64,000 bases of DNA, from NCBI GenBank assembly GCA_964291285.2, contig OZ219787.1:160001-224000 (forward strand). Direction: 5' to 3'. The notes beneath the pieces are model-generated. The model did no database searches. It was not told the DNA's origin and saw only the letters and a program-made list of their open reading frames with translations. A program made the position numbers and the translations under genes. This DNA is from Alphaproteobacteria bacterium. Lineage in GTDB: Bacteria > Pseudomonadota > Alphaproteobacteria > Bin95. This document shows, one piece after another, positions 1-64,000 of this stretch; position 1 is the first letter of the stretch, and every line of letters begins with the position of its first letter.

Positions 1-1
1 C

Positions 2-1666
2 GTCGACCACCAGCACGGTCTTCCGGAAGGCTGCACGCATTTCCCTGGCGCCCTTGCGGGTCAGCCGCCCCTCGGCGATGCCGGCATTGCGGGCGAGGAA
101 GCGTTGCAGGGTCTCGGTCTCGATCCCGGCTTCGGCAGCCAATGTGCGCGCCGCCGAGGCGGACGGCGCGACGCCGATCGTGCGGTAGCCGCTCTTCGCG
201 GCAAGCTGTCGGGCGCGGTCGAGCATGGTGGTCTTGCCGGTGCCGGCATAGCCCTGCACGCCGACCACCCGGTCCTTCGAGGACAGGATGGTCCTGACCG
301 CCTCCGTCTGGCCCACGGTGAGGCGGCCGTTGTGCAGGAGCGGCCCCGCGATCCAGCTGCGCATCACGGGGCGCGAGGCGCCCTGGCCGCGTTCCATCAG
401 CGCGATGGTCTCCTTCTCGTCCGCCACCGCCTTGTCGGTGGTGAGCGACTCGCCCCATTGCGGAAGGCCGCAGGCGTGCAGCGTCCCTTCCTTCTCCAGC
501 CGCGCGACGGCGGCCTCTGCCTCTTCGATGCTGACCGATCCCGGTTTCCACGCCAGCGCGGCGGCGAGCAGGTCGGTCTTCGCGAACACCGCCTCGCGCT
601 CGGACAGGTGCTCCACCGCCCAGGCCATCGCGGCGTCCGCCGGGGATTGCGGCGGGGGATCGAACAGGTCGCCCTGGCGAACCGCCGCGCCGTCCGGTTC
701 CGGCCCCCGACCGGACGCGCGATCCTTACCCGGGGCGTCCCGGCTCCACGCCACCGCGTCGGCCGTCAGCGCCTTCGCGTCGAAGCCCAGCCCCTCCACC
801 TGGCGCTGCCACATCTCCCGCAGTTCGGCGCGGTCGACATCGCGCTTCGCCGCCCGGGTCATCAGCGCCGCGCGCTGGGCGGCGCGCTGGTTTTCCGCCG
901 GCGTGCCCAGGCCGCGCCCGTCCATCGCCGCCTCGATCTCCGCGCGGCGGGTGGAAAAGGTATCGATCACGTCCCGCGAGACGCCGACGATCTCGAACCG
1001 TCCGTCGGCATGGGTCTTCTCCAGGCTATAGCCGAGCGAGGCAAGTTCCCGCGCGAGCTCGCCCCGGTAGAGCGCGCCGACCAGCATCTTCGAGGCATAG
1101 AGCCTCTCGTTGGCCATGGTGCGCCACTTGCCGTCCTCGCCCTGCACCATGTTGGCGATCACCGCATGAGTGTGGAGCTGCGGGTCGAGGTTGCGCGAGG
1201 TCTCGTGGGTGAAGGTGGCGATCACCGCCTTCTGGTCCCCGGCGCGGACCATTCCCCCGCCGTTCGGCGCCTTCATCCGGGTCTCGATCACGTTCCTTTC
1301 GACCCAGGCAAGAGTCCGCTTCACCGCCCGGCCGTGCGCCTCGGCGACGCGGGCGTCGCCGCCCACCAGCGCGGCGAGGGAGACCGATTTCGGGGCCGAG
1401 AGGGTGAGGTCGCGGCCGGGCCGGTGGACGATATCGCCGTCCTTGCCGGGACGGCCCAGTTGCGGGCCGTCCGGCACCCGGCCTTCAAGGGTCGCGGTGA
1501 AGGCGTCCGGATCGACCGGGCCGGAAAGGCCCAGCGCCTTCGCACCCTTGCCGGCCCAGGCGCTGGCATCGCGGTGCTCGGCGGAATCCTTCGCGTAATA
1601 GCCGTCCCTCTCGTAGTAGCTCACGCCCTGGGACGGCGCGGCGACGGCGCCGATCGAGGCGACCAT
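2..1666 (-). CDS. trwC: MOBF (TrwC/TraI-type) conjugative relaxase-helicase, 3' end outside the window
   Basis: Missing from the ORF track; translated by hand from ATG at 1666: SYYERDGYY (catalytic Tyr), DLTLSAPKSVS, HETSRNLDPQLHTHAVIAN (HUH), helicase Walker A QGYAGTGKTT. Confidence 0.93.
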   Translation of the reverse strand, partial: MVASIGAVAAPSQGVSYYERDGYYAKDSAEHRDASAWAGKGAKALGLSGPVDPDAFTATLEGRVPDGPQLGRPGKDGDIVHRPGRDLTLSAPKSVSLAALVGGDARVAEAHGRAVKRTLAWVERNVIETRMKAPNGGGMVRAGDQKAVIATFTHETSRNLDPQLHTHAVIANMVQGEDGKWRTMANERLYASKMLVGALYRGELARELASLGYSLEKTHADGRFEIVGVSRDVIDTFSTRRAEIEAAMDGRGLGTPAENQRAAQRAALMTRAAKRDVDRAELREMWQRQVEGLGFDAKALTADAVAWSRDAPGKDRASGRGPEPDGAAVRQGDLFDPPPQSPADAAMAWAVEHLSEREAVFAKTDLLAAALAWKPGSVSIEEAEAAVARLEKEGTLHACGLPQWGESLTTDKAVADEKETIALMERGQGASRPVMRSWIAGPLLHNGRLTVGQTEAVRTILSSKDRVVGVQGYAGTGKTTMLDRARQLAAKSGYRTIGVAPSASAARTLAAEAGIETETLQRFLARNAGIAEGRLTRKGAREMRAAFRKTVLVVD

Positions 1667-2460
1667 CAGTAGAATTGCTCGCCCGGCTCGCGCCTGCGCA
1701 TAACTGCCTTGCCGCCGGGCGCCTTGTCCGTCTTCGTCCTGTCCGGGCGGCTTTCGGGATCGGCGGGGGCCGGTTTGGCCGGGACTGCGGCATCGCCGGC
1801 CGGTTCCGCGCTCTCCGGCGACGGCAGGCCCGGCGCCCGTGCCGGCGGCAGGGATTCCGGTGCCGTTGCGGGCTGATCGGCAACGTGGCCGCCTCCCGCC
1901 AGCCGCTCGACCTCGGCAGGGGACACCAACAGCACGCCGACCCTGCCGCTCCGGCGGGCGAGCGCCGCGATCAGTTCGCCGTCGCTCCAATCGTCCGGGT
2001 GCTCCGTCCGGCCCGCATATCCGGGCCGGGCCCGCGGCGCCGGCTCGACGACCGTCCCGCGCCCGCCCACGAACCGCCGCAGGCGCACCGCGGCTCCCAC
2101 CCCTATCCACATCCCGAACAGGGCAAGCCCTGTGCACGCGCCCAGCACCGCGCGGTTCGCCGCCAGGGAGAATATCTTTCGGCGGGCCAGCCACGCCTCC
2201 GGCATGACATAGGCGAGGCGGTAACGCTCCACAGTAATGGTTTCGCCGGCCGCCGTGCGGTAATCGACAACCCCGTAATCGTCGAAGCCGACGCCCAGCA
2301 TGGCCTCGACCAGCGTGAACTTCCAGGCCGCGTACCAGTCGTGTCCGGTCGTGCCGAGCGCAAGCGCGATACCGGCGACCAGCACCGCCATGCCGGCGGC
2401 GCAGACCCCTGCCACCACCAGCGGCAGGAGCCATATGTCTCTGTCAGGCATGACGGACAT
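1666..2460 (-). CDS. Membrane protein resembling the N-terminal TM part of a TraD/TrwB coupling protein, no ATPase domain
   Basis: Two hydrophobic segments and a Pro/Ala-rich tail; its stop overlaps the relaxase start (TGATG); no Walker A motif. Confidence 0.5.
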   Translation of the reverse strand: MSVMPDRDIWLLPLVVAGVCAAGMAVLVAGIALALGTTGHDWYAAWKFTLVEAMLGVGFDDYGVVDYRTAAGETITVERYRLAYVMPEAWLARRKIFSLAANRAVLGACTGLALFGMWIGVGAAVRLRRFVGGRGTVVEPAPRARPGYAGRTEHPDDWSDGELIAALARRSGRVGVLLVSPAEVERLAGGGHVADQPATAPESLPPARAPGLPSPESAEPAGDAAVPAKPAPADPESRPDRTKTDKAPGGKAVMRRREPGEQFY

Positions 2461-2670
2461 CCCCGCGTCCGGGGACGCCCGGGTTCACGGCGATGTCCGC
2501 CGCGCGGCCCCGCCCCCGGCGCCGACGCCTCCGTTCCGGCGTCCCCTGCGGCCGGCGGTCCATGCCTCCAGGTCCGTCTCCGTGTAGCGCACGCAGCCCC
2601 CGAAACGGTAATACCAGGGACCCGCCCCGGTAATCCGGTATCGGGCCAGCGTGCCCGGGGACAGCCTTAG

Positions 2671-4684
2671 CCCGACTTCCGCAACTCGGGGGTCATGAGG
2701 ATGCTAACTCATTGAATAGCCTTGATCGTCTCCCCGAGGGTCGGCACTACAAGGCGGCGAACGGAGAGGCGGCGCCGTGTGCCGTCAGGCGGAGATCCGG
2801 GGTGCGGGTTGCTGCGGCCAGGTCATGCCGAGCTGTTGCAGCAGTAGCTCGTGCTCCTTGTTCGGCCGGGTGTGGCGCGGCAGGACGAGGTGCCGGCCGT
2901 CGGTGGTTGGCAGATGGACGTCCACCATCTGGATGGTGGCGAAGGCCTCAAGGATGGCGCGTGGGGTGAGGCCCGGGGCGCGCGGCCGGGCGAGGTTCTT
3001 CAGGGTCACCAGCAGGCAGTAGGCGATGAACGAGACGAAGATATGCGCCTCGATGCGCTCTTGGCGCTGATGGAAGATGGGGCGGATCGCGAGGTCGTGC
3101 TTGAGTTCCTTGAACGCCTGCTCGATCTCGACGAGCTGCATGTACAGATGCCACAGCGTGGCGGGGTCTTCGGCGACCATGTTGGATCGCAGCAGGTAAC
3201 GGCCCTCGCGGCGGCGGACCTGGCGCAGCCGGTCGCGCTGCAGGCGGAATGAGAAGCCGTTGGCGGCGAGTTCGCTGTCGGTCCCGGGCACGGTGATGTC
3301 GACCAGGCTCCAGGCCCGGCCGGCCTCCTTCCTGGCGGCGCCGAGCTTGAGCAACAACTGATCCCGGCTGTTCGACTGCCCTTGCAACTCGGCCAATCGA
3401 CGCCACAGCCTCTTCAGCCGGCGCCGGCGCATGCCGCGTTCCTTCACCTGCCGCCCCTCGCTGCGCACCAGGACGTAGAGCTCGCCATCCTCGACCAGAA
3501 GCTTGACAGTCACGGACTGGCGCACCTCCTGCCAGGGCAGGCCCAGGAACACCTTCTCGAGCCGCGTCAGCCGGCCCTTGGGCGTGCCCACCAGGTAGCG
3601 CACCGGCGCCTCGCCCTCGCGCATCGCGGCCAGCGTCTCCTCGGTGGGGATGCCGCGGTCCATGATCCACACCCGCTCGGAGCGGCCATACTGATCCTCG
3701 ATCTTCTTGAGGAACGCCGCCAGCGTGGTGTCGTCGGAGGTGTTGCCCGGCATCACCTCATAGGCCAGCGGAAAGCCCTGCGGCGTAACGATCAGGGCGA
3801 TCACCACCTGCACGCAGTCGGGCCGCTTGTCCCGGCTGTAGCCGAAGCGGCGCTTGTCATCGAACGGCGGATCGCTCTCGAAGTAGGTCGAGGTCAGGTC
3901 GTAGAGCAGCACGTCGAAGCGCGCCTCGAACAGCGTCGCCCAGCGGTCGCGCAGAAACGAGAAGAAGCCCTGCTTGTGCGCCAGCAGCTTGTCGAGACAG
4001 CGATAGAGTGTGTCGTCGGCGATCGCCCGCTCGCCACCCAGAAGATCGCGAAGCGCGCTGTGCTCATACCAGTGACGGTGAAGGCGCCACTCGCTGCCCG
4101 GGTCGATCAGCCGGTAGCAGACCTGGATCTTCAGGATGTCCAGCCACCGCGTGCCTTGCCGGCTCGCCGGCAGCCGCTCTTCCCAGAAGCGGTCCAGGTC
4201 CAGGCGGTCCCACAAGGACAGCGCCAGCCAGCACGCCCCCCACTGGCGCGGGTCGTGAAGCGCCACCTGCGAGAGGTCGATCTTCACCACTTCGCAAGTC
4301 AGCGCCGGCGCCTCCCGGTCCTCGGGAAACAGCGCCATCTGCCGTGATCGCGACTTGCCCTCCACCACCTCGATCGAGCGGCACCACGCCGCTCGCTGGC
4401 TGTCGTTGATCTCCCCGAGATAGAGCACCTGACGCTGAACAACCCGACCGCCGTGGACCCGGACGTTCTCCACAACGCTCCAGTAGCGGTGCTCCTTGCC
4501 GTCCTTGAAGCGTCTCTTGCAGCGCACGAACATCAGCGCAGCGTCCGGATCTTCGCCAGCCCGATCAAGGGGGTAGGTCGGCACTACAAGCCGGTCCCGA
4601 GAGGTACTGCACCGAAATCCGACACTTCTCGCGCCGGAAAACCGTCAAATCAGTCGATTCTCAAGCCGAGTTGCGGAAGTCGGG
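2671..4684 (-). mobile_element. IS1634-family insertion sequence, complete, 2014 bp
   Basis: Terminal IRs CCCGACTTCCGCAACTCGG; 4-bp TSD TTAG on both sides. Confidence 0.92.
2785..4584 (-). CDS. IS1634-family DDE transposase
   Basis: YDLTSTYFE, GYSRDKRPD, WIMDRG, IEQAFKELK motifs. Confidence 0.92.
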   Translation of the reverse strand: MPTYPLDRAGEDPDAALMFVRCKRRFKDGKEHRYWSVVENVRVHGGRVVQRQVLYLGEINDSQRAAWCRSIEVVEGKSRSRQMALFPEDREAPALTCEVVKIDLSQVALHDPRQWGACWLALSLWDRLDLDRFWEERLPASRQGTRWLDILKIQVCYRLIDPGSEWRLHRHWYEHSALRDLLGGERAIADDTLYRCLDKLLAHKQGFFSFLRDRWATLFEARFDVLLYDLTSTYFESDPPFDDKRRFGYSRDKRPDCVQVVIALIVTPQGFPLAYEVMPGNTSDDTTLAAFLKKIEDQYGRSERVWIMDRGIPTEETLAAMREGEAPVRYLVGTPKGRLTRLEKVFLGLPWQEVRQSVTVKLLVEDGELYVLVRSEGRQVKERGMRRRRLKRLWRRLAELQGQSNSRDQLLLKLGAARKEAGRAWSLVDITVPGTDSELAANGFSFRLQRDRLRQVRRREGRYLLRSNMVAEDPATLWHLYMQLVEIEQAFKELKHDLAIRPIFHQRQERIEAHIFVSFIAYCLLVTLKNLARPRAPGLTPRAILEAFATIQMVDVHLPTTDGRHLVLPRHTRPNKEHELLLQQLGMTWPQQPAPRISA

Positions 4685-5435
4685 TTAGCCGCGCCGCCGC
4701 CTCGCGGGTGTCCACATAGCCCCGGTCCTCGCGGCGCCGGGCCAATGGCTCCGGTTCAGGGTCACGGTCTTCGCGCCGGGCGGGCGGCTCCGGAGACGGC
4801 AGCGGGGCGCCGGTCAGGATCGCCGGCATCGCGCCGGCGCGGGCACGTATCTCGCGCCACTCGGCAGGGCTGGCGTGCGACTTCATCGCCGCGCGCACCG
4901 CTTCGACCGTTGCCAGCTTCGGCGACACGCCCCCCAGCAGTTGCGACACAAAGGAGGGGTTGCCCGTCGCTTCCCGTCCGAGCAGCGAGCGCTTGACCCC
5001 CGTCACCGCGAGAAAGGCATCCACTTCCCGGCGAAAGGCGGGGCCGGCCGGCAGTTCGCCCATCACGGCGAGCGCCCGGTCCACCGTCCCGAGACGCGGA
5101 CTGCGGCCGTCGCGCAGCGAGGCGACAAAGCCGCGGTCGCGGTACACGGCGGCGCCGAACGTCCCCGCGCTTGTTCCGTTCCCGGCGCACCAGACCTCTA
5201 TCGCCCGCAGAAACCGGGCCGCCAAGCCACCGGCCGATCCTGTCTCCGATCCCTTCATGCGGAGACAGATAGGGGCAGCGGAGGGGCACGCAAACCGCTT
5301 TCGGTATGGCAATTCCTGCGTTTCATACCCCTGGCGCCGCCAGGCGCCGCATGCCGCATCAGGGCAATGAAAAAAACCTGGCCCGGCGCCCCGAACGGTC
5401 CGGTGTGTCGATAGAGGAACTGGTTCGCCGCCTGA

Positions 5436-5470
5436 TACCAACGGTCGTTGATTGGAACCTATAGCAGAGC
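5436..5470 (+). other. Candidate MOBF oriT/nic site
   Basis: Hairpin CAACG-GT-CGTTG followed by ATTGGAACCT|ATAGCAG, similar to R388/pKM101 nic contexts; intergenic, upstream of the relaxase operon. Confidence 0.35.
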
Positions 5471-5790
5471 CGCCCTCCGCAGCTCGCCTCCTGAGCCGAG
5501 GCCTCCTACTGCAAGAGGTAATCTCCGCCGAGAGAGGCTAATCGGTTCTTATCTGTGGCCGGTGGTATGACACCGTCCGAAGTCTCTGCGCGGCATTCCG
5601 GGGATAAGCACGGCATCAAGCTTCCACCCCCGCAGCGTGGCGGCTACAGGCCGCCGACAGGCGCCGCGCGGAGTGCCTGGCATTTCGCCGGGTGCGGAAC
5701 AGCAGGCGTTGACCCGCCGATGAGATGTGCCAAGCTGCAACGCACCCCTCGGCGACGAGTGGACGGCGGCCGGGAAAGAGAAGAGCATCC

Positions 5791-6243
5791 GTGAACATTC
5801 AGGCGCACGACGAACTCAAGGCCAGTATCTGGGAAATCGCGAACCGGCTCAGGGGGCCGTACCGGCCCCCGCAATATCGGCTGGTCATGCTGCCCCTGGT
5901 CGTCCTGCGCCGGCTCGACTGTGTCCTGGAGCCGACCAGGGAGGCCGTTCTCAAGAAGCACAGGGAGCTTGAAGCGCAACAGATGCCCGCAGCGGCGATG
6001 GACCGCCTGCTTGGGAAGGCCGCCGACCCGAACCGGAAACACCCCCTCTACAACACCAGCCCCTATACCTTCGCCCGACTGCTCGGCGATGCCGAGAACA
6101 TCGCGCCGAATCTCGGCTCGTTCATCAGCGGCTTTTCCCCGACCGCACGACGTATCTTCGAACGCTTCAAGTTCGCCGACCAGATCGAGAAGCTCGACGC
6201 CAGCAACCGGCTCTTCGCAATGGGGATTATATGCAATCCTTGA
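5791..6243 (+). pseudogene. hsdM: Type I R-M methyltransferase HsdM, N-terminal fragment only
   Basis: IWEIANRLRGPYRPPQYRLVMLPLVVLRRLDCVLEPT motif; ends after ~150 aa, before the catalytic domain. Confidence 0.85.
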
Positions 6244-6682
6244 CATTTTCTTCGTTCCCGAGGCGTGTGCGCTGTGGGGACTTTTGATCGCGCGCGGCTG
6301 AATTTTGGCGGCCGGCTATCGCCTGCCCTGCCGCCACGTGGTTGCAGACTGCCGTGATCCGGCGCGAGGCAGGTACATTCGCCTCTCGAATTACAATCTT
6401 CGAGCGCTTGACGCACTGCTTCGGTCGGTCGTAGCTGAATCGACCTTCCACGTTCCGGTATACCAGCGCGGCAGGCGCCTGCCCGCCCGGAATGCGCAGG
6501 CTGTACAGTATGCACCCCTGCGGGCCAAGGCTTGCAGGAGTGTAGATGACGCCGTCTTCCACCACCGCCGCCACAATGCGCGGATCGATCGAAGTGGGCG
6601 TCCTGTCCGTCTCGCCCGGCCCCGCGCATGCGGTGCCCAGGGCCATTACGGGTCCCAGGGTGAAGAAAAACGCGCGGATCAA
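6227..6682 (-). CDS. Small putative lipoprotein/secreted protein downstream of the subtilase
   Basis: Hydrophobic N-terminus ending LGTAC; start 5 nt after the subtilase stop; start codon uncertain. Confidence 0.5.
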   Translation of the reverse strand: MIRAFFFTLGPVMALGTACAGPGETDRTPTSIDPRIVAAVVEDGVIYTPASLGPQGCILYSLRIPGGQAPAALVYRNVEGRFSYDRPKQCVKRSKIVIREANVPASRRITAVCNHVAAGQAIAGRQNSAARDQKSPQRTRLGNEENVKDCI

Positions 6683-6686
6683 CGGA

Positions 6687-9098
6687 TCACCACCTGATTC
6701 GGTATGCGAACCCGATACCGCTCTCCGATACTCCGGGGACATGACCGGCATTCATCGAATGGCTGATCTCGACCGCGATGTTGCCACCGGGGGCTTCGCG
6801 CTCGTGAGACAGGGCGAAGCGCACCGCTCTCGCATCGGGCCGCAGCGGAATACGGTACTCGTCACGAAGTCTTCTGCCGCTCTCCATGCGCCCGTTCTCG
6901 ACACGAAACGTTCCGGTTCCCGACTCCGCCCGCAGTGGCTGTTCGACCGTCAGTCCCGTGCTTGCGGTACCTATTCGCATCGACGCCGCTGACATCACCG
7001 AGGGCGAAGCCGAGAATATCGCGTCATCCTCGTACCGCGGCATGCTCCAGGCCAGGGTGCCTTCGGCATGCAGCGTCCAGCCACTACCCAGCTCCTGCCC
7101 GAATGCACGCGACATCCAGATCATGCCGGAGCGAAGGTCCGAGCCGAATGCGCCCGCGGTTTCGGAGCCAAGATATCCCGCACCATCCAAGCCGAGGCCG
7201 TAGCCCCACCCACCGGCATGCGGTCGGCGCGCGAGGCTCACCGAGGTCCGGCCAAGCCCCAGAACCCACTCCCGGTCATCCGGAAAAGCGCGCCCTGCCG
7301 CGCCCTTCAGCACTGCCCAATGCAGACCGAGTGCGCCCAGGCCGGCGGCTGGCATATCGACCTGTCCCGTGTCCGTGCTCGCGAATTCGGGGATCGTCGA
7401 GCGGCTGTCCGACCGCGCGGAGACCAGCCCTGAGAGGGGCACCCAGAACGGGAAACCCTGCTGATCGAACGCCGCCAGTTCGACATGGGCGACCCGTTGC
7501 GCGACCGAGCCATACGCGGCAGGGGGGCGAAGCCTCGTCAGGCCGAGCGACCGCGCCGACTGACCCGTATTGAGAGGGCCAATCGGCGAGAGCGCGGCGG
7601 CAATGTCCAGATGCCCCGCGCCATAGGTCTCGGCGTCCGCATAGATCCCGCTCCGATCGGCGGTATCGATCATCCGCCTCACAATCTGCGTGTTTCCGCG
7701 CGTCCCCCGGAAGTGCTCCTTGAGCAGCGCCAGTGCGCCGGAAACGACGGGTGCCGCATAGCTCGTGCCTTCCAATCCTTCTCCCGCAGCGCCGCGTCCG
7801 GGCCGGTTCGGGTCCGGAACGAGGCCGCGCACCGTGCCCGGGGCGACCAGGCAGTAGTGCCTTCCATGGCGTATGGCATTCCAGTCGGGCGGAAGAGGTC
7901 CGCACCGGTTGGAATAGCTCGCGATACGCCGCGTTTGCGGGTCCGTTGCCGCCACGGCGATGGTGTGCCCGCGCAGCTCCGGGTAAACGAAGGGCAGGAA
8001 GGCTCCAAGGCCCGGCAGCCGTGCACTCTCATTGCCCGCGGCGTATACGATGATGGTCTTGTCAGCGTCGCGTCTGTCGGTTTGCAATTCGGCCCTGAGG
8101 GTATCCGGCATATTCGCACGGTACCAATCGGTGGTGCGCACGTTGTCTAAAAGCGTGAGAAGGTTTGTCGGTTTTCCATAGGACCGGTTGATGATGTCGA
8201 ATTTTGCGTAGTGAGTCCGCACCACATCCGCGGTCTCCCGGTCGAACCGCCGACGCTCTGCCAGCGGCAGCCTTTCTATCTGGTGTCGCAGGAGCGTATT
8301 CGCATCGGCATCCGCGGACTGATCATTCGTCAGGTTCGTTGCAACCGGAATGATGGTGGCTTCCGGGGCGACACCGAGGTTGGTGCCCGCGGCGACGGAA
8401 GCCACGATGGTTCCGTGCTTCCCTCCCGGGCCATACGGTGTCGGGAGTTCGTGCCACCGGAACCATTCGCGGATGGTGCCGTCCCGGCTGTAATACTCAT
8501 CAAGAAAGAAAGCGCTGTCGTCGCGCGTGGACCAGCCGTCTTCACGGACAATTTGCTGTACCCACCGGTTGTGCGCTTCCTCGTCGCCCTGGCTGTTGCC
8601 TCGCCGAATGCGGCATGTGCCGCTTGTGCGGCAACGCCAGACATCGCTGAACGGCTCATCCCCGAACGGATGCTGATAGGACAGTTTCGCGCCATCCATA
8701 TCGCGCAGCCGGACCCTGCTCCCGAACTCGGCACTCTGCGTATAGTCAACGATGCTGTCCTCAATCCCGATGCGTACGCCACGGCCGGTCAGGCCCCTGG
8801 CGTAGGCATGGTGAGCGCCGATCTGCTCCAGCACGACGGGCTGATCCGTCGTGAAGCGGGCCGTGCCAAGATGATACGTCGGGTCGGCTGTCGCCGGTAG
8901 CGTGCCCGGACTCGGCTGCTTCCCTCCTCCCCCGCCGCCGCAGGCGGCGAGCAGAAAACCGCTGATGACGAGTGTGACCGTCGTGATGCGTCCGATGCCG
9001 CTCAGCGCGTCGCTGTCCTGGCCGCTGAACAGACGATCGTTGTCTGAACCACCCTCGACCGCGTCATCTCCGTTGCCGCCGGTCCGCTCGATAGCCAT
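6687..9098 (-). CDS. S8 (subtilisin-like) serine peptidase, lipoprotein, probable C-terminal beta-barrel
   Basis: IGIEDS, HGTIVASVAAG, YAAGN, GTSYAAPVVSG; lipobox LLAAC-GGGGGG; C-terminus ends FAYRIRW. Confidence 0.9.
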   Translation of the reverse strand: MAIERTGGNGDDAVEGGSDNDRLFSGQDSDALSGIGRITTVTLVISGFLLAACGGGGGGKQPSPGTLPATADPTYHLGTARFTTDQPVVLEQIGAHHAYARGLTGRGVRIGIEDSIVDYTQSAEFGSRVRLRDMDGAKLSYQHPFGDEPFSDVWRCRTSGTCRIRRGNSQGDEEAHNRWVQQIVREDGWSTRDDSAFFLDEYYSRDGTIREWFRWHELPTPYGPGGKHGTIVASVAAGTNLGVAPEATIIPVATNLTNDQSADADANTLLRHQIERLPLAERRRFDRETADVVRTHYAKFDIINRSYGKPTNLLTLLDNVRTTDWYRANMPDTLRAELQTDRRDADKTIIVYAAGNESARLPGLGAFLPFVYPELRGHTIAVAATDPQTRRIASYSNRCGPLPPDWNAIRHGRHYCLVAPGTVRGLVPDPNRPGRGAAGEGLEGTSYAAPVVSGALALLKEHFRGTRGNTQIVRRMIDTADRSGIYADAETYGAGHLDIAAALSPIGPLNTGQSARSLGLTRLRPPAAYGSVAQRVAHVELAAFDQQGFPFWVPLSGLVSARSDSRSTIPEFASTDTGQVDMPAAGLGALGLHWAVLKGAAGRAFPDDREWVLGLGRTSVSLARRPHAGGWGYGLGLDGAGYLGSETAGAFGSDLRSGMIWMSRAFGQELGSGWTLHAEGTLAWSMPRYEDDAIFSASPSVMSAASMRIGTASTGLTVEQPLRAESGTGTFRVENGRMESGRRLRDEYRIPLRPDARAVRFALSHEREAPGGNIAVEISHSMNAGHVPGVSESGIGFAYRIRW

Positions 9099-9128
9099 CG
9101 TCCCCTCCTGATCCCTTCACGGACGAAG

Positions 9129-9155
9129 ACTTTATCCCCCCCCCCCCGCCGTCAA
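9129..9155 (-). promoter_or_regulatory. sigma70-like promoter with a G12 tract in the spacer
   Basis: Minus strand TTGACG-15 nt (GC-G12-A)-TAAAGT, ~30 nt upstream of the S8 start. Confidence 0.55.
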
Positions 9156-9377
9156 GCAAGTCTGCCTCGATTCCCTGATACGCGCGGAAGGTGTGCCGGA
9201 TTGAGGCTGGCGATGCGGATTTTCGTGCCCAGCGATGGCGTCGTCGGAGCGTCGAGAGGTCGGATGAGGTTCGTTCGCCTGTCAGCGCCGGCTGGACGGC
9301 GCGTTTGGCGGTTCGGCGGACGAGCGGTCTGCCCCGGGCCTGCCGGTTTCGAGCGGGGACGAGGCGGGGTGCGCCGG

Positions 9378-9593
9378 GGCCTGGAGTTCCGCGCGGTAGC
9401 CGTCGTCGCCTGTGACGATGACATTCTGCCTCTCCAGTCGTGCATCGAGAGCGTCGCCGACCCGGCCGATCTGGAGGACGCCTACGGCATGGAACGGCAC
9501 CTGCTCTATGTCGCCTGCACCCGCGCCCACCTCCTGATGACAGGCGTCAGCCCGGCGTCCGAGTTCCTCGACGACCTGCGGTGCAACACATGA
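9378..9593 (+). pseudogene. UvrD-like SF1 helicase C-terminal remnant
   Basis: GLEFRAVAV and ERHLLYVACTRA (motifs V/VI) with no N-terminal domain. Confidence 0.75.
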
Positions 9594-9777
9594 CGCCGCC
9601 TCTCGGAGCGGCAGCAGAGGCCGAGGCGGTGCGCGGTCCTCACGGCTCGCTTGCCGCGACGATCCGGCTGTCGTGATGACATAGTGTTGATACGTTTCTG
9701 GAAATATCCTGTGTTCTCACTGTAATAGATTGTAATTGCTGTATTAATTCAGCCCTTCATCTGTCATGTCATTCAAA

Positions 9778-9887
9778 TCAAACGCTTCAAACGCATCGCC
9801 CTGCGCTGCGAAAAGACCGCCACAAACTTCAGCTCCTTCGTCGCACTCGCCGCTGCCTTCATCTTGATCAAATCCGTCCACAGGACC
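9778..9887 (+). mobile_element. IS5-family right-end remnant (110 bp)
   Basis: Matches the 3' end of the IS at 10912-11786, including CGTCCACAGGACC-TAG. Confidence 0.85.
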
Positions 9888-10214
9888 TAGGGATCGGCCA
9901 GGCCCGGCGCCAACTAGCAGTGCCCGTCCGACCGCAACGCCAAAGGATGCCAAAGCCGCCCGCTCCTTGTCTTCCTCGGCGGTCAGATTTTTGAACAATA
10001 CGTCATCGTTCCAGACAAATTCGACCCTTTCCCCCAAGAGGCTTCGAGGCGAAACCCCTAGTCGCCTAGCGAGGACGAACCGTAACTCAGTACGCGCTGA
10101 GGGAGAGTCAGCTAATTCCTTCGACCACCAGTCAGGCCATGCCGCTTTGATAGTCTGCCGGCTAATCCCTGCTTGAGATAATGCACTGACTAGAGATTTC
10201 GTTTCTTTGTCCAG
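9888..10214 (-). pseudogene. Truncated low-GC gene resembling the N-terminus of an ImmA/IrrE-associated protein
   Basis: RBS GGAGGAG + CTG; ...IKAAWPDWWSKELADSPSARTELRFVLARRLG...; cut by the IS5 end. Confidence 0.45.
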
Positions 10215-10285
10215 CTACTCCTCCATTGTTCTGCAGCCTCTGAAGAACTATGTACAGCTACGCCGCTCTTCAAGTGCGATTTCTG

Positions 10286-11915
10286 TCAAAAGAGACTGTC
10301 ATGCAGACCTCCTACATGGGCTCTCTCGTCACAATCAGTTCGAATACTGCTAACGTAGTTTAGCCACTCGTCTGCATGGCTGGGTAGGGTATTTATTGAC
10401 GATAGTTCACTTTCGCCCAAGATTTTAGGATCAAGAAGACGAACCCAATAGCTACCGAATAGCTATGCTCTGAGATTTACCTCATAGTCAGTGGGCCCGT
10501 CTTTACCGGTACGACATAACAGGACAGTGACCTGTGATGCACCAATTGACCCTCGACGGCCACCAACGTTACGGAATGCGTTGGGATCAAATGGTTTGCC
10601 AGAAAGTAGCCTGAGAGGATCTGATGAGTGGCACATCAACGCGTAATGCGACTGTTTAATTCCGCGTTCCGTATTGCCACGACTAGTCACGAGGACACCA
10701 TTTGGCAACAGCCTAATAACTCCATCACAATCTAGGTAGCGGCGCCATACGAAGATACTAGAAGGAGCAACATCGCGGGCTTTAGGTCGTGACTTCATCC
10801 GCGAGAAGATCGCGAGTACAGGTAGTTGAAGCCTCGCCATATGCCTAACGGCCGGTCCAGGCGCGTTACCTACACCCCAAAAGAAGGTGCCTCCTGTGGC
10901 GGTACGTTCTAGGCCCTGTGGACGTATTGACTCAGGAGCGTGTTCAGGGATTCCCGTGCGAGGATTTGTCTGAATCATGAGGCGTCGGCGATTCGGGGGT
11001 TTCGTTGATGTCGACGAAGATGACGAATGGAGACTGGGAGGTTGCGCTGGAGGTTTTCCGGCTTTGCCTTCCGAGGCGGGGTGCGAAGGCGAAGGACGAC
11101 CGTCTGTTTCTGGAGGCGCTGCACTTCTTTGCGGTTCACAACATCACCTGGCGGGCGCTGCCGGAGCGGTTCGGGCACTGGAATACGGTATGGCGGCGTT
11201 TTCACCGTCTGAGCCGTTCAGGGGTGTTCGAGGACTTTTTCGCCACGCTGGCGGATTTGAGCAGCACGGCGCACCTGGTTCAGATGTTCGATTCGACCGT
11301 GACCCGCGCGCATGTATCGGCGGCCGGCGCAAAAGGGGGCAGCAGGGTCAGGCGCTTGGACGCTCGCGGGGCGGTTTCAGCACCAAAATCCACCTGAAGA
11401 CCGATTTCGACGGCCTGCCGATCGCCTTCGACCTGACCGGCGGCGAGGCAGCCGACAGTCCGCATTTCGAGACCCTGATGGACATCGGCCCCGATGTCCG
11501 GCCCCGCGCCATCGTCGCCGACAAGGGCTATGACAGCGCCGGAAACCGCCAACTCGCCCGGAAAAGAGGCGCCCTGACCGTCATTCCCTACCGGAAGAAC
11601 ATCAAAAACAGGCCAAAGCGCTTCGCAAGCGCGCTCTACAGAGGACGGGCGCGCATCGAACAGGCCGTCGGCAAGCTCAAACGCTTCAAACGCATCGCCC
11701 TGCGCTGCGAAAAGACCGCCACAAACTTCAGCTCCTTCGTCGCACTCGCCGCTGCCTTCATCTTGATCAAATCCGTCCACAGGACCTAGCTCCTTACGCT
11801 CAACAATGGAGTTAAGAGGTTGTCCTGCTTCTGTATGCATGCGAGACCAACATACATATTCGTCGGACACACCAGTAGCAGATTTTTGCTTCGTTGAAGG
11901 GGTGAGGTCGCGCAA
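10286..11915 (-). pseudogene. Low-GC hypothetical protein interrupted by IS5, with an internal stop
   Basis: Rejoins as ...CWSRMHTEAGQPLNSIVERKEL|ERTATGGTFFWGVGN...GASQVT...NLRA*LFGSYWVRLLDP... Confidence 0.7.
10912..11786 (+). mobile_element. IS5-family element (875 bp) with a two-frame transposase (11005-11789)
   Basis: IRs GGCCCTGTGGACG / CGTCCACAGGACC, TA duplication in CTAG; GRSRGGFSTKIH, ADKGYD, RIALRCEK; slippery AAAAGGGGG near 11330. Confidence 0.9.
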
Positions 11916-12164
11916 GATGAAGTTGAACCTGTCTTATTTACGACAAAATGTCAAGCATTATTACGTATAGCCAAGTACTTACCGCAAAGCATGACCGGTC
12001 CCCCAAGCGGTGTGCCGACCGAGACGGTGTCAGTCGCCATCGTAACGCACTCGACGTGAAGCAGCATCTGCCTTATCCCAAGTCCACTCCTTCCTGTTGC
12101 ATGCTGATACCTGGGTACCGCTGCTCAGCGAGCAGGCTTTAGAATCGCGTCCGATTCGCCCCAC

Positions 12165-12225
12165 GTCAAATCCGCCCGTCATAAGCCCGCCGGCCGATCT
12201 CGGCGGCGATGATCGTGAAGCGGTC
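12165..12225 (-). repeat. 61-bp direct repeat of the TPP-enzyme gene 3' end (other copy 12969-13029)
   Basis: One mismatch between the two copies. Confidence 0.9.
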
Positions 12226-12271
12226 ACAGGCCGGCGCGGTCCGCGCGCCGTCAGCGATAGGCGGCGACGCC

Positions 12272-12586
12272 CTATCCGGCCGCATTGGGGCCGGGCGCCA
12301 CTTCGGCGCGCAGGGTCAGGCCCAGGGCACGAACGACCCTGAGAACCGTATCCAGATTCGGGACCCGGTCTCCCGAAAGCGCCTTGTAGAGGCTTTCGCG
12401 GGACAGGCCGGCATCGCGGGCGACCTGCGACATGCCCCTTGCGCGCGCGGCATCGCCCAGCGCCTTTGCGACGAACGCGGCATCGCCGCCGGCTTCCTCC
12501 ATGGCGGCCTCCAGATAAGCGGCCATTTCCTCCGGCGTGCGCAGATGTTCGGCCACGTCGTAGGGTGAAGTCGGGGTCCCGGCCAT
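12272..12586 (-). CDS. Addiction-module antidote protein (HTH antitoxin)
   Basis: YDVAEHLRTPEEMAAYL...GMSQVARDAGLSRESLYKALS. Confidence 0.9.
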   Translation of the reverse strand: MAGTPTSPYDVAEHLRTPEEMAAYLEAAMEEAGGDAAFVAKALGDAARARGMSQVARDAGLSRESLYKALSGDRVPNLDTVLRVVRALGLTLRAEVAPGPNAAG

Positions 12587-12595
12587 GATGTCCTC

Positions 12596-12886
12596 CTACA
12601 GGTTCCGGGCGAGGCGCAGGGCCGTCCCGATGTCGCGGTCCTGGGTTCGCTTGTCTCCGCCGGCCAGCAGAACCACGACCGTGCGGCCCTGCCGCTTGAA
12701 ATACACCCGGTAGCCGGGACCGTAGTCGATCCGGAGTTCCGAAACGCCTTCGCCGACGGGCCTCGCGTCTCCCGGGTTTCCGGCCGCCAGACGCTCGACC
12801 CGAACCAGGATACGGGCCTTGGCCCGCACGTCCCGCAAGCCGTCCAGCCACTTGGCGTAGACCTCCGTCTTGCGAACCTCAAGCAT
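12596..12886 (-). CDS. Addiction-module killer protein (RelE/ParE-type toxin)
   Basis: GNPGDARPVGEGVSELRIDYGPGYRVY, LLAGGDKRTQ. Confidence 0.92.
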   Translation of the reverse strand: MLEVRKTEVYAKWLDGLRDVRAKARILVRVERLAAGNPGDARPVGEGVSELRIDYGPGYRVYFKRQGRTVVVLLAGGDKRTQDRDIGTALRLARNL

Positions 12887-12969
12887 ACGGGCAATGTAGC
12901 CGAGTGGCTACATTCCATCAACAGGCCCCGTCGACGGCCCTGCCGGAAGCGCGGGGGCTTCGCCGCCTG

Positions 12970-14577
12970 TCAAATCCGCCCGTCATAAGCCCGCCGGCCG
13001 ATCCCGGCGGCGATGATCGTGAAGCGGTCGCGGGCGAGCGCCGCCTCCAGTTCCCGCGCCAGCGCGGCGCGGTCGCGGACGGCTACGCCCTCGCCGCCGA
13101 GCGCCCTTGCGACGGCGGGGAAGTCGGTGGCGCCGAAGTCCACGGCGAGGTTCGGGAGCTGGGAGGTGCGCTGCTTCAGCTCGATCAGGCCGAGTTGCGC
13201 GTCCACGAAGACGAGGATGGGGATGGCGAGGCCGAGGTCGCGGAGCGTGGCGAGCTCGCCGAGGAACATCTCCAGGCCGCCGTCGCCGATGGTCGCCACC
13301 ACCGCGCGGTCCGGCTCCGCCAGCTTGCGCCCGATGGCGAGCGGCACCGCGCAGCCCATGGTGCAGAGGCCGGTGGACTGGAGCAGGCCGCGCGGGCGGT
13401 AGCATTCGAACAGCTGGCTCAGCACGATCCGGTGCGCGCCGCTGTCGGTGGTCACCACGGCGTCGCGCGGCAGCGACCGGCGCAGCACATCGACCACCGC
13501 CGCCGGGCCCCACTCCTCGTCGAGCCGGCTTTCCGCGCGGAGCGCCGCCCTGGCCGCCGCCGGCTCGCCCTCCGGCCAGGTGCCGCGCGGCTCCACGCCC
13601 CGGCCGAGCGCCTCCAGGCCGGCGGCGACATTGCCGGGGAAGGCGAGCCGGGCCCGGTGCATGCCGTGGCCGCCGGCAACGGCCGGCAGGTCGATCACGC
13701 GCGCGCCGTCCGGCCACGGGTCGCGCCAGCCGATGCGCATCTCTATCGGGTCGTAGCCGGCGAGCACCACGCAGTCCGACGCCGCGGCCAGAGGCAGCAG
13801 GCGGCGGTCCGCGCGCGGGCTGAGGCCGGCGCCGCCGAGCGCCAGCGGGCCGTCCTCCGGCAGCACGCCCTTCGCCTTGTAGCTGGTGACGAGCGGCGCG
13901 CCGAACCGCCGGCAGAAATCCGCGACGGCCGCCTCCGCCCGCTGGTTCAGCACGTCGAGGCCGGCGATCACGAGCGGGCGGCGGGCTTGCCGGAGCCACG
14001 ACCGGGCCTCCTCCAGCGCCGGGCCTTCCGCCGGGCCGACCGGGGCGGGCGCTGGCTCCGGGGCGGGCGGCGGCGCGGCCTGCTCGCGGGTCTGCACGTC
14101 GATGGGGATGTCCAGCAGCACCGGGCCGGGCCGGCCTTCCGTGGCGATGGCGACCGCCCGGTCGGCGAGCAGGGCGGCCATGCCGTTCTCGACCCGGAAG
14201 GCGGCCTTGGCGACCGGCTCCACCAGCTTCACATGGTCGAGCACCTGGTGGGTGTAGGCGTGGCGCTCGTCGGTGGAGACGCAGCCGGTCAGCACCACCA
14301 TCGGCATGCGGTCCTGCCAGGCGTTGGCGATGGTGTTGACCGCGTTGGCGAGGCCGGGGCCGATGGTGGCGACCAGGATCGCCGGCGCGCCGTCATGGTG
14401 GTGGACGCCCTCGCCCATGAAGCCCGCGCAGGTCTCGTGCCGGGCGAGCACCACGCGGATGCCGGCCCGGTCGAGCGCGTCCATGACCGCCAGCACCTCG
14501 CCGCCCGGAATGCCGAACGCGTGCCGGCAGCCGGCCGCCGCCAGCCGCCGCGCAATCAGGTCCGCCGAATGGGGCAT
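12970..14577 (-). CDS. Thiamine pyrophosphate-binding protein (acetolactate synthase-like)
   Basis: FGIPGG, RHE, IGPG, TMGCAVP, GDGG motifs; start at MPHSADLIA. Confidence 0.9.
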   Translation of the reverse strand: MPHSADLIARRLAAAGCRHAFGIPGGEVLAVMDALDRAGIRVVLARHETCAGFMGEGVHHHDGAPAILVATIGPGLANAVNTIANAWQDRMPMVVLTGCVSTDERHAYTHQVLDHVKLVEPVAKAAFRVENGMAALLADRAVAIATEGRPGPVLLDIPIDVQTREQAAPPPAPEPAPAPVGPAEGPALEEARSWLRQARRPLVIAGLDVLNQRAEAAVADFCRRFGAPLVTSYKAKGVLPEDGPLALGGAGLSPRADRRLLPLAAASDCVVLAGYDPIEMRIGWRDPWPDGARVIDLPAVAGGHGMHRARLAFPGNVAAGLEALGRGVEPRGTWPEGEPAAARAALRAESRLDEEWGPAAVVDVLRRSLPRDAVVTTDSGAHRIVLSQLFECYRPRGLLQSTGLCTMGCAVPLAIGRKLAEPDRAVVATIGDGGLEMFLGELATLRDLGLAIPILVFVDAQLGLIELKQRTSQLPNLAVDFGATDFPAVARALGGEGVAVRDRAALARELEAALARDRFTIIAAGIGRRAYDGRI

Positions 14578-14683
14578 GGCGCCCTCCCTCTCCCCCGGGA
14601 CCGCCGCTTTTACCGGAAGCGGTTGACGCGGGCGAGCGCCCGGGCCGGAGCGGCGGGGCCGGGACCGGAGGAGGTCGAAAAAA

Positions 14684-14698
14684 CTTCTTGCTTTGTTC
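14684..14698 (+). promoter_or_regulatory. LexA (SOS) box
   Basis: CTTC-N7-GTTC, one mismatch to the alphaproteobacterial GTTC-N7-GTTC; upstream of the radical SAM gene. Confidence 0.6.
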
Positions 14699-14721
14699 CC
14701 GTTTCGTAGTAACCTGCCCGC

Positions 14722-15780
14722 ATGCAGGCGGTTCGGAAAGGGCGCGGGGCGGCGAGCAACCGGAGCGGGCGCTACGAGCGTGCGCAGGCGGAGGCGTTCG
14801 ACGACGGCTGGGGCACGGTGGAGGAGGAGCCGGCGCCGCTGCGCACGACCGTCACCGAGGAGGCGCCGCACAAGGTCATCACCCGCAACGACTCGCCGGA
14901 CCTCGGCTTCGACCGGTCGGTCAACCCCTACCGGGGCTGCGAACATGGCTGCATCTACTGCTATGCGCGGCCGACCCATGCCTGGCTCGGGCTCTCGCCG
15001 GGGCTCGATTTCGAGAGCCGGCTCTATGCCAAGCCGACCGCGCCGGCGCTGCTGGAGAAGGAACTGGCGCGGCCCGGCTACCGCTGCCGGGTGCTCGCCG
15101 TCGGCACCAACACCGACGCCTACCAGCCGATCGAGAAGCGCTACGCCGTCATGCGCGGCATCCTCGAAGTGCTGGCCCGCTGCCGCCACCCGGTCTCGAT
15201 CACCACCAAGTCCGCCCTCGTGCTGCGGGACCGGGGCCTGCTGGCGGAGATGGCGGCCGACAACCTCGCCCACGTCACCATGTCGGTCACCACGCTGGAC
15301 GGGCGGCTCGCGCGCAGCATGGAGCCGCGCGCCTCCGCGCCGGGGCGGCGGCTGGAGGCAGTGGCCGGGCTGCGCGAGGCGGGCGTGCCGGTCTCGGTCA
15401 ATTTCGCGCCCATTATCCCGGCGCTGAACGACCACGAGATGGAGGCGGTTCTGGAGGCGGCCGCCGCGGCCGGGGCGGGCGGCGCCGGCTACACGCTGCT
15501 GCGCCTGCCGATGGAGATCGCCGACCTGTTCCGCGAATGGCTGGAAGCGCATGCGCCGGACCGGGCGGCGCGGGTGCTCTCCCGCGTGCGCGACATGCGC
15601 GGCGGCCCGCTTTACAAGAGCGCCTTCCATGTGCGCATGAAGGGCGAGGGCGCCTATGCCGAGACGATCTCGAAGCGCTTCGCCATCGCCTGCCGCCGCC
15701 TCGGCCTCGAACGCGGCTACGGCAGGCTGGACGACACCCGCTTCCGCCCGCCCGGCGGACAATTGCAACTGGAGCTCTGA
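14722..15780 (+). CDS. PA0069-family radical SAM protein (SPL-like)
   Basis: NPYRGCEHGCIYCYARP, GTNTDAYQP. Confidence 0.92.
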   Translation: MQAVRKGRGAASNRSGRYERAQAEAFDDGWGTVEEEPAPLRTTVTEEAPHKVITRNDSPDLGFDRSVNPYRGCEHGCIYCYARPTHAWLGLSPGLDFESRLYAKPTAPALLEKELARPGYRCRVLAVGTNTDAYQPIEKRYAVMRGILEVLARCRHPVSITTKSALVLRDRGLLAEMAADNLAHVTMSVTTLDGRLARSMEPRASAPGRRLEAVAGLREAGVPVSVNFAPIIPALNDHEMEAVLEAAAAAGAGGAGYTLLRLPMEIADLFREWLEAHAPDRAARVLSRVRDMRGGPLYKSAFHVRMKGEGAYAETISKRFAIACRRLGLERGYGRLDDTRFRPPGGQLQLEL

Positions 15781-17526
<1,746 letters not shown>

Positions 17527-17530
17527 GAGG

Positions 17531-18547
17531 ATGGCGAGCGACAATGCGGACTGGCTGGCGATGACCGAAGAGGAGGCGCTGGAGCCGGACCTGCCGATCT
17601 GCGACCCGCACCACCATCTCTGGGATGCGCGCGCGGGCTATGTGCAGCCGCGCTACCTGCTGGACGAGTTCCTGGAGGACCTTGCCAGCGGCCACAATGT
17701 GGTCAGCACGGTCTTCATCGAGTGCGGGGCGATGTTCCGCGCCGACGGGCCGGAGGACATGCGCCCGGTCGGCGAGACCGAGTTCGTGAACGGCATCGCC
17801 GCGATGTCCGCCTCCGGCGGCTACGGGCCGGCGCGGATCGCCGCCGGCATCGTCGGCACGGCCTATCTCGACCGGGGCGACAGCGCAGCCGCCGTGCTGG
17901 ACGCCCAGATCGAGGCCGGGCGCGGGCGGTTCCGGGGCATCCGGCAGGGCGCCACCTGGCATGAAAGCCCCGAGGTCTCCAACCACCGCACGGAGCCGCC
18001 GCCCGGCCGCTATGACAGCGCCGGCTTCCGCGCCGGCCTCGCCCACCTCGCGCCGAGGGGGCTCACCTTCGAGCTCTGGTGCTACCACACGCAGCTCGAC
18101 GAAGCGGCCCGGCTGGTCCGCGACTTCCCGGAGCAGACCTTCATCCTCGACCATTTCGGCGGGCCCGTCGGCATCGGCCCCTATGAGGGACGCGCGGACG
18201 AGGTGTTCGCCGACTGGCGCAAGGCCGTGGCGCCCGTCGCCGCCTGCCCGAATGTCATGGCCAAGCTCGGCGGGCTCGCGATGGAGGTCAACGGCTTCGG
18301 CTGGCACGAGCGGCCCCGCCCGCCGACCAGCCAGGAGCTGATGGACGCCTCCCGGCGCTACTACGAGGCGACCCTGGAGCTGTTCGGCACGGAGCGCTGC
18401 CTGTTCGAATCGAACTTCCCGGTCGAGAAGGTGAGCTGCAGCTACACGGTGCTCTGGAACGCCTTCAAGCGCCTGACCGCCGGCTACTCGGCGGACGAAA
18501 AGGCAGCGCTCTACCACGACAACGCCGCCCGCATCTACCGCCTGTGA
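17531..18547 (+). CDS. Amidohydrolase family protein
   Basis: DPHHHLW, ILDHFGGP, FESNFPV. Confidence 0.88.
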   Translation: MASDNADWLAMTEEEALEPDLPICDPHHHLWDARAGYVQPRYLLDEFLEDLASGHNVVSTVFIECGAMFRADGPEDMRPVGETEFVNGIAAMSASGGYGPARIAAGIVGTAYLDRGDSAAAVLDAQIEAGRGRFRGIRQGATWHESPEVSNHRTEPPPGRYDSAGFRAGLAHLAPRGLTFELWCYHTQLDEAARLVRDFPEQTFILDHFGGPVGIGPYEGRADEVFADWRKAVAPVAACPNVMAKLGGLAMEVNGFGWHERPRPPTSQELMDASRRYYEATLELFGTERCLFESNFPVEKVSCSYTVLWNAFKRLTAGYSADEKAALYHDNAARIYRL

Positions 18548-18575
18548 CGGGATGCGGACGCCGGGTTCGCCCGTC

Positions 18576-18740
18576 TCACTGGGGCAGCGGCTGAAGCAAC
18601 CCGACGACCAGACCGACGATCAACGCGCCCTGCGCCGCCAGAAGCCCCACCATGATGCCGGCCATGCGCCAGGTCAGCCGCGTTTCCAGCGAGGCAAGGT
18701 CGGCTTTCGTTGCGATGAAGCCGGCGGGTGCGGCTCCGGT
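18576..18740 (-). pseudogene. DUF1640/CCDC90-like C-terminal fragment
   Basis: ATKADLASLETRLTWRMAG followed by a TM helix; no clear start. Confidence 0.4.
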
Positions 18741-18799
18741 TGGTGCGGGGCCAGCGCGGCGATCTCGGCCGCTTCCGCTATGGGGCGTCGCCGATGAGG

Positions 18800-19141
18800 T
18801 CAAAATGAGCAATCGAAAACGAAAGAGGGTTTTCTTCGTTCGCCTTCGGGGATGCCGGTGAAATCGTAGTAGCGCGCAAAGCCGCTGGGTCCGAGGTGGA
18901 CTTCGAACTTTTCCCAATCCCAGACATGTTCCAACCCTTGTCGCGCATAGGTTGCCGACAACTCGGTACCGTCGAACCGGACAATTCCCAAGCCGAAGTC
19001 TTTATCGGCCGGCTTGTGGAGTTCTAGTCCGTTTTCGCAGTGCCAGCTTTCGTAAGGCTGCCCGTAGAGGTGTGTTCGGGTTTTGCATCCGGCCAGCATG
19101 ACAGCCGCGAGCATGGTGGTGGCTATAATGGCGCGGTTCAT
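18800..19141 (-). CDS. Small hypothetical lipoprotein
   Basis: MNRAIIATTMLAAVMLAGC lipobox; lower GC. Confidence 0.7.
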   Translation of the reverse strand: MNRAIIATTMLAAVMLAGCKTRTHLYGQPYESWHCENGLELHKPADKDFGLGIVRFDGTELSATYARQGLEHVWDWEKFEVHLGPSGFARYYDFTGIPEGERRKPSFVFDCSF

Positions 19142-19557
19142 ATCCGTTTCCTCTTGAGCCATATGATAGCGAGGGCAAGTCCGACTCCAACTGCCATGCC
19201 GAGCGCCGGAGAGATGGGGGCGACGATTTCGGTAGGGCCGATACGATTCTGCTCCCTATCGGAATCGCCCCCTACAAGTGGACCCTATCCGAATAAAGAG
19301 GGTTACAAGGATAGGCTGACGGGGAGACCAACGATATTTCTTCCACCATACCTCCACGCCCCCTCCGCCATACCCGGAGAGAGGTCGCGAAGATCATGTC
19401 CCGCTGCGAGCGCTTGGAAGAACTCTTCGACAAGCGGCATACAGCCCTGCGGAATGACTGACGGGACCCATCGAGAACCACAAACGCGGCTGTCGCTGCC
19501 GGAGTCGAACGACAGTCTTTGCAGCGCCGTCCGCACGACCGGGGCCAGAAGTACGGC

Positions 19558-19582
19558 CGCCGCCCGCATCTACCGCCTCTGA
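19558..19582 (+). repeat. 25-bp direct repeat of the amidohydrolase 3' end (other copy 18523-18547)
   Basis: CGCCGCCCGCATCTACCGCCT(G/C)TGA at both sites. Confidence 0.8.
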
Positions 19583-19600
19583 TGCGGCGCGGGCGCCTGC

Positions 19601-20797
19601 TCAGGACGGCGGATCGTTCCGCCAGGGCAGGAAGGCGCGGATGCGCTCCCGGTTCGCGCGCACGCCCTCCGGGCCGCTCGACAGAAGGCCGCGACGCACC
19701 AGCGCCTCGACATCGCGCAGCAGCGTCCGGTTCGAAACCGTGGCGTAGTCCCGCGCCACCGCTGCGTCCAGAGACGACAGGCGGCCGACCGGAACCGCCT
19801 CGGGCTGCCGCGACAGGGCGAGCACCAGGGACCGGCGCCGACGCTCCGTAGCGCCTCCGCTTTCTCCGAATTGCTCATGGACGAAATTGACCCAGGCGAC
19901 CGCCTCCTGATGCTCCCGGATGACCTCGACCTGTTCCCGCAATCCGTCCGCAAATCCCCGGATCGCGTAGCTTGCGAAGCCGTATATGCCGTTCTCCTGG
20001 CCGCTGGCCCTCGCAAGCTGGCGGTAATACTCCGTTCGCGTGAGGTTGTAGTGGTTGCTGGGCAGGTGGCAGGCAGGCTGAGGCAGGCCCGCTTCCAGCA
20101 GGATGGCCAGTTCGATCAGCCGCGCCGTGCGTCCGTTGCCGTCGCCGAAGGGATGGATCCAGACGAAATAGAGGTGCGCGAAGACCGCCTTGAGGATCGA
20201 GAAGGCGTAGCGGTTCTCGTCCGGCAGTGGAAAACCGTTCAACACCCCGCAAAGCCGGTCCAGCAGGAATTCGGCGTCGCGCCGGTCCGGGCAACGGTAA
20301 CCGCCGACCGACACGTTCACCTCGCGGACTTTCCCGGGTTCGACATGGTCGTCAACCTCAAGGCCTTGCAGCACCATCGCGTTCAGGCGCTCGACACCCG
20401 CTACGCTCAGGGGGAAGCGGCCCTGCCCGGCGATTTCGCCGGCCACCATGTTGCAGGCCTCGGCGATGTTCCGGATTTCGCGCCCGAGATAGGCCCGCGA
20501 CGGCGGCAGCGTCGCCCTGTCGTCGATCACGTCGCGCGCTTCCGCCTCGGAGAGCGTGTTGCCTTCGATAGCAGTGGTAGCGAGGGCGCCTCTTGCTAGG
20601 TAGAGCCGGTGGACCTCCTCGGCAACGTCCGGGTCCAGCGGCGCACCGGCGATCCGGTCGATCATCGCCGCCGCCTCGCCAAGGGCCAGCCAGTCCGTAT
20701 GCTGCAGCCGCCCGAGATCGAAGGCAAAGGTCAGCCAGGGATGTGTCCGCTCGTATGGCCGCTGGTTTGTCACTGTCTTTGTCACAAACAGATCCAA
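19601..20797 (-). CDS. Fic family protein with a C-terminal HTH
   Basis: HPFGDGNGRTAR; TTAIEGN; RTLLRDVEALV. Confidence 0.92.
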   Translation of the reverse strand: MDLFVTKTVTNQRPYERTHPWLTFAFDLGRLQHTDWLALGEAAAMIDRIAGAPLDPDVAEEVHRLYLARGALATTAIEGNTLSEAEARDVIDDRATLPPSRAYLGREIRNIAEACNMVAGEIAGQGRFPLSVAGVERLNAMVLQGLEVDDHVEPGKVREVNVSVGGYRCPDRRDAEFLLDRLCGVLNGFPLPDENRYAFSILKAVFAHLYFVWIHPFGDGNGRTARLIELAILLEAGLPQPACHLPSNHYNLTRTEYYRQLARASGQENGIYGFASYAIRGFADGLREQVEVIREHQEAVAWVNFVHEQFGESGGATERRRRSLVLALSRQPEAVPVGRLSSLDAAVARDYATVSNRTLLRDVEALVRRGLLSSGPEGVRANRERIRAFLPWRNDPPS

Positions 20798-20900
20798 GAG
20801 AATATGATTGTATTCAATCGGTTACATTATTTCAATGGAAGATATGACAGATCGGCTGACAACATTTCTGTCAACGCTGGCAACAGCGATGCCGCCGCCC

Positions 20901-22151
20901 TCAACCCACGCGGACGAGGCGGGCGGCGTAGAAGCCGTCCATGCCGCCGCGGTCGGCCAGCATGGAGGGCAGGGTGCGCAGCGCGCCGTCGGGCGCCGCA
21001 GCGTCCGGCAGGGCCGGGAAGGCGACCGGCTCCAGCGCGAAATCGGGCCGCCCGGCGAGGAAGGCGGCGATGCGCTCCGGCCCTTCCTCCGGCTCCAGCG
21101 AGCAGCAGGCATAGACCAGCCGTCCGCCGGGCGCCGTGGCGCGGGCCGCGCCCTCAAGCAGGCGGTCCTGGAGCGCGGTCAGCCGGTCGAGCCGCCGCCC
21201 GGCCCGGCGGTGCAGGATGTCGGGATGGCGGCGGATCGTGCCGGTGGCGCTGCAGGGCGCATCCAGCAGCACGGCCGGGAAGAGCGTCTCCGGCCGCCAC
21301 TCGGCAGCGTCCGCCTCGACCCACTCCGCTTCGAGGCCGAGACGGGCGAGGTTGGCGCGGGCCGCCGCCAGCCGCTCCGGGGCCCGGTCCACCGCCGTCA
21401 CCCGCGCGCCGGCCGCGGCGAGCTGCGCGGTCTTGCCCCCCGGCGCGGCGCAGAGGTCCAGCACGCGCTCGCCGGCGACCGGGCCCAGCATCCGCGCCGG
21501 CAGGGCGGCCGCCATGTCCTGGACCCACCAGCCGCCCTCGTCATAGCCGGGCATCCGGCTTATCGCGCCCGGCCGCGTAAGGCGCAGCGAGCCGGTCGGC
21601 ATGGTCCTGCCCTCCGGCAGCGGCCCCGGCGCATCCGGCCGGCGGAGGGTGAGATCGAGCGGCGCTTCCCCGAGATGCGCCCCGGCGATGGCGCGGGCGG
21701 CGGTTTCGCCATAGGCCGCTTCCCAGCCCGCCAGCAGGCGCGGCGGCGTGTTGAGCCGGGCGGCGTCCTGGGCTTCCACCAGGGCCGGTCCCTCGCGCGC
21801 GCAGCGGCGCAGCACGGCGTTGACGAGGCCCTTCATGCGCGCATCCGCCAGGCCGACGGCGGTATCGACGGCCGCATGGGCGGGCACTTCCTCGAACAGT
21901 ATCTGCGCCATGCCGAGCATCAGCAGCAGCCGGGTCCGCTCCGCGCGGCGGGGCAGGGGCCGCGCGAGGAAACGGTCCAGCAGGGCTTCGATCTGGCCCG
22001 CCCGGCGCAGCGCCGTCGCGGCCAGGCGGCGCGCGAAGGCGCGTTGCTCCGGGCTTCCTCTGTCCGGCGCGGCGTCTTCCAGCGGGCGGCCTTCCAGCAG
22101 GACAGAAGCGAGCAGGTCGAGGGCGAGCGCGCGGGCCGCGCCGCCGCTCAC
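20901..22151 (-). CDS. rsmB: RsmB/NOP family RNA m5C methyltransferase
   Basis: NusB-like N-terminus, [29 protein letters not shown]. Confidence 0.9.
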
Positions 22152-23077
22152 GCCCAGGGGCCCTTGCGGCGGGGCCCCTGCATCCAGGAGGCGCCGGTTG
22201 GCGCGCCGCCCGTCGCCCGTCCGGTGGGGCGCGGCCGCTGCGCCCGTGCCATCTCCCGGAGCGCCCGGACCCGGTTCGCCGTCGAGGGGTGCGTGGAAAA
22301 CAGCCGGTCGGCCCTGTGCGCGTGCAGCGGGTTCACGATGAACATATGGGCCGTGGCGGGGTTGCGTTCTGCCGCATGGTTGTCGATGCGGGCCGCGCCC
22401 CGCTCCAGGCGTTCGAGCGCGGAGGCGAGCGCCAGCGGGTCGCCGCAGATTTCCGCACCCAGCCGGTCGGCTTCGTATTCGCGCGCCCGGCTGATCGCCA
22501 TCTGGACCAGCATGGCCGCCATGGGCGCCAGGATCGCGACGAGCAGGGCGCCGGCGAAACCGAGCGGGCTGTTGCGCCCGCCGCCGAAGAAGAGGCCGAA
22601 ATTCGCGAGCATCGACACCGCGCCCGCAACCGTCGCGGTGATCGTCATGATGAGCGTGTCGCGGTTCTTCACATGCGCAAGCTCATGCGCCATCACACCT
22701 TCGACCTCCTTGGGCGAGAGCGTCTGCAACAGGCCGGTCGTGGCGGCGACGGCGGCGTTCTCCGGGTTGCGCCCGGTGGCGAAGGCGTTGGGCTGGTCGT
22801 TGCGGACGGTATAGACGCGCGGCATCGGCAGGTCCGCCCGTTCCGAGAGGCGCCGGACCATGGCGTGGAGTTCCGGCTCGCGCCGTTCGTCGGCCTCCTC
22901 CGCGCCGTACATGGACAGCAGCATCCGGTCCGAGTTCCACCAGGCGAAGGCGTTCATGCCGAGCGCCACGATGAGCGCCACCCCCATGCCGGCGGGGCCG
23001 CCCAGCAGGTAGCCGACGGCGAGGAACAGGCCGGTCAGGCCGGCGAGCAGGATCGCGGTGCGGGCGAAGTTCGGCAT
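22148..23077 (-). CDS. htpX: Zinc metalloprotease HtpX
   Basis: [28 protein letters not shown]. Confidence 0.93.
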
Positions 23078-23129
23078 GGGCGCGCGGCTCTGCTTGGCAA
23101 GGGGCTCCAGCATGCCATATGTAGGAGCC

Positions 23130-23300
23130 ATGTCGCGCAAATCACGCCCCGACGAGCCGAAGACGCAGGACCCGGCGCCCGGCAATGCGCGCCCGCCGCT
23201 GCCGGAGGACGCCGGCGGCGACACGCAGGACAAGCCCGAAAGGCCCGACCCGACGCGCTACGGCGACTGGGAGATAGACGGGCGCTGCATCGACTTTTGA
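23130..23300 (+). CDS. DUF1674 / SDHAF4-like protein
   Basis: [18 protein letters not shown]. Confidence 0.85.
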
Positions 23301-24265
23301 GCCCGCTCTGGCGGGTCTGGCTCACCGTCCCGGAGGACCGGACGGCGGCGGCGGAGCGGGTGCTCGAAGGCTGGGCCGACGCCGTTTCCGTGTTCGAGCT
23401 CGCCTCCGGCGACAAGCCGCGCCCCGGCGCTCGAAGCGGAGGATGGGCGGACGAGATCTGGCTGGCGGAGGTGTGCGTGGTGGAAGGCATTGCCGCCGCG
23501 CCGCCCGACATGGCGAAGCTTGCGCGCCTGGCGGCCGGGGAAGGCCTGCCGGCGCCCGAGGCGGCGCCGCTCGCCGAGCGCGACTGGACGGCGGAAAGCC
23601 AGGCGGGCTTGCCGGTGCGGCGCGTCGGCCGCATCGCCGTCGGCGACCCCGGCGCGCGGCTGCCGCCGGTGCCGGTGCGCCTGCGCATTGCCGCTGCGAC
23701 AGCCTTCGGCACGGGCGCACACCCCACCACGGAAGGATGCCTTGCCGCGCTCGACCGGCTCCGGTGCCGGACGGGCCCCCGACGGCGGCCGCGCGCCGTG
23801 CTGGACCTCGGCACGGGCACCGGCGTGCTTGCCTTCGCGGCGGTGCGCCTCTGGCCGGGCGTCCGCGTCGCGGCAAGCGATATCGACCCCGCCGCCGGCG
23901 CGCCCTTCACCCGCAACGCCCGCGCAAACGGGCTCCGCCTCCGCTTCCTGCATGCGGACGGGCCGGCGCATCCCGCGCTCCGCGCCGCCGCGCCCTATGA
24001 CGCGATCCTCGCCAATCTCCTCTACCGGCCGCTGCTGCGCCTTGCGCCCGGGATCGCCCGCCTCGCCGCGCCGGGAGGCCTCGTGGTGCTGTCCGGCATT
24101 CTCGAACGCCAGGAACTGCCGCTGCGCCTCGCGCTGCGCCGCCAGGGCCTGCGTTTCCTCCGCTCGCGCCGCCGCGGCGGCTGGTCCACCGTCGAGGCCG
24201 AGCGTCCGCCGGGCAGGCGGGCAAAGCGCCGGAACGGTTGCCGACAACGGCCGTTCCGCCTATAA
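23297..24265 (+). CDS. prmA: 50S ribosomal protein L11 methyltransferase
   Basis: [27 protein letters not shown]. Confidence 0.82.
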
Positions 24266-24305
24266 CTCGCCCGACCATCGTTCAATTCCGCAGCGAGTGA
24301 AGCCC

Positions 24306-24683
24306 ATGGCGCGCGTCACCGTCGAGGACTGCGTCCTCAAGGTCCCGAACCGTTTCGATCTTGTCATGCTTGCGGCGCAGCGCTCGCGCGACATCTCCGA
24401 GGGCGCGGAGATTACCCTCGACCGCGACAGGGACAAGAATCCTGTGGTGTCGCTCAGGGAGATTGCCGAGGAGACCGTCCCTCTCGACGAGCTCGAGGAA
24501 GGCCAGATCCGGCGGCTCCTGCGTCACCGCGAAGAAGAAGAAGAGCCGGGCGACGGGCTCGACATGCTGCCGGCGCCGGATGTTCCGGACAGGAGCCCGG
24601 TAGAGCAGGATCTCGACATCAGCTCGCTCATGCGCGAGGTGGCCCAGCAGGACGGCGAACTGCAGCCTCGCGACAACAGCTAG
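24306..24683 (+). CDS. rpoZ: RNA polymerase omega subunit
   Basis: MARVTVEDC...NRFDLV...[12 protein letters not shown]. Confidence 0.95.
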
Positions 24684-24752
24684 GACGTCATATGCGCAGG
24701 CGCTGCGGGATTTCCTGCCGCCGGGCGCGGTAGGCGCGTTCGGGTTCGCGGA

Positions 24753-26903
24753 ATGCTCCGGCAGTACGAGCTGATCGAACGCATCAGGGCATACGACCCC
24801 GATGCCGACGAACTGCTGATAAACCGCGCCTATGTCTATGCGATGGTCCAGCACGGCCACCAGGTCCGCGCCTCGGGCGACCCGTATTTCTCCCATCCGC
24901 TCGAAGTCGCCGGGATTCTGGCCGACATCAGGCTCGACAGCGCCTCGATCATCACCGCCCTCCTGCACGACACGGTCGAGGACACCGACGCCACGCTTGC
25001 CGACATCCGCCGGATGTTCGGCAGCGAGGTCGAACGGCTGGTGGACGGGGTCACCAAGCTCTCCAAGATCGAGTCCGAGTCCGCGCACACCCGGCAGGCC
25101 GAGAATCTGGGCAAGCTGGTGCTCGCAATGTCGCAGGACATCCGGGTGCTGCTCGTCAAGCTCGCGGACCGGCTGCACAACATGCGTACGCTGCATTTCA
25201 TCGCCGGGGAAGAGAAAAAGCGCCGGATCGCGGCCGAGACGCTGGAAATCTACGTCCCGCTCGCCGAACGGATCGGGATGCAGGACTGGAAGGAAGACCT
25301 GGCGGACCGGGCCTTCGCCGTGCTCCAGCCCGAGACCCACGAGAACATCGCGGAAGGTTTCGAGCTGCTCGAACGGGAGGGCGGCGGCCAGGTCGAACGG
25401 ATCATCGAGGCCCTGTCGCAGTCGCTTGAGGAGGCCGGCCTCGAGGCCGAGATCACGGGCCGGCGCAAGCGCCCGCATTCCATCTGGACCAAGATGCAGC
25501 GCAAGAAGGCCGTGTCGCTGGAACAGGTCTCCGACATCATGGCGTTTCGCGTCGTCGTGGAGTCGGCGATGCAGTGCTACGAGGCGCTCGGGCATCTGCA
25601 CGCCGCCTGGCGCGCAGTGCCGGAGCGGTTCAAGGATTACATCTCCCTCCCCAAGGACAACGGCTATCGCGCCCTGCATACGGTGCTGACCGGTCCCGAC
25701 GGACACCCGATAGAGGTGCAGATCCGCTCCCGCGAGATGCACGAATTCGCCGAGAACGGCGCCGCCGCCCACTGGCTTTACAAGCAGGAAGGCGGGGGCG
25801 TGGACGGGCGGCAGTACGAGTGGGTGCAGCAGTTCCTGGACATCCTCGAGAGCGCGTCGAGCCCGGAGGAGTTCCTGTCGCACACCAAGATGCAGCTCTT
25901 CCCGGACCAGGTGTTCTGCTTCACCCCGAAGGGCGACCTGAAGGCCCTGCCCGCCGGGGCGACGCTGGTCGACTTCGCCTATGCGATCCATTCCGAGGTC
26001 GGCGACCACTGCGCCGGCGGCCGGGTCAACGGCCGGCAGGTGCCGCTGCGCACCGAGCTGCACAACGGGGACCGGGTGGAAATCGTCACGGCGAAGAACC
26101 TGCGCGTCACTCCGGAATGGGACCGGTTCGTCGTCACCGGCAAGGCGAAGGCGCATATCCGCCGCCATGAGCGCCTTCAGCGGCGTGAGGAGTTCATCAG
26201 GCTCGGCCGCCAGCTTCTCGATGTCGAGATGCGCGACGCCGGGCATGTCTGGCGCGAACGCCAGCTTGCGCCTGTCGCACGCGCCCGCAAGCTGGAGTCG
26301 CCGGAGGACCTGCTCGCCGCGATCGGCGAAGGGCGCGTCGCGGCGCGGAGCGTCCTGAAGGCGCTTTATCCCGAGGCGCCGGTGGATCCGGACACCGAAA
26401 CCGTGGTCTCGATCGAGCGCGCCCGGCGGCGGCGGGAGGGGCGGGCCGGGCCGCTTCTGGTCCGCGGCGTGATGCCGGGCCTGGCTACGCATTTCGCCCG
26501 CTGCTGCCATCCGATTCCCGGCGACCGGATCGTCGGCATCATCACCACCGGAAAGGGCGTGACCGTCCATACCGAGGAATGCCTGACGCTTGAGAGCTTT
26601 TCCCACACCCCGGAGCGCTGGATCGAACTCGCCTGGGAAAACGAGCCGGGGGAGGAGCAGCCGCGCCATGTCGGGCGGATACGGCTGACGGTGGCCAACA
26701 AGCCCGGCACGCTGGCGAATGTGGCGTCCCTGATCGCAAGCAACCAGGCGAACATTTCGAATCTCAAATTCGTCAACCGCCAGACGGATTTCTTCGACAT
26801 ACTGGTCGATGTCGAGGTCCTCAATACGAGGCAGCTCAACGACATCATGGCCGCGCTGAGCGCCCGGCCCGAGATCGCTTCGGTGAAGCGGGCGAAGCGC
26901 TGA
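24753..26903 (+). CDS. spoT: Bifunctional (p)ppGpp synthetase/hydrolase
   Basis: HD motif (ALLHDTVED), synthetase, TGS and ACT domains. Confidence 0.96.
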   Translation: MLRQYELIERIRAYDPDADELLINRAYVYAMVQHGHQVRASGDPYFSHPLEVAGILADIRLDSASIITALLHDTVEDTDATLADIRRMFGSEVERLVDGVTKLSKIESESAHTRQAENLGKLVLAMSQDIRVLLVKLADRLHNMRTLHFIAGEEKKRRIAAETLEIYVPLAERIGMQDWKEDLADRAFAVLQPETHENIAEGFELLEREGGGQVERIIEALSQSLEEAGLEAEITGRRKRPHSIWTKMQRKKAVSLEQVSDIMAFRVVVESAMQCYEALGHLHAAWRAVPERFKDYISLPKDNGYRALHTVLTGPDGHPIEVQIRSREMHEFAENGAAAHWLYKQEGGGVDGRQYEWVQQFLDILESASSPEEFLSHTKMQLFPDQVFCFTPKGDLKALPAGATLVDFAYAIHSEVGDHCAGGRVNGRQVPLRTELHNGDRVEIVTAKNLRVTPEWDRFVVTGKAKAHIRRHERLQRREEFIRLGRQLLDVEMRDAGHVWRERQLAPVARARKLESPEDLLAAIGEGRVAARSVLKALYPEAPVDPDTETVVSIERARRRREGRAGPLLVRGVMPGLATHFARCCHPIPGDRIVGIITTGKGVTVHTEECLTLESFSHTPERWIELAWENEPGEEQPRHVGRIRLTVANKPGTLANVASLIASNQANISNLKFVNRQTDFFDILVDVEVLNTRQLNDIMAALSARPEIASVKRAKR

Positions 26904-26908
26904 CGGCC

Positions 26909-27490
26909 ATGGCGATCCTGGGGCGCAAACGGCGGCGCGGGCTACCGTCCCGGATCGGAGGGTGGGTGTGGCCGTCAGGAGGCTGGCGGCGCGCATCCCG
27001 CTATCTCGCCATGCGCCTCAGCCGCATTCCGGGCACCCCCTATTCGCTCGCCGCGGGCTTCTCCTGGGGCGCATTCACCTCCTTCCTGCCGTTTCCGGGC
27101 CTGCACTTCGTCATGGCGGCGATATTTGCGCTCGCCACCCGCTCGAATGTGCTCGCGGCCGCCATCGGCACGGTGGTGGGCAACCCCTGGACCTTCCCCT
27201 TCATATGGGTCGGCACCTACGAACTCGGCGCGTGGCTCGGCTTCGGCGCGGAGGGCGTCAATTTCACCGACACCTGGGGGCGCGCCTTCGAGGCCGGCAT
27301 TGACGGCCGGTTCGGCACCTTCCTGGAGACGGCGCAGCCCCTGCTGCTCGCCATGACGGTAGGCGGCGCCGTGCTGGGCGCGGTCGCCTGGGGGGCGTTC
27401 TTCATCATGCTGGCGCCGCTGGTGCGCGCCTATCAGAGACGCAGGCGCGGGCGCATCGCCCGCGCCCGGGCCGGAGATGTGGAGGCATGA
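26909..27490 (+). CDS. DUF2062 membrane protein
   Basis: [10 protein letters not shown]; conserved position after spoT. Confidence 0.8.
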
Positions 27491-28215
27491 CAAACCGACC
27501 GAGACTCGGCGTGAACGTCGATCATGTCGCGACCGTCCGCAATGCGCGCGGGGTCGCATATCCGGACCCGGTGCGCGCGGCGCTGCTGGCCTGCGAAGCG
27601 GGTGCGGACGGGATCACGGCGCATTTGCGCGAGGACCGCCGCCACATTCGCGACGAGGACATGCGCCGGCTGAAGGAGGCGCTGCCCGCGCCGCTCAATT
27701 TCGAGATGGCGCCGACCGACGCCATGGTGGAGATCGCCTCGGCGATCCGGCCGCACGCCGCCTGCCTGGTGCCGGAGCGGCGCGAGGAGCTGACGACCGA
27801 GGGCGGGCTCGACGCGGCGGGCCTCGGCGCCGCGCTCGGCTCCCGGGTGCAGGCGCTCGCGGCGGCGGGCATCCGGGTCTCGCTGTTCATCGAGCCCGAT
27901 CCGAAGCAGCTTCGCGCCGCGGTGGCGCTCGGCGCGCCCGTGGTCGAACTGCACACGGGACGCTACTGCGAACTGGCGGGAGAGGCGCAGCAGGCGGAAC
28001 TGGAGCGCATCCGCTCGGCCGCGGCGCTTGCAGAGGAACTCGGGCTCGAATGCCATGCCGGGCACGGCCTGACCTATGACAATGTCGGCCCGGTCGCGGC
28101 GATCCCGACGGTTGCGGAACTCAATATCGGCCATTTCCTGGTCGGTGAGGCGATCTTCGTCGGCCTGGTCGAGACGGTCCGGCGGATGCGGGCGGCCATG
28201 GACCGCGCGCGATGA
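27487..28215 (+). CDS. pdxJ: Pyridoxine 5'-phosphate synthase
   Basis: [30 protein letters not shown]. Confidence 0.96.
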
Positions 28216-28631
28216 TCGTCGGGCTCGGCAGCGACCTGATCGACATAACCCGGATCGAACGCACGCTGGAGCGGTTCGGCGAGCGCTTCACCCGGCGCGT
28301 GTTCACCGAGGCGGAGCGCCAGCGGTCCGACCGCCGGCGGCTGCGCGCGGCAAGCTACGCCCGGCGTTTCGCCGCCAAGGAAGCCTGCTCCAAGGCGCTC
28401 GGCACGGGCCTTCGCCAGGGTGTCTACTGGCGCGACATGGGCGTGGTCAACCTTCCGGGCGGGCGCCCGACGCTGCAGTTGACCGGCGGTGCGGCCAGGC
28501 GCCTTGCGGACCTGCTGCCGCCGGGCACCCGCGCGCGCATCGACCTCACCATCACCGATGAGCCGCCGCTGGCCCATGCGCTGGTCATCATCACCGCGGT
28601 GCCGGGAGATGCGGCGAATGGCTGCGCTTGA
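28212..28631 (+). CDS. acpS: Holo-ACP synthase
   Basis: [21 protein letters not shown]. Confidence 0.95.
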
Positions 28632-28715
28632 CAGCCGGCCGCCCGGCGGCGTTCTATCCGGCCCCGATCCGCGCCGGCGGAAAACCGGCTCTTCCCTGTC
28701 CAGGTCGCTGCTCCC

Positions 28716-29441
28716 GTGAAAGAAACCGTCAAGACCATCGTCTATGCCGGTCTGATCGCGCTTGGCATCCGCAGTTTCCTCTTCGAGCCCTTCACCATCC
28801 CCTCCGGCTCGATGCTGCAGACCCTGCTGATCGGGGATTTCCTGTTCGTCTCCAAATATTCCTACGGCTACAGCCGCTATTCCCTGCCCTTCGGCCTGCC
28901 GCTGATTCCGGGGCCGGGACGGCTGTTCGGAGAGGGGCCCGAGCGCGGCGATGTGGCGGTGTTCAAGAACCCGATGGCGCCGAAGATCGATTTCGTGAAG
29001 CGCGTGGTGGGCCTTCCGGGCGACACCGTCCAGCTGCGCAGCGGGCGCCTCTTCATCAACGGCACGCCGGTGGCGCGCGGCCGCATCGGGCCCGCGAACT
29101 ACCGCGACAAATACGGCATCGTGAAGCGCGCGATCCGCTACCGCGAGACCCTGCCGAACGGCCGGTCGTATGAAATCCTGGAGGAAAGCGACTCCGGCCC
29201 CGCGGACAACACCGCCGTCTTCGAGGTGCCGGACGGCCATTATTTCGCGCTCGGCGACAATCGCGACAACTCCACCGACAGCCGGTTCATCAGCCATGTG
29301 GGCTACATCCCGGCGGAGAATTTCGTCGGGCGGGCGGAAATCCTGTTCTTCTCCCTCGACCACGACACCAGCTTCTGGGAATTCTGGAGATATCCGAGCG
29401 GAGTTCGCTGGGAGCGCATCTTCGACGCGATAGGCCCGTGA
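28716..29441 (+). CDS. lepB: Signal peptidase I
   Basis: IPSGSM, FVKRVVG, GDNRDNSTDSR. Confidence 0.95.
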   Translation: MKETVKTIVYAGLIALGIRSFLFEPFTIPSGSMLQTLLIGDFLFVSKYSYGYSRYSLPFGLPLIPGPGRLFGEGPERGDVAVFKNPMAPKIDFVKRVVGLPGDTVQLRSGRLFINGTPVARGRIGPANYRDKYGIVKRAIRYRETLPNGRSYEILEESDSGPADNTAVFEVPDGHYFALGDNRDNSTDSRFISHVGYIPAENFVGRAEILFFSLDHDTSFWEFWRYPSGVRWERIFDAIGP

Positions 29442-30094
29442 ACGCCCGGTTCCGCGACGCGCTTGGCCACGATTTCGCCGATCCCCGCCTGCTCCGGCAG
29501 GCGCTGACCCACCCGAGCGCGCCGGGGCGCGGCGACGATGCGTTCCAAAGGCTGGAATTCCTGGGCGACCGCGTGCTCGGCCTCATCGTGGCCGAGATGC
29601 TGCTCGAACGCTTCCCGGACGTCGATGAAGGCGGGGTCGGGCTGCGCATGTCCGTCCTGGTGAGCCAGGAGGCGCTGATCGAGGTCGCAAGGAACACGGG
29701 CCTTGACGCGGCTCTTGTGCGGGACCCGAAGGCCCGCGAAACGCGCATGGCGGAGAAGCCGGCGGCGGATGCCTGCGAGGCGGTCATTGCGGCGCTCTAC
29801 CTCGACGGCGGGCTCGACGCCGCGCGGCAGTTCGTCCGCCGCCACTGGCAGGCGCTGGTCGAACGCCATGCGGAGGTGGAGCGCGACGCCCGCAGCCGCC
29901 TGCAGGAGTGGAGCGACGCCCGCGCGCTCGGCCAGCCGGTCTATACCGTCTGCGCCCGGCGCGGCCCCGCGCACCGCCCCGAATTCGAGGTCGAGGCCGC
30001 GCTTTCCAGCGGCGAGCGGGCGAGGGGCTCGGGCGGCTCCAAGCGCGCCGCCGCCGCGGCCGCCGCCGCCGCCCTGCTCGAACGGCTGGAATGA
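29438..30094 (+). CDS. rnc: Ribonuclease III
   Basis: RLEFLGDRVLG, dsRBD. Confidence 0.95.
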   Translation: MNARFRDALGHDFADPRLLRQALTHPSAPGRGDDAFQRLEFLGDRVLGLIVAEMLLERFPDVDEGGVGLRMSVLVSQEALIEVARNTGLDAALVRDPKARETRMAEKPAADACEAVIAALYLDGGLDAARQFVRRHWQALVERHAEVERDARSRLQEWSDARALGQPVYTVCARRGPAHRPEFEVEAALSSGERARGSGGSKRAAAAAAAAALLERLE

Positions 30095-30987
30095 CCGCGC
30101 GCCGGGCCGGTTTCGTCGCTCTGCTCGGCGCGCCCAATGCCGGCAAGTCCACCCTGCTCAACCGGCTGGTCGGCGCCAAGGTCTCGATCGTCACGCCCAA
30201 GGCGCAGACCACGCGCTCGCGCATTCTCGGCATCCGCAACCACGGCGCGGCCCAGACCGTCTTCGTCGATACGCCCGGCATATTCGAGCCGCGCCGGCGG
30301 CTGGAGCGCGCGATGGTGCGCCGGGCCTGGCGCGCCGCGGGCGATGCCGACATTACCGTGCTGCTCGTCGATGCCGCCCGTCGCCCGGGCGCCCGCGAGG
30401 AGGCTGTCGTGAGCGGTCTCAAGGCCGGCGGCAGGCAGGCGGTGCTGGCGCTCAACAAGATCGACCTGATCGCGCGCGAACGGCTGCTGGCGCGCGCCGA
30501 GCACCTTTACGGCACGGGCTGCTTCAGCGATGTCTTCATGGTCTCGGCGCTGACCGGCGACGGCGTGGACGACCTGCTTGAGCATCTTGCGGGGCGCCTG
30601 CCGGAAGGTCCGTGGCTCTATCCCGAGGACGACCTCTCCGACGTGCCGCTGCGCTTCCTCGCCGCGGAGATCACGCGCGAGAAGGCGTTCCTGCGCCTGC
30701 ATGACGAGATTCCCTACGACGTCGCGACCGAAACGGCGGACTGGCAGGAGTTCGACAATGGCGGCGTGCGCATCGACCAGACGGTCTATGTGCGCCGGAC
30801 GAGCCAGCGCGCGATCGTGCTCGGCAGGGGCGGCGCGCGCATCAAGGCCGTCCGCGAGGCCGCGCAGGCGGAGCTGGCGGAGGCTCTCGACCGGCCGGTC
30901 CACCTGTTCCTGACGGTAAGGGTGCGCGAGGGCTGGCCCGACGACCCCGAGCGTTTCCGCGACCTCGGTCTCGACTACAATGTGTGA
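30091..30987 (+). CDS. era: GTPase Era
   Basis: GAPNAGKS, DTPG, NKID, KH domain. Confidence 0.96.
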   Translation: MTARRAGFVALLGAPNAGKSTLLNRLVGAKVSIVTPKAQTTRSRILGIRNHGAAQTVFVDTPGIFEPRRRLERAMVRRAWRAAGDADITVLLVDAARRPGAREEAVVSGLKAGGRQAVLALNKIDLIARERLLARAEHLYGTGCFSDVFMVSALTGDGVDDLLEHLAGRLPEGPWLYPEDDLSDVPLRFLAAEITREKAFLRLHDEIPYDVATETADWQEFDNGGVRIDQTVYVRRTSQRAIVLGRGGARIKAVREAAQAELAEALDRPVHLFLTVRVREGWPDDPERFRDLGLDYNV

Positions 30988-31031
30988 AACGGGGCACGGG
31001 CGGGGATGGTTTCCAGGGAGGAGCACGGGAC

Positions 31032-32354
31032 ATGGCGGACGGCATGCGGGCGAATGGCGGCGTGAGCGCAAACGCTGAGGCCGCACGGCACATCGACGAA
31101 GCCATACGCGCGATGACGCTCAATTACGGCGACGCCAACGGGCATCTGGCCGAGGCGCGCGAAGCCGACCCCGGCTGCGCGATGGCGGACCTCCTCGAAG
31201 CCTGGCTCCTGGCGCTGACCAAGGACGGAGCCCAGCTGGCGCGCGCGCGGGAGCTGATCTCCGGCATCGCCGGGGCCGGAATGACGGAGCGCGAGGCGCA
31301 GCATCTGGCGGCGCTGCGCCACGCTGCGAACGGCCGGTGGCCGTCGGCCGTCGCCGTGCTCGACCGCCATCTGATGGAGGATCCGCACGATCTGGCCGGT
31401 CATCAGTGCGCGCTTCGCCTCGACGGCTATCTCGGCCGTTTCCATCGCCAGGCCGCCCGCGCCGCCCGCGCCTTGCCGTTCTGGTCGAAGGACGAGCCCG
31501 GTTACGGCATCATGCTGTCCTTCTACGGGTTCGGCCTGGAGGAACTCGGGGACTTCGCCCGCGCGGAGGACGTCGCCCGGGCCGCGGCGGAACTCGAGCC
31601 CTACGGCTACTGGCCGCATCACACCGTCTCCCACGTGCTGGAGATGACCGGCCGGCCGGACGAGGGCATCGCCTGGATGGACGGCCGCCTGCCCTACTGG
31701 TCCGACCCGAAGTGCAACAACCGGGTCCATATCTGGTGGCACAAGGCGCTGTACCACATCGAACTCGGCCGGTTCGAGGAGGCGCTTGCGCTCTATGACG
31801 GGGAAATCCTGCCTGCGATGCGCGTGGCCGGCACACAGCTCTGCAACGCCGCGTCGCTGCTCTGGCGGCTCGAGACACTGGGTTGCGAGGCGGGCGAACG
31901 CTGGAGCCGGCTGCTCCCGCTCTGGCAGGGGCTGCTCCCCGGCATGACGAGCCCGTTCAATGAGGTCCATGCCGCCATGACCGCACTGCGCGCGGGCGAC
32001 AGGGCCGCTTACGAGACGGTGCTGGACGGCATGAAGCGGACCGCCGCCGCGAACAGCGAGATCGCGCCCGCCTATCGGGACATCTCCATCCCAGCCGCCG
32101 GGGCGATGGCCTGCTTCACCGACGGCGACTATGCCGGCGCCGTTGACGGCCTGCTGACGGCCGAAACCCATCTCTGGCGCATGGGCGGCAGCATTGCGCA
32201 GCGCGACCTTGTGGCGTGGACGCTCGCCGTGGCGGCCATCCGCGCAGGCCGGCGCAATGTCGCGCTGTCGCTCGCCAACGAACGGCTGGCGCTCAGGCCC
32301 GGGAGCGCCGTGAACCGGCATTTCCTGCAGGAGGCCCGGGCCATCGCGGCCTGA
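31032..32354 (+). CDS. Tetratricopeptide repeat protein (TTC38-like)
   Basis: HHTVSHVLEM, HIWWHKAL, GGSIAQRD. Confidence 0.8.
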   Translation: MADGMRANGGVSANAEAARHIDEAIRAMTLNYGDANGHLAEAREADPGCAMADLLEAWLLALTKDGAQLARARELISGIAGAGMTEREAQHLAALRHAANGRWPSAVAVLDRHLMEDPHDLAGHQCALRLDGYLGRFHRQAARAARALPFWSKDEPGYGIMLSFYGFGLEELGDFARAEDVARAAAELEPYGYWPHHTVSHVLEMTGRPDEGIAWMDGRLPYWSDPKCNNRVHIWWHKALYHIELGRFEEALALYDGEILPAMRVAGTQLCNAASLLWRLETLGCEAGERWSRLLPLWQGLLPGMTSPFNEVHAAMTALRAGDRAAYETVLDGMKRTAAANSEIAPAYRDISIPAAGAMACFTDGDYAGAVDGLLTAETHLWRMGGSIAQRDLVAWTLAVAAIRAGRRNVALSLANERLALRPGSAVNRHFLQEARAIAA

Positions 32355-32486
32355 CGCCCGCCGGGGCGGCGAGTCCGCGGCTGGCGGCAGGAGCCGTTCA
32401 TGACTTTCGTATATAATCCCCGGCCGCTTGCCCGCCTGCATCGGGCACGGCTCGAGGAATCCTGAAACCGCACCGGAGGGGACATC

Positions 32487-32768
32487 ATGGCCAAATTCGT
32501 CATGCTCGGAAAATACACGCAGGGGTCGATGGACGGGATCAGCGCGTCGCGCACCGACCGGGCGGCGGAGGTGGTCCGCGAGAGCGGCGGCGAGGTGATC
32601 GGCATATACGCGCTGCTCGGGGCCTTCGACCTCATCCTTTTCGTCGAATTGCCGGACGTCGAGACCGCGATGCAGGTCTCGCTGAAATTGACGCGCCTGA
32701 CCGGGGTCGGCTTCCTGACCTCGCCCGCCGTCGATGTGGAGACATTCGACTCCCTCGCCTCGGGGTAA
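32487..32768 (+). CDS. GYD domain protein
   Basis: YTQGSMDG...GGEV...LGAFD...ELPD. Confidence 0.8.
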   Translation: MAKFVMLGKYTQGSMDGISASRTDRAAEVVRESGGEVIGIYALLGAFDLILFVELPDVETAMQVSLKLTRLTGVGFLTSPAVDVETFDSLASG

Positions 32769-32905
32769 CCGGAACGCCGCCGGCCCCGGCGGTTGCACAA
32801 CGGCGGCGGCGAAGCCCCCGCGGCTGCGGCCTATGGATAGCCGGAGGACATATCTAGCGACGATGCCTTGCAGGAACTGCTAACGCTGAATTTAGCAAGC
32901 AACGG

Positions 32906-34870
32906 ATGATGCTTGGAGATCATGTGAACCACTTGAAACGAAGATTGATCGACAATCTCCCATATGCGCGCAAGGCGAAGTATGTGGATTGGCGTCTCCA
33001 ACGATCAACTCGCCGAGCACGTAGTTGGTTGACCGAATCCGCTCGGATCAACGTGCTTATCGATAATTCGACTCTCCGATTTGCAAGAACCCATGAAACA
33101 GTCAACATAAAACAACAATCGAACTGGCCGCCTGGCAGTGAACCTAGCGAAGTTTTTGTCTCCTATCGGGCACCAAAGGTTTACCTGCTTATTCTTGAGA
33201 GTCATCTTGTGAGATTGTAGGTTTGGAAGGGTTTCTGTTATCGGGAGGTCATGGATATGGCATTCAAGGTTGCATCGCGTGTTCGTGGCTTGAGCGACGA
33301 TGCGTTCCGAGCGTCGTTCGGCACGGAGGATCAGTGCCGGGCGGTGCTAGCCCGATTGCGCTGGCCGAACGGTTTCGAGTGCGGCTCCTGCGGGCATCGG
33401 GGGCACTGCATTCTTGCCGGGCGCAGGCTTTACCAGTGCAACCGCTGCAAGAAGCAGGTTTCGGTGACGTCGGGGACGATCTTCCACTCGACCAAGCTGC
33501 CCCTGACGTTGTGGTTTGCGGCGATCCACCTTGTGGTGACGGCGAAGAACGGCATTTCGTCGGTGGAACTCGGTCGCCGCCTCGGGGTCAGGCAGCCGAC
33601 CGCCTGGAGCATGAAGCAGAAGATCATGGCGGTGATGGCCCGGCGCGAAGCCGACACGCGGCTCGAAGGACGGGTCGAGATGGACGACGCCTGGCTCGGC
33701 GGGTCGCGCTCCGGCGGCAAGCGCGGCCGGGGCGCGCCGGGCAAGACGCCCTTCGTGGCGGCGGTCTCGACCAGCGCCGAAGGGGCTCCGCGCAAGGTCA
33801 AGCTCGTCCCGGTCAGGGGCTTCCGCAAGCGCGAGATCGCGCGCGGCGCCAAACGCTGGCTGGCCCCGGGGACGGAGGTCGTCACCGATGCCCTGCACTG
33901 CTGGAACGCCCTCGACGGCATCGCCGCAAGCCACAGCGCCATCCGTACCGGCTCAGGCCGCCGGGCAGCCCGCATGGCCCCCTTCAAATGGGTCAACACG
34001 ACCCTCGGCAACATCAAGAGCGCCATCGCCGGAACCTACCGAAAGCTCGGTCCCGACCATGCCGAACGCTACCTCGCCAGCTTCGCATGGCGATACAACC
34101 GACGATACCAACTCAACTCCATGATCCCACGCTTCCTTCACAGCGCCGTCAGAACACAACCCATCCCATATCAACTACTCATTGCAGGATGATCCTTGAG
34201 AATAAGCAGGAAGGTTTATGAAGAACGACACAAAGACATAAACGAGAACATGCCATACCTTCCAGGTATTGCGCACCTGGCGCGCACAGGAATGTTAAGG
34301 TTGATGACGTCTAGGGAATTAAAAAGCGAACAATACCATCATCCTATCGGCACAGCGCAGGGACATATGGGATGGTTCTATTATTGGCTTTTTGACGGAA
34401 TTGATATAGAATCTGTAGATGGATATGAGGTCTCCAATTTTGATCTCGAATATATTCGGAACAATCCAATTATCAATAAAGTCGTATACTCTACGGATAT
34501 AGATCCTTTCAATATGTATCCCGAAAATAAGGAAATTATGAATGAAAGGATCACACAATCTACTGATCCCATTTACCAAGAATTAGCGAAACTTCTTCCG
34601 AAGAAAAGTAATTTCTATGCATGGCATATTAGAACCGCAGAAGCGCATGGTCTATTCTGCTTCCTGACAATGGACTTCAAACTCCGTGGCGCGATTGAGA
34701 AAAATAAAAACAAAGAGCCGATTGCCTCATTACGTACCAAAGTGATGACCCCGGCTGAATTTGGAAAGCATATCGGATTATCGCCGATTGATCCTTACAT
34801 CTGTGAGTTGGCAGAACAGGACGCCATGAAATCGAGTGCCAGGCTGCGGGAACTTCGTTTGCTCATGTGA
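32906..34870 (+). pseudogene. Low-GC PIN-like protein interrupted by IS1595
   Basis: Rejoins as ...APKVY|EERHK...; VLIDNS, WHIRTAE, FLTMDFKL. Confidence 0.65.
33184..34210 (+). mobile_element. IS1595-family element (1027 bp); transposase 33251-34192
   Basis: IRs CCTGCTTATTCT / AGAATAAGCAGG; 8-bp TSD AAGGTTTA; Zn ribbon, VEMDD, VVTD, WRYNRR. Confidence 0.93.
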
Positions 34871-34906
34871 AATCGGGACAGCGAACTCACATACCGGTCG
34901 CGCCAC

Positions 34907-35188
34907 TCATGCGAAAAGCAGGGCGCGCTTGACAGCTTTGGGTTCCCGCTGAATCACGCGCAGAAGCGTCGCGGCCGGACCGCTGACGCGCCGCGTTCCC
35001 TGCTCCCACTTGCGGTAGCCGGAAAGGCTCATGCCCATCAGGGGCGCCATCTGAGCCTGCGTGAGTTTCGCCTGCTTGCGGACCTCACGCGGGGCCACGG
35101 GCGCATGAACGGTCGCCGGGCCTTCGCCCCTGGCATGGGCCAGCGCCTCGCCAAGGGATTGGATCAGATCGTTCCCGAAAGTGCTCAT
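34907..35188 (-). CDS. HigA-like HTH antitoxin
   Basis: DLIQSLGEALAHARG, LTQAQMA, RKWEQG. Confidence 0.85.
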   Translation of the reverse strand: MSTFGNDLIQSLGEALAHARGEGPATVHAPVAPREVRKQAKLTQAQMAPLMGMSLSGYRKWEQGTRRVSGPAATLLRVIQREPKAVKRALLFA

Positions 35189-35310
35189 CGCGTCTCCTTT
35201 GCGGCGCTCTCGGTCGCCTCGACGATCATGGCGACCGAGCGTCGGCCCGCCCTGCTCAAATCGGTCTTTGCGGACTCGGCATAGGCGAGGAGCGCATAGC
35301 CCAAAGGGGC
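35185..35310 (-). pseudogene. HigB/RelE toxin C-terminal remnant
   Basis: YALLAYAESAKTDLS...; overlaps the antitoxin start; N-terminus absent. Confidence 0.55.
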
Positions 35311-35442
35311 ATCGGAGGCAATTCCAGGAGGCCGCATCGGCGCCGGAGGACGGGAGCGGATCGCAGCCCTGCGCGCTTGGTCCCGGCAGTCGCAGTGTTT
35401 ACCTTGAGTCTGCTTTGTCCGCGCTGTCCTGGAGGAACCGCG

Positions 35443-35712
35443 ATGCCCGAACCGTTTACCGCCATTGTGTCCGCGAGAGGCCGGGTTACGTTGCCGGGTG
35501 CGGTCCGCCGGGCGCGGCGCTGGGCTCCGGGAACGCGGTTAGTCGTCGAAAACACGCCGGAGGGCGTGTTGTTGAAGCCCGCGCCGGTTTTCGCCGAGAC
35601 CCGGCCGGAGGATGTGTTCGGAAGCGTCGCATGGGACGGCCCGCCCAGATCGCTGGAGGACATGGAAGCCGGCGTCCTTGAGGAGGCCAAGCGGCGCTAC
35701 GAACGCGCTTGA
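35443..35712 (+). CDS. AbrB/MazE/SpoVT antitoxin
   Basis: VSARGRVTLP...WAPGTRL...GVLLKP. Confidence 0.85.
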   Translation: MPEPFTAIVSARGRVTLPGAVRRARRWAPGTRLVVENTPEGVLLKPAPVFAETRPEDVFGSVAWDGPPRSLEDMEAGVLEEAKRRYERA

Positions 35713-35755
35713 TACGAATGCAGCCGTCCGGTGCCTCGCTTGCGACGACCCGGCC
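35699..35755 (+). pseudogene. VapC toxin N-terminal remnant
   Basis: (ACG)NALDTNAAVRCLACDDP resembles VapC DTNxxVRxLxxDDP; start codon mutated, remainder missing. Confidence 0.55.
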
Positions 35756-35952
35756 TGCCCCGCTGCCGCTCTGCTGGCGCTTCGCCGCCGACCGGCCCGT
35801 TATGGCGCAGGATGTAGTTTTCGACGAAGGTGAGCTTGCCCTTCACCTCCGTTAGCCCCTGTTCCATGGCCCGCAACGCGCGTTGGCGCAGCCCGTTCGC
35901 GGTGGCGCGAAATCGGATAGACAGTCTTGTTCTATATTTTTGTAAAAATTCC

Positions 35953-36185
35953 TTGACAAACATCGACCAAAGGAACATCTTGCCTATCTAGGCTGGGAGG
36001 AAGCGGCATCCGGAGGCCGCAGCCGTTCGCGCCGGCGCGAAAAAAACGCCTGGGAAGGCGGCGGGACAGGTGCGTCCCGCGCCCAAGCCTTCGCCTTCGC
36101 GCGGGCGCGGGCGGGCGCAATCAGGCGCGCGAACCGCGCCGGCGCCGACGCGCGCGGGCGCCCGCGCGGGATACGCGCGAATTAG
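35953..36185 (+). repeat. Dispersed promoter-led GC-rich repeat, copy A
   Basis: TTGACA 35953; motif GGAAGCGGCATCCGGAGGCCGC 35999-36020; core 36117-36185. Confidence 0.75.
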
Positions 36186-37395
36186 CCCGACTTCCGCAAC
36201 TCGGCTTGAGAATCGACTGATTTGACGGTTTTCCGGCGCGAGAAGTGTCGGATTTCGGTGCAGTACCTCTCGGGACCGGCTTGTAGTGCCGACCTACCCC
36301 CTTGATCGGGCTGGCGAAGATCCGGACGCTGCGCTGATGTTCGTGCGCTGCAAGAGACGCTTCAAGGACGGCAAGGAGCACCGCTACTGGAGCGTTGTGG
36401 AGAACGTCCGGGTCCACGGCGGTCGGGTTGTTCAGCGTCAGGTGCTCTATCTCGGGGAGATCAACGACAGCCAGCGAGCGGCGTGGTGCCGCTCGATCGA
36501 GGTGGTGGAGGGCAAGTCGCGATCACGGCAGATGGCGCTGTTTCCCGAGGACCGGGAGGCGCCGGCGCTGACTTGCGAAGTGGTGAAGATCGACCTCTCG
36601 CAGGTGGCGCTTCACGACCCGCGCCAGTGGGGGGCGTGCTGGCTGGCGCTGTCCTTGTGGGACCGCCTGGACCTGGACCGCTTCTGGGAAGAGCGGCTGC
36701 CGGCGAGCCGGCAAGGCACGCGGTGGCTGGACATCCTGAAGATCCAGGTCTGCTACCGGCTGATCGACCCGGGCAGCGAGTGGCGCCTTCACCGTCACTG
36801 GTATGAGCACAGCGCGCTTCGCGATCTTCTGGGTGGCGAGCGGGCGATCGCCGACGACACACTCTATCGCTGTCTCGACAAGCTGCTGGCGCACAAGCAG
36901 GGCTTCTTCTCGTTTCTGCGCGACCGCTGGGCGACGCTGTTCGAGGCGCGCTTCGACGTGCTGCTCTACGACCTGACCTCGACCTACTTCGAGAGCGATC
37001 CGCCGTTCGATGACAAGCGCCGCTTCGGCTACAGCCGGGACAAGCGGCCCGACTGCGTGCAGGTGGTGATCGCCCTGATCGTTACGCCGCAGGGCTTTCC
37101 GCTGGCCTATGAGGTGATGCCGGGCAACACCTCCGACGACACCACGCTGGCGGCGTTCCTCAAGAAGATCGAGGATCAGTATGGCCGCTCCGAGCGGGTG
37201 TGGATCATGGACCGCGGCATCCCCACCGAGGAGACGCTGGCCGCGATGCGCGAGGGCGAGGCGCCGGTGCGCTACCTGGTGGGCACGCCCAAGGGCCGGC
37301 TGACGCGGCTCGAGAAGGTGTTCCTGGGCCTGCCCTGGCAGGAGGTGCGCCAGTCCGTGACTGTCAAGCTTCTGGTCGAGGATGGCGAGCTCTAC

Positions 37396-39409
37396 CCCGA
37401 CTTCCGCAACTCGGCTTGAGAATCGACTGATTTGACGGTTTTCCGGCGCGAGAAGTGTCGGATTTCGGTGCAGTACCTCTCGGGACCGGCTTGTAGTGCC
37501 GACCTACCCCCTTGATCGGGCTGGCGAAGATCCGGACGCTGCGCTGATGTTCGTGCGCTGCAAGAGACGCTTCAAGGACGGCAAGGAGCACCGCTACTGG
37601 AGCGTTGTGGAGAACGTCCGGGTCCACGGCGGTCGGGTTGTTCAGCGTCAGGTGCTCTATCTCGGGGAGATCAACGACAGCCAGCGAGCGGCGTGGTGCC
37701 GCTCGATCGAGGTGGTGGAGGGCAAGTCGCGATCACGGCAGATGGCGCTGTTTCCCGAGGACCGGGAGGCGCCGGCGCTGACTTGCGAAGTGGTGAAGAT
37801 CGACCTCTCGCAGGTGGCGCTTCACGACCCGCGCCAGTGGGGGGCGTGCTGGCTGGCGCTGTCCTTGTGGGACCGCCTGGACCTGGACCGCTTCTGGGAA
37901 GAGCGGCTGCCGGCGAGCCGGCAAGGCACGCGGTGGCTGGACATCCTGAAGATCCAGGTCTGCTACCGGCTGATCGACCCGGGCAGCGAGTGGCGCCTTC
38001 ACCGTCACTGGTATGAGCACAGCGCGCTTCGCGATCTTCTGGGTGGCGAGCGGGCGATCGCCGACGACACACTCTATCGCTGTCTCGACAAGCTGCTGGC
38101 GCACAAGCAGGGCTTCTTCTCGTTTCTGCGCGACCGCTGGGCGACGCTGTTCGAGGCGCGCTTCGACGTGCTGCTCTACGACCTGACCTCGACCTACTTC
38201 GAGAGCGATCCGCCGTTCGATGACAAGCGCCGCTTCGGCTACAGCCGGGACAAGCGGCCCGACTGCGTGCAGGTGGTGATCGCCCTGATCGTTACGCCGC
38301 AGGGCTTTCCGCTGGCCTATGAGGTGATGCCGGGCAACACCTCCGACGACACCACGCTGGCGGCGTTCCTCAAGAAGATCGAGGATCAGTATGGCCGCTC
38401 CGAGCGGGTGTGGATCATGGACCGCGGCATCCCCACCGAGGAGACGCTGGCCGCGATGCGCGAGGGCGAGGCGCCGGTGCGCTACCTGGTGGGCACGCCC
38501 AAGGGCCGGCTGACGCGGCTCGAGAAGGTGTTCCTGGGCCTGCCCTGGCAGGAGGTGCGCCAGTCCGTGACTGTCAAGCTTCTGGTCGAGGATGGCGAGC
38601 TCTACGTCCTGGTGCGCAGCGAGGGGCGGCAGGTGAAGGAACGCGGCATGCGCCGGCGCCGGCTGAAGAGGCTGTGGCGTCGATTGGCCGAGTTGCAAGG
38701 GCAGTCGAACAGCCGGGATCAGTTGTTGCTCAAGCTCGGCGCCGCCAGGAAGGAGGCCGGCCGGGCCTGGAGCCTGGTCGACATCACCGTGCCCGGGACC
38801 GACAGCGAACTCGCCGCCAACGGCTTCTCATTCCGCCTGCAGCGCGACCGGCTGCGCCAGGTCCGCCGCCGCGAGGGCCGTTACCTGCTGCGATCCAACA
38901 TGGTCGCCGAAGACCCCGCCACGCTGTGGCATCTGTACATGCAGCTCGTCGAGATCGAGCAGGCGTTCAAGGAACTCAAGCACGACCTCGCGATCCGCCC
39001 CATCTTCCATCAGCGCCAAGAGCGCATCGAGGCGCATATCTTCGTCTCGTTCATCGCCTACTGCCTGCTGGTGACCCTGAAGAACCTCGCCCGGCCGCGC
39101 GCCCCGGGCCTCACCCCACGCGCCATCCTTGAGGCCTTCGCCACCATCCAGATGGTGGACGTCCATCTGCCAACCACCGACGGCCGGCACCTCGTCCTGC
39201 CGCGCCACACCCGGCCGAACAAGGAGCACGAGCTACTGCTGCAACAGCTCGGCATGACCTGGCCGCAGCAACCCGCACCCCGGATCTCCGCCTGACGGCA
39301 CACGGCGCCGCCTCTCCGTTCGCCGCCTTGTAGTGCCGACCCTCGGGGAGACGATCAAGGCTATTCAATGAGTTAGCATCCTCATGACCCCCGAGTTGCG
39401 GAAGTCGAG
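37396..39409 (+). mobile_element. Nested intact IS1634 (transposase 37496-39295)
   Basis: 2014 bp; TSD CTAC; right end GTCGAG variant. Confidence 0.92.
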
Positions 39410-39529
39410 CTACGTCCTGGTGCGCAGCGAGGGGCGGCAGGTGAAGGAACGCGGCATGCGCCGGCGCCGGCTGAAGAGGCTGTGGCGTCGATTGGCCGAG
39501 TTGCAAGGGCAGTCGAACAGCCGGGATCA

Positions 39530-40696
39530 TACCAGCGGTTGAGGGTTGAGACTCATTGAGGGGATTCCCAAGGTTATCGAGTTCTGACTCAATAGCGATT
39601 CTGCGATTGGAGGGTCGTTATGAGGGCAGCAATCCCCTTGAGGGAGGATTTTGATGCGGCGCAGTTGCGCGGCTTGGCGCAGCGGAGCCGGGATGGTTCG
39701 CAGAACCGTCGCCTTCTTGCGCTTGCGGTGATTTACGACGGTTACCGTCGTTCGGATGCGGCGCGTTTTGCGGGGGTGGGCTTGCAGATCATCCGGGACT
39801 GGGTTCTTCGCTTCAACGCGGAAGGCCCGGAGGGATTGAAGGATCGCAAGGCCTCAGGTCCGCCGCGCAAGTTGAACGGGGAGCAGCGCGCGGCGCTGGC
39901 GGCGGTTGTGGAGAGCGGTCCGGACCCGGCGATCCACGGCGTGGTGCGGTGGCGGCGCTGCGACCTGGCGGCATGGCTCAGCGAGCAGTTCGGCATCTCG
40001 TTGGCGGAGACGACGGTCGGGCGGGAGTTGCGCCGGATGGGCTACGCCAGGCTCTCTGCGCGCCCGCGCCACTATGCCCAGGACGAAGCCGCGCTGGCAG
40101 GGTTCAAAAAAACTTCCCCGACCGCCTGAAGGAGATCCGCGCTGCACTCGGCGACGGCGTCGAGGTCGAAGTCTGGTGGCAGGACGAGGCGCGCGTCGGG
40201 CAGAAGAACAAGATCACCCGGCGATGGGCGAAACGCGGCACCCGACCGTCAGCGCCCAAGGACCAGAGAACCATCTCGGCCTACATCTTCGGCGCCATAT
40301 GCCCGCAGAAGGGCAAGGCCGCCGGCCTCGTCATGCCCCACGCCAACACGGAGGCACTCAACGCCCACCTCGCCGAGGTCGCCCTCACCGTTGAACCCGG
40401 AGCCCATGCCCTCGTCATGCTCGACCGGGCCGGATGGCACACATCCCCGGCCCTCAAAGTCCCCGACAACATAACCCTGATGCCGCTCCCGCCCCGGTCC
40501 CCCGAACTCAATCCCGTCGAGAATGTCTGGCAGTTCATGCGCGAAAATTGGCTCTCGAACCGCGTCTTCCAGAACTACGACGACATACTCGATCACTGCT
40601 GCCAGGCCTGGAACAATCTCGTCTCACAACCAGAACGCATCGCCTCCATCGGAACCCGAAAATGGGCCAATGGGTTCTGAACTATGCCCGCTGGTA
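39530..40696 (+). mobile_element. IS630-family element (1167 bp), frameshifted transposase 39620-40680
   Basis: IRs TACCAGCGG / CCGCTGGTA; QDEARVG, LDRAGWH, SPELNPVENVW; A7C slippery site near 40106; TCA duplicated. Confidence 0.92.
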
Positions 40697-41387
40697 TCAG
40701 TTGTTGCTCAAGCTCGGCGCCGCCAGGAAGGAGGCCGGCCGGGCCTGGAGCCTGGTCGACATCACCGTGCCCGGGACCGACAGCGAACTCGCCGCCAACG
40801 GCTTCTCATTCCGCCTGCAGCGCGACCGGCTGCGCCAGGTCCGCCGCCGCGAGGGCCGTTACCTGCTGCGATCCAACATGGTCGCCGAAGACCCCGCCAC
40901 GCTGTGGCATCTGTACATGCAGCTCGTCGAGATCGAGCAGGCGTTCAAGGAACTCAAGCACGACCTCGCGATCCGCCCCATCTTCCATCAGCGCCAAGAG
41001 CGCATCGAGGCGCATATCTTCGTCTCGTTCATCGCCTACTGCCTGCTGGTGACCCTGAAGAACCTCGCCCGGCCGCGCGCCCCGGGCCTCACCCCACGCG
41101 CCATCCTTGAGGCCTTCGCCACCATCCAGATGGTGGACGTCCATCTGCCAACCACCGACGGCCGGCACCTCGTCCTGCCGCGCCACACCCGGCCGAACAA
41201 GGAGCACGAGCTACTGCTGCAACAGCTCGGCATGACCTGGCCGCAGCAACCCGCACCCCGGATCTCCGCCTGACGGCACACGGCGCCGCCTCTCCGTTCG
41301 CCGCCTTGTAGTGCCGACCCTCGGGGAGACGATCAAGGCTATTCAATGAGTTAGCATCCTCATGACCCCCGAGTTGCGGAAGTCGGG

Positions 41388-41700
41388 CTAATTCGCGCGT
41401 ATCCTGCGCGGGCGCCCGCGCGCGTCGGCGCCGGCGCGGTTCGCGCGCCTGATTGCCCGCGCACCCGCGCGCGAGGCGGGTGCATCGCCGGCCCGGAGGC
41501 CGGTTGGGGGCGAAGGTCTGTCACGGGTCGTGTCTCCTTCCGTGTTGCGTCGTGCCGCGTACGCGCGCGTTTCGTCGGCGCGTTTTGCGCGCACGGGGCA
41601 GGCGGCGGGCGCACCCGCAAATGCGGCTCCGGTTGACCGCCTCCGGTTTCATGTTCGCTTTTTATTCTGGTGATGCCTTTCCCGAATTGCAAGCCGCCGG
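41388..41700 (-). repeat. Dispersed promoter-led GC-rich repeat, copy B
   Basis: Core 41388-41456 is the reverse complement of 36117-36185 (one mismatch); CCGGAGCCGC motif at 41623-41632. Confidence 0.78.
41653..41667. promoter_or_regulatory. LexA-like box
   Basis: GTTC-N7-ATTC overlapping the putative promoter of repeat copy B. Confidence 0.45.
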
Positions 41701-41771
41701 GGGGAAGTTTTTTCTTCCGGTGCCAACGGCCTGAAATCAATGGGAAAAAATACTGATCCCGTCCCGCCCTG

Positions 41772-42308
41772 TCACCCCGCCCTCGCGGGGACAGGCAGGG
41801 CGCGGGGCGCGAAACCGCCGTCCGCTTCGCACGCGCCCTCCAGCGCCAGCAGGAACCGTTTCCCCTCCGCCCCGCCCGGGCCGGACCAGCCGCCGAGCGC
41901 ACCATTGACCGCGACGATCCGGTGGCAGGGCACGATAATCGGCAGCGGGTTGCGACGGCAGGCACCGCCGACCGCGCGCGGGCTGGAACCCACAGTCCGG
42001 GCGACATCGCCATAGCTCCGGGTCCCGCCCGGCGGGATATCCCGCATGGCCTGCCAGACCGCGCCATCGTGCGCCGTCCCGTGCGGCGAGAGGGGCAGGT
42101 CGAACGACCGCCGTCCACCCGCGAAATAGGCTGCAAGCTGGACGGCCGCTTCATCCAGCAACGGCGATGCGTCCTCCCGCCCGGCGCGGCCCCAATGGAG
42201 GCCCGTCAACGCATCTCCCGACGCAACCAGCGTCACCCGCCCCAACGGCGTCTCGACGGTTCGTCCTATGTTGAAGCGGCTGTCAGCCAGAGATTCGTCC
42301 GCAGACAT
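41772..42308 (-). CDS. ogt: Methylated-DNA--protein-cysteine methyltransferase
   Basis: SYGDVA, RAVGGAC, PCHRIV. Confidence 0.92.
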   Translation of the reverse strand: MSADESLADSRFNIGRTVETPLGRVTLVASGDALTGLHWGRAGREDASPLLDEAAVQLAAYFAGGRRSFDLPLSPHGTAHDGAVWQAMRDIPPGGTRSYGDVARTVGSSPRAVGGACRRNPLPIIVPCHRIVAVNGALGGWSGPGGAEGKRFLLALEGACEADGGFAPRALPVPARAG

Positions 42309-42346
42309 GATTCATTTTTCGGAAACTCCTTTGGCGAAGAACAAAT

Positions 42347-43084
42347 TTAACGAGAGAGAATTGTGAACAAAAACAGGTGGCATGGGTGAAGGACCCACCT
42401 GATTTCGTTGTCTCTATTGTCCCATTCTATCGGAATTATTTTTGATTGCCCATCGCTTTGGTACCACAATACAGCGTCCGGAGATCGACGAAATTTCTCA
42501 ATGAAGTCTTCAATTTCAGCATCCCCTATTTCCTCCTGATTCAAAAGCATATCCCTATTTCTCCCATTCTGATATGGTGTTATTATCTGCAGCCCGATAC
42601 AGCAAGTATTTTGCTCATTTCTCAGAGCAGGCCCATTTCTCACTTGATTGACTTGTTCTACAAGATTCTCCCATGGTCGGCGCACCCTATCTGGAACCCT
42701 CCTATTGAACAAATTATTCACACCAACATACGAACGTTTGAATTCGAAGTAATATTCGATGTCATCTTTGTATGCCCAAAGATCGACCCTACCATTTCTG
42801 TCTCTTGCCCGGTCTCTGTTTCTCGGATTCCGCCTGTCTCTCCTCTTAATTACTTTACTCTCAGATTGATGGACCGGTGTAAGTTTATGCATAGCCGCAG
42901 CCATAAGAGAATAAAGTTCTCTCTCCCTATAGAGAAGGTTATGGTGCGGATATTCCCAGTTTCCAATACAAGCCGCGTAATGCCTTCTATTACAATTTTT
43001 GATGTTCCGAACAAATTGTTCGATGAACGGGTTTATCGCGCCTTCATTATGGCCAGCATATGATTCTGCTATCGTTACAGGCAT
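42347..43084 (-). CDS. Low-GC putative PD-(D/E)XK nuclease-fold protein
   Basis: RBS GGAGG + ATG; ERELYS ... GRVDLWAY ... YFEFKR. Confidence 0.6.
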   Translation of the reverse strand: MPVTIAESYAGHNEGAINPFIEQFVRNIKNCNRRHYAACIGNWEYPHHNLLYRERELYSLMAAAMHKLTPVHQSESKVIKRRDRRNPRNRDRARDRNGRVDLWAYKDDIEYYFEFKRSYVGVNNLFNRRVPDRVRRPWENLVEQVNQVRNGPALRNEQNTCCIGLQIITPYQNGRNRDMLLNQEEIGDAEIEDFIEKFRRSPDAVLWYQSDGQSKIIPIEWDNRDNEIRWVLHPCHLFLFTILSR

Positions 43085-43182
43085 CGATTCCTCCCCATGC
43101 CTCATCAAGATGCTTGCCGTACCCGAAAGGACGTCTCGCGCATGGAATGATCCAAGAGCGATTACAACCGAACTGTCTACAA

Positions 43183-44166
43183 CTATATCCTCTTGCCGTG
43201 CCAAGCTGCAAGCTCCTCGCACATCGCCGCCAGCCTGCGCCGCAGCTTTGCCGGTTGCTCCACGGTAACGCTGTCGCCCCAGGTGATGAGGTGCCAGCAC
43301 ATTTCGTCGAGGCCGCCAGCGTTGAAGCGGATCGTTACCGTGCCGTCCTCGTTCTCCTCGACGGTCTGGTCCGGGTGGAAGAGGAAGGTTGCGGCGTCGG
43401 GGGCGGCGCGGGCGTCGAAGCGGAGGACCACCTTGACCGGCTCCTCCTGGAACGTGCCGAAGGAGCGCCGGGTGAAGGCCCGCAGGTCGAAGGCGCGGTC
43501 GCGCTCGAAATCGTCGAGGCCGAGCTTCGCCCCGCTTATGTTGGCGAGGCGCCAGAGGCGCGGTTCGCCGCTCCAGTCGGTGCGCGCCACGAGGAAGGAG
43601 CGGTTGCCGTAGAGCAGGCCGTAGGGCTCCACGGTCTGGCGGCTTTGCAGCCCCGTCTGCCGCGACAGGTAGTCGAATTCGACCGTGCGGCGGGCGAGGA
43701 TGGCGCCGCGCAGCAGCGAGAGCAGCGCCGGCTCGATCGGCTGCCTCGGGCCCGGCCGCATGGCGAGGCCCTCGGCGCGGAGCAATGCTTCGAGTTCCTC
43801 CTCCAATTCACCGGCGAGGCGGGCGGCGCGGAGCTTTTCGGCGACCGTCTCCAGCGGGGCGGCGTATTGGCCGAGGCCGGCCTGTTCGAGCGCCGACGCG
43901 GCAGCGGAAAGCGCCGCCAATTCCTCCGTCGAGACGGAGATGAGCCTGCGAAACGCATCCGAGCGCAGCCGCCAGTGCTTCCTGCTGTCGTCGTTCTCCA
44001 CTTCCTCCAGCGGCTCGAACGCCCACTCGACGGCGGCCCGCATCCGCTCGGCCGTCCTGCGGCTGACCTTGAAGCGGGACTGGATGTCGTCGAGCGTCAG
44101 GCCGGTATGCGAGCCCTGAAGGGCAATCGCCAGACGGACAATATGCTTCAGGCGTTCGTAACGCAT
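43183..44166 (-). CDS. driD: WYL-domain transcription factor, DriD-like (327 aa)
   Basis: wHTH GLTLDDI...SRRTAERMR; WYL region FLVA...WRL; WCX FHPDQ...WHLITWGD; resembles Caulobacter DriD as recalled. Confidence 0.8.
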   Translation of the reverse strand: MRYERLKHIVRLAIALQGSHTGLTLDDIQSRFKVSRRTAERMRAAVEWAFEPLEEVENDDSRKHWRLRSDAFRRLISVSTEELAALSAAASALEQAGLGQYAAPLETVAEKLRAARLAGELEEELEALLRAEGLAMRPGPRQPIEPALLSLLRGAILARRTVEFDYLSRQTGLQSRQTVEPYGLLYGNRSFLVARTDWSGEPRLWRLANISGAKLGLDDFERDRAFDLRAFTRRSFGTFQEEPVKVVLRFDARAAPDAATFLFHPDQTVEENEDGTVTIRFNAGGLDEMCWHLITWGDSVTVEQPAKLRRRLAAMCEELAAWHGKRI

Positions 44167-44231
44167 GCCGCCCCTCCCATGCCGGTCCCCGCCGGGAGCA
44201 CCATAGGCGGCGCTCCCGGCAGGACCAAGGC

Positions 44232-46298
44232 TCACGCCCGGAAGCCCACAACCTGCGGGCGGCCCGGCTTGGCGTCGCATTCCTGCCGCAGCATCCCGGC
44301 CAGCGCGGCGGGGTCGTCCAGCAGCCCGACGATCTCCGCCTTGCGCCGCACCACGGCGAAATCGCCGGGGGTAAGCGCCGCGAGACCGCGGAGGCAGGTC
44401 GGCGGCTCCTTCCCGAAGTAAGCGCGGAAGGCGGCTTCCGCCTGTTCGGGCGCCAGATAGTCCAGCGCCACCTTGAAGGTGAAGCGCCGGAGCGTCGCCG
44501 GGTCCAGACGGTCGCCGAAATTGGTGGTGCAGGCGAAGGGCAGCGGGTGGCTCTCCATCCAGGTCAGCATCTCGTTGACCTGGCTCACCTCCCACGACCT
44601 CTGGGCGAAGCGGCGGTCGGCAAGCAGCGAGTCGGCCTCGTCGAACACGAGGAACGCGCCGGCGTCGCGCGCCTCGGCGAAGGCATCCGCGATCTGTTGC
44701 TCCGTCTCGCCGACCCACTTCGACAAGAGGTCGGAGGTCCGCTTCTGCATCACTTCCAGGCCCAGCCGTTCGGCAAGGAACCGGACGTAAGCGCTCTTGC
44801 CCGTGCCCGGCGGGCCCTGCAGGCAGAGGGAGAAGCGCCGCGCGCCGGAACCGACAATGCGCCCGGCCAGCGCGGCCGGGTCCGTGTCGGCCCGGATGAG
44901 CGCGGGGTCGAAGCGCGCCGGCGTTCCCTCGGGCGGCTTCCCGCAGCCGAGGACCCGCGAGAGGCTGCGCACCCCGCGGCGCACGGCTTCGAGCTCGCCG
45001 CCCGCCAGCGCGGCCGCGGCCGTCGCGCCCGCCGCAATCCCGGGCGTGGCCTCGAACCCGGCGGCCAGCGCGCGCACCTCCTCCGGCTTCGCCTCGATGC
45101 CGTGGCGCTCAAGCTGCCGCGCCCAGACCCGCTGCCTTACCGGGGCGGTCGGCGGGCGCAGCTCGAAGGCGAACATCATGCGCCGGAGGATGGCCGGACT
45201 GACATGCCGGGCGTCGTTCATCGTCCAGAGCGTCGGCGCGGGGGCGCGCTCCAGCAGCCGGTGCATGAAAATCCTGGAGGAGCCGCCCCGGGCGTTGCGG
45301 GCGAACCGGCCTCCCAGGAAATCGAATTCCGGCCCGTCGTCCTCAAGCAGGTCCTCCATCTCGTCGAACAGCAGCAGCGAGCGCCGGTCCTGCGCCAGCA
45401 GCCGCTGGGCGAGGCGCAGCTCCTGCATCCGTTCCCGGCGCGACGGCTCGCGCCCGTCCCCGTCCGCTTCGCCGACGCTGTAGAGCGCAACGCCGAGGCA
45501 TTCGGCCACCGTCTTGCAGAACTCGGTCTTTCCGGTTCCCGGAGGTCCGTAGAGCAGGATGTTGACGCCCGGCTCCCGGCGTTCCAGCGCGCCCTTCAGC
45601 AGCCTCTCGACATGGTCGCGGCCCTCGGCCACATGGTCGAAATCGGACCAGTCGAGTTCGCTCGCGCCCGCGGCGTCGAAGAGCAGGCCGTTCGCATCGA
45701 GCCCGGCTCCGGCGGGAGCGAGCGCGAGCCGGTTGAGACGGTCGATAGCCTTCACTTCGCCGTCGCTGTCGATGGAAACGAGCCCGCACCGGATGAGCGG
45801 CGCGCCGTCTGCGAGGCGGCGTGCGACCGTATTTGTCGAGAGGCCCAGGGGCAGGGCCAGCGCGCGTCCCCCGATGTTCAGGTCGTGCCATCGGGAGGGG
45901 TCGACGAAGACGTCATCGATCATCGATTCGAAGACGGGATTCGTCCGGTCGCGCACCAGAAGTTCGAGAAGCGCGGTGTCGGTGCGGGAGAGCCCCGTCG
46001 TTTGCGCCAGACGCAGGAGGCGCCGTCCGGTCCGGTCGCGCCTCGGCGCCCTGGCCGCGCACTCGTCCTGCAAGGCCTGCCGCAAGCCGCGAAACTGTTC
46101 TTTCGAGACCTTGTCGTAGTCGGCGGTCCAGCGGCGCATGCGCCGTCGCCGCCTCCCTCGTCGTCCGAGCGCGACGCGGTTCTCTCCGTCGGCCACCCAC
46201 CCGGCGAGCGCCGAGGCTTCGGGGTCCCGTCGGCGCAGGCCCGAGGCGGCGTTAGCGAGGTACCGGGTGAGCAGATGTCGTTCGTAGGCGGTCAGCAT
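44232..46298 (-). CDS. Tandem-domain AAA+ ATPase
   Basis: Two Walker A (GPPGTGKT, GPPGTGKS) and two Walker B (LFDE, VFDE) motifs; RRF arginine finger. Confidence 0.92.
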   Translation of the reverse strand: MLTAYERHLLTRYLANAASGLRRRDPEASALAGWVADGENRVALGRRGRRRRRMRRWTADYDKVSKEQFRGLRQALQDECAARAPRRDRTGRRLLRLAQTTGLSRTDTALLELLVRDRTNPVFESMIDDVFVDPSRWHDLNIGGRALALPLGLSTNTVARRLADGAPLIRCGLVSIDSDGEVKAIDRLNRLALAPAGAGLDANGLLFDAAGASELDWSDFDHVAEGRDHVERLLKGALERREPGVNILLYGPPGTGKTEFCKTVAECLGVALYSVGEADGDGREPSRRERMQELRLAQRLLAQDRRSLLLFDEMEDLLEDDGPEFDFLGGRFARNARGGSSRIFMHRLLERAPAPTLWTMNDARHVSPAILRRMMFAFELRPPTAPVRQRVWARQLERHGIEAKPEEVRALAAGFEATPGIAAGATAAAALAGGELEAVRRGVRSLSRVLGCGKPPEGTPARFDPALIRADTDPAALAGRIVGSGARRFSLCLQGPPGTGKSAYVRFLAERLGLEVMQKRTSDLLSKWVGETEQQIADAFAEARDAGAFLVFDEADSLLADRRFAQRSWEVSQVNEMLTWMESHPLPFACTTNFGDRLDPATLRRFTFKVALDYLAPEQAEAAFRAYFGKEPPTCLRGLAALTPGDFAVVRRKAEIVGLLDDPAALAGMLRQECDAKPGRPQVVGFRA

Positions 46299-46341
46299 GG
46301 ACTCTCTCCGGATTGCGGTATCCGGGGAGCATGACGGCCGA

Positions 46342-46362
46342 ATGCGTCAGATCCGGTCGTAT
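46342..46362. promoter_or_regulatory. DriD-binding box
   Basis: ATGCGTC-N7-GTCGTAT versus the DriD site ATACGAC-N7-GTCGTAT; 44 nt upstream of the AAA start, with a CATGCT -10-like hexamer between. Confidence 0.7.
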
Positions 46363-46380
46363 CGGCGCAGCCTTTCAGGC

Positions 46381-47430
46381 TTAGCGGTACCTCGCCTCTT
46401 GCTCGCCCTCCTCTGCCGGGCGGGCCATGGCGTCGATGATCTGCTTCAGGCTTATGCTGCCGATCGCCTTGCCTTCGCTGTCCACGACACTGGCCCGGTC
46501 GGCCTCTGCGGCGCTCACGGCCTGCAACGCCTCGTCCAGGACAAGGTTGTGGGCCACGCTCGGGCCGTCGACGCCTTCGCCGGGCGTCATGACCGACCTC
46601 GCTTCGATGACCCGGCCCCGGTTGATGTCCTTGACGAAGTCGAAAATGTAGTCGTCGGCCGGATGCAGGATGATGTCCTGCGGATTGCCCTGCTGGATGA
46701 GGGCGCCGTCGCGCAGGATGGCGATGCTGTCCCCCAGCCGCAGCGCCTCGTCGAGATCGTGGGTGATGAACACGATGGTCTTGTGCAGCTCCTCCTGCAG
46801 TCCCAGCAGGACCTGCTGCATGTCGGTGCGGATCAACGGGTCGAGCGCCGAGAACGGCTCGTCCATCAGCAGGATGTCCGCGTCGGTGGCCAGCGCCCGC
46901 GCCAGGCCGACCCGCTGCTGCATGCCCCCCGACAGCTGCGAGGGATAGTGGTTCTCGAACCCCGACAGCCCGACGCGGTCCAGCCATTTCCGGCTTTGCT
47001 GCTTGGCCTCCCCGATGGACATGCCCTGGATCGCGAGCCCGTAGGCGGCGTTCTCGGCCACCGTCTTGTGGACATGCAGCCCGAACCTCTGGAACACCAT
47101 CGAGATGCTGTGGCGCCGGACCTCGATCAGCTCCTCCCTGGTCATGGCGAGCACATCGCGCCCGTTGACCACGATCCGGCCCGACGTCGGCTCGATCAGC
47201 CGGTTGATATGCCGGATCAGGGTGGACTTGCCGGAGCCCGACAGGCCCATGATGACGGAGATTTCCCGGGCGGAGACCTCGATGTTGATGTCCTTCAGCC
47301 CGAGCACGTGATCGTGCTTTTCGAGCAATTCCTGCTTGGACATGCCCTGCTGGACGGCGGCGAGCACGGATTGCGGCCGGGGACCGAAGATCTTGTACAG
47401 CTTCTCGATGCTGATCTTGGTTTCAGCCAT
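46381..47430 (-). CDS. proV: Glycine betaine/proline ABC transporter ATPase
   Basis: GLSGSGKS, LSGGMQQR, DEPFSALDP, CBS tail. Confidence 0.88.
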   Translation of the reverse strand: MAETKISIEKLYKIFGPRPQSVLAAVQQGMSKQELLEKHDHVLGLKDINIEVSAREISVIMGLSGSGKSTLIRHINRLIEPTSGRIVVNGRDVLAMTREELIEVRRHSISMVFQRFGLHVHKTVAENAAYGLAIQGMSIGEAKQQSRKWLDRVGLSGFENHYPSQLSGGMQQRVGLARALATDADILLMDEPFSALDPLIRTDMQQVLLGLQEELHKTIVFITHDLDEALRLGDSIAILRDGALIQQGNPQDIILHPADDYIFDFVKDINRGRVIEARSVMTPGEGVDGPSVAHNLVLDEALQAVSAAEADRASVVDSEGKAIGSISLKQIIDAMARPAEEGEQEARYR

Positions 47431-48313
47431 GATCGACGCCTTGGCGATGCCGTTGCAGGCGCTGGCCGAACCTTTGCGACACGCGGTCGAAGATGATCGC
47501 CAGCGCCACGATCGCAAGGCCGTTCATCAGGCCGAGCGCCAGATACTGGTTCGAAATCGACCGCAACACCGGCACGCCGAGGCCGGCGACACCGATCATC
47601 GATGCGATCACCACCATGGACAGCGCCATCATGATGGTCTGGTTCACGCCGGCGAAAATGTTGGGGAGCGCGAGCGGAATCTGCACGCCGAACAGTTTCT
47701 GCCTGTAGTCGGCGCCGAAGGCATCGGCCGCCTCCAGCGCTTCCTTCTCGACGAGCCGTATGCCGAGATTGGTCAGCCGCACGATCGGCGGAATCGCATA
47801 GATGCACACCGCGATCAGGCCCGGCACCTTGCCGATGCCGAGCAGCATGACGACCGGAATGAGATAAACGAAGGCCGGAATCGTCTGCATGATGTCCAGC
47901 ACCGGCGTGATCGCCGTCTGCATCCGGTCCGAGCGCGCCATCAGGATGCCGAGCGGGATGCCGACCGCAATGCAGAGCAGGGTGGCGACCGAGATGATGG
48001 CAAGCGTGGACATGGTGTCCTGCCACATGCCGAAATAGCCGATCGCGAGGAACGACAGCACGGAGCCGGCGACGACCGTCCTGCTGCGCGAGCCGAGCCA
48101 GGCCAGCCCCGCGATCACCAGCGCGATCACCGGCCATGGCGTCGCGATCAGCAGCTTCTCGAACCAGACGAGGAACCTGAGCAGGGGCTCGAAAAAGTTC
48201 TCGAGCATCTCGCCGAATTCACGCGAAAAGTCGCGAAACCCTCCATCGATCGCCTTCTTCAGATCGCGAAGATCCTGGCGGTCCATCGAGGGAAATTCCG
48301 TCAAGAAATCCAT
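47423..48313 (-). CDS. proW: Glycine betaine/proline ABC permease
   Basis: MQTIPAFVYLIP, RLTNLGIR, GVNQTIMMALSM. Confidence 0.88.
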   Translation of the reverse strand: MDFLTEFPSMDRQDLRDLKKAIDGGFRDFSREFGEMLENFFEPLLRFLVWFEKLLIATPWPVIALVIAGLAWLGSRSRTVVAGSVLSFLAIGYFGMWQDTMSTLAIISVATLLCIAVGIPLGILMARSDRMQTAITPVLDIMQTIPAFVYLIPVVMLLGIGKVPGLIAVCIYAIPPIVRLTNLGIRLVEKEALEAADAFGADYRQKLFGVQIPLALPNIFAGVNQTIMMALSMVVIASMIGVAGLGVPVLRSISNQYLALGLMNGLAIVALAIIFDRVSQRFGQRLQRHRQGVDHG

Positions 48314-48383
48314 GCGGGCCTCCCATCGGGCTCGGGGAATTACTCCTTCAAACGCCCTTCCGAGCCGGCGTCAGAGGACAAGG

Positions 48384-48420
48384 AAAAGCCCGCCGGGACG
48401 GGTCCGGGCGGACTTTTCTC
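48384..48420. terminator. Intercistronic hairpin/terminator after proX
   Basis: AAAAGCCCGCC...GGCGGACTTTT imperfect stem with T runs. Confidence 0.5.
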
Positions 48421-48457
48421 TTCGAGTCAGGCAATCGGGTCGATTGCAAGACCCGCG

Positions 48458-49462
48458 TTACATTCCCTTCACTTTCGCGGCGACTTCGGCAGGCACCCAG
48501 GGCTTCCACACGTCGCCATGCACCTTCAGGAATTCCGCCGCGGCGTCCGCCCCGTCGGCCTGGTTCTCGTCCATATAGACGAGCATGCCGTTCATCACGT
48601 CGCCGGGGAACACGCGGCTCCTGAAATACGCCATGACCTCATCGCCGGCGTTCTTCGCGAAGTCGGCGGTGACCACGGTATGCACTTCCGACTTCGTCCA
48701 GGACGAGGGCTGCGGATCGGCGCATTCCTGTTCCGGCTTGACGATGCAGCCGTCCCAGTGCTCGCTGCCGACGAACGGCACGCCGAAGTCGAGCTTGACC
48801 ATCTTGTGCCGCCCGATCAGCGCGGTCGGCGACCAGTAGTAGCCGAACCAGTTCTCGCCGCGGTTGACCGCCTTGGACATCGAGCCGTCAAGCCCGGCCG
48901 CCGAACCCGGGTCCACGAGCTTCCAGCCCTTTTCCGCCATCTTGAAGCCGCGGAACAGGTTCGCGTTGGTCAGCTGGCAGCCCCAGCCCGCGGGGCATCC
49001 CACGAACGCGCCCTTCGAGGGGTCCTCGGCATCCGGGAAGAGGTCGGGACGCTTCAGCACGTCCAGCACGGTCTTCAGTTCGGGGTGCTTCTCCTGCACA
49101 TAGGGCGGGACCCACCAGCCCTCGCCCAGGCCGCTGATGGGGCCGTCATTGGCGGATTGCAGGCGCCCTTCGTCCATGGCGATCTTCAGGGGATCGCGCA
49201 CGGCGTTGATCCAGAGCTCCGGCGCCACGTCCGGCTCGCCCTTCTCGTTGAGCGAGGTGAAGGTCGGCATGGTGTCGCCGGGAACCAGTTCGACGTCGCA
49301 TCCATATCCTTCGGCGAGGATGATCTTGTCGACTTCGGCCATCAATTGGGCCGACGCCCAGTTCATGTTCGCGATCTGGACCTTGCCGCAGTCCGCCATG
49401 GCCGCATTCGCGCCGAACACCAGCGCCAGGCCCAGCAAAGCCGTCTTCGGCAAGTGTTTCAT
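48458..49462 (-). CDS. proX: Glycine betaine ABC substrate-binding protein
   Basis: Signal peptide; MNWASA, CPAGWGC, YYWSP. Confidence 0.85.
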   Translation of the reverse strand: MKHLPKTALLGLALVFGANAAMADCGKVQIANMNWASAQLMAEVDKIILAEGYGCDVELVPGDTMPTFTSLNEKGEPDVAPELWINAVRDPLKIAMDEGRLQSANDGPISGLGEGWWVPPYVQEKHPELKTVLDVLKRPDLFPDAEDPSKGAFVGCPAGWGCQLTNANLFRGFKMAEKGWKLVDPGSAAGLDGSMSKAVNRGENWFGYYWSPTALIGRHKMVKLDFGVPFVGSEHWDGCIVKPEQECADPQPSSWTKSEVHTVVTADFAKNAGDEVMAYFRSRVFPGDVMNGMLVYMDENQADGADAAAEFLKVHGDVWKPWVPAEVAAKVKGM

Positions 49463-49712
49463 GTTCGTTCCTCCTCTGGTTCCTGCGCGGCGATCGAAAC
49501 GGTGCGCAGCAGGCGATACGGCCCCTGACGTTTGGCAGCACTACGGAAACGGCCGACGGGCCGCCACCGTCCGCCACCGACGGGCGAAACGCTAACATGA
49601 GGCCACAACGCCGACAAGGAGCGGCTCCGGCCCGCGTTTCCGGCGAACGGGAAAGTCCTGTAACCTCGCCCGCCGCGGCGCGACATGCGCAGCCGCCGGC
49701 GGGAGCGGGACA

Positions 49713-50765
49713 GTGGGCGATCTTCAGGGGTTTCTGAGGCGCATTCCGAAGGTGGAGCTGCACTGCCACCTGCTCGGCACCGTGCGCAAGGCGACGATGA
49801 AGGCGATGGCGGCCCGCAACGGGGCGCGCACGACGGAAGACGAGATCGAGGGGTTCTACATCCGCGGCGAGAAGCCGGTCGGCGTGCTCGCCATCTTCCG
49901 CGAGATGGAGGCCCATATCCTGATGACGCCGGCGGACTTCCGGCAGATCGCCCGGGACTATCTGGAGGACGCCGCCGCCCACACGGTCCGCTATGCCGAG
50001 ATCTACTGGAACCCGACCGGCAATCTCCGCCACACGGGCCTCTCCTACGGCGCGTTGCAGGCCGCGGTCCTCGCCGGCATGGCGGATGCGGAGCGGGACT
50101 TCGGCATCGCCGGCAATCTCATCCCGAGCATCGACCGGGAGGCCCCGCCCGAAGACGCGGTCGGGATGGTCCGGCAGATGATCGCCAACCGCGACCCGCG
50201 CGTGCCCGGCATCGGCATCGACTACCGCGAGGTGGACAATCCGCCGGAGAAATTCGCCGAGGCCTACGCGCTCGCGCGGGAGGCCGGCTTCCGGCTGACG
50301 GCGCATGCCGGCGAGTTCGGCGAGCCCTGGACCAATGTCGCGGCCGCGCTCGACCTGCTCAAGGTGGAGCGGCTCGACCACGCCTACACGGTCCTCGACA
50401 ATCCGGAGCTCACGGCGCGCTGCGCGGCCGAGGGCATCGTCATCACCGTCGTGCCGACCAACAGCTACTATCTGCGCACGCTGGACAAGTCCGAATGGGC
50501 GGAGAAGCACCCCATCCGGCGCATGGGGCCCGCGGGGCTGCGCATCCACCCCAACACGGACGATCCGGCTTTCCACCTGACCGACCCGACCCGCTGCTGG
50601 CAGAGCATGGTCGTCGATTTCGGCTATTCGCTGGCCGACCTCCGCGGCTTCATGCTGAACGGCCTCGACGGCGCGTGGATCGACGACGGGCTGCGCGCGC
50701 GCTGGAAGCGGGAATGGAGCGCCGAGTTCGACCGCCTCGCGGAAGAGCACGGCGTCGCCGGCTGA
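49713..50765 (+). CDS. add: Adenosine/adenine deaminase family protein
   Basis: PKVELHCH, TAHAGE, RLDH, NTDDP. Confidence 0.85.
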   Translation: MGDLQGFLRRIPKVELHCHLLGTVRKATMKAMAARNGARTTEDEIEGFYIRGEKPVGVLAIFREMEAHILMTPADFRQIARDYLEDAAAHTVRYAEIYWNPTGNLRHTGLSYGALQAAVLAGMADAERDFGIAGNLIPSIDREAPPEDAVGMVRQMIANRDPRVPGIGIDYREVDNPPEKFAEAYALAREAGFRLTAHAGEFGEPWTNVAAALDLLKVERLDHAYTVLDNPELTARCAAEGIVITVVPTNSYYLRTLDKSEWAEKHPIRRMGPAGLRIHPNTDDPAFHLTDPTRCWQSMVVDFGYSLADLRGFMLNGLDGAWIDDGLRARWKREWSAEFDRLAEEHGVAG

Positions 50766-50766
50766 C

Positions 50767-50900
50767 ATGGACGGCGCCGGCAGAACGCAGGCGGCGGCCA
50801 CGCTCACCGGCGCGCTGGCCCGCTTCGGCGCCGCCTTCTCGCTCGACGACGTGCCGGAGGACGACCGCCACCATGCGAAGCTGCTGGCGCTCGACCGCCC
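50767..50900 (+). pseudogene. MmgE/PrpD N-terminal fragment
   Basis: TGALARFGAAFSLDDVPEDDRHHAKLLALD; runs into the convergent gene. Confidence 0.55.
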
Positions 50901-50908
50901 CGGCCGCC

Positions 50909-51946
50909 TTACCCGGGTCCGGGAGATCCTGGCATGCCGGGCGGCGTGTCCGGCGGAGCCGCAGGGGCCGCCTGCAGGCCGGAGGCCGGTTTCGGGCGCA
51001 GCGGCCCGGACAGCCGGGACCAGGCCTCCCTGAACGGTTCGAGATAGACGGTTCCGAGGTTGTGGCTCGGGCCTGCCGTGGCCGGGCCGCCGAAGCGGAT
51101 GTCCTGTCCGCGTTCGGCGAGGCTGAGGCTGCCGCCGATCCAGTCCCAGAGCGCGAGCACGGTGCCGAAGTTCCGGTTGTGGTGGCGCGGGTCGTCGGAG
51201 TGGTGGATCTGGTGCTGGGCCGGGGAGATCAGCACGCGCTCGAGGAGGCGCCCGTAGGAAATCCGCACATGCGAGTGGCGCAGGTTCGACCCGGCGGCGT
51301 TGAAGACGAACAGGAAGACGTTCGCGCCATAGACGGCCAGCAGTTCCACGCGGTCGCCGAGGAAAAAGAAGAACACGGCCAGGACCGCCGCCTGCACGAA
51401 GATCGACCGGAGCGCAAAGAGCACGCCCTCCACCGGGTGGGTGCGGTAGACGGTGAACGGCGTGAGCGTCTCCGCGGTGTGGTGGACCTTGTGGAAGCAC
51501 CAGAGCAGCGGCCAGGTGTGGAGCCAGCGGTGGAGCAGGTATTTGGTGCCGTCGTCGAGGATGAACAGCGCGAAGGTAAAGAGCGCCGCGACCGCCCAGC
51601 CGGGCGCTTCGGGCCAGAGGATGTAGCGCCCGTCGAACCAGATGTGCATGGCTTCGAACAGCAAGGTCGCCACGGCGAGCTTCGACACCAGGCGCGGCGC
51701 GACGCCCATCATGATCGCCTGGTTGAGGACAGCGACCCTGTAGTCCGCCCGCGCCGAGCGCGACCACCAGATTTGCCGGCTGAAGAGCCGGGCGAGAGAG
51801 CCCGCGAGCGCGGTCCCGCCGACGAGCATCTGCACGCCCAGCGCGAGAACGAGGGCGCTTGCGAGATAGCCGACGAAAACGCGCTTCTGGGGATTGAGGA
51901 ACTGGTCGGCCAGGCGCTCCAGGAAGTCGGCGGCGAGTGTTTCCAT
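50909..51946 (-). CDS. Sterol desaturase / fatty-acid hydroxylase family protein
   Basis: His boxes HRWLH, HKVHH, HQIHH. Confidence 0.88.
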   Translation of the reverse strand: METLAADFLERLADQFLNPQKRVFVGYLASALVLALGVQMLVGGTALAGSLARLFSRQIWWSRSARADYRVAVLNQAIMMGVAPRLVSKLAVATLLFEAMHIWFDGRYILWPEAPGWAVAALFTFALFILDDGTKYLLHRWLHTWPLLWCFHKVHHTAETLTPFTVYRTHPVEGVLFALRSIFVQAAVLAVFFFFLGDRVELLAVYGANVFLFVFNAAGSNLRHSHVRISYGRLLERVLISPAQHQIHHSDDPRHHNRNFGTVLALWDWIGGSLSLAERGQDIRFGGPATAGPSHNLGTVYLEPFREAWSRLSGPLRPKPASGLQAAPAAPPDTPPGMPGSPGPG

Positions 51947-51970
51947 GGGCCGGCCCGTTCCGGTGGGCGA

Positions 51971-52002
51971 GAAAAGGGGCCCGGGCGCGCGGCCCGGGCC
52001 CC
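51971..52002 (-). terminator. Rho-independent terminator
   Basis: GGGGCCCGGGC...CCCGGGCCCC stem followed by TTTT on the minus strand. Confidence 0.65.
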
Positions 52003-52010
52003 GGCAGGCG

Positions 52011-53435
52011 TCAGTCGTTCTCGCCCGAGTCCTTGTCGCCGAGCGTGGCCGAGAGCGCTTCCATTTCCCCCGTCACGTCATTGTTGCGCGCCTGCACGCC
52101 GAACCGGTCGATCAGGAGCTTCTGCGCCTTCGCCATGTGGAGCATGTATTCGCCCCAGGCCTTTCCGTCGCCGCGCAGATAGTTGCCCTTGGTGTCGATG
52201 TCGCCGACCTGGCTGCCGTCCAGCAGCACCGGGCCGATGCCGATCAGGCGGTTCAGGCGGGTGGCGGTCTCGCCGAGATTGTTCTTGCCGGACTGCAGCG
52301 CAAGCGCGAAGCCCTTCAGCTCGCCCCAGTGCTTCACATATTTCCGGAACTGCTTGGCCGGATCGCCATTGGCTTCGGTGATCGTCTTCAGCTTCGCCAT
52401 GTCCTTGTAAACGGAGCCGGCATATTTGAAGACCGCCTCGGCCAGCACCTTCTCCCAGTTCTCGGCGATGACCGCCGCGTAGCCCTTCAGCTCGGAGCGC
52501 TGCGCGTCGGTCAGCTTCCCGCCGCCGGCGGCCGCAAGCAGCTTGCGCCCGTCGAGGAACGCCCCGGTGATCGTGTGCAGGTAGGAGGTGGCGTTGCCCT
52601 TGTCATAGACCGATGCGTCGAACCCGGCGGCGTAATAGGCGGGCCCGAAGGCCATCTCGCTCTTCAGGTCCACCTTGCCGTCCTTGTTGCGGTCGGCGGC
52701 GGCGAAGCCTTCATCGCGGCGCTTGGCGATGTTGTACACATCCTTGGGCTTCAGCATCATCGTGTGCGCCGGCGTGCCGAAATAGCCGAACGCCTCGTCC
52801 CAGGCATGCTCCTTGCCGGTGTAGGGCGCGCCCTTCTTGTAGGGCTTGTCGTTCGGCTTCTTGTCGGGGCCGAGATACTCGTCCAGATAGCCGTCCACGG
52901 CCTGGTTGTAGAACACCGCGCCCATGATGAATTTGGAGATCAGCTGCGGGTAGTCGTAGCCGTTCTCCGCGTCGAACCCCTTGTTCGCCATCGACGCCTT
53001 GTCGATCCAGAGCGAGACGAGCTCCGCCCCCGTCATGCCGTTCGGCATGCCGGCCACGGTGCCCTTGAAGGTCTTGCCCGCGAGGTTCTTGCCCTTGCTG
53101 ATCTCGTCCACGGCCGTCTGGGAGATCGCGAATGCCCCCTTCGTCTTCGGCGCGAGGATCATGCGGCCCTCGTCCTTGCCCTCGAAATAGGCCGTCATCC
53201 TGGCTTTAAGCTCGGCATTCTCCGCGCCGTTGCCCGACCCGGCGAGCTTCTTCAGCGAATCGTGCAGGGCATGGCGGGCGATCTGGCCCGTATAGGAGAC
53301 GGACGTGGTCTTCTTCCCGTCATAGCCTTTGACGGTCACCGGGAAGCCGGCATAGACCATGTCGTCCGACATGGCGGTCCCCGAGAGCAGCGCCAGCGCA
53401 ACCGCCGTCGCTCCCGCAGTGAGGGTTCTGGTCAT
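52011..53435 (-). CDS. DUF4856-like secreted iron-regulated protein
   Basis: Signal peptide; SYTGQIARH, QLISKFIMGAV, HAWDEAFGYFG. Confidence 0.75.
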   Translation of the reverse strand: MTRTLTAGATAVALALLSGTAMSDDMVYAGFPVTVKGYDGKKTTSVSYTGQIARHALHDSLKKLAGSGNGAENAELKARMTAYFEGKDEGRMILAPKTKGAFAISQTAVDEISKGKNLAGKTFKGTVAGMPNGMTGAELVSLWIDKASMANKGFDAENGYDYPQLISKFIMGAVFYNQAVDGYLDEYLGPDKKPNDKPYKKGAPYTGKEHAWDEAFGYFGTPAHTMMLKPKDVYNIAKRRDEGFAAADRNKDGKVDLKSEMAFGPAYYAAGFDASVYDKGNATSYLHTITGAFLDGRKLLAAAGGGKLTDAQRSELKGYAAVIAENWEKVLAEAVFKYAGSVYKDMAKLKTITEANGDPAKQFRKYVKHWGELKGFALALQSGKNNLGETATRLNRLIGIGPVLLDGSQVGDIDTKGNYLRGDGKAWGEYMLHMAKAQKLLIDRFGVQARNNDVTGEMEALSATLGDKDSGEND

Positions 53436-53468
53436 CGTGATTCCTCGCGTCTTGAGTCTTTCTGCGAA

Positions 53469-53520
53469 TGAAAATGAGACACATTCGCAAGAGAGTCAAT
53501 GCGAATGAAAAACATTCTCA
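53469..53520. promoter_or_regulatory. Two Fur-type boxes
   Basis: TGAAAATG-N5-CATTCGCA (53469-53489) and TGCGAATG-N5-CATTCTCA (53500-53520) bracketing a minus-strand TTGAC. Confidence 0.7.
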
Positions 53521-53569
53521 ATTAGGTCCGAAATCCGGCGTTCCAGCCGGGAATCCAGGGCCGCCGCCT

Positions 53570-54295
53570 CTACACCTCGCACCCGAGCTGCTCCCTGAGC
53601 GCCTTGCGCCTGATCTCCGCGACGGCGCCGCGCGGCAGGCTGCCAAGCTGGAAGGGGCCGTAGGCGATGCGGATGAGCCGGTTGACCGGGTGGCCGAGAT
53701 GCTCCAGCACCCGGCGGACCTCGCGGTTGCGGCCCTCGGCGAGGCTGACGGTGAGCCAGGCATTGCCGCCGCGCTGCTCGTCGAGGCTCGCCGCGATCGG
53801 CCCGTAGCGCGCGCCTGCGACCTCCACGCCGCCGGCGAGCCGCGCCAGGCGCCCCTCATCGACCCGGCCCCGCACCCGCGCCCGGTAGCGCCTGACCCAG
53901 CCGCGCGACGGCAGTTCGAGCTCGCGGGCAAGCCCGCCGTCGTTTGTCAGCAGCAGCAGGCCCTCGGAGGCGAGGTCGAGCCGCCCGACGCTCACCACGC
54001 GCGGCAGGTGCGGCGGCAGGGTCTCGAACACGGTCGGCCGCCCCTCCGGGTCGCGGTCGGTCGTCAGCAGGCCGGCCGGCTTGTGGTAGCGCCAGAGGCG
54101 GGCCGGCTCCGGGGCGGCGAGCAGGGCGCCGTCCACCTCCACCAGGTCCTGCGGCCCGACATTCACCGCCGGGTCCCGGAGCGCCTGCCCGTTCAGGCTC
54201 ACGCGCCCGGCGAGGATGCGCCGCTCGGCCTCGCGCCGCGAGCAGACGCCCGCCCGCGCGATGCGTTTCGCGATGCGCTCGCCGTCCCCGCTCAC
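53570..54295 (-). CDS. rluB: rRNA pseudouridine synthase (RluB-like)
   Basis: S4 domain SRREAE, GRLDLASEGLLLLTNDG, EGRNREVRR. Confidence 0.88.
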   Translation of the reverse strand: MSGDGERIAKRIARAGVCSRREAERRILAGRVSLNGQALRDPAVNVGPQDLVEVDGALLAAPEPARLWRYHKPAGLLTTDRDPEGRPTVFETLPPHLPRVVSVGRLDLASEGLLLLTNDGGLARELELPSRGWVRRYRARVRGRVDEGRLARLAGGVEVAGARYGPIAASLDEQRGGNAWLTVSLAEGRNREVRRVLEHLGHPVNRLIRIAYGPFQLGSLPRGAVAEIRRKALREQLGCEV

Positions 54296-54308
54296 GGCAT
54301 GGCCCCGC

Positions 54309-55034
54309 TCACGGCATGGTGCTCCGCGCGGCCGCCACGAAGGCCTCGACGATGCGCGCATCGCTCGGGTCGATATGGAACTCCGGGTGCCACTGCACGC
54401 CGAGGCAGAAGCGGTAGCCCGGCGCCTCGATGCCCTCGATCACGCCGTCCGGCGCGCGCGCATTGACGGTGACGCCCGGCGGCTCGTCAGCGGCGGCCTG
54501 GTGGTGGGCGCTGTTCACGTGGAGCGTGTCCCTGCCGACGATTTCCGCAAGGCGCGTGCCGGGTTCCACCGCGACCGCATGGCCCGGCTCGGTGCGCGGG
54601 TTCGGCTGCTCGTGGGCGAGCGCGCCCGGCACCTCGTCCGGGATATGCTGGATCAGCCGCCCGCCCAGCGCCACATGCAGCAATTGCTGGCCGCCGCAAA
54701 TGCCGAGCAGCGGCATGTCGCGGGCGAGCGCGCCCTCCACCATGGCGAGCTCGAAATCGGTGCGGCCAGGCTTGAGCGAGACGGTTTCATGGCGCTCGGC
54801 CGCGCCGAACAGCGCCGGATCGACGTCGAAGGCCCCGCCGGTCACCAACAGGCCGTCTATACGGTCGAGATAGGCGTCCGCATGGGCCGTCTCGTGGGGC
54901 AGCAGCAGGGGAATGGCCCCGGCCGCGCTCACCGCGCCCGCATAGTTGCAGCGCAGCGCATACCACGGCAGGCTGGAATAGCCGCCGGCGGGTTCCCGGT
55001 CGACGGTAAGGCCGATGACTGGAAGGCGCGCCAT
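54309..55034 (-). CDS. Gamma-glutamyl-gamma-aminobutyrate hydrolase family (C26)
   Basis: GICGGQQ, VNSAHHQ, VQWHPE. Confidence 0.9.
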   Translation of the reverse strand: MARLPVIGLTVDREPAGGYSSLPWYALRCNYAGAVSAAGAIPLLLPHETAHADAYLDRIDGLLVTGGAFDVDPALFGAAERHETVSLKPGRTDFELAMVEGALARDMPLLGICGGQQLLHVALGGRLIQHIPDEVPGALAHEQPNPRTEPGHAVAVEPGTRLAEIVGRDTLHVNSAHHQAAADEPPGVTVNARAPDGVIEGIEAPGYRFCLGVQWHPEFHIDPSDARIVEAFVAAARSTMP

Positions 55035-55062
55035 GGCGCCCATCTACACGCTTCGCCGGGCA

Positions 55063-55500
55063 ATGCAACGGGCGCTCGCGCTGGCGGAGGCGGCCGCGGC
55101 CCGCACGCCCGCCGATGCGCCGGTGGGCGCGGTGCTGCTGGGCGCGGACGGAACGGTGCTGGCGGAAGCCCATAACGAGGTCGAGGCGGGCGCGGACCCG
55201 ACGGCGCATGCCGAGATGCTGGCGCTCAGGCGGGGCGCGGCCAGGCTCGGCCGGCCGCGCCTGGACGGCTGCACCCTGGTCGTCACCCTGGAGCCTTGCG
55301 CGATGTGCGCGCAGGCCGCCGCGCACGCCCGGATCGCGCGGCTCGTCTTCGGCGCCTGGGACCCCAAGGGCGGCGGCGTGGACCACGGCGCGCGCATCTT
55401 CGACCGCGAGACCTGCACCCACCGCCCGGAAGTGGTGGGCGGCCTGATGGAAGAGGAGGCCGCCGCGCTGCTGACGGCGTTCTTCCGGGAGCGGCGGTAG
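55063..55500 (+). CDS. tadA: tRNA adenosine deaminase
   Basis: AHAE, EPCAMC, DPKGG. Confidence 0.88.
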   Translation: MQRALALAEAAAARTPADAPVGAVLLGADGTVLAEAHNEVEAGADPTAHAEMLALRRGAARLGRPRLDGCTLVVTLEPCAMCAQAAAHARIARLVFGAWDPKGGGVDHGARIFDRETCTHRPEVVGGLMEEEAAALLTAFFRERR

Positions 55501-55577
55501 AGGCGCCCCGCGCCACCGGCCGCTTGACGGCATCAGGCAGGCGTTCCATAAGGGCGGCGATGCCGGCACCGCGCCGG

Positions 55578-55632
55578 CTCCGCGGGATTTGATCGGGCAG
55601 CTTGCAGCCGCGTCACCAAGTGCTAAAGCGCC
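55578..55632 (+). ncRNA. SAM-II (SAM_alpha) riboswitch
   Basis: CGCGG-GATTT...TTGCA-GCCGCG...GCTAAA architecture directly upstream of metZ. Confidence 0.8.
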
Positions 55633-55682
55633 ACGGGAGGCATTTCCGTGGGCCCGCCAACCGGCAACCCAGGGAGACGCCG

Positions 55683-56903
55683 ATGCCCCGATTGCCAGAC
55701 CCGCTCCATGCGGACACGACCGCCGTTCACGGCGGCATCCAGCGCAGCCAGTTCGAGGAGACCGCCGAGGCCCTCTACCTCACCTCCGGCTATGTCTACG
55801 GCACGGCCGAGGAGGCCGCCGAAGCCTTCGACGGCGCGCGCGACCGCTACATCTACAGCCGTTACGGCAACCCCACCGTGCAGATGTTCATCGACCGGCT
55901 CTCAGCCATCGAGGGCGCGGAAGCGGGCGAAGCGACGGCGAGCGGCATGTCGGCCGTGTTCACCGCGCTGCTTGGCCTCCTGCGCAGCGGCGACCGGCTG
56001 GTCGGCTCGCGGGCGCTCTTCGGCTCCTGCGCGCATATCTGCACCCATATCCTGCCGCGCTACGGCATCGAGACGGAGCTCATCGACGGCAACGACCTCT
56101 CCGCCTGGGAGCGCGCGCTGTCAAAGCCGGCGAAGGCGGTGTTCCTGGAGACGCCGACCAACCCGCAGCTCGACATCATCGACCTGAAGGCGGTCTCGGG
56201 GCTGGCGCATGCCGCGGGCGCGCAAGTGGTGATCGACAATGTGTTCGCCACACCGCTCCTGCAGACGCCGCTGGAGCTCGGCGCGGATGTGGTCGTCTAT
56301 TCCGCCACCAAGCATATCGACGGGCAGGGCCGCTGCCTCGGCGGCGCGATCCTCGGCACGCGGAAGTTCTGCGACGAGGACCTCCAGCCCTTCATCCGCC
56401 ATACCGGCCCCAGCATGAGCCCCTTCAACGCCTGGGTGCTGCTGAAGGGGCTGGAGACGCTGGCGGTCCGGGTCGAGCGCCAGTGCCGCACGGCGATGGA
56501 GGTCGCGCGCTGGCTGGAGGGGCGGGCCGGCGTGAAGCGGGTCATCTACCCCTTCCTCGATTCCCACCCGCAGGCGGCGCTCGCGCGCCGGCAGATGAGG
56601 GAGGGCGGGACCGTCGTCACCTTCGAGATCGAGGGCGCGCGGACGCAAGCCTTCGGCCTGCTGAACGCGCTCCGGCTGATCCCGATCTCCAACAATCTGG
56701 GCGACGCCAAGAGCCTCGTCACCCACCCGGCCTCGACGACCCACCACCGGATCGGGGCGGAGGGCCGCGCCGCCGTCGGCATCGGCGAGAACATGATCCG
56801 CCTCTCCCTCGGCCTCGAACATGCCGACGACCTGGTCCGCGACCTCGACCGCGCCATCGCCGCCGCCGGCCTCGGGAAAGGCTGCCGGGGCCGGGAAGTG
56901 TAG
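55683..56903 (+). CDS. metZ: O-succinylhomoserine sulfhydrylase
   Basis: YSRYGNPTV, ASGM, YSATKHIDGQGR, SNNLGDAKS. Confidence 0.93.
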   Translation: MPRLPDPLHADTTAVHGGIQRSQFEETAEALYLTSGYVYGTAEEAAEAFDGARDRYIYSRYGNPTVQMFIDRLSAIEGAEAGEATASGMSAVFTALLGLLRSGDRLVGSRALFGSCAHICTHILPRYGIETELIDGNDLSAWERALSKPAKAVFLETPTNPQLDIIDLKAVSGLAHAAGAQVVIDNVFATPLLQTPLELGADVVVYSATKHIDGQGRCLGGAILGTRKFCDEDLQPFIRHTGPSMSPFNAWVLLKGLETLAVRVERQCRTAMEVARWLEGRAGVKRVIYPFLDSHPQAALARRQMREGGTVVTFEIEGARTQAFGLLNALRLIPISNNLGDAKSLVTHPASTTHHRIGAEGRAAVGIGENMIRLSLGLEHADDLVRDLDRAIAAAGLGKGCRGREV

Positions 56904-57018
56904 CGCCGGCGGCCCGGCGCGCCCGTCTCCGCGCCCCGATCTCCGCCCCGGATGCCCTTCCGGTTTCACGAATCATGAAAAAAATCTAGAGATTTTGCTC
57001 TTTGTTCGTGATTTGAGC

Positions 57019-57240
57019 TTGACATCTGGCGGATTGTGGTATGATGGTCCCCAGGGAAGAGGCATCCGGAGCCGCTTGCCGGGCGTTGCGCGGCCGAGCG
57101 GCGCCAGTTTCTGAAAACATGTGAGAAGCCGACGGGAGGAGTGCGCCCTCTGCCTCGCGCGCGCAATCAGGCGCGCGAACCGCGCCGGCGCCGACACGCG
57201 CCCGGGCAGGCGCGGGCGCCCGCGCAGGATACGCGCGGAA
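57019..57240 (+). repeat. Dispersed promoter-led GC-rich repeat, copy C
   Basis: TTGACA 57019, TGnTATGAT 57037-57045; GGAAGAGGCATCCGGAGCCGC 57055-57075; core 57163-57237. Confidence 0.75.
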
Positions 57241-57276
57241 ACAGGGACCCGCTCCCGGTCGGAGCAAGGAGGAACG

Positions 57277-57462
57277 ATGACGGCAACCGACCCCCAACTG
57301 GCGGCGATGCCGGCCGAAAGGCTCGCACCTGCCGCCGCGGCCCTCGCCGAAGCCTGTGCGGAGGACATGAGCGCCAACCCGCAGGGGGAAGGGAAGAGGC
57401 ATGAACGGGGCGTTATGCCCGGACAGGCTGCAGGGTATGCCTCTTGCGCATGCAGAACATGA
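57277..57462 (+). CDS. Small hypothetical ORF (61 aa)
   Basis: Strong RBS AAGGAGG + ATG; no recognisable motif. Confidence 0.3.
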   Translation: MTATDPQLAAMPAERLAPAAAALAEACAEDMSANPQGEGKRHERGVMPGQAAGYASCACRT

Positions 57463-57569
57463 CATCTCATGACACTTGGCGGGAGGGACCATGACATCTC
57501 ATGACATTCCATGACACATCGCCAGGGAGGCCGGGCGTGCCTCATGACACAACATGACATCTCATGACA
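57458..57569 (+). repeat. Array of eight CATGACA heptamers, 10-bp period
   Basis: Starts at 57458, 57468, 57490, 57500, 57510, 57543, 57553, 57563. Confidence 0.9.
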
Positions 57570-57624
57570 TCCGCCGGGGGGGTCCGCGCCGCCGGACCGC
57601 AACGCCGGCTTCGATGCGGGAGCC

Positions 57625-58647
57625 CTACTGCCGCGCCTTCACGGCCTCGCCCGCGTCCCAGGCATCGACATGGCTGAGCATGAGCGGGGAGAGGGCGAAG
57701 GAGATCCGGCCGGGCGCCGGGACGCGCGCATGAAGACCGTCCGCCGCGAGCGCCTCGGCCAGTTCCCCGGCATGCGCGCGCTCCAGCACGACATGCGCGC
57801 CGCGGGAGGCGGGCGCCAGCGGGTCCGGCTCGCCGAGCGCGCCGAGAAACACCGCCGCGAGCGTGCGCGCCTTCCAGCCGAGCGCCTCGATATCGGCGCC
57901 CACGAACCTGTCGAGCGCGCCGTCAAGCGCCGCCAGCGCCAGCGCGGACGGCGCGGGCAACGTGTCCAGGGCGCCGGCGAACGCGCCCGCCGCATGGACC
58001 CAGGCGGGCGCGCCGGGACCGCCGCAAAGGAAGCCGCAGCCCCGCCCGACCGCCGCCTCCACGCCCGAGCGCTGCAGCGCGGCCGGCAGGACGCCCGCGG
58101 TCTCCGAGAGGTCGAAGGCGGCCAGCGCGCCCGCCTCGCGGGCCCGCCCGGCCAGCGCGGCGATGTTGCGGAGCCCGCCCGTCGCGGGGTCGAGGCTGCG
58201 CGTCAGCAGCAGCGTGCCGCCGTCGAGCGCGGCTTCGGGCGTCCCGGTCTCCGTGACGGCGCGGCCTTTAGCGGCGAGCCGGGCCATCAGGGCGGGAAAC
58301 GCGCCGGGCGCGGCGAGAACGCGGTTGCGGCCGGCGGCGGCGGCGGCATCGGCCAGCGCCTCGAGCGCGTCGGTTGCGCCGGCGGCGAAGCCGAGCTGCT
58401 CCGCCGGCGCGCCCAGGAGCGGCGCCAGCTTCTCCGCCGCCGCTCCGGCGAGCCCGCCGCCATGCGAGAGGCCCGCGCCCCATTCGACATGCATGAAGCC
58501 CGTGAGCCGCGTCCTCACCTCGCGCGTCAGCGGCCCCAGCCGGTCGCTGTCGAGGCGCAGCGTCCCGGCCGGCAGCAGGAAGCCGTCGCGCAGATAGGCG
58601 AGCGGGTCGCCGGCGTCCAGCGCCATGCAGTCCGCCCGCCCCGTCAT
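57625..58647 (-). CDS. Divergent kynureninase-like protein
   Basis: LDAGDPLAYLRDGF; GGPGAPA; PLP Lys apparently absent. Confidence 0.7.
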   Translation of the reverse strand: MTGRADCMALDAGDPLAYLRDGFLLPAGTLRLDSDRLGPLTREVRTRLTGFMHVEWGAGLSHGGGLAGAAAEKLAPLLGAPAEQLGFAAGATDALEALADAAAAAGRNRVLAAPGAFPALMARLAAKGRAVTETGTPEAALDGGTLLLTRSLDPATGGLRNIAALAGRAREAGALAAFDLSETAGVLPAALQRSGVEAAVGRGCGFLCGGPGAPAWVHAAGAFAGALDTLPAPSALALAALDGALDRFVGADIEALGWKARTLAAVFLGALGEPDPLAPASRGAHVVLERAHAGELAEALAADGLHARVPAPGRISFALSPLMLSHVDAWDAGEAVKARQ

Positions 58648-59453
58648 CGGTCCGCGAACAGGAGTTCGGCCGCGCGCCGGGCCATGCCCGCATTGTCGTG
58701 GCCGACGCCGGGGGCGGTGTGCAGTTCCCAGGCGAAGGGCGCGGGCAGGAGGCGTGCCATGTCCTGCCCCGCAGCGTAGAAATAGTGGCCGCGCGCCAGG
58801 CGGTGCGGCCCCTGCGCCATCGCTTCCGGCGATTTCAGCAGCATGGGCGCGTCGGTGACGGTGTCCTCTTCGCCGAGCAGCACCATGAGCCGCACCGACA
58901 GGGCGGCCGCCAGCGCCTCGTCGCCCATGCGGAAGCCGGTGAGGCCGTAGGGATAGCGCTCCTCCTCGCGCGGCACGGTGTAGGCGCCGGCATTGGCGGC
59001 GACGGCCGCCTCGATGCGCGCCGCCGGGGCGAACAGCGCCATGCGGTGGACGAACTGCCCGCCGGCGGAATGGCCGTAAAGGTAGTAGCGCCGGGCCTCC
59101 GCGCCGCTCCAGGCGCAGGCGGCGTCGAAGGCGCTTTCGACCACGCCGAAGCTCCAGTCCTCCTCCGGCAGGAAGGCGCGCCGGTCGGGCGTGCGCATGT
59201 TGCCGACCTCATATTCGCGCGGGCCCGGAAACTGCTCGCGGTCGAATTCGGGCGCGGCGACCAGCACGCGGTGGCGCTCGGCGTGCTCCGCCCAGACATC
59301 GCGGTAGTCGGCGGCATTGCGCCGGTAGCCGTGCAGCACGACGAGCACCGGGTCGGCCGGCCGCCAGGCCGCCGGCCGCCAGAGATGGGTGCGGACGGCG
59401 ACGTCTCCCTCGGTCGGACGGCGGTGCGGAACGGTGATCTCCGCCGCGCTCAC
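58644..59453 (-). CDS. Alpha/beta hydrolase
   Basis: HGYRRNA, GHSAGGQFVHR, GVGH. Confidence 0.85.
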   Translation of the reverse strand: MSAAEITVPHRRPTEGDVAVRTHLWRPAAWRPADPVLVVLHGYRRNAADYRDVWAEHAERHRVLVAAPEFDREQFPGPREYEVGNMRTPDRRAFLPEEDWSFGVVESAFDAACAWSGAEARRYYLYGHSAGGQFVHRMALFAPAARIEAAVAANAGAYTVPREEERYPYGLTGFRMGDEALAAALSVRLMVLLGEEDTVTDAPMLLKSPEAMAQGPHRLARGHYFYAAGQDMARLLPAPFAWELHTAPGVGHDNAGMARRAAELLFADR

Positions 59454-60283
59454 CGCCTCGCCTCGGTCACGTCCGTGCCGGAATACACCGCGCCCAGCAT
59501 GCGCTGCATCGCCGCCGTGTGGGCCGCGCAGGCCCCGGCGTCGAGGTCCGCCGCGGGCCGGGGCTCGAGCTCGAAATGCCCGTAGCGGTCCTCGCCGCGC
59601 ACCAGGGTCGCGGAATCGTCGAGCTTCACCTGGCGCACATAGGTCGGGATGTAGCGGACCGCGAGGCCGATGCGCCGGTCGGGCAGCCGGTTCGGCTTCG
59701 AGCCGTGGACGAGGCGGATATGGTGGAGCGAGAACTCGCCCGCCCGGAGCGGCGCATCCACGGCCAGCGCCTCGTCCACCTCCATCTCGATCTCCTGCCC
59801 GCGCGTCAGCAGGTTGTCTTCGGCGAAGCTGTCGGTATGCGCCATCTGGTCGAGCTTGTGCGAGCCCGGCAGGAAGCGCATCGGGCCGCTCTCCAGCGGG
59901 GCTTCGGAGAGCGCCACCCAGGCGGTGACGACATCGTGGGGGTCGAGCCCCCAATAGGTCGAGTCCTGGTGCCAGGAGACGAAGGCCGGGTCGCTCGCCT
60001 CCTTGATGAAGAAATTGGTCGTCCAGCAGAGCAGGTCCGGCCCCAGCAAGTCTTCCACCGCATCCAGGATGCGCGGATGGTGGACGATCTCGTCCGCCCA
60101 GCGGAACAGCAGGTGGACCTTGTGGCGCATGTTGGAGTGGATGACGTCGCCGGTATCGGCTTCATACGCCTCCAGCCCGTCGCGGTAGCGGCGGGCTTGC
60201 GCCGCGGAAAAGGCCTGCACCGGAAAGACATAGCCGTCGCGTGCATAAGCCTCGATCTGGGTCTCGGTCAGCATCTTGCCCAT
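59450..60283 (-). CDS. Phytanoyl-CoA dioxygenase (PhyH) family protein
   Basis: WHQDSTYW, PGSH, HGS. Confidence 0.9.
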   Translation of the reverse strand: MGKMLTETQIEAYARDGYVFPVQAFSAAQARRYRDGLEAYEADTGDVIHSNMRHKVHLLFRWADEIVHHPRILDAVEDLLGPDLLCWTTNFFIKEASDPAFVSWHQDSTYWGLDPHDVVTAWVALSEAPLESGPMRFLPGSHKLDQMAHTDSFAEDNLLTRGQEIEMEVDEALAVDAPLRAGEFSLHHIRLVHGSKPNRLPDRRIGLAVRYIPTYVRQVKLDDSATLVRGEDRYGHFELEPRPAADLDAGACAAHTAAMQRMLGAVYSGTDVTEARR

Positions 60284-60307
60284 CGGTCTTTCCCTGCTGC
60301 TGGCGGC

Positions 60308-60808
60308 TCAGTTGCCGGTCAGGCGCCGCGTGACCGGGCGCCAGACGCGCCCGCCGGGCGGCCGGTCGGGCGCGCCGGCAACGGCCCAGCCACGCCAGGC
60401 GGCGGTGCGGTCGAGGCCGGCGCATTGGAGCCAGTCGAGATCGAATCCGGGGCAGTCCGCCGGCCCGTCTGCGGAATCGACCGTCACCAGAAAGGCGTCC
60501 TCCGGCACTTCCGGCAGCGTGTCGCGGCCGCCGAACAGGTTGCGCGACCAGTCGATGATGTCCGCCTGCCACTCGCCGAAGCCGCCGCCGCCGGCGCCGC
60601 GATAGCTCGCCCGATCGAAGAACTCCGTCCCCGGCACGGTATGCACCGCCAGCCAGGGCGCCGGCCCGTCGTCCAGCGCCCGGAAACGCTGCGAGGCCTC
60701 GAAACCCGGCAGGGCCAGCAGCGAGGCAAGCTTCGGCCCGCTGTACCAGTCGGACCACGCCGCCTCCCGCGACTGGTCCCTGAAGCCGCACTCCACCATG
60801 TAAAGCAT
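60308..60808 (-). CDS. Hypothetical protein (EthD-like dimeric alpha-beta barrel)
   Basis: YMVECGF...WSDWY...LPGFEASQRF. Confidence 0.65.
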   Translation of the reverse strand: MLYMVECGFRDQSREAAWSDWYSGPKLASLLALPGFEASQRFRALDDGPAPWLAVHTVPGTEFFDRASYRGAGGGGFGEWQADIIDWSRNLFGGRDTLPEVPEDAFLVTVDSADGPADCPGFDLDWLQCAGLDRTAAWRGWAVAGAPDRPPGGRVWRPVTRRLTGN

Positions 60809-60852
60809 GGGTGCGAGTATAGAAGCGCTCGGCGGACAGCGGAAGCGGGGCC

Positions 60853-61425
60853 ATGGCCGGGATCGGGATGAGCTGGACCGACTACTACGCGAAGACGCGG
60901 GGCCGGCCGCCGCGCCCGACGCTTCTGGAGGCGCTGGCGCGCTTCGGCGGCCGCAGCGGGTTTGCGGTCGATCTCGGCATAGGCGGCGGGCGCGATGCGA
61001 TGGAAATGCTGGACCGCGGCTGGCGGGTGGTCGGGCTCGACAGCGAGCCCGCCGTGCTGGCGCTGCCGCGCCATCCCCGGCTGACGGTCAGGCGGGAGCC
61101 TTTCGAGACCGCAGCACTGCCGCGGGCGGACCTCGTGAATGCGAGCTTCAGCCTGCCGTTCTGCCGCCCGGACGCCTTCCCCGCCTTCTGGCAGCGCATC
61201 GCGGCGGCGCTGCGTCCCGGCGGGCGTTTCGCCGGGCAGTTCTTCGGCCCCCGCGACGGCTGGTTCGGCGACCCCGGCATCACCTTCCTTGCCGAGTCCG
61301 AAGTCCGGGCCCTGCTCGCCCCCTTCGACATCGAACATTTCGACGAGGAGGAGGACGACGCCGAAACCCCGCGCGGCGCCATGAAGCACTGGCACATCTT
61401 CCACGTCGTGGCGCGCAAGCGGTGA
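60853..61425 (+). CDS. Class I SAM-dependent methyltransferase
   Basis: VDLGIGGGRD, ALRPGGRF. Confidence 0.85.
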   Translation: MAGIGMSWTDYYAKTRGRPPRPTLLEALARFGGRSGFAVDLGIGGGRDAMEMLDRGWRVVGLDSEPAVLALPRHPRLTVRREPFETAALPRADLVNASFSLPFCRPDAFPAFWQRIAAALRPGGRFAGQFFGPRDGWFGDPGITFLAESEVRALLAPFDIEHFDEEEDDAETPRGAMKHWHIFHVVARKR

Positions 61426-61482
61426 AAAGGAGGGGCCGTCTGCGCTATAGTCGCGCGCATCGAGAGACTGGAGGACGGACCC

Positions 61483-61707
61483 ATGCTGGCAATTGAGTTG
61501 TCTCCGGATGCGGAAGCCCGCCTTGACGCCTTGGCGAAGGCCGTTGGCCGCACCAAAGCCGCTTGCGCCCGCGACGCCATCCTCGAATATCTCGACGATA
61601 TGGAAGACCTTCGCATCGCCGAGCAGCGTTTGGCCGACAACAGGGCCGGCCGGTCGCAATCCGTCCCGCTGGAGGACGTGATGAGGCGGTATGGGCTGGA
61701 AGATTGA
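61483..61707 (+). CDS. RHH antitoxin (RelB/CopG-like)
   Basis: EARLDALAKAVGRTK...AILEYLDDMEDL. Confidence 0.85.
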   Translation: MLAIELSPDAEARLDALAKAVGRTKAACARDAILEYLDDMEDLRIAEQRLADNRAGRSQSVPLEDVMRRYGLED

Positions 61708-61765
61708 GCTGGACAGCGAGGCGGAACGCGACCTCGACAAACTCGATCCGCAGACAGCCCGCCCG
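61691..61765 (+). pseudogene. RelE toxin N-terminal remnant
   Basis: MGWKIELDSEAERDLDKLDPQTAR, then runs into the convergent gene. Confidence 0.7.
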
Positions 61766-62500
61766 CTACACCGCCTCCACGATCAGCACGAGGCCCGAGA
61801 GGCAGAGGAGGGCGGTGACGATGCGGTGGAAGAGGACGGCGTCGATGCGCCGGTAGAGGCGCGCACCGGTCCAGGCGGCGGCGAGCGCGACCGGCAGGCA
61901 GATGGCGGCGGCTGTCAGCGCGGCGAGGTCCATCGCGCCGGACACGGCCATCGCCGCGGCGGCAAGCGCCAGCACGACCAGGTTGAAGGGCTGGTAGACG
62001 GCGCGTTGGGAGTCGGCGCTGCCGCCTCTCAGCCTGAGCCAGATAACCGGCAGCGGGCCCGAGAGCCCGGCAAAGCCGCCGAGCGCGCCGCCGCCGAGCC
62101 CGATTGCGGCGTCGGCCGCGCGCGAGGGCGGCGGCGCGGGCAGCCGCCTTGCCATCGAGAGCATCGTGTAGCCCACCAGCAGCAGCCCGACGGCGAGCCG
62201 CAGCATGTCCGGCGAGACCACGGCAAGCGCCGCAACGCCGAGCGGCACGCCGGCGATGCCGCCCAGAAGGTAGGGTCCGGCGCGGCGCCGGTCGAAGGCG
62301 TGGCGCACGAAGAGCGACGCCACCGCCTGCCCGCCGATGGACACCAGCGCGACCAGCGGCGGCACCGTTCCCGGCTCCAGCGCGTGGAACCAGACGCCGG
62401 CGGCCGCCAGCCCCGTGCCGAAGCCGGCGAGGCCCGTCACGAAGCCGCCGGCGAGCGCCCCCAGCAGCAGGAAGGGAAGCGCGGCGCCGTCAATCCCCAC
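61766..62500 (-). CDS. Sulfite exporter TauE/SafE family protein
   Basis: GFVTGLAGFG, GGFAGLSGP; multiple TM segments. Confidence 0.85.
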   Translation of the reverse strand: MGIDGAALPFLLLGALAGGFVTGLAGFGTGLAAAGVWFHALEPGTVPPLVALVSIGGQAVASLFVRHAFDRRRAGPYLLGGIAGVPLGVAALAVVSPDMLRLAVGLLLVGYTMLSMARRLPAPPPSRAADAAIGLGGGALGGFAGLSGPLPVIWLRLRGGSADSQRAVYQPFNLVVLALAAAAMAVSGAMDLAALTAAAICLPVALAAAWTGARLYRRIDAVLFHRIVTALLCLSGLVLIVEAV

Positions 62501-62539
62501 GGGGAAGACCCGGCGGATCGCAGGACAAGGCGGGCGGCT

Positions 62540-63739
62540 TCAGGAGAGCTTCGCCATCGCGCGGGCGATGCGCCGGCCGGCTTCCTCCAGCCGGTCCAGC
62601 GGGGCCGCATAGCTCACCCGGACATGCGGCGAGAGGCCGTAGGACGCGCCCTGCACCACGGCGACATGAGCCTCCCCGACCAGATAGTCCGTCACCGCCG
62701 TGTCGTCCTTGAGCCGCCCTCCGGAAGGCGTCCGGGCGCCGATGGCCGAGGCGACCGACGGATAGACATACATCGCCCCTTCGGGCGCGTGGCAGGGCAG
62801 GCCCGCCTCGTTCAGCGCGGCGACCATGAGGTCGCGCCGCTCCCGCATGATCTGCCGGCGCTCCTCGACGATGTCCTTCGGTCCGTCGAGCGCCGCCAGC
62901 GCCGCTCTTTGCCCGACGGCATTGGGGCAGGAGACGAGCTGGCCCTGGAGCTTCCCCATTTCCCGGACGATGTCGCGCGGGCCGCCGGCGAAGCCGACCC
63001 GGAAGCCGGTCATCGAATAGGCCTTGGAGACGCCGTTGATGGTGAGCGTGCGCGGGAACAATTCCGGGGCCACATTCGCGATCGTGGCGAGCGGCGCGTC
63101 CGTGTAGAGCAGGTGCTCGTAGATGTCGTCCGCCATCACATGCACATGAGGGTGGCGCGCCAGCACGGCGGCGAGCGCCCCCAGGTCCTCCGCGGAATAG
63201 GCGGCGCCCGAGGGATTGGAGGGCGAGTTGAGCGAAAGCCACTTGGTCTTCGGGCCGATGGCGGCTTCCAGGTCCTCCGGGAGCAGGCGGAAGCCGTTCT
63301 GCTGCGGGCAGGAAACCGGCACCGGCACGCCGCCCGCCAGCCGCACGAGGTCCTCGTAAGCGCCCCAGAAGGGCGCGGGCAGGATCACTTCGTCGCCCGG
63401 CGCGAGCGTCGCCAGGAAGGCGCAGGAGATCGCCGCCTTGGCGCCCGTCGTCGCCAGCACCTCGTCGGCCGCGTAGTCGAGGCCGTTCTCGCGGCTGAAC
63501 TTGCGCCGGACCGCCTCCTTGAACTCGGGCGTGCCGTCGCGGTTGGTGTAGCCGACGACGCCGTCCGCCATCGCCTTCTCCGCCGCCTTGCGCACATGGT
63601 CCGGCGGCGGGAAGTCGGGCTGCCCGATCGTCAGGTTGATGACGTCGATGCCGTCGGCCGCCATGGCGCGGGCGCGCATGGCGGCGTTCTGGCTGGCTGA
63701 GGCCTTGAAGCGGCGCATCCTGGGCGCAATGATCGACAT
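62540..63739 (-). CDS. PLP-dependent aminotransferase class I (aspartate aminotransferase-like)
   Basis: NSPSNPSG, DDIYE, GVSKAYSMTGFRVG. Confidence 0.92.
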   Translation of the reverse strand: MSIIAPRMRRFKASASQNAAMRARAMAADGIDVINLTIGQPDFPPPDHVRKAAEKAMADGVVGYTNRDGTPEFKEAVRRKFSRENGLDYAADEVLATTGAKAAISCAFLATLAPGDEVILPAPFWGAYEDLVRLAGGVPVPVSCPQQNGFRLLPEDLEAAIGPKTKWLSLNSPSNPSGAAYSAEDLGALAAVLARHPHVHVMADDIYEHLLYTDAPLATIANVAPELFPRTLTINGVSKAYSMTGFRVGFAGGPRDIVREMGKLQGQLVSCPNAVGQRAALAALDGPKDIVEERRQIMRERRDLMVAALNEAGLPCHAPEGAMYVYPSVASAIGARTPSGGRLKDDTAVTDYLVGEAHVAVVQGASYGLSPHVRVSYAAPLDRLEEAGRRIARAMAKLS

Positions 63740-63807
63740 GGGAAAACCTGCCCCTCCCGAGGCCTCGCGACGGCGCGGGGTTATAGCACCGATAGGAGCG
63801 CCGCCCC

Positions 63808-64000
63808 ATGCCGAGCAACACCCCGCGCAGAATTACCGTCGCCGCCGCGCAGATGGGGCCGATCGCCCGCGCCGAGCCGCGCGGCCATGTGGTCGCGCGC
63901 CTCGTGGAGATGCTGAGGGACGCGCATGGGCGCGGCGCGGGGCTGGTCGTCTTTCCGGAACTTGCGCTCACCACCTTCTTCCCGCGCTGGTTCATCGAGG
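63808..64000 (+). CDS. N-carbamoyl-D-amino acid hydrolase (nitrilase family), partial
   Basis: AAAQMGPIAR...VVFPELALTTFFPRW; truncated by the window end. Confidence 0.8.
   Translation, partial: MPSNTPRRITVAAAQMGPIARAEPRGHVVARLVEMLRDAHGRGAGLVVFPELALTTFFPRWFIE

Follow-up and report, generated by a model that had tools for sequence, protein, structure and literature searches.

A DriD-type promoter ahead of a tandem AAA+ ATPase gene and driD, with a variable gene behind them, in an alphaproteobacterial contig

Described relatives of the regulator and of the ATPase

Several described systems resemble the locus reported here, each in part. In Caulobacter crescentus, the regulon of DriD includes didA, bapE, recJ, dnaG and CCNA_03891/01149, of which bapE also encodes an endonuclease, as given in the available portions of PMC9186387, PMC10853764 and PMC13004042. 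A box located 10 nt before Caulobacter driD drives a divergent operon, without autoregulation of driD (available text of PMC13004042). The DriD-related protein DdaA of Moraxellaceae is a WYL activator of the damage response and of anti-phage systems, a chromosomal master regulator whose motif CGWCA-N5-TGWCG precedes repair genes as well as Zorya, RM and CRISPR-Cas; neither a linked AAA+ gene nor a cargo slot is described in the accessible part of PMC12392091, and neither 'AAA' nor 'ATPase' appears even once in the accessible parts of PMC12392091 and PMC13010146. Finally, BrxR/CapW are WYL sensors at the head of defence loci, encoded together with the genes under their control, and have ssDNA as signal (PMC11662680, in part).

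We have analysed a window of 64,000 nucleotides, meaning the whole stretch of contig OZ219787.1 under study, in which four genes lie in the same orientation on the minus strand: those for an AAA+ ATPase, DriD and a low-GC protein (the cargo), followed by ogt (Table 1), an arrangement that agrees with an earlier sequence-only reading. Shared with Caulobacter are the regulator, an orthologue of equal length (E 1e-52) in which the DNA-reading residues are identical, and a CGNC-N7-GNCG box that overlaps -35 with constant spacing to the -10; in contrast, driD here belongs to the operon driven by the box, where it comes after an AAA+ gene and is followed by a cargo slot, whereas the Caulobacter locus, as far as the cited portions describe it, has no AAA+ gene. 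The right half-site of the box, TGACG, resembles the DdaA motif. Unlike BrxR/CapW, which are repressors of another clade (PMC12392091, in part), the regulator belongs to the DriD clade of activators and is encoded within the operon.

The ATPase was read earlier as a tandem AAA+ protein, and indeed Pfam PF00004 matches two stretches (E 3e-32), with P-loop matches at residues 245-277 and 490-613 and a layout of helical N-terminal region (~1-225), D1 (~226-400) and D2 (~490-613). Both modules have Walker A/B motifs that do not vary among 18 homologues, nor does the D2 pore loop W528-V529-G530. The AF2 model (pLDDT 74) has NVL, p97, Cdc48, Rix7 and AFG2 as best Foldseek matches (E ~1e-17, ~550 columns spanning both modules), although sequence identity to Cdc48/p97/NVL/Rix7 is 17-20%. 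The N-terminal region gives a weak match to a variant winged helix (PF22977, E 6e-4), and neither Pfam nor the AF2 model reveals a Cdc48 N-domain. Among defence libraries, the best match is the anti-phage ATPase IetAS of PADLOC (E 5e-24), or IteA of NCBIfam (1e-23). However, the IetA alignment covers only the D2 core (profile positions 124-259 of 374), the IteA score of 83.9 bits is far under the cut-off of 510, and PADLOC and NCBIfam detect no IetS-like protease gene at the locus. McrBC-like pairs join an AAA+ motor and a PD-(D/E)XK nuclease. By analogy, the window may likewise pair an AAA+ protein, carrying a putative nucleic-acid-binding N-terminal region, with a putative PD-(D/E)XK-type nuclease gene; the ATPase is a tandem classical-clade AAA protein, whereas McrB is a GTPase.

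Table 1. Features of the locus in window coordinates.
Feature	Position	Strand	Basis or remark
DriD box	46342..46362	-	pattern match, PWM and comparative data
-10 hexamer CATGCT	46328..46333	-	8 nt 3' of DriD box
Leader inverted repeat CCGGAT-N6-ATCCGG	46308-46325 within 46302..46325	-	overlaps Shine-Dalgarno GGAGAGAG (46302-46309)
Tandem (type II) AAA+ ATPase, 688 aa	44232..46298	-	Pfam, AF2, Foldseek
GC-rich hairpin in AAA-driD spacer	44187..44223	-	kept in close relatives
DriD orthologue, wHTH-3HB-WYL-WCX, 327 aa	43183..44166	-	Pfam WYL+WCX, PDB DriD chains
driD-cargo spacer, 98 nt	43085..43182	-	blastn breakpoints
Cargo gene, 245 aa, putative PD-(D/E)XK nuclease	42347..43084	-	motif, predicted topology
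ogt (methylated-DNA-protein-cysteine methyltransferase)	41772..42308	-	Pfam, NCBIfam

The DriD box, its promoter and the regulator

The box reads ATGCGTCAGATCCGGTCGTAT on the plus strand, with two mismatches to ATACGAC-N7-GTCGTAT, and ATACGACCGGATCTGACGCAT on the minus strand, with the core CGAC-N7-GACG. It is the sole match with at most two mismatches in the window, where 0.07 are expected, and the sole PWM match (33.9 bits); since 7 of 100 shuffles of the 64 kb also yield one such box, the match is weak by itself, and it is the comparative data that make it strong. Of 54 related loci in which the AAA start is complete, 44 have CGNC-N7-GNCG ahead of the ATPase gene, and in 39 of these the distance from box to start codon is 41-51 nt. 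An xAnnnT hexamer follows exactly 8 nt 3' of the box in 39/39 related promoters, and PWM positions C4, G5, C7, G15, C17 and G18 are invariant. A further site, at 39733-39753, has three mismatches and lies inside an IS630-type transposase ORF; it was taken as a chance match and rejected.

The geometry is the same as in the Caulobacter didA, CCNA_03891 and bapE promoter oligos, which consist of the box, 8 nt and CAAGGT, CAATCT or CAAGCC (methods portion of PMC13004042). In the 'optimised -35' oligo of the same source portion, TTGACA is set at box positions 7-12; applied to the window, this placement corresponds to 46351-46356 and leaves a 17-nt spacer to CATGCT, so that the box overlaps the -35 position, as claimed earlier. 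The window box also agrees with the didA site at 16/20 positions (available part of PMC9186387). To judge from this conservation, box and hexamer constitute a DriD-type promoter ahead of the AAA gene, with transcription predicted to start near 46321.

The regulator matches Pfam WYL (3.9e-12) and WCX (5.9e-17) and aligns over its full length (residues 1-324, E 1.2e-52) to the solved C. crescentus DriD chains 9pfq/8tp8. Its recognition helix, RRTAERMR, is that of Caulobacter DriD, and the DNA-reading residues R36, R37, T38, R41 and R43 are identical; R36, R41 and R43 do not vary among 26 AAA-linked DriDs, in which conservation of R37 and T38 is at least 90%. Of seven ssDNA-contact residues, three deviate from Caulobacter (Y192F, K202E, S172Q). 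By sequence, then, the protein is the DriD orthologue that had been proposed. As driD sits behind the box promoter, it is very probable that DriD activates the operon to which it belongs, in line with the earlier proposal, and such autoregulation would depart from the model organism, in which DriD does not activate itself according to the consulted portion of PMC13004042. Directly 5' of driD there is no DriD box.

With respect to the leader, at least 5 bases of the Shine-Dalgarno region are paired in the MFE fold in 32/40 related leaders; covariation of the repeat (19 cells changed on both sides versus 11.4±2.5, slide controls not being separated) is suggestive only. The 65-nt AAA-driD spacer contains the hairpin cctgccgggagcgcc-gcctat-ggtgctcccggcgggg, folds with -30 to -52 kcal/mol in close relatives and has no T-run 3' of the hairpin. 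On the minus strand of the driD-cargo spacer, which is ~90% identical to that of the related locus L007 (L numbers denote related loci throughout), neither a consensus promoter nor a terminator was found.

Spread of the gene pair and the gene behind driD

A tblastn comparison places a co-oriented DriD gene after the AAA gene in 41 of 76 assessable loci; Pfam adds two divergent WYL+WCX genes, amounting to 43/76, and 33/76 have no adjacent WYL gene. The source MAGs are labelled Alpha- and Gammaproteobacteria, Nitrospirales, Binatia and Acidobacteriota, one MAG having three copies (L001, L002, L006), and the pair is also found on Fuscovulum and Leisingera plasmids. Some distant AAA homologues are directly followed by a nuclease gene without a WYL gene (L040, REase-ARP; L068, PDDEXK_4), and on a Croceicoccus plasmid AAA homologue and nuclease genes overlap. 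No published description of the AAA-DriD pair was found in the literature, and PADLOC recognises no known system at the AAA-driD-cargo locus, which agrees with the earlier remark that the trio is no named system.

A co-oriented ORF occurs within 300 nt 3' of DriD in 27/40 AAA-DriD loci, across phyla, and 14-15 of those 27 have GC lower by at least 0.10; in the remaining 13/40 there is no such gene. Given these 13 loci and the fact that the window's nuclease family is present in only 1/79 related loci, the conserved core at the sequence level is AAA-DriD and not the trio. The slot is variable, as had been anticipated. In syntenic ProV-AAA-DriD relatives it is occupied by HNH_2 (L003, L004), a protein that weakly matches PLD (L005) or a member of the window's family (L007), and the cargo overall includes HNH, PD-(D/E)XK, GIY-YIG and DEDDh nucleases. 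The gene in the slot is frequently of low GC and frequently encodes a nuclease. Five loci have canonical boxes 41-49 nt 5' of the cargo, namely PTPase-ADP-ribosylglycohydrolase genes (L079, L081, L082), a NADAR gene (L004) and a small ORF then Fic/Doc (L022). Other cargo matches PADLOC candidates PDC-S26 and PDC-S48 and MkoA-like proteins, L013 contains a UDG-superfamily gene and L065 a DEDDh exonuclease, and the neighbourhoods include AbiEi, HipA, ParE/Phd, RT and HEPN as well as polA, dnaB, holA, DinG-like and AddA-like genes.

In the window the cargo gene has a GC of 0.43 against 0.70 in its surroundings (0.42-0.45 over ~42300-43200, 0.68-0.74 on either flank), which bears out the reported AT-richness. 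By blastn, DNA homology to relatives whose cargo differs is lost at the driD stop (43196-43218) and returns within ogt, and in L006 orphan driD 3' fragments are left after each cassette. The gene looks horizontally exchanged, so that this part of the earlier reading stands, but this nuclease-like gene is not part of a conserved trio. It is syntenic in L007, and its dN/dS of 0.20 against that copy indicates purifying selection and hence, at the sequence level, a functional gene. Located 38 nt further, ogt was identified by Pfam (E 1.1e-26), TIGR00589 of NCBIfam and the PCHR active-site motif; it also lies 3' of the slot in L006, L007 and L041.

The cargo protein has no match in Pfam, NCBIfam, PADLOC or PDB sequences; its family is unannotated and comprises 32 homologues, and 221 clusters by profile search. 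The E...RVD...EFK motif noted earlier corresponds to E75, R99-V100-D101 and E114-F115-K116, of which E75, D101, E114 and K116 are invariant across 31 members. In the AF2 model (pLDDT 90.4) the order around the motif is helix-strand-strand-strand-helix-strand, and the weak fold matches are mostly PD-(D/E)XK nucleases; Foldseek against PDB and BFVD returns 0 matches at E<=1e-3, and hhalign against PDDEXK_4 cargo proteins gives a probability of 0.1. Motif, topology and weak matches are thus consistent with a putative PD-(D/E)XK nuclease, while the proposed nuclease identity found no significant sequence or fold match. The gene has ggggaggaatcgATG 5' of its start and a ribosome-binding site of its own, and the PWM scan of the window assigns no DriD box to it: with the 98-nt gap, this means that its co-transcription with driD is only assumed.

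Competing readings of the locus

The notion that a near-palindrome arose here by chance, beside three genes that are mere neighbours, could draw on the two mismatches, the shuffles and the clearly spurious site in the transposase ORF. However, the same position and -10 spacing recur in 39 loci with AAA proteins that share no more than 52-86% identity with that of the window; such loci are not recent copies of one another, which refutes a chance origin and makes it extremely improbable. We regard as improbable too, if less so, that the low-GC gene is a selfish or hitch-hiking insert (a free-standing homing-type or orphan restriction endonuclease) with no functional tie to AAA-DriD, the driD 3' end being a recombination hotspot. 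Classical homing-endonuclease folds are HNH, GIY-YIG and PD-(D/E)XK; the foreign GC, the breakpoints exactly at the driD stop, the orphan fragments in L006, the unboxed cargo and a family spread over 221 clusters of mostly unknown context would also fit. Against such an insert stand the co-oriented cargo near driD in 27/40 loci across phyla, the canonical DriD promoters on cargo in five, the nucleases adjoining distant AAA homologues without WYL (Croceicoccus, L040, L068), and purifying selection with synteny in L007.

Somewhat more credible, though still rather unlikely, is that AAA-DriD-ogt forms a LexA-independent DNA-damage-response operon, in which the ATPase would clear damaged DNA of proteins trapped on it and the variable genes would supply repair enzymes for particular lesions (nucleases, glycosylase-like proteins, ADP-ribose hydrolases). 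DriD is a known damage-response activator (available portions of PMC9186387 and PMC13004042), and ogt behind the slot in four loci, the boxed NADAR and ADP-ribosylglycohydrolase genes, the UDG-superfamily and DEDDh genes and the polA, dnaB, holA, DinG-like and AddA-like neighbours agree with it; indeed, such repair-like cargo and neighbours suit a damage-response reading as well. Yet three divergent copies in one genome and a location on conjugative or mobilizable plasmids are unexpected of a master repair regulator, as is low-GC cargo differing between close relatives, and repair is not a function of Fic/Doc, HEPN or the PADLOC candidate families.

The account we favour, with reasonable but far from full confidence, is that the locus is one copy of a widespread module of DriD-box promoter, Cdc48-like AAA+ ATPase and DriD, with exchangeable cargo behind, that would be triggered by ssDNA and activated by DriD; the sequence-only interpretation is in this sense partly supported. 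By orthology, ssDNA that arises through DNA damage or comes with an invading replicon would bind the WYL domain of the DriD dimer, and the conserved geometry suggests that DriD-ssDNA would bind the box at -35 and recruit RNA polymerase to CATGCT. The transcript would cover ATPase and DriD, giving positive feedback, and the low-GC nuclease-like gene and Ogt would probably be expressed by read-through. Having both ATP sites intact and a D2 pore loop of canonical type, the ATPase may serve as unfoldase or remodeller, and the cargo may act on DNA. For this module, the patchy, multi-copy and plasmid-borne spread and the kind of cargo lead us to consider it slightly more likely that its role is an inducible one in conflict or defence than one in repair alone.

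Organization of the locus and nature of its products

The locus comprises, in order, AAA (a tandem AAA+ ATPase), driD (a WYL and WCX regulator), a cargo gene of low GC content and ogt. A sequence-only reading had described here the three co-oriented genes followed by ogt, the AT-richness of the third gene and the box with its CATGCT hexamer, and this description proves accurate in its coordinates, as gene calls, GC profile and the Pfam, NCBIfam and PADLOC results all agree with it. The GC content is 0.42-0.45 across approximately 42300-43200, compared with 0.68-0.74 in AAA, driD and ogt. For the proteins of the locus, NCBIfam and PADLOC were consistent with Pfam and added nothing specific. The ogt product matches PF01035 (E 1.1e-26) and TIGR00589 (87.2 bits, cut-off 46.4), and its translation holds the PCHR active site within IVPCHRIV as well as the DNA_binding_1 domain. 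Consensus scans of the minus strand returned no terminator between the locus genes and three promoter-like sites, all within the AT-rich cargo ORF or ogt. Downstream of ogt, the interval 32900-41300 is dense in mobile-element genes.

Table. Features of the AAA-driD locus and of the region beyond ogt (window coordinates)
Feature	Coordinates	Strand	Remarks
proV-like ABC ATPase gene	stop codon 46381	-	upstream of locus; Pfam ABC_tran
21-bp box ATACGACCGGATCTGACGCAT	46362 down to 46342	-	
Hexamer CATGCT	46333-46328	-	8 nt past box
Short leader with Shine-Dalgarno GGAGAGAG		-	precedes AAA ORF
AAA, 688-aa ORF	46298-44232	-	Pfam: two AAA modules
AAA-driD spacer		-	65 nt
driD, 327-aa ORF	44166-43183	-	Pfam WYL + WCX
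driD-cargo spacer		-	98 nt
Cargo, 245-aa ORF	43084-42347	-	no Pfam match
ogt, 178-aa ORF	42308-41772	-	38 nt past cargo; Pfam: both Ogt domains
IS630-type transposase, two overlapping ORFs	39620-40129, 39949-40680		
DDE_Tnp_1 transposase genes	36286-37419, 37496-39295; fragment 40434-41273		
IS1595-type gene	33251-34192		
Two low-GC ORFs	32906-33220, 34196-34870		no Pfam match
HTH/MqsA-like gene	34907-35188		

In the ATPase, the residues invariant in 18 homologues comprise Walker A and B of the first module (D1; GPPGTGKT 251-258, DE 312-313) and of the second (D2; GPPGTGKS 495-502, DE 553-554), the arginine-finger pairs RR 372-373 and RR 604-605 that follow the respective modules, and the D2 pore loop WVG 528-530. 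Using an AF2 model (pLDDT 74, pTM 0.51), Foldseek places NVL, p97, Cdc48, Rix7 and AFG2 on top in the PDB, with E-values of 3e-17 to 2e-15 over some 530-575 columns, the TM-scores being low (0.30-0.36) though both modules are covered. Residues 1-225 are predicted to be helical and give a weak match to a variant winged helix (PF22977, E 6e-4), and Pfam finds neither CDC48_N nor CDC48_2, that is, no Cdc48-type N-domain. The protein is predicted to work like a type II AAA+ unfoldase or remodeller. A PADLOC comparison, which had been proposed as a check, reports nothing specific at the locus: the best match of the ATPase is IetA/IteA, through the AAA core alone and with 83.9 bits against a curated cut-off of 510. 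As a full-length match above the cut-off is absent, and IetAS needs an IetS protease partner whereas the operon in the window holds no protease gene, an IetAS/IteA identity was rejected.

Some more distant ATPase homologues have a nuclease gene directly behind them and no WYL gene, namely REase-ARP in locus L040 and PDDEXK_4 in L068. On a Croceicoccus marinus plasmid (L080, 4302-7063), an AAA homologue of 37% identity overlaps by 4 nt an annotated PD-(D/E)XK nuclease gene; this locus has no WYL gene either and its surroundings include HEPN, ParDE, SbcCD and IS66 genes. The plasmid pair suggests that the joining of ATPase and nuclease is older or wider than the link to DriD.

Alignment with the solved C. 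crescentus DriD chains 9pfq and 8tp8 covers residues 1-324 of the 327-aa regulator (E 1.2e-52), and its Pfam matches to WYL (3.9e-12) and WCX (5.9e-17) fit an architecture of wHTH, three-helix bundle, WYL and WCX. The base and phosphate contacts that the DriD recognition helix makes with its operator are given in the accessible text of PMC10853764 as Arg36, Arg37, Thr38, Arg41 and Arg43: in the alignment with Caulobacter DriD all five are identical in the window's protein, and among 26 AAA-linked DriDs Arg36, Arg41 and Arg43 are invariant and Arg37 and Thr38 at least 90% conserved. This near-invariance of the operator-reading arginines fits a conserved box. As for the ssDNA contacts (Tyr168, Ser172, Arg178, Tyr192, Lys202, Arg204 and Trp206 in the accessible part of PMC9186387), the alignment retains Y168, R178, R204 and W206 and shows the changes Y192F, K202E and S172Q. 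Judged by its sequence, the regulator is a DriD orthologue. The homologue search for DriD in the available portion of PMC10853764 used blastn only, its Supplementary Table S4 holding 69 DriD homologues.

A predicted DriD promoter ahead of the ATPase gene

Following alignment of the 18 ATPase homologues, scanning one genome per species yielded at least 594 stretches encoding relatives, the best 80 of which gave the 79 loci studied here. When the window's proteins are used in tblastn, 41 of the 76 loci that can be assessed have a co-oriented DriD homologue starting no more than 900 nt past the ATPase stop (in the other three the contigs end too soon), and Pfam adds two divergent WYL+WCX genes in that position (L033, L061), which gives 43/76. 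Among the unpaired loci, AAA and driD are parted by a 2.9-kb insert in L013 and by a TnpB-like gene in L037, driD is divergent in L072, and the others have no DriD-like gene beside the ATPase gene; L019, L067, L073 and L074, among others, carry a box before the ATPase gene though no DriD-like gene adjoins it. The pair is found in MAGs labelled Alpha- and Gammaproteobacteria, Nitrospirales, Binatia and Acidobacteriota, with three copies in one MAG (L001, L002, L006), and on plasmids of cultured Rhodobacterales, namely pRsa of Fuscovulum blasticum and a conjugative plasmid of Leisingera thetidis, while in Latescibacterota loci the ATPase is accompanied by a more distant WYL gene a few kb upstream. 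In L005 (12142-13131) the DriD match is interrupted by a stop codon, being a decayed copy, and in L041 (1-1186) an internal deletion fuses the 5' part of AAA to the 3' end of driD, the low-GC cassette and ogt being kept.

Within the window alone, the evidence for the box is thin, as it has two mismatches to the Caulobacter consensus ATACGAC-N7-GTCGTAT, 0.07 such matches are expected and 7 of 100 shuffles yield one. It is the comparison between loci that is decisive. Fifty-four of the 79 loci have a tblastn match from residue 3 or earlier and at least 60 nt of upstream sequence, the remaining 25 not being assessable by this tblastn-start criterion, and 44 of the 54 carry the core CGNC-N7-GNCG within the 130 nt that precede the ATPase start. 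In 39 of these 44 the distance from the end of the box to the start codon is 41-51 nt, and all 39 show, 8 nt past the box, a -10-type hexamer of the form xAnnnT, which begins with T in 35 and with C in four. In the weight matrix of the 39 boxes (consensus aTaCGaCCGaATcTGaCGyAt) positions C4, G5, C7, G15, C17 and G18 are invariant, and in the whole 64-kb window the matrix returns a single site, the box at 46342-46362. It also gives matches upstream of the ATPase gene in three of the ten loci missed by the regular expression, degenerate but at the usual distance in L016 and further off in L021 and L039. The earlier proposal that box and CATGCT constitute a promoter is upheld by the conservation of the same arrangement in 39 loci and by the uniqueness of the matrix site, and on this comparative sequence evidence the box is regarded as a real, conserved promoter element. 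Another candidate at 39733-39753 (TTACGACGGTTACCGTCGTTC), with three mismatches and a perfect CGAC-N7-GTCG core, was rejected as a chance match because it lies inside the IS630-type transposase ORF.

The spacing of box and hexamer in the window is that of the Caulobacter promoter oligos in the accessible text of PMC13004042. In these, the box is followed by GGCTCGGC and CAAGGT (didA), by TGCGCGGA and CAATCT (CCNA_03891, reverse-complemented and in agreement with the FP oligo) and by 8 nt and CAAGCC (bapE). An 'optimised -35' oligo has TTGACA at box positions 7-12, 17 nt upstream of the hexamer, and the DriD site is described in the same portion of that source as overlapping the -35 position at a constant distance to the -10. 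We infer how the -10 maps letter by letter onto these oligos, and for the window this predicts that the -35 position falls at 46351-46356 and the -10 at 46328-46333, with transcription starting near 46321.

The matrix finds no box directly before driD, either in the window or in related loci; regular-expression matches in the 3' end of AAA and in the spacer, considered as a driD box, were dismissed as GC-rich coding sequence having no matrix support. A distinct arrangement exists in Caulobacter, where a box lies 10 nt before driD and drives the divergent operon, driD not being autoregulated according to the available parts of PMC9186387 and PMC13004042, whereas here driD sits behind the box-driven AAA gene. 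Such placement of driD behind its own box implies that the AAA-driD operon would be positively autoregulated. In Latescibacterota MAG loci (L040, L047, L059, L064, L071) a variant box, CTGCGACGCGATCTGTCGCAC, is repeated at as many as five places in a 20-kb locus, surrounding AAA copies and a distant WYL gene (28-29% identical), and suggests a local multi-promoter regulon. In L013 the box, the leader and the first AAA codons are duplicated 2.5 kb apart (7414-7520 and 9929-10010), the stretch between the copies not being a single open frame.

The sequence right after the -10 (46302-46327 in the window) is complementary to the Shine-Dalgarno, as in most related leaders (L001-L075). At least five bases of the Shine-Dalgarno region are paired in 32 of 40 leaders, and pyrimidine run and Shine-Dalgarno change together (CTCTCC/GGAGAG, CCCTCC/GGAGGG, CCCCCA/TGGGGG, CCTCGC/GCGAGG); in the covariation test shuffles favour the structure and slid registers score similarly, the covariation count being only suggestive. 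The 5' arm occupies roughly -6 to +2 of the DriD promoter, so that the hairpin would form only in transcripts arriving from upstream (here from proV), and in such read-through mRNA it may silence the translation of unscheduled transcripts, much in the manner of the fold-back inhibition of IS10. A further strong GC-rich hairpin without T-run (44187-44223) lies in the AAA-driD spacer and is conserved in the close relatives L001 and L004-L007, the spacers of the window and its close relatives folding with -30 to -52 kcal/mol. In L010 and L015 this spacer holds strong hairpins of another kind. The hairpin of the window may act in attenuation, in processing or in the stability of the RNA.

The cargo position behind driD

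The sequence-only reading had also called for an analysis of neighbourhoods for a variable slot behind driD, and such a slot is indeed observed: among 40 AAA-DriD loci with enough sequence, 27 have a co-oriented ORF of at least 70 aa starting within 300 nt past the driD stop and 13 have none. The GC content of the slot ORF is at least 0.10 below that of AAA-driD in 14-15 of the 27, L041 being the additional, less certain case. Downstream ORFs were annotated with Pfam (105) and PADLOC (52), and all-against-all BLASTP divides the slot proteins into several unrelated families; NCBIfam gave nothing useful on 24 cargo proteins of relatives.

Table. Annotation of slot ORFs in related loci
Annotation	Locus
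HNH_2	L003, L004; second gene in L006
Window's cargo family	L007
PDDEXK_4 / PADLOC candidate PDC-S26	L055 directly; L022, L024 further on
GIY-YIG	L026; weak in L049
RNase_T / DEDDh / PDC-S48	L065
Weak PLD match	L005
DUF6642	L015
RNase_H_2 + SF1 helicase (MkoA-like)	L035
DUF2779	L075, L033
ADP-ribosylglycohydrolase, with or without PTPase	L020, L079
MORN repeats	L039
No match	many slot ORFs

The four relatives that share the ProV-AAA-DriD synteny of the window carry HNH_2 (L003, L004), a PLD-like protein (L005) or the window's own family (L007). The DNA identity of 80-85% between window and relatives ends at 43196-43218, just short of the driD stop at 43183, and with L006 and L041 it sets in again near 42270, within ogt, L007 being the only relative colinear with the window throughout. 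In L006, orphan driD 3' ends (13995-14104 and 15017-15313) lie one after each of two cassettes, one for an unknown protein of 270 aa and one for an HNH_2 protein. Such a footprint would be left by cassettes acquired in succession, each bringing a piece of driD along, and resembles the orphan modules of polymorphic toxin loci.

In some loci the cargo carries a box of its own. Canonical boxes precede the PTPase-ADP-ribosylglycohydrolase gene in L079 (12848-12868), L081 (6348-6368) and L082 (6274-6294), 41-44 nt from a TTG start and with an xAnnnT hexamer 8 nt past each; in L004 (9237-9257) a box lies 46 nt before a NADAR gene (Pfam 4e-22) inserted upstream of the ATPase promoter, and in L022 (14104-14124) 49 nt before a 65-aa ORF overlapping a Fic/Doc gene. 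The -10 hexamers are correctly spaced in all five loci, and the predicted promoters indicate that cargo can be under direct DriD control. The annotated glycohydrolase start in L081 seems to be about 130 nt too far downstream, the TTG being 43 nt past the box. In the window, the matrix scan gives no box for the cargo gene, which must be transcribed by read-through or from a promoter that escapes recognition; the 98-nt spacer before it shows no consensus promoter or terminator.

The cargo protein of the window had been proposed to be a nuclease, and this stands as regards its residues and predicted topology, without any significant match in sequence or fold. A word-seeded search gave 32 homologues, none annotated, and a profile search 221 cluster representatives at E<=1e-3 among 1.84 billion. 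Alignment of 31 sequences shows 19 invariant residues (T69, P70, Q73, S74, E75, D83, R85, G98, D101, L102, W103, E114, K116, R117, W138, L141, Q144, G164 and T169), of which E75, D101, E114 and K116 form the D...(D/E)-x-K pattern with an upstream acidic residue. The AF2 model (pLDDT 90.4, pTM 0.87) predicts an alpha-beta-beta-beta-alpha-beta order (H54-66, E76-81, E95-106, E109-121, H132-149, E160-174), with D101 on the second strand and E114-x-K116 on the third, which is the PD-(D/E)XK pattern. Pfam, NCBIfam, PADLOC and PDB sequences (phmmer, E<=10) give no match, tblastn against plasmids and phages returned nothing, and hhalign with the PDDEXK_4 cargo proteins yields a probability of 0.1. 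Foldseek finds no PDB match at E<=1e-3, the weak list comprising the AddA nuclease domain (probability 0.89), HincII, MGME1, Cas4 SSO0001, SduA, R2 endonuclease and SwaI; in BFVD there are likewise none at E<=1e-3, and 12 of the top 20 are named PD-(D/E)XK, ExoV or ExoVIII. The ESM Atlas returns unnamed clusters only, the nearest named proteins being the restriction enzymes MunI and AccI at 0.76-0.78, which are leads only. Pfam was further run on 122 of 150 listed profile matches (short fragments and already aligned family members excluded), and none of these distant relatives reaches a cut-off; below threshold, seven match PDDEXK_9, SduA_C, TnsA_N, UL24 or SfsA, which we take to be members of the PD-(D/E)XK clan, and seven others match unrelated families.

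Relative to L007, the dN/dS of the cargo gene is 0.20, alongside 0.25 for AAA, 0.46 for DriD and 0.24 for Ogt, which indicates that the gene is maintained; its GC content is 0.42-0.43 in both genomes. Three further close homologues of the cargo protein (P0004, P0005, P0006) may share contigs with ATPase orthologues (P0044, P0052, P0036), as is suggested by the equal lengths of the longest contigs.

Possible roles of the module

The best-supported account of the locus is that of a DriD-activated operon, in which ssDNA-bound DriD would bind at the -35 position of the box promoter and turn on the ATPase and driD itself, cargo and ogt probably being switched on along with them. That the low-GC cargo is instead an unrelated selfish insertion is an alternative weakened by the boxed cargo in five loci and by the AAA-nuclease pairs that exist without a WYL gene, though it may still hold for the particular gene in the window. 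As to what a DriD-activated operon would serve, a role in defence or conflict is favoured by the patchy, multi-copy and plasmid-borne distribution across phyla, by the turnover, low GC content and types of the cargo, and by neighbours such as AbiEi, HipA, ParE/Phd, a reverse transcriptase and HEPN. There are also precedents in the accessible texts: the DriD relative DdaA activates Zorya, RM and CRISPR-Cas together with repair genes (PMC12392091), and the Caulobacter DriD target bapE is an endonuclease (PMC13004042). A role in repair, which does not exclude the former, is favoured by the ogt, NADAR, ADP-ribosylglycohydrolase, UDG-like and DEDDh genes and by replication or repair neighbours.

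These elements may be joined in a single, tentative reading which we hold to be rather unlikely as a whole: AAA-DriD would be the core of an undescribed, mobile, ssDNA-triggered immune or 'damage-alarm' system present in many phyla, with a self-activating DriD, a constant Cdc48-like unfoldase, swappable cargo and silencing of read-through by an anti-Shine-Dalgarno. The activator inside its own target operon would establish a positive-feedback switch, the unfoldase would serve as constant effector or as licensing factor, and a recombination-driven slot would supply interchangeable DNA-attacking or toxin cargo (HNH, PD-(D/E)XK, GIY-YIG, DEDDh, PTPase-ADP-ribosylglycohydrolase, NADAR, Fic/Doc); with the anti-Shine-Dalgarno upstream of the transcription start, only DriD-started mRNA would be translated.

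A full-text literature search, in which few subscription journals are covered, gave no account of this ATPase being paired with a DriD or WYL gene. The terms 'AAA' and 'ATPase' occur 0 times in the accessible text of PMC9186387 and of two DdaA papers (PMC12392091, PMC13010146), as do 'ATPase' and 'operon' in that of PMC10853764. We file the locus with the WYL-sensor-controlled inducible modules. DriD has so far been known as a chromosomal damage-response activator of Caulobacter, its relative DdaA tying damage sensing to phage defence; the present loci show this sensor employed in another way, joined to a Cdc48-like ATPase under a promoter of its own across phyla and plasmids, with at least 594 ATPase relatives in a one-genome-per-species collection and an exchangeable cargo position often filled by nucleases. 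The cargo family of the window, with 221 clusters and no Pfam model, would also be a nuclease family new to the databases. Should the module prove to be a defence or suicide switch, the WYL-controlled systems would gain a design in which an activator drives positive feedback, and type II AAA+ unfoldases a bacterial role in such systems; should it be a repair unit, it would point to an unstudied ATPase in LexA-independent repair. Under either reading the questions lend themselves to direct tests, since Caulobacter already offers an understanding of promoter, regulator and signal.
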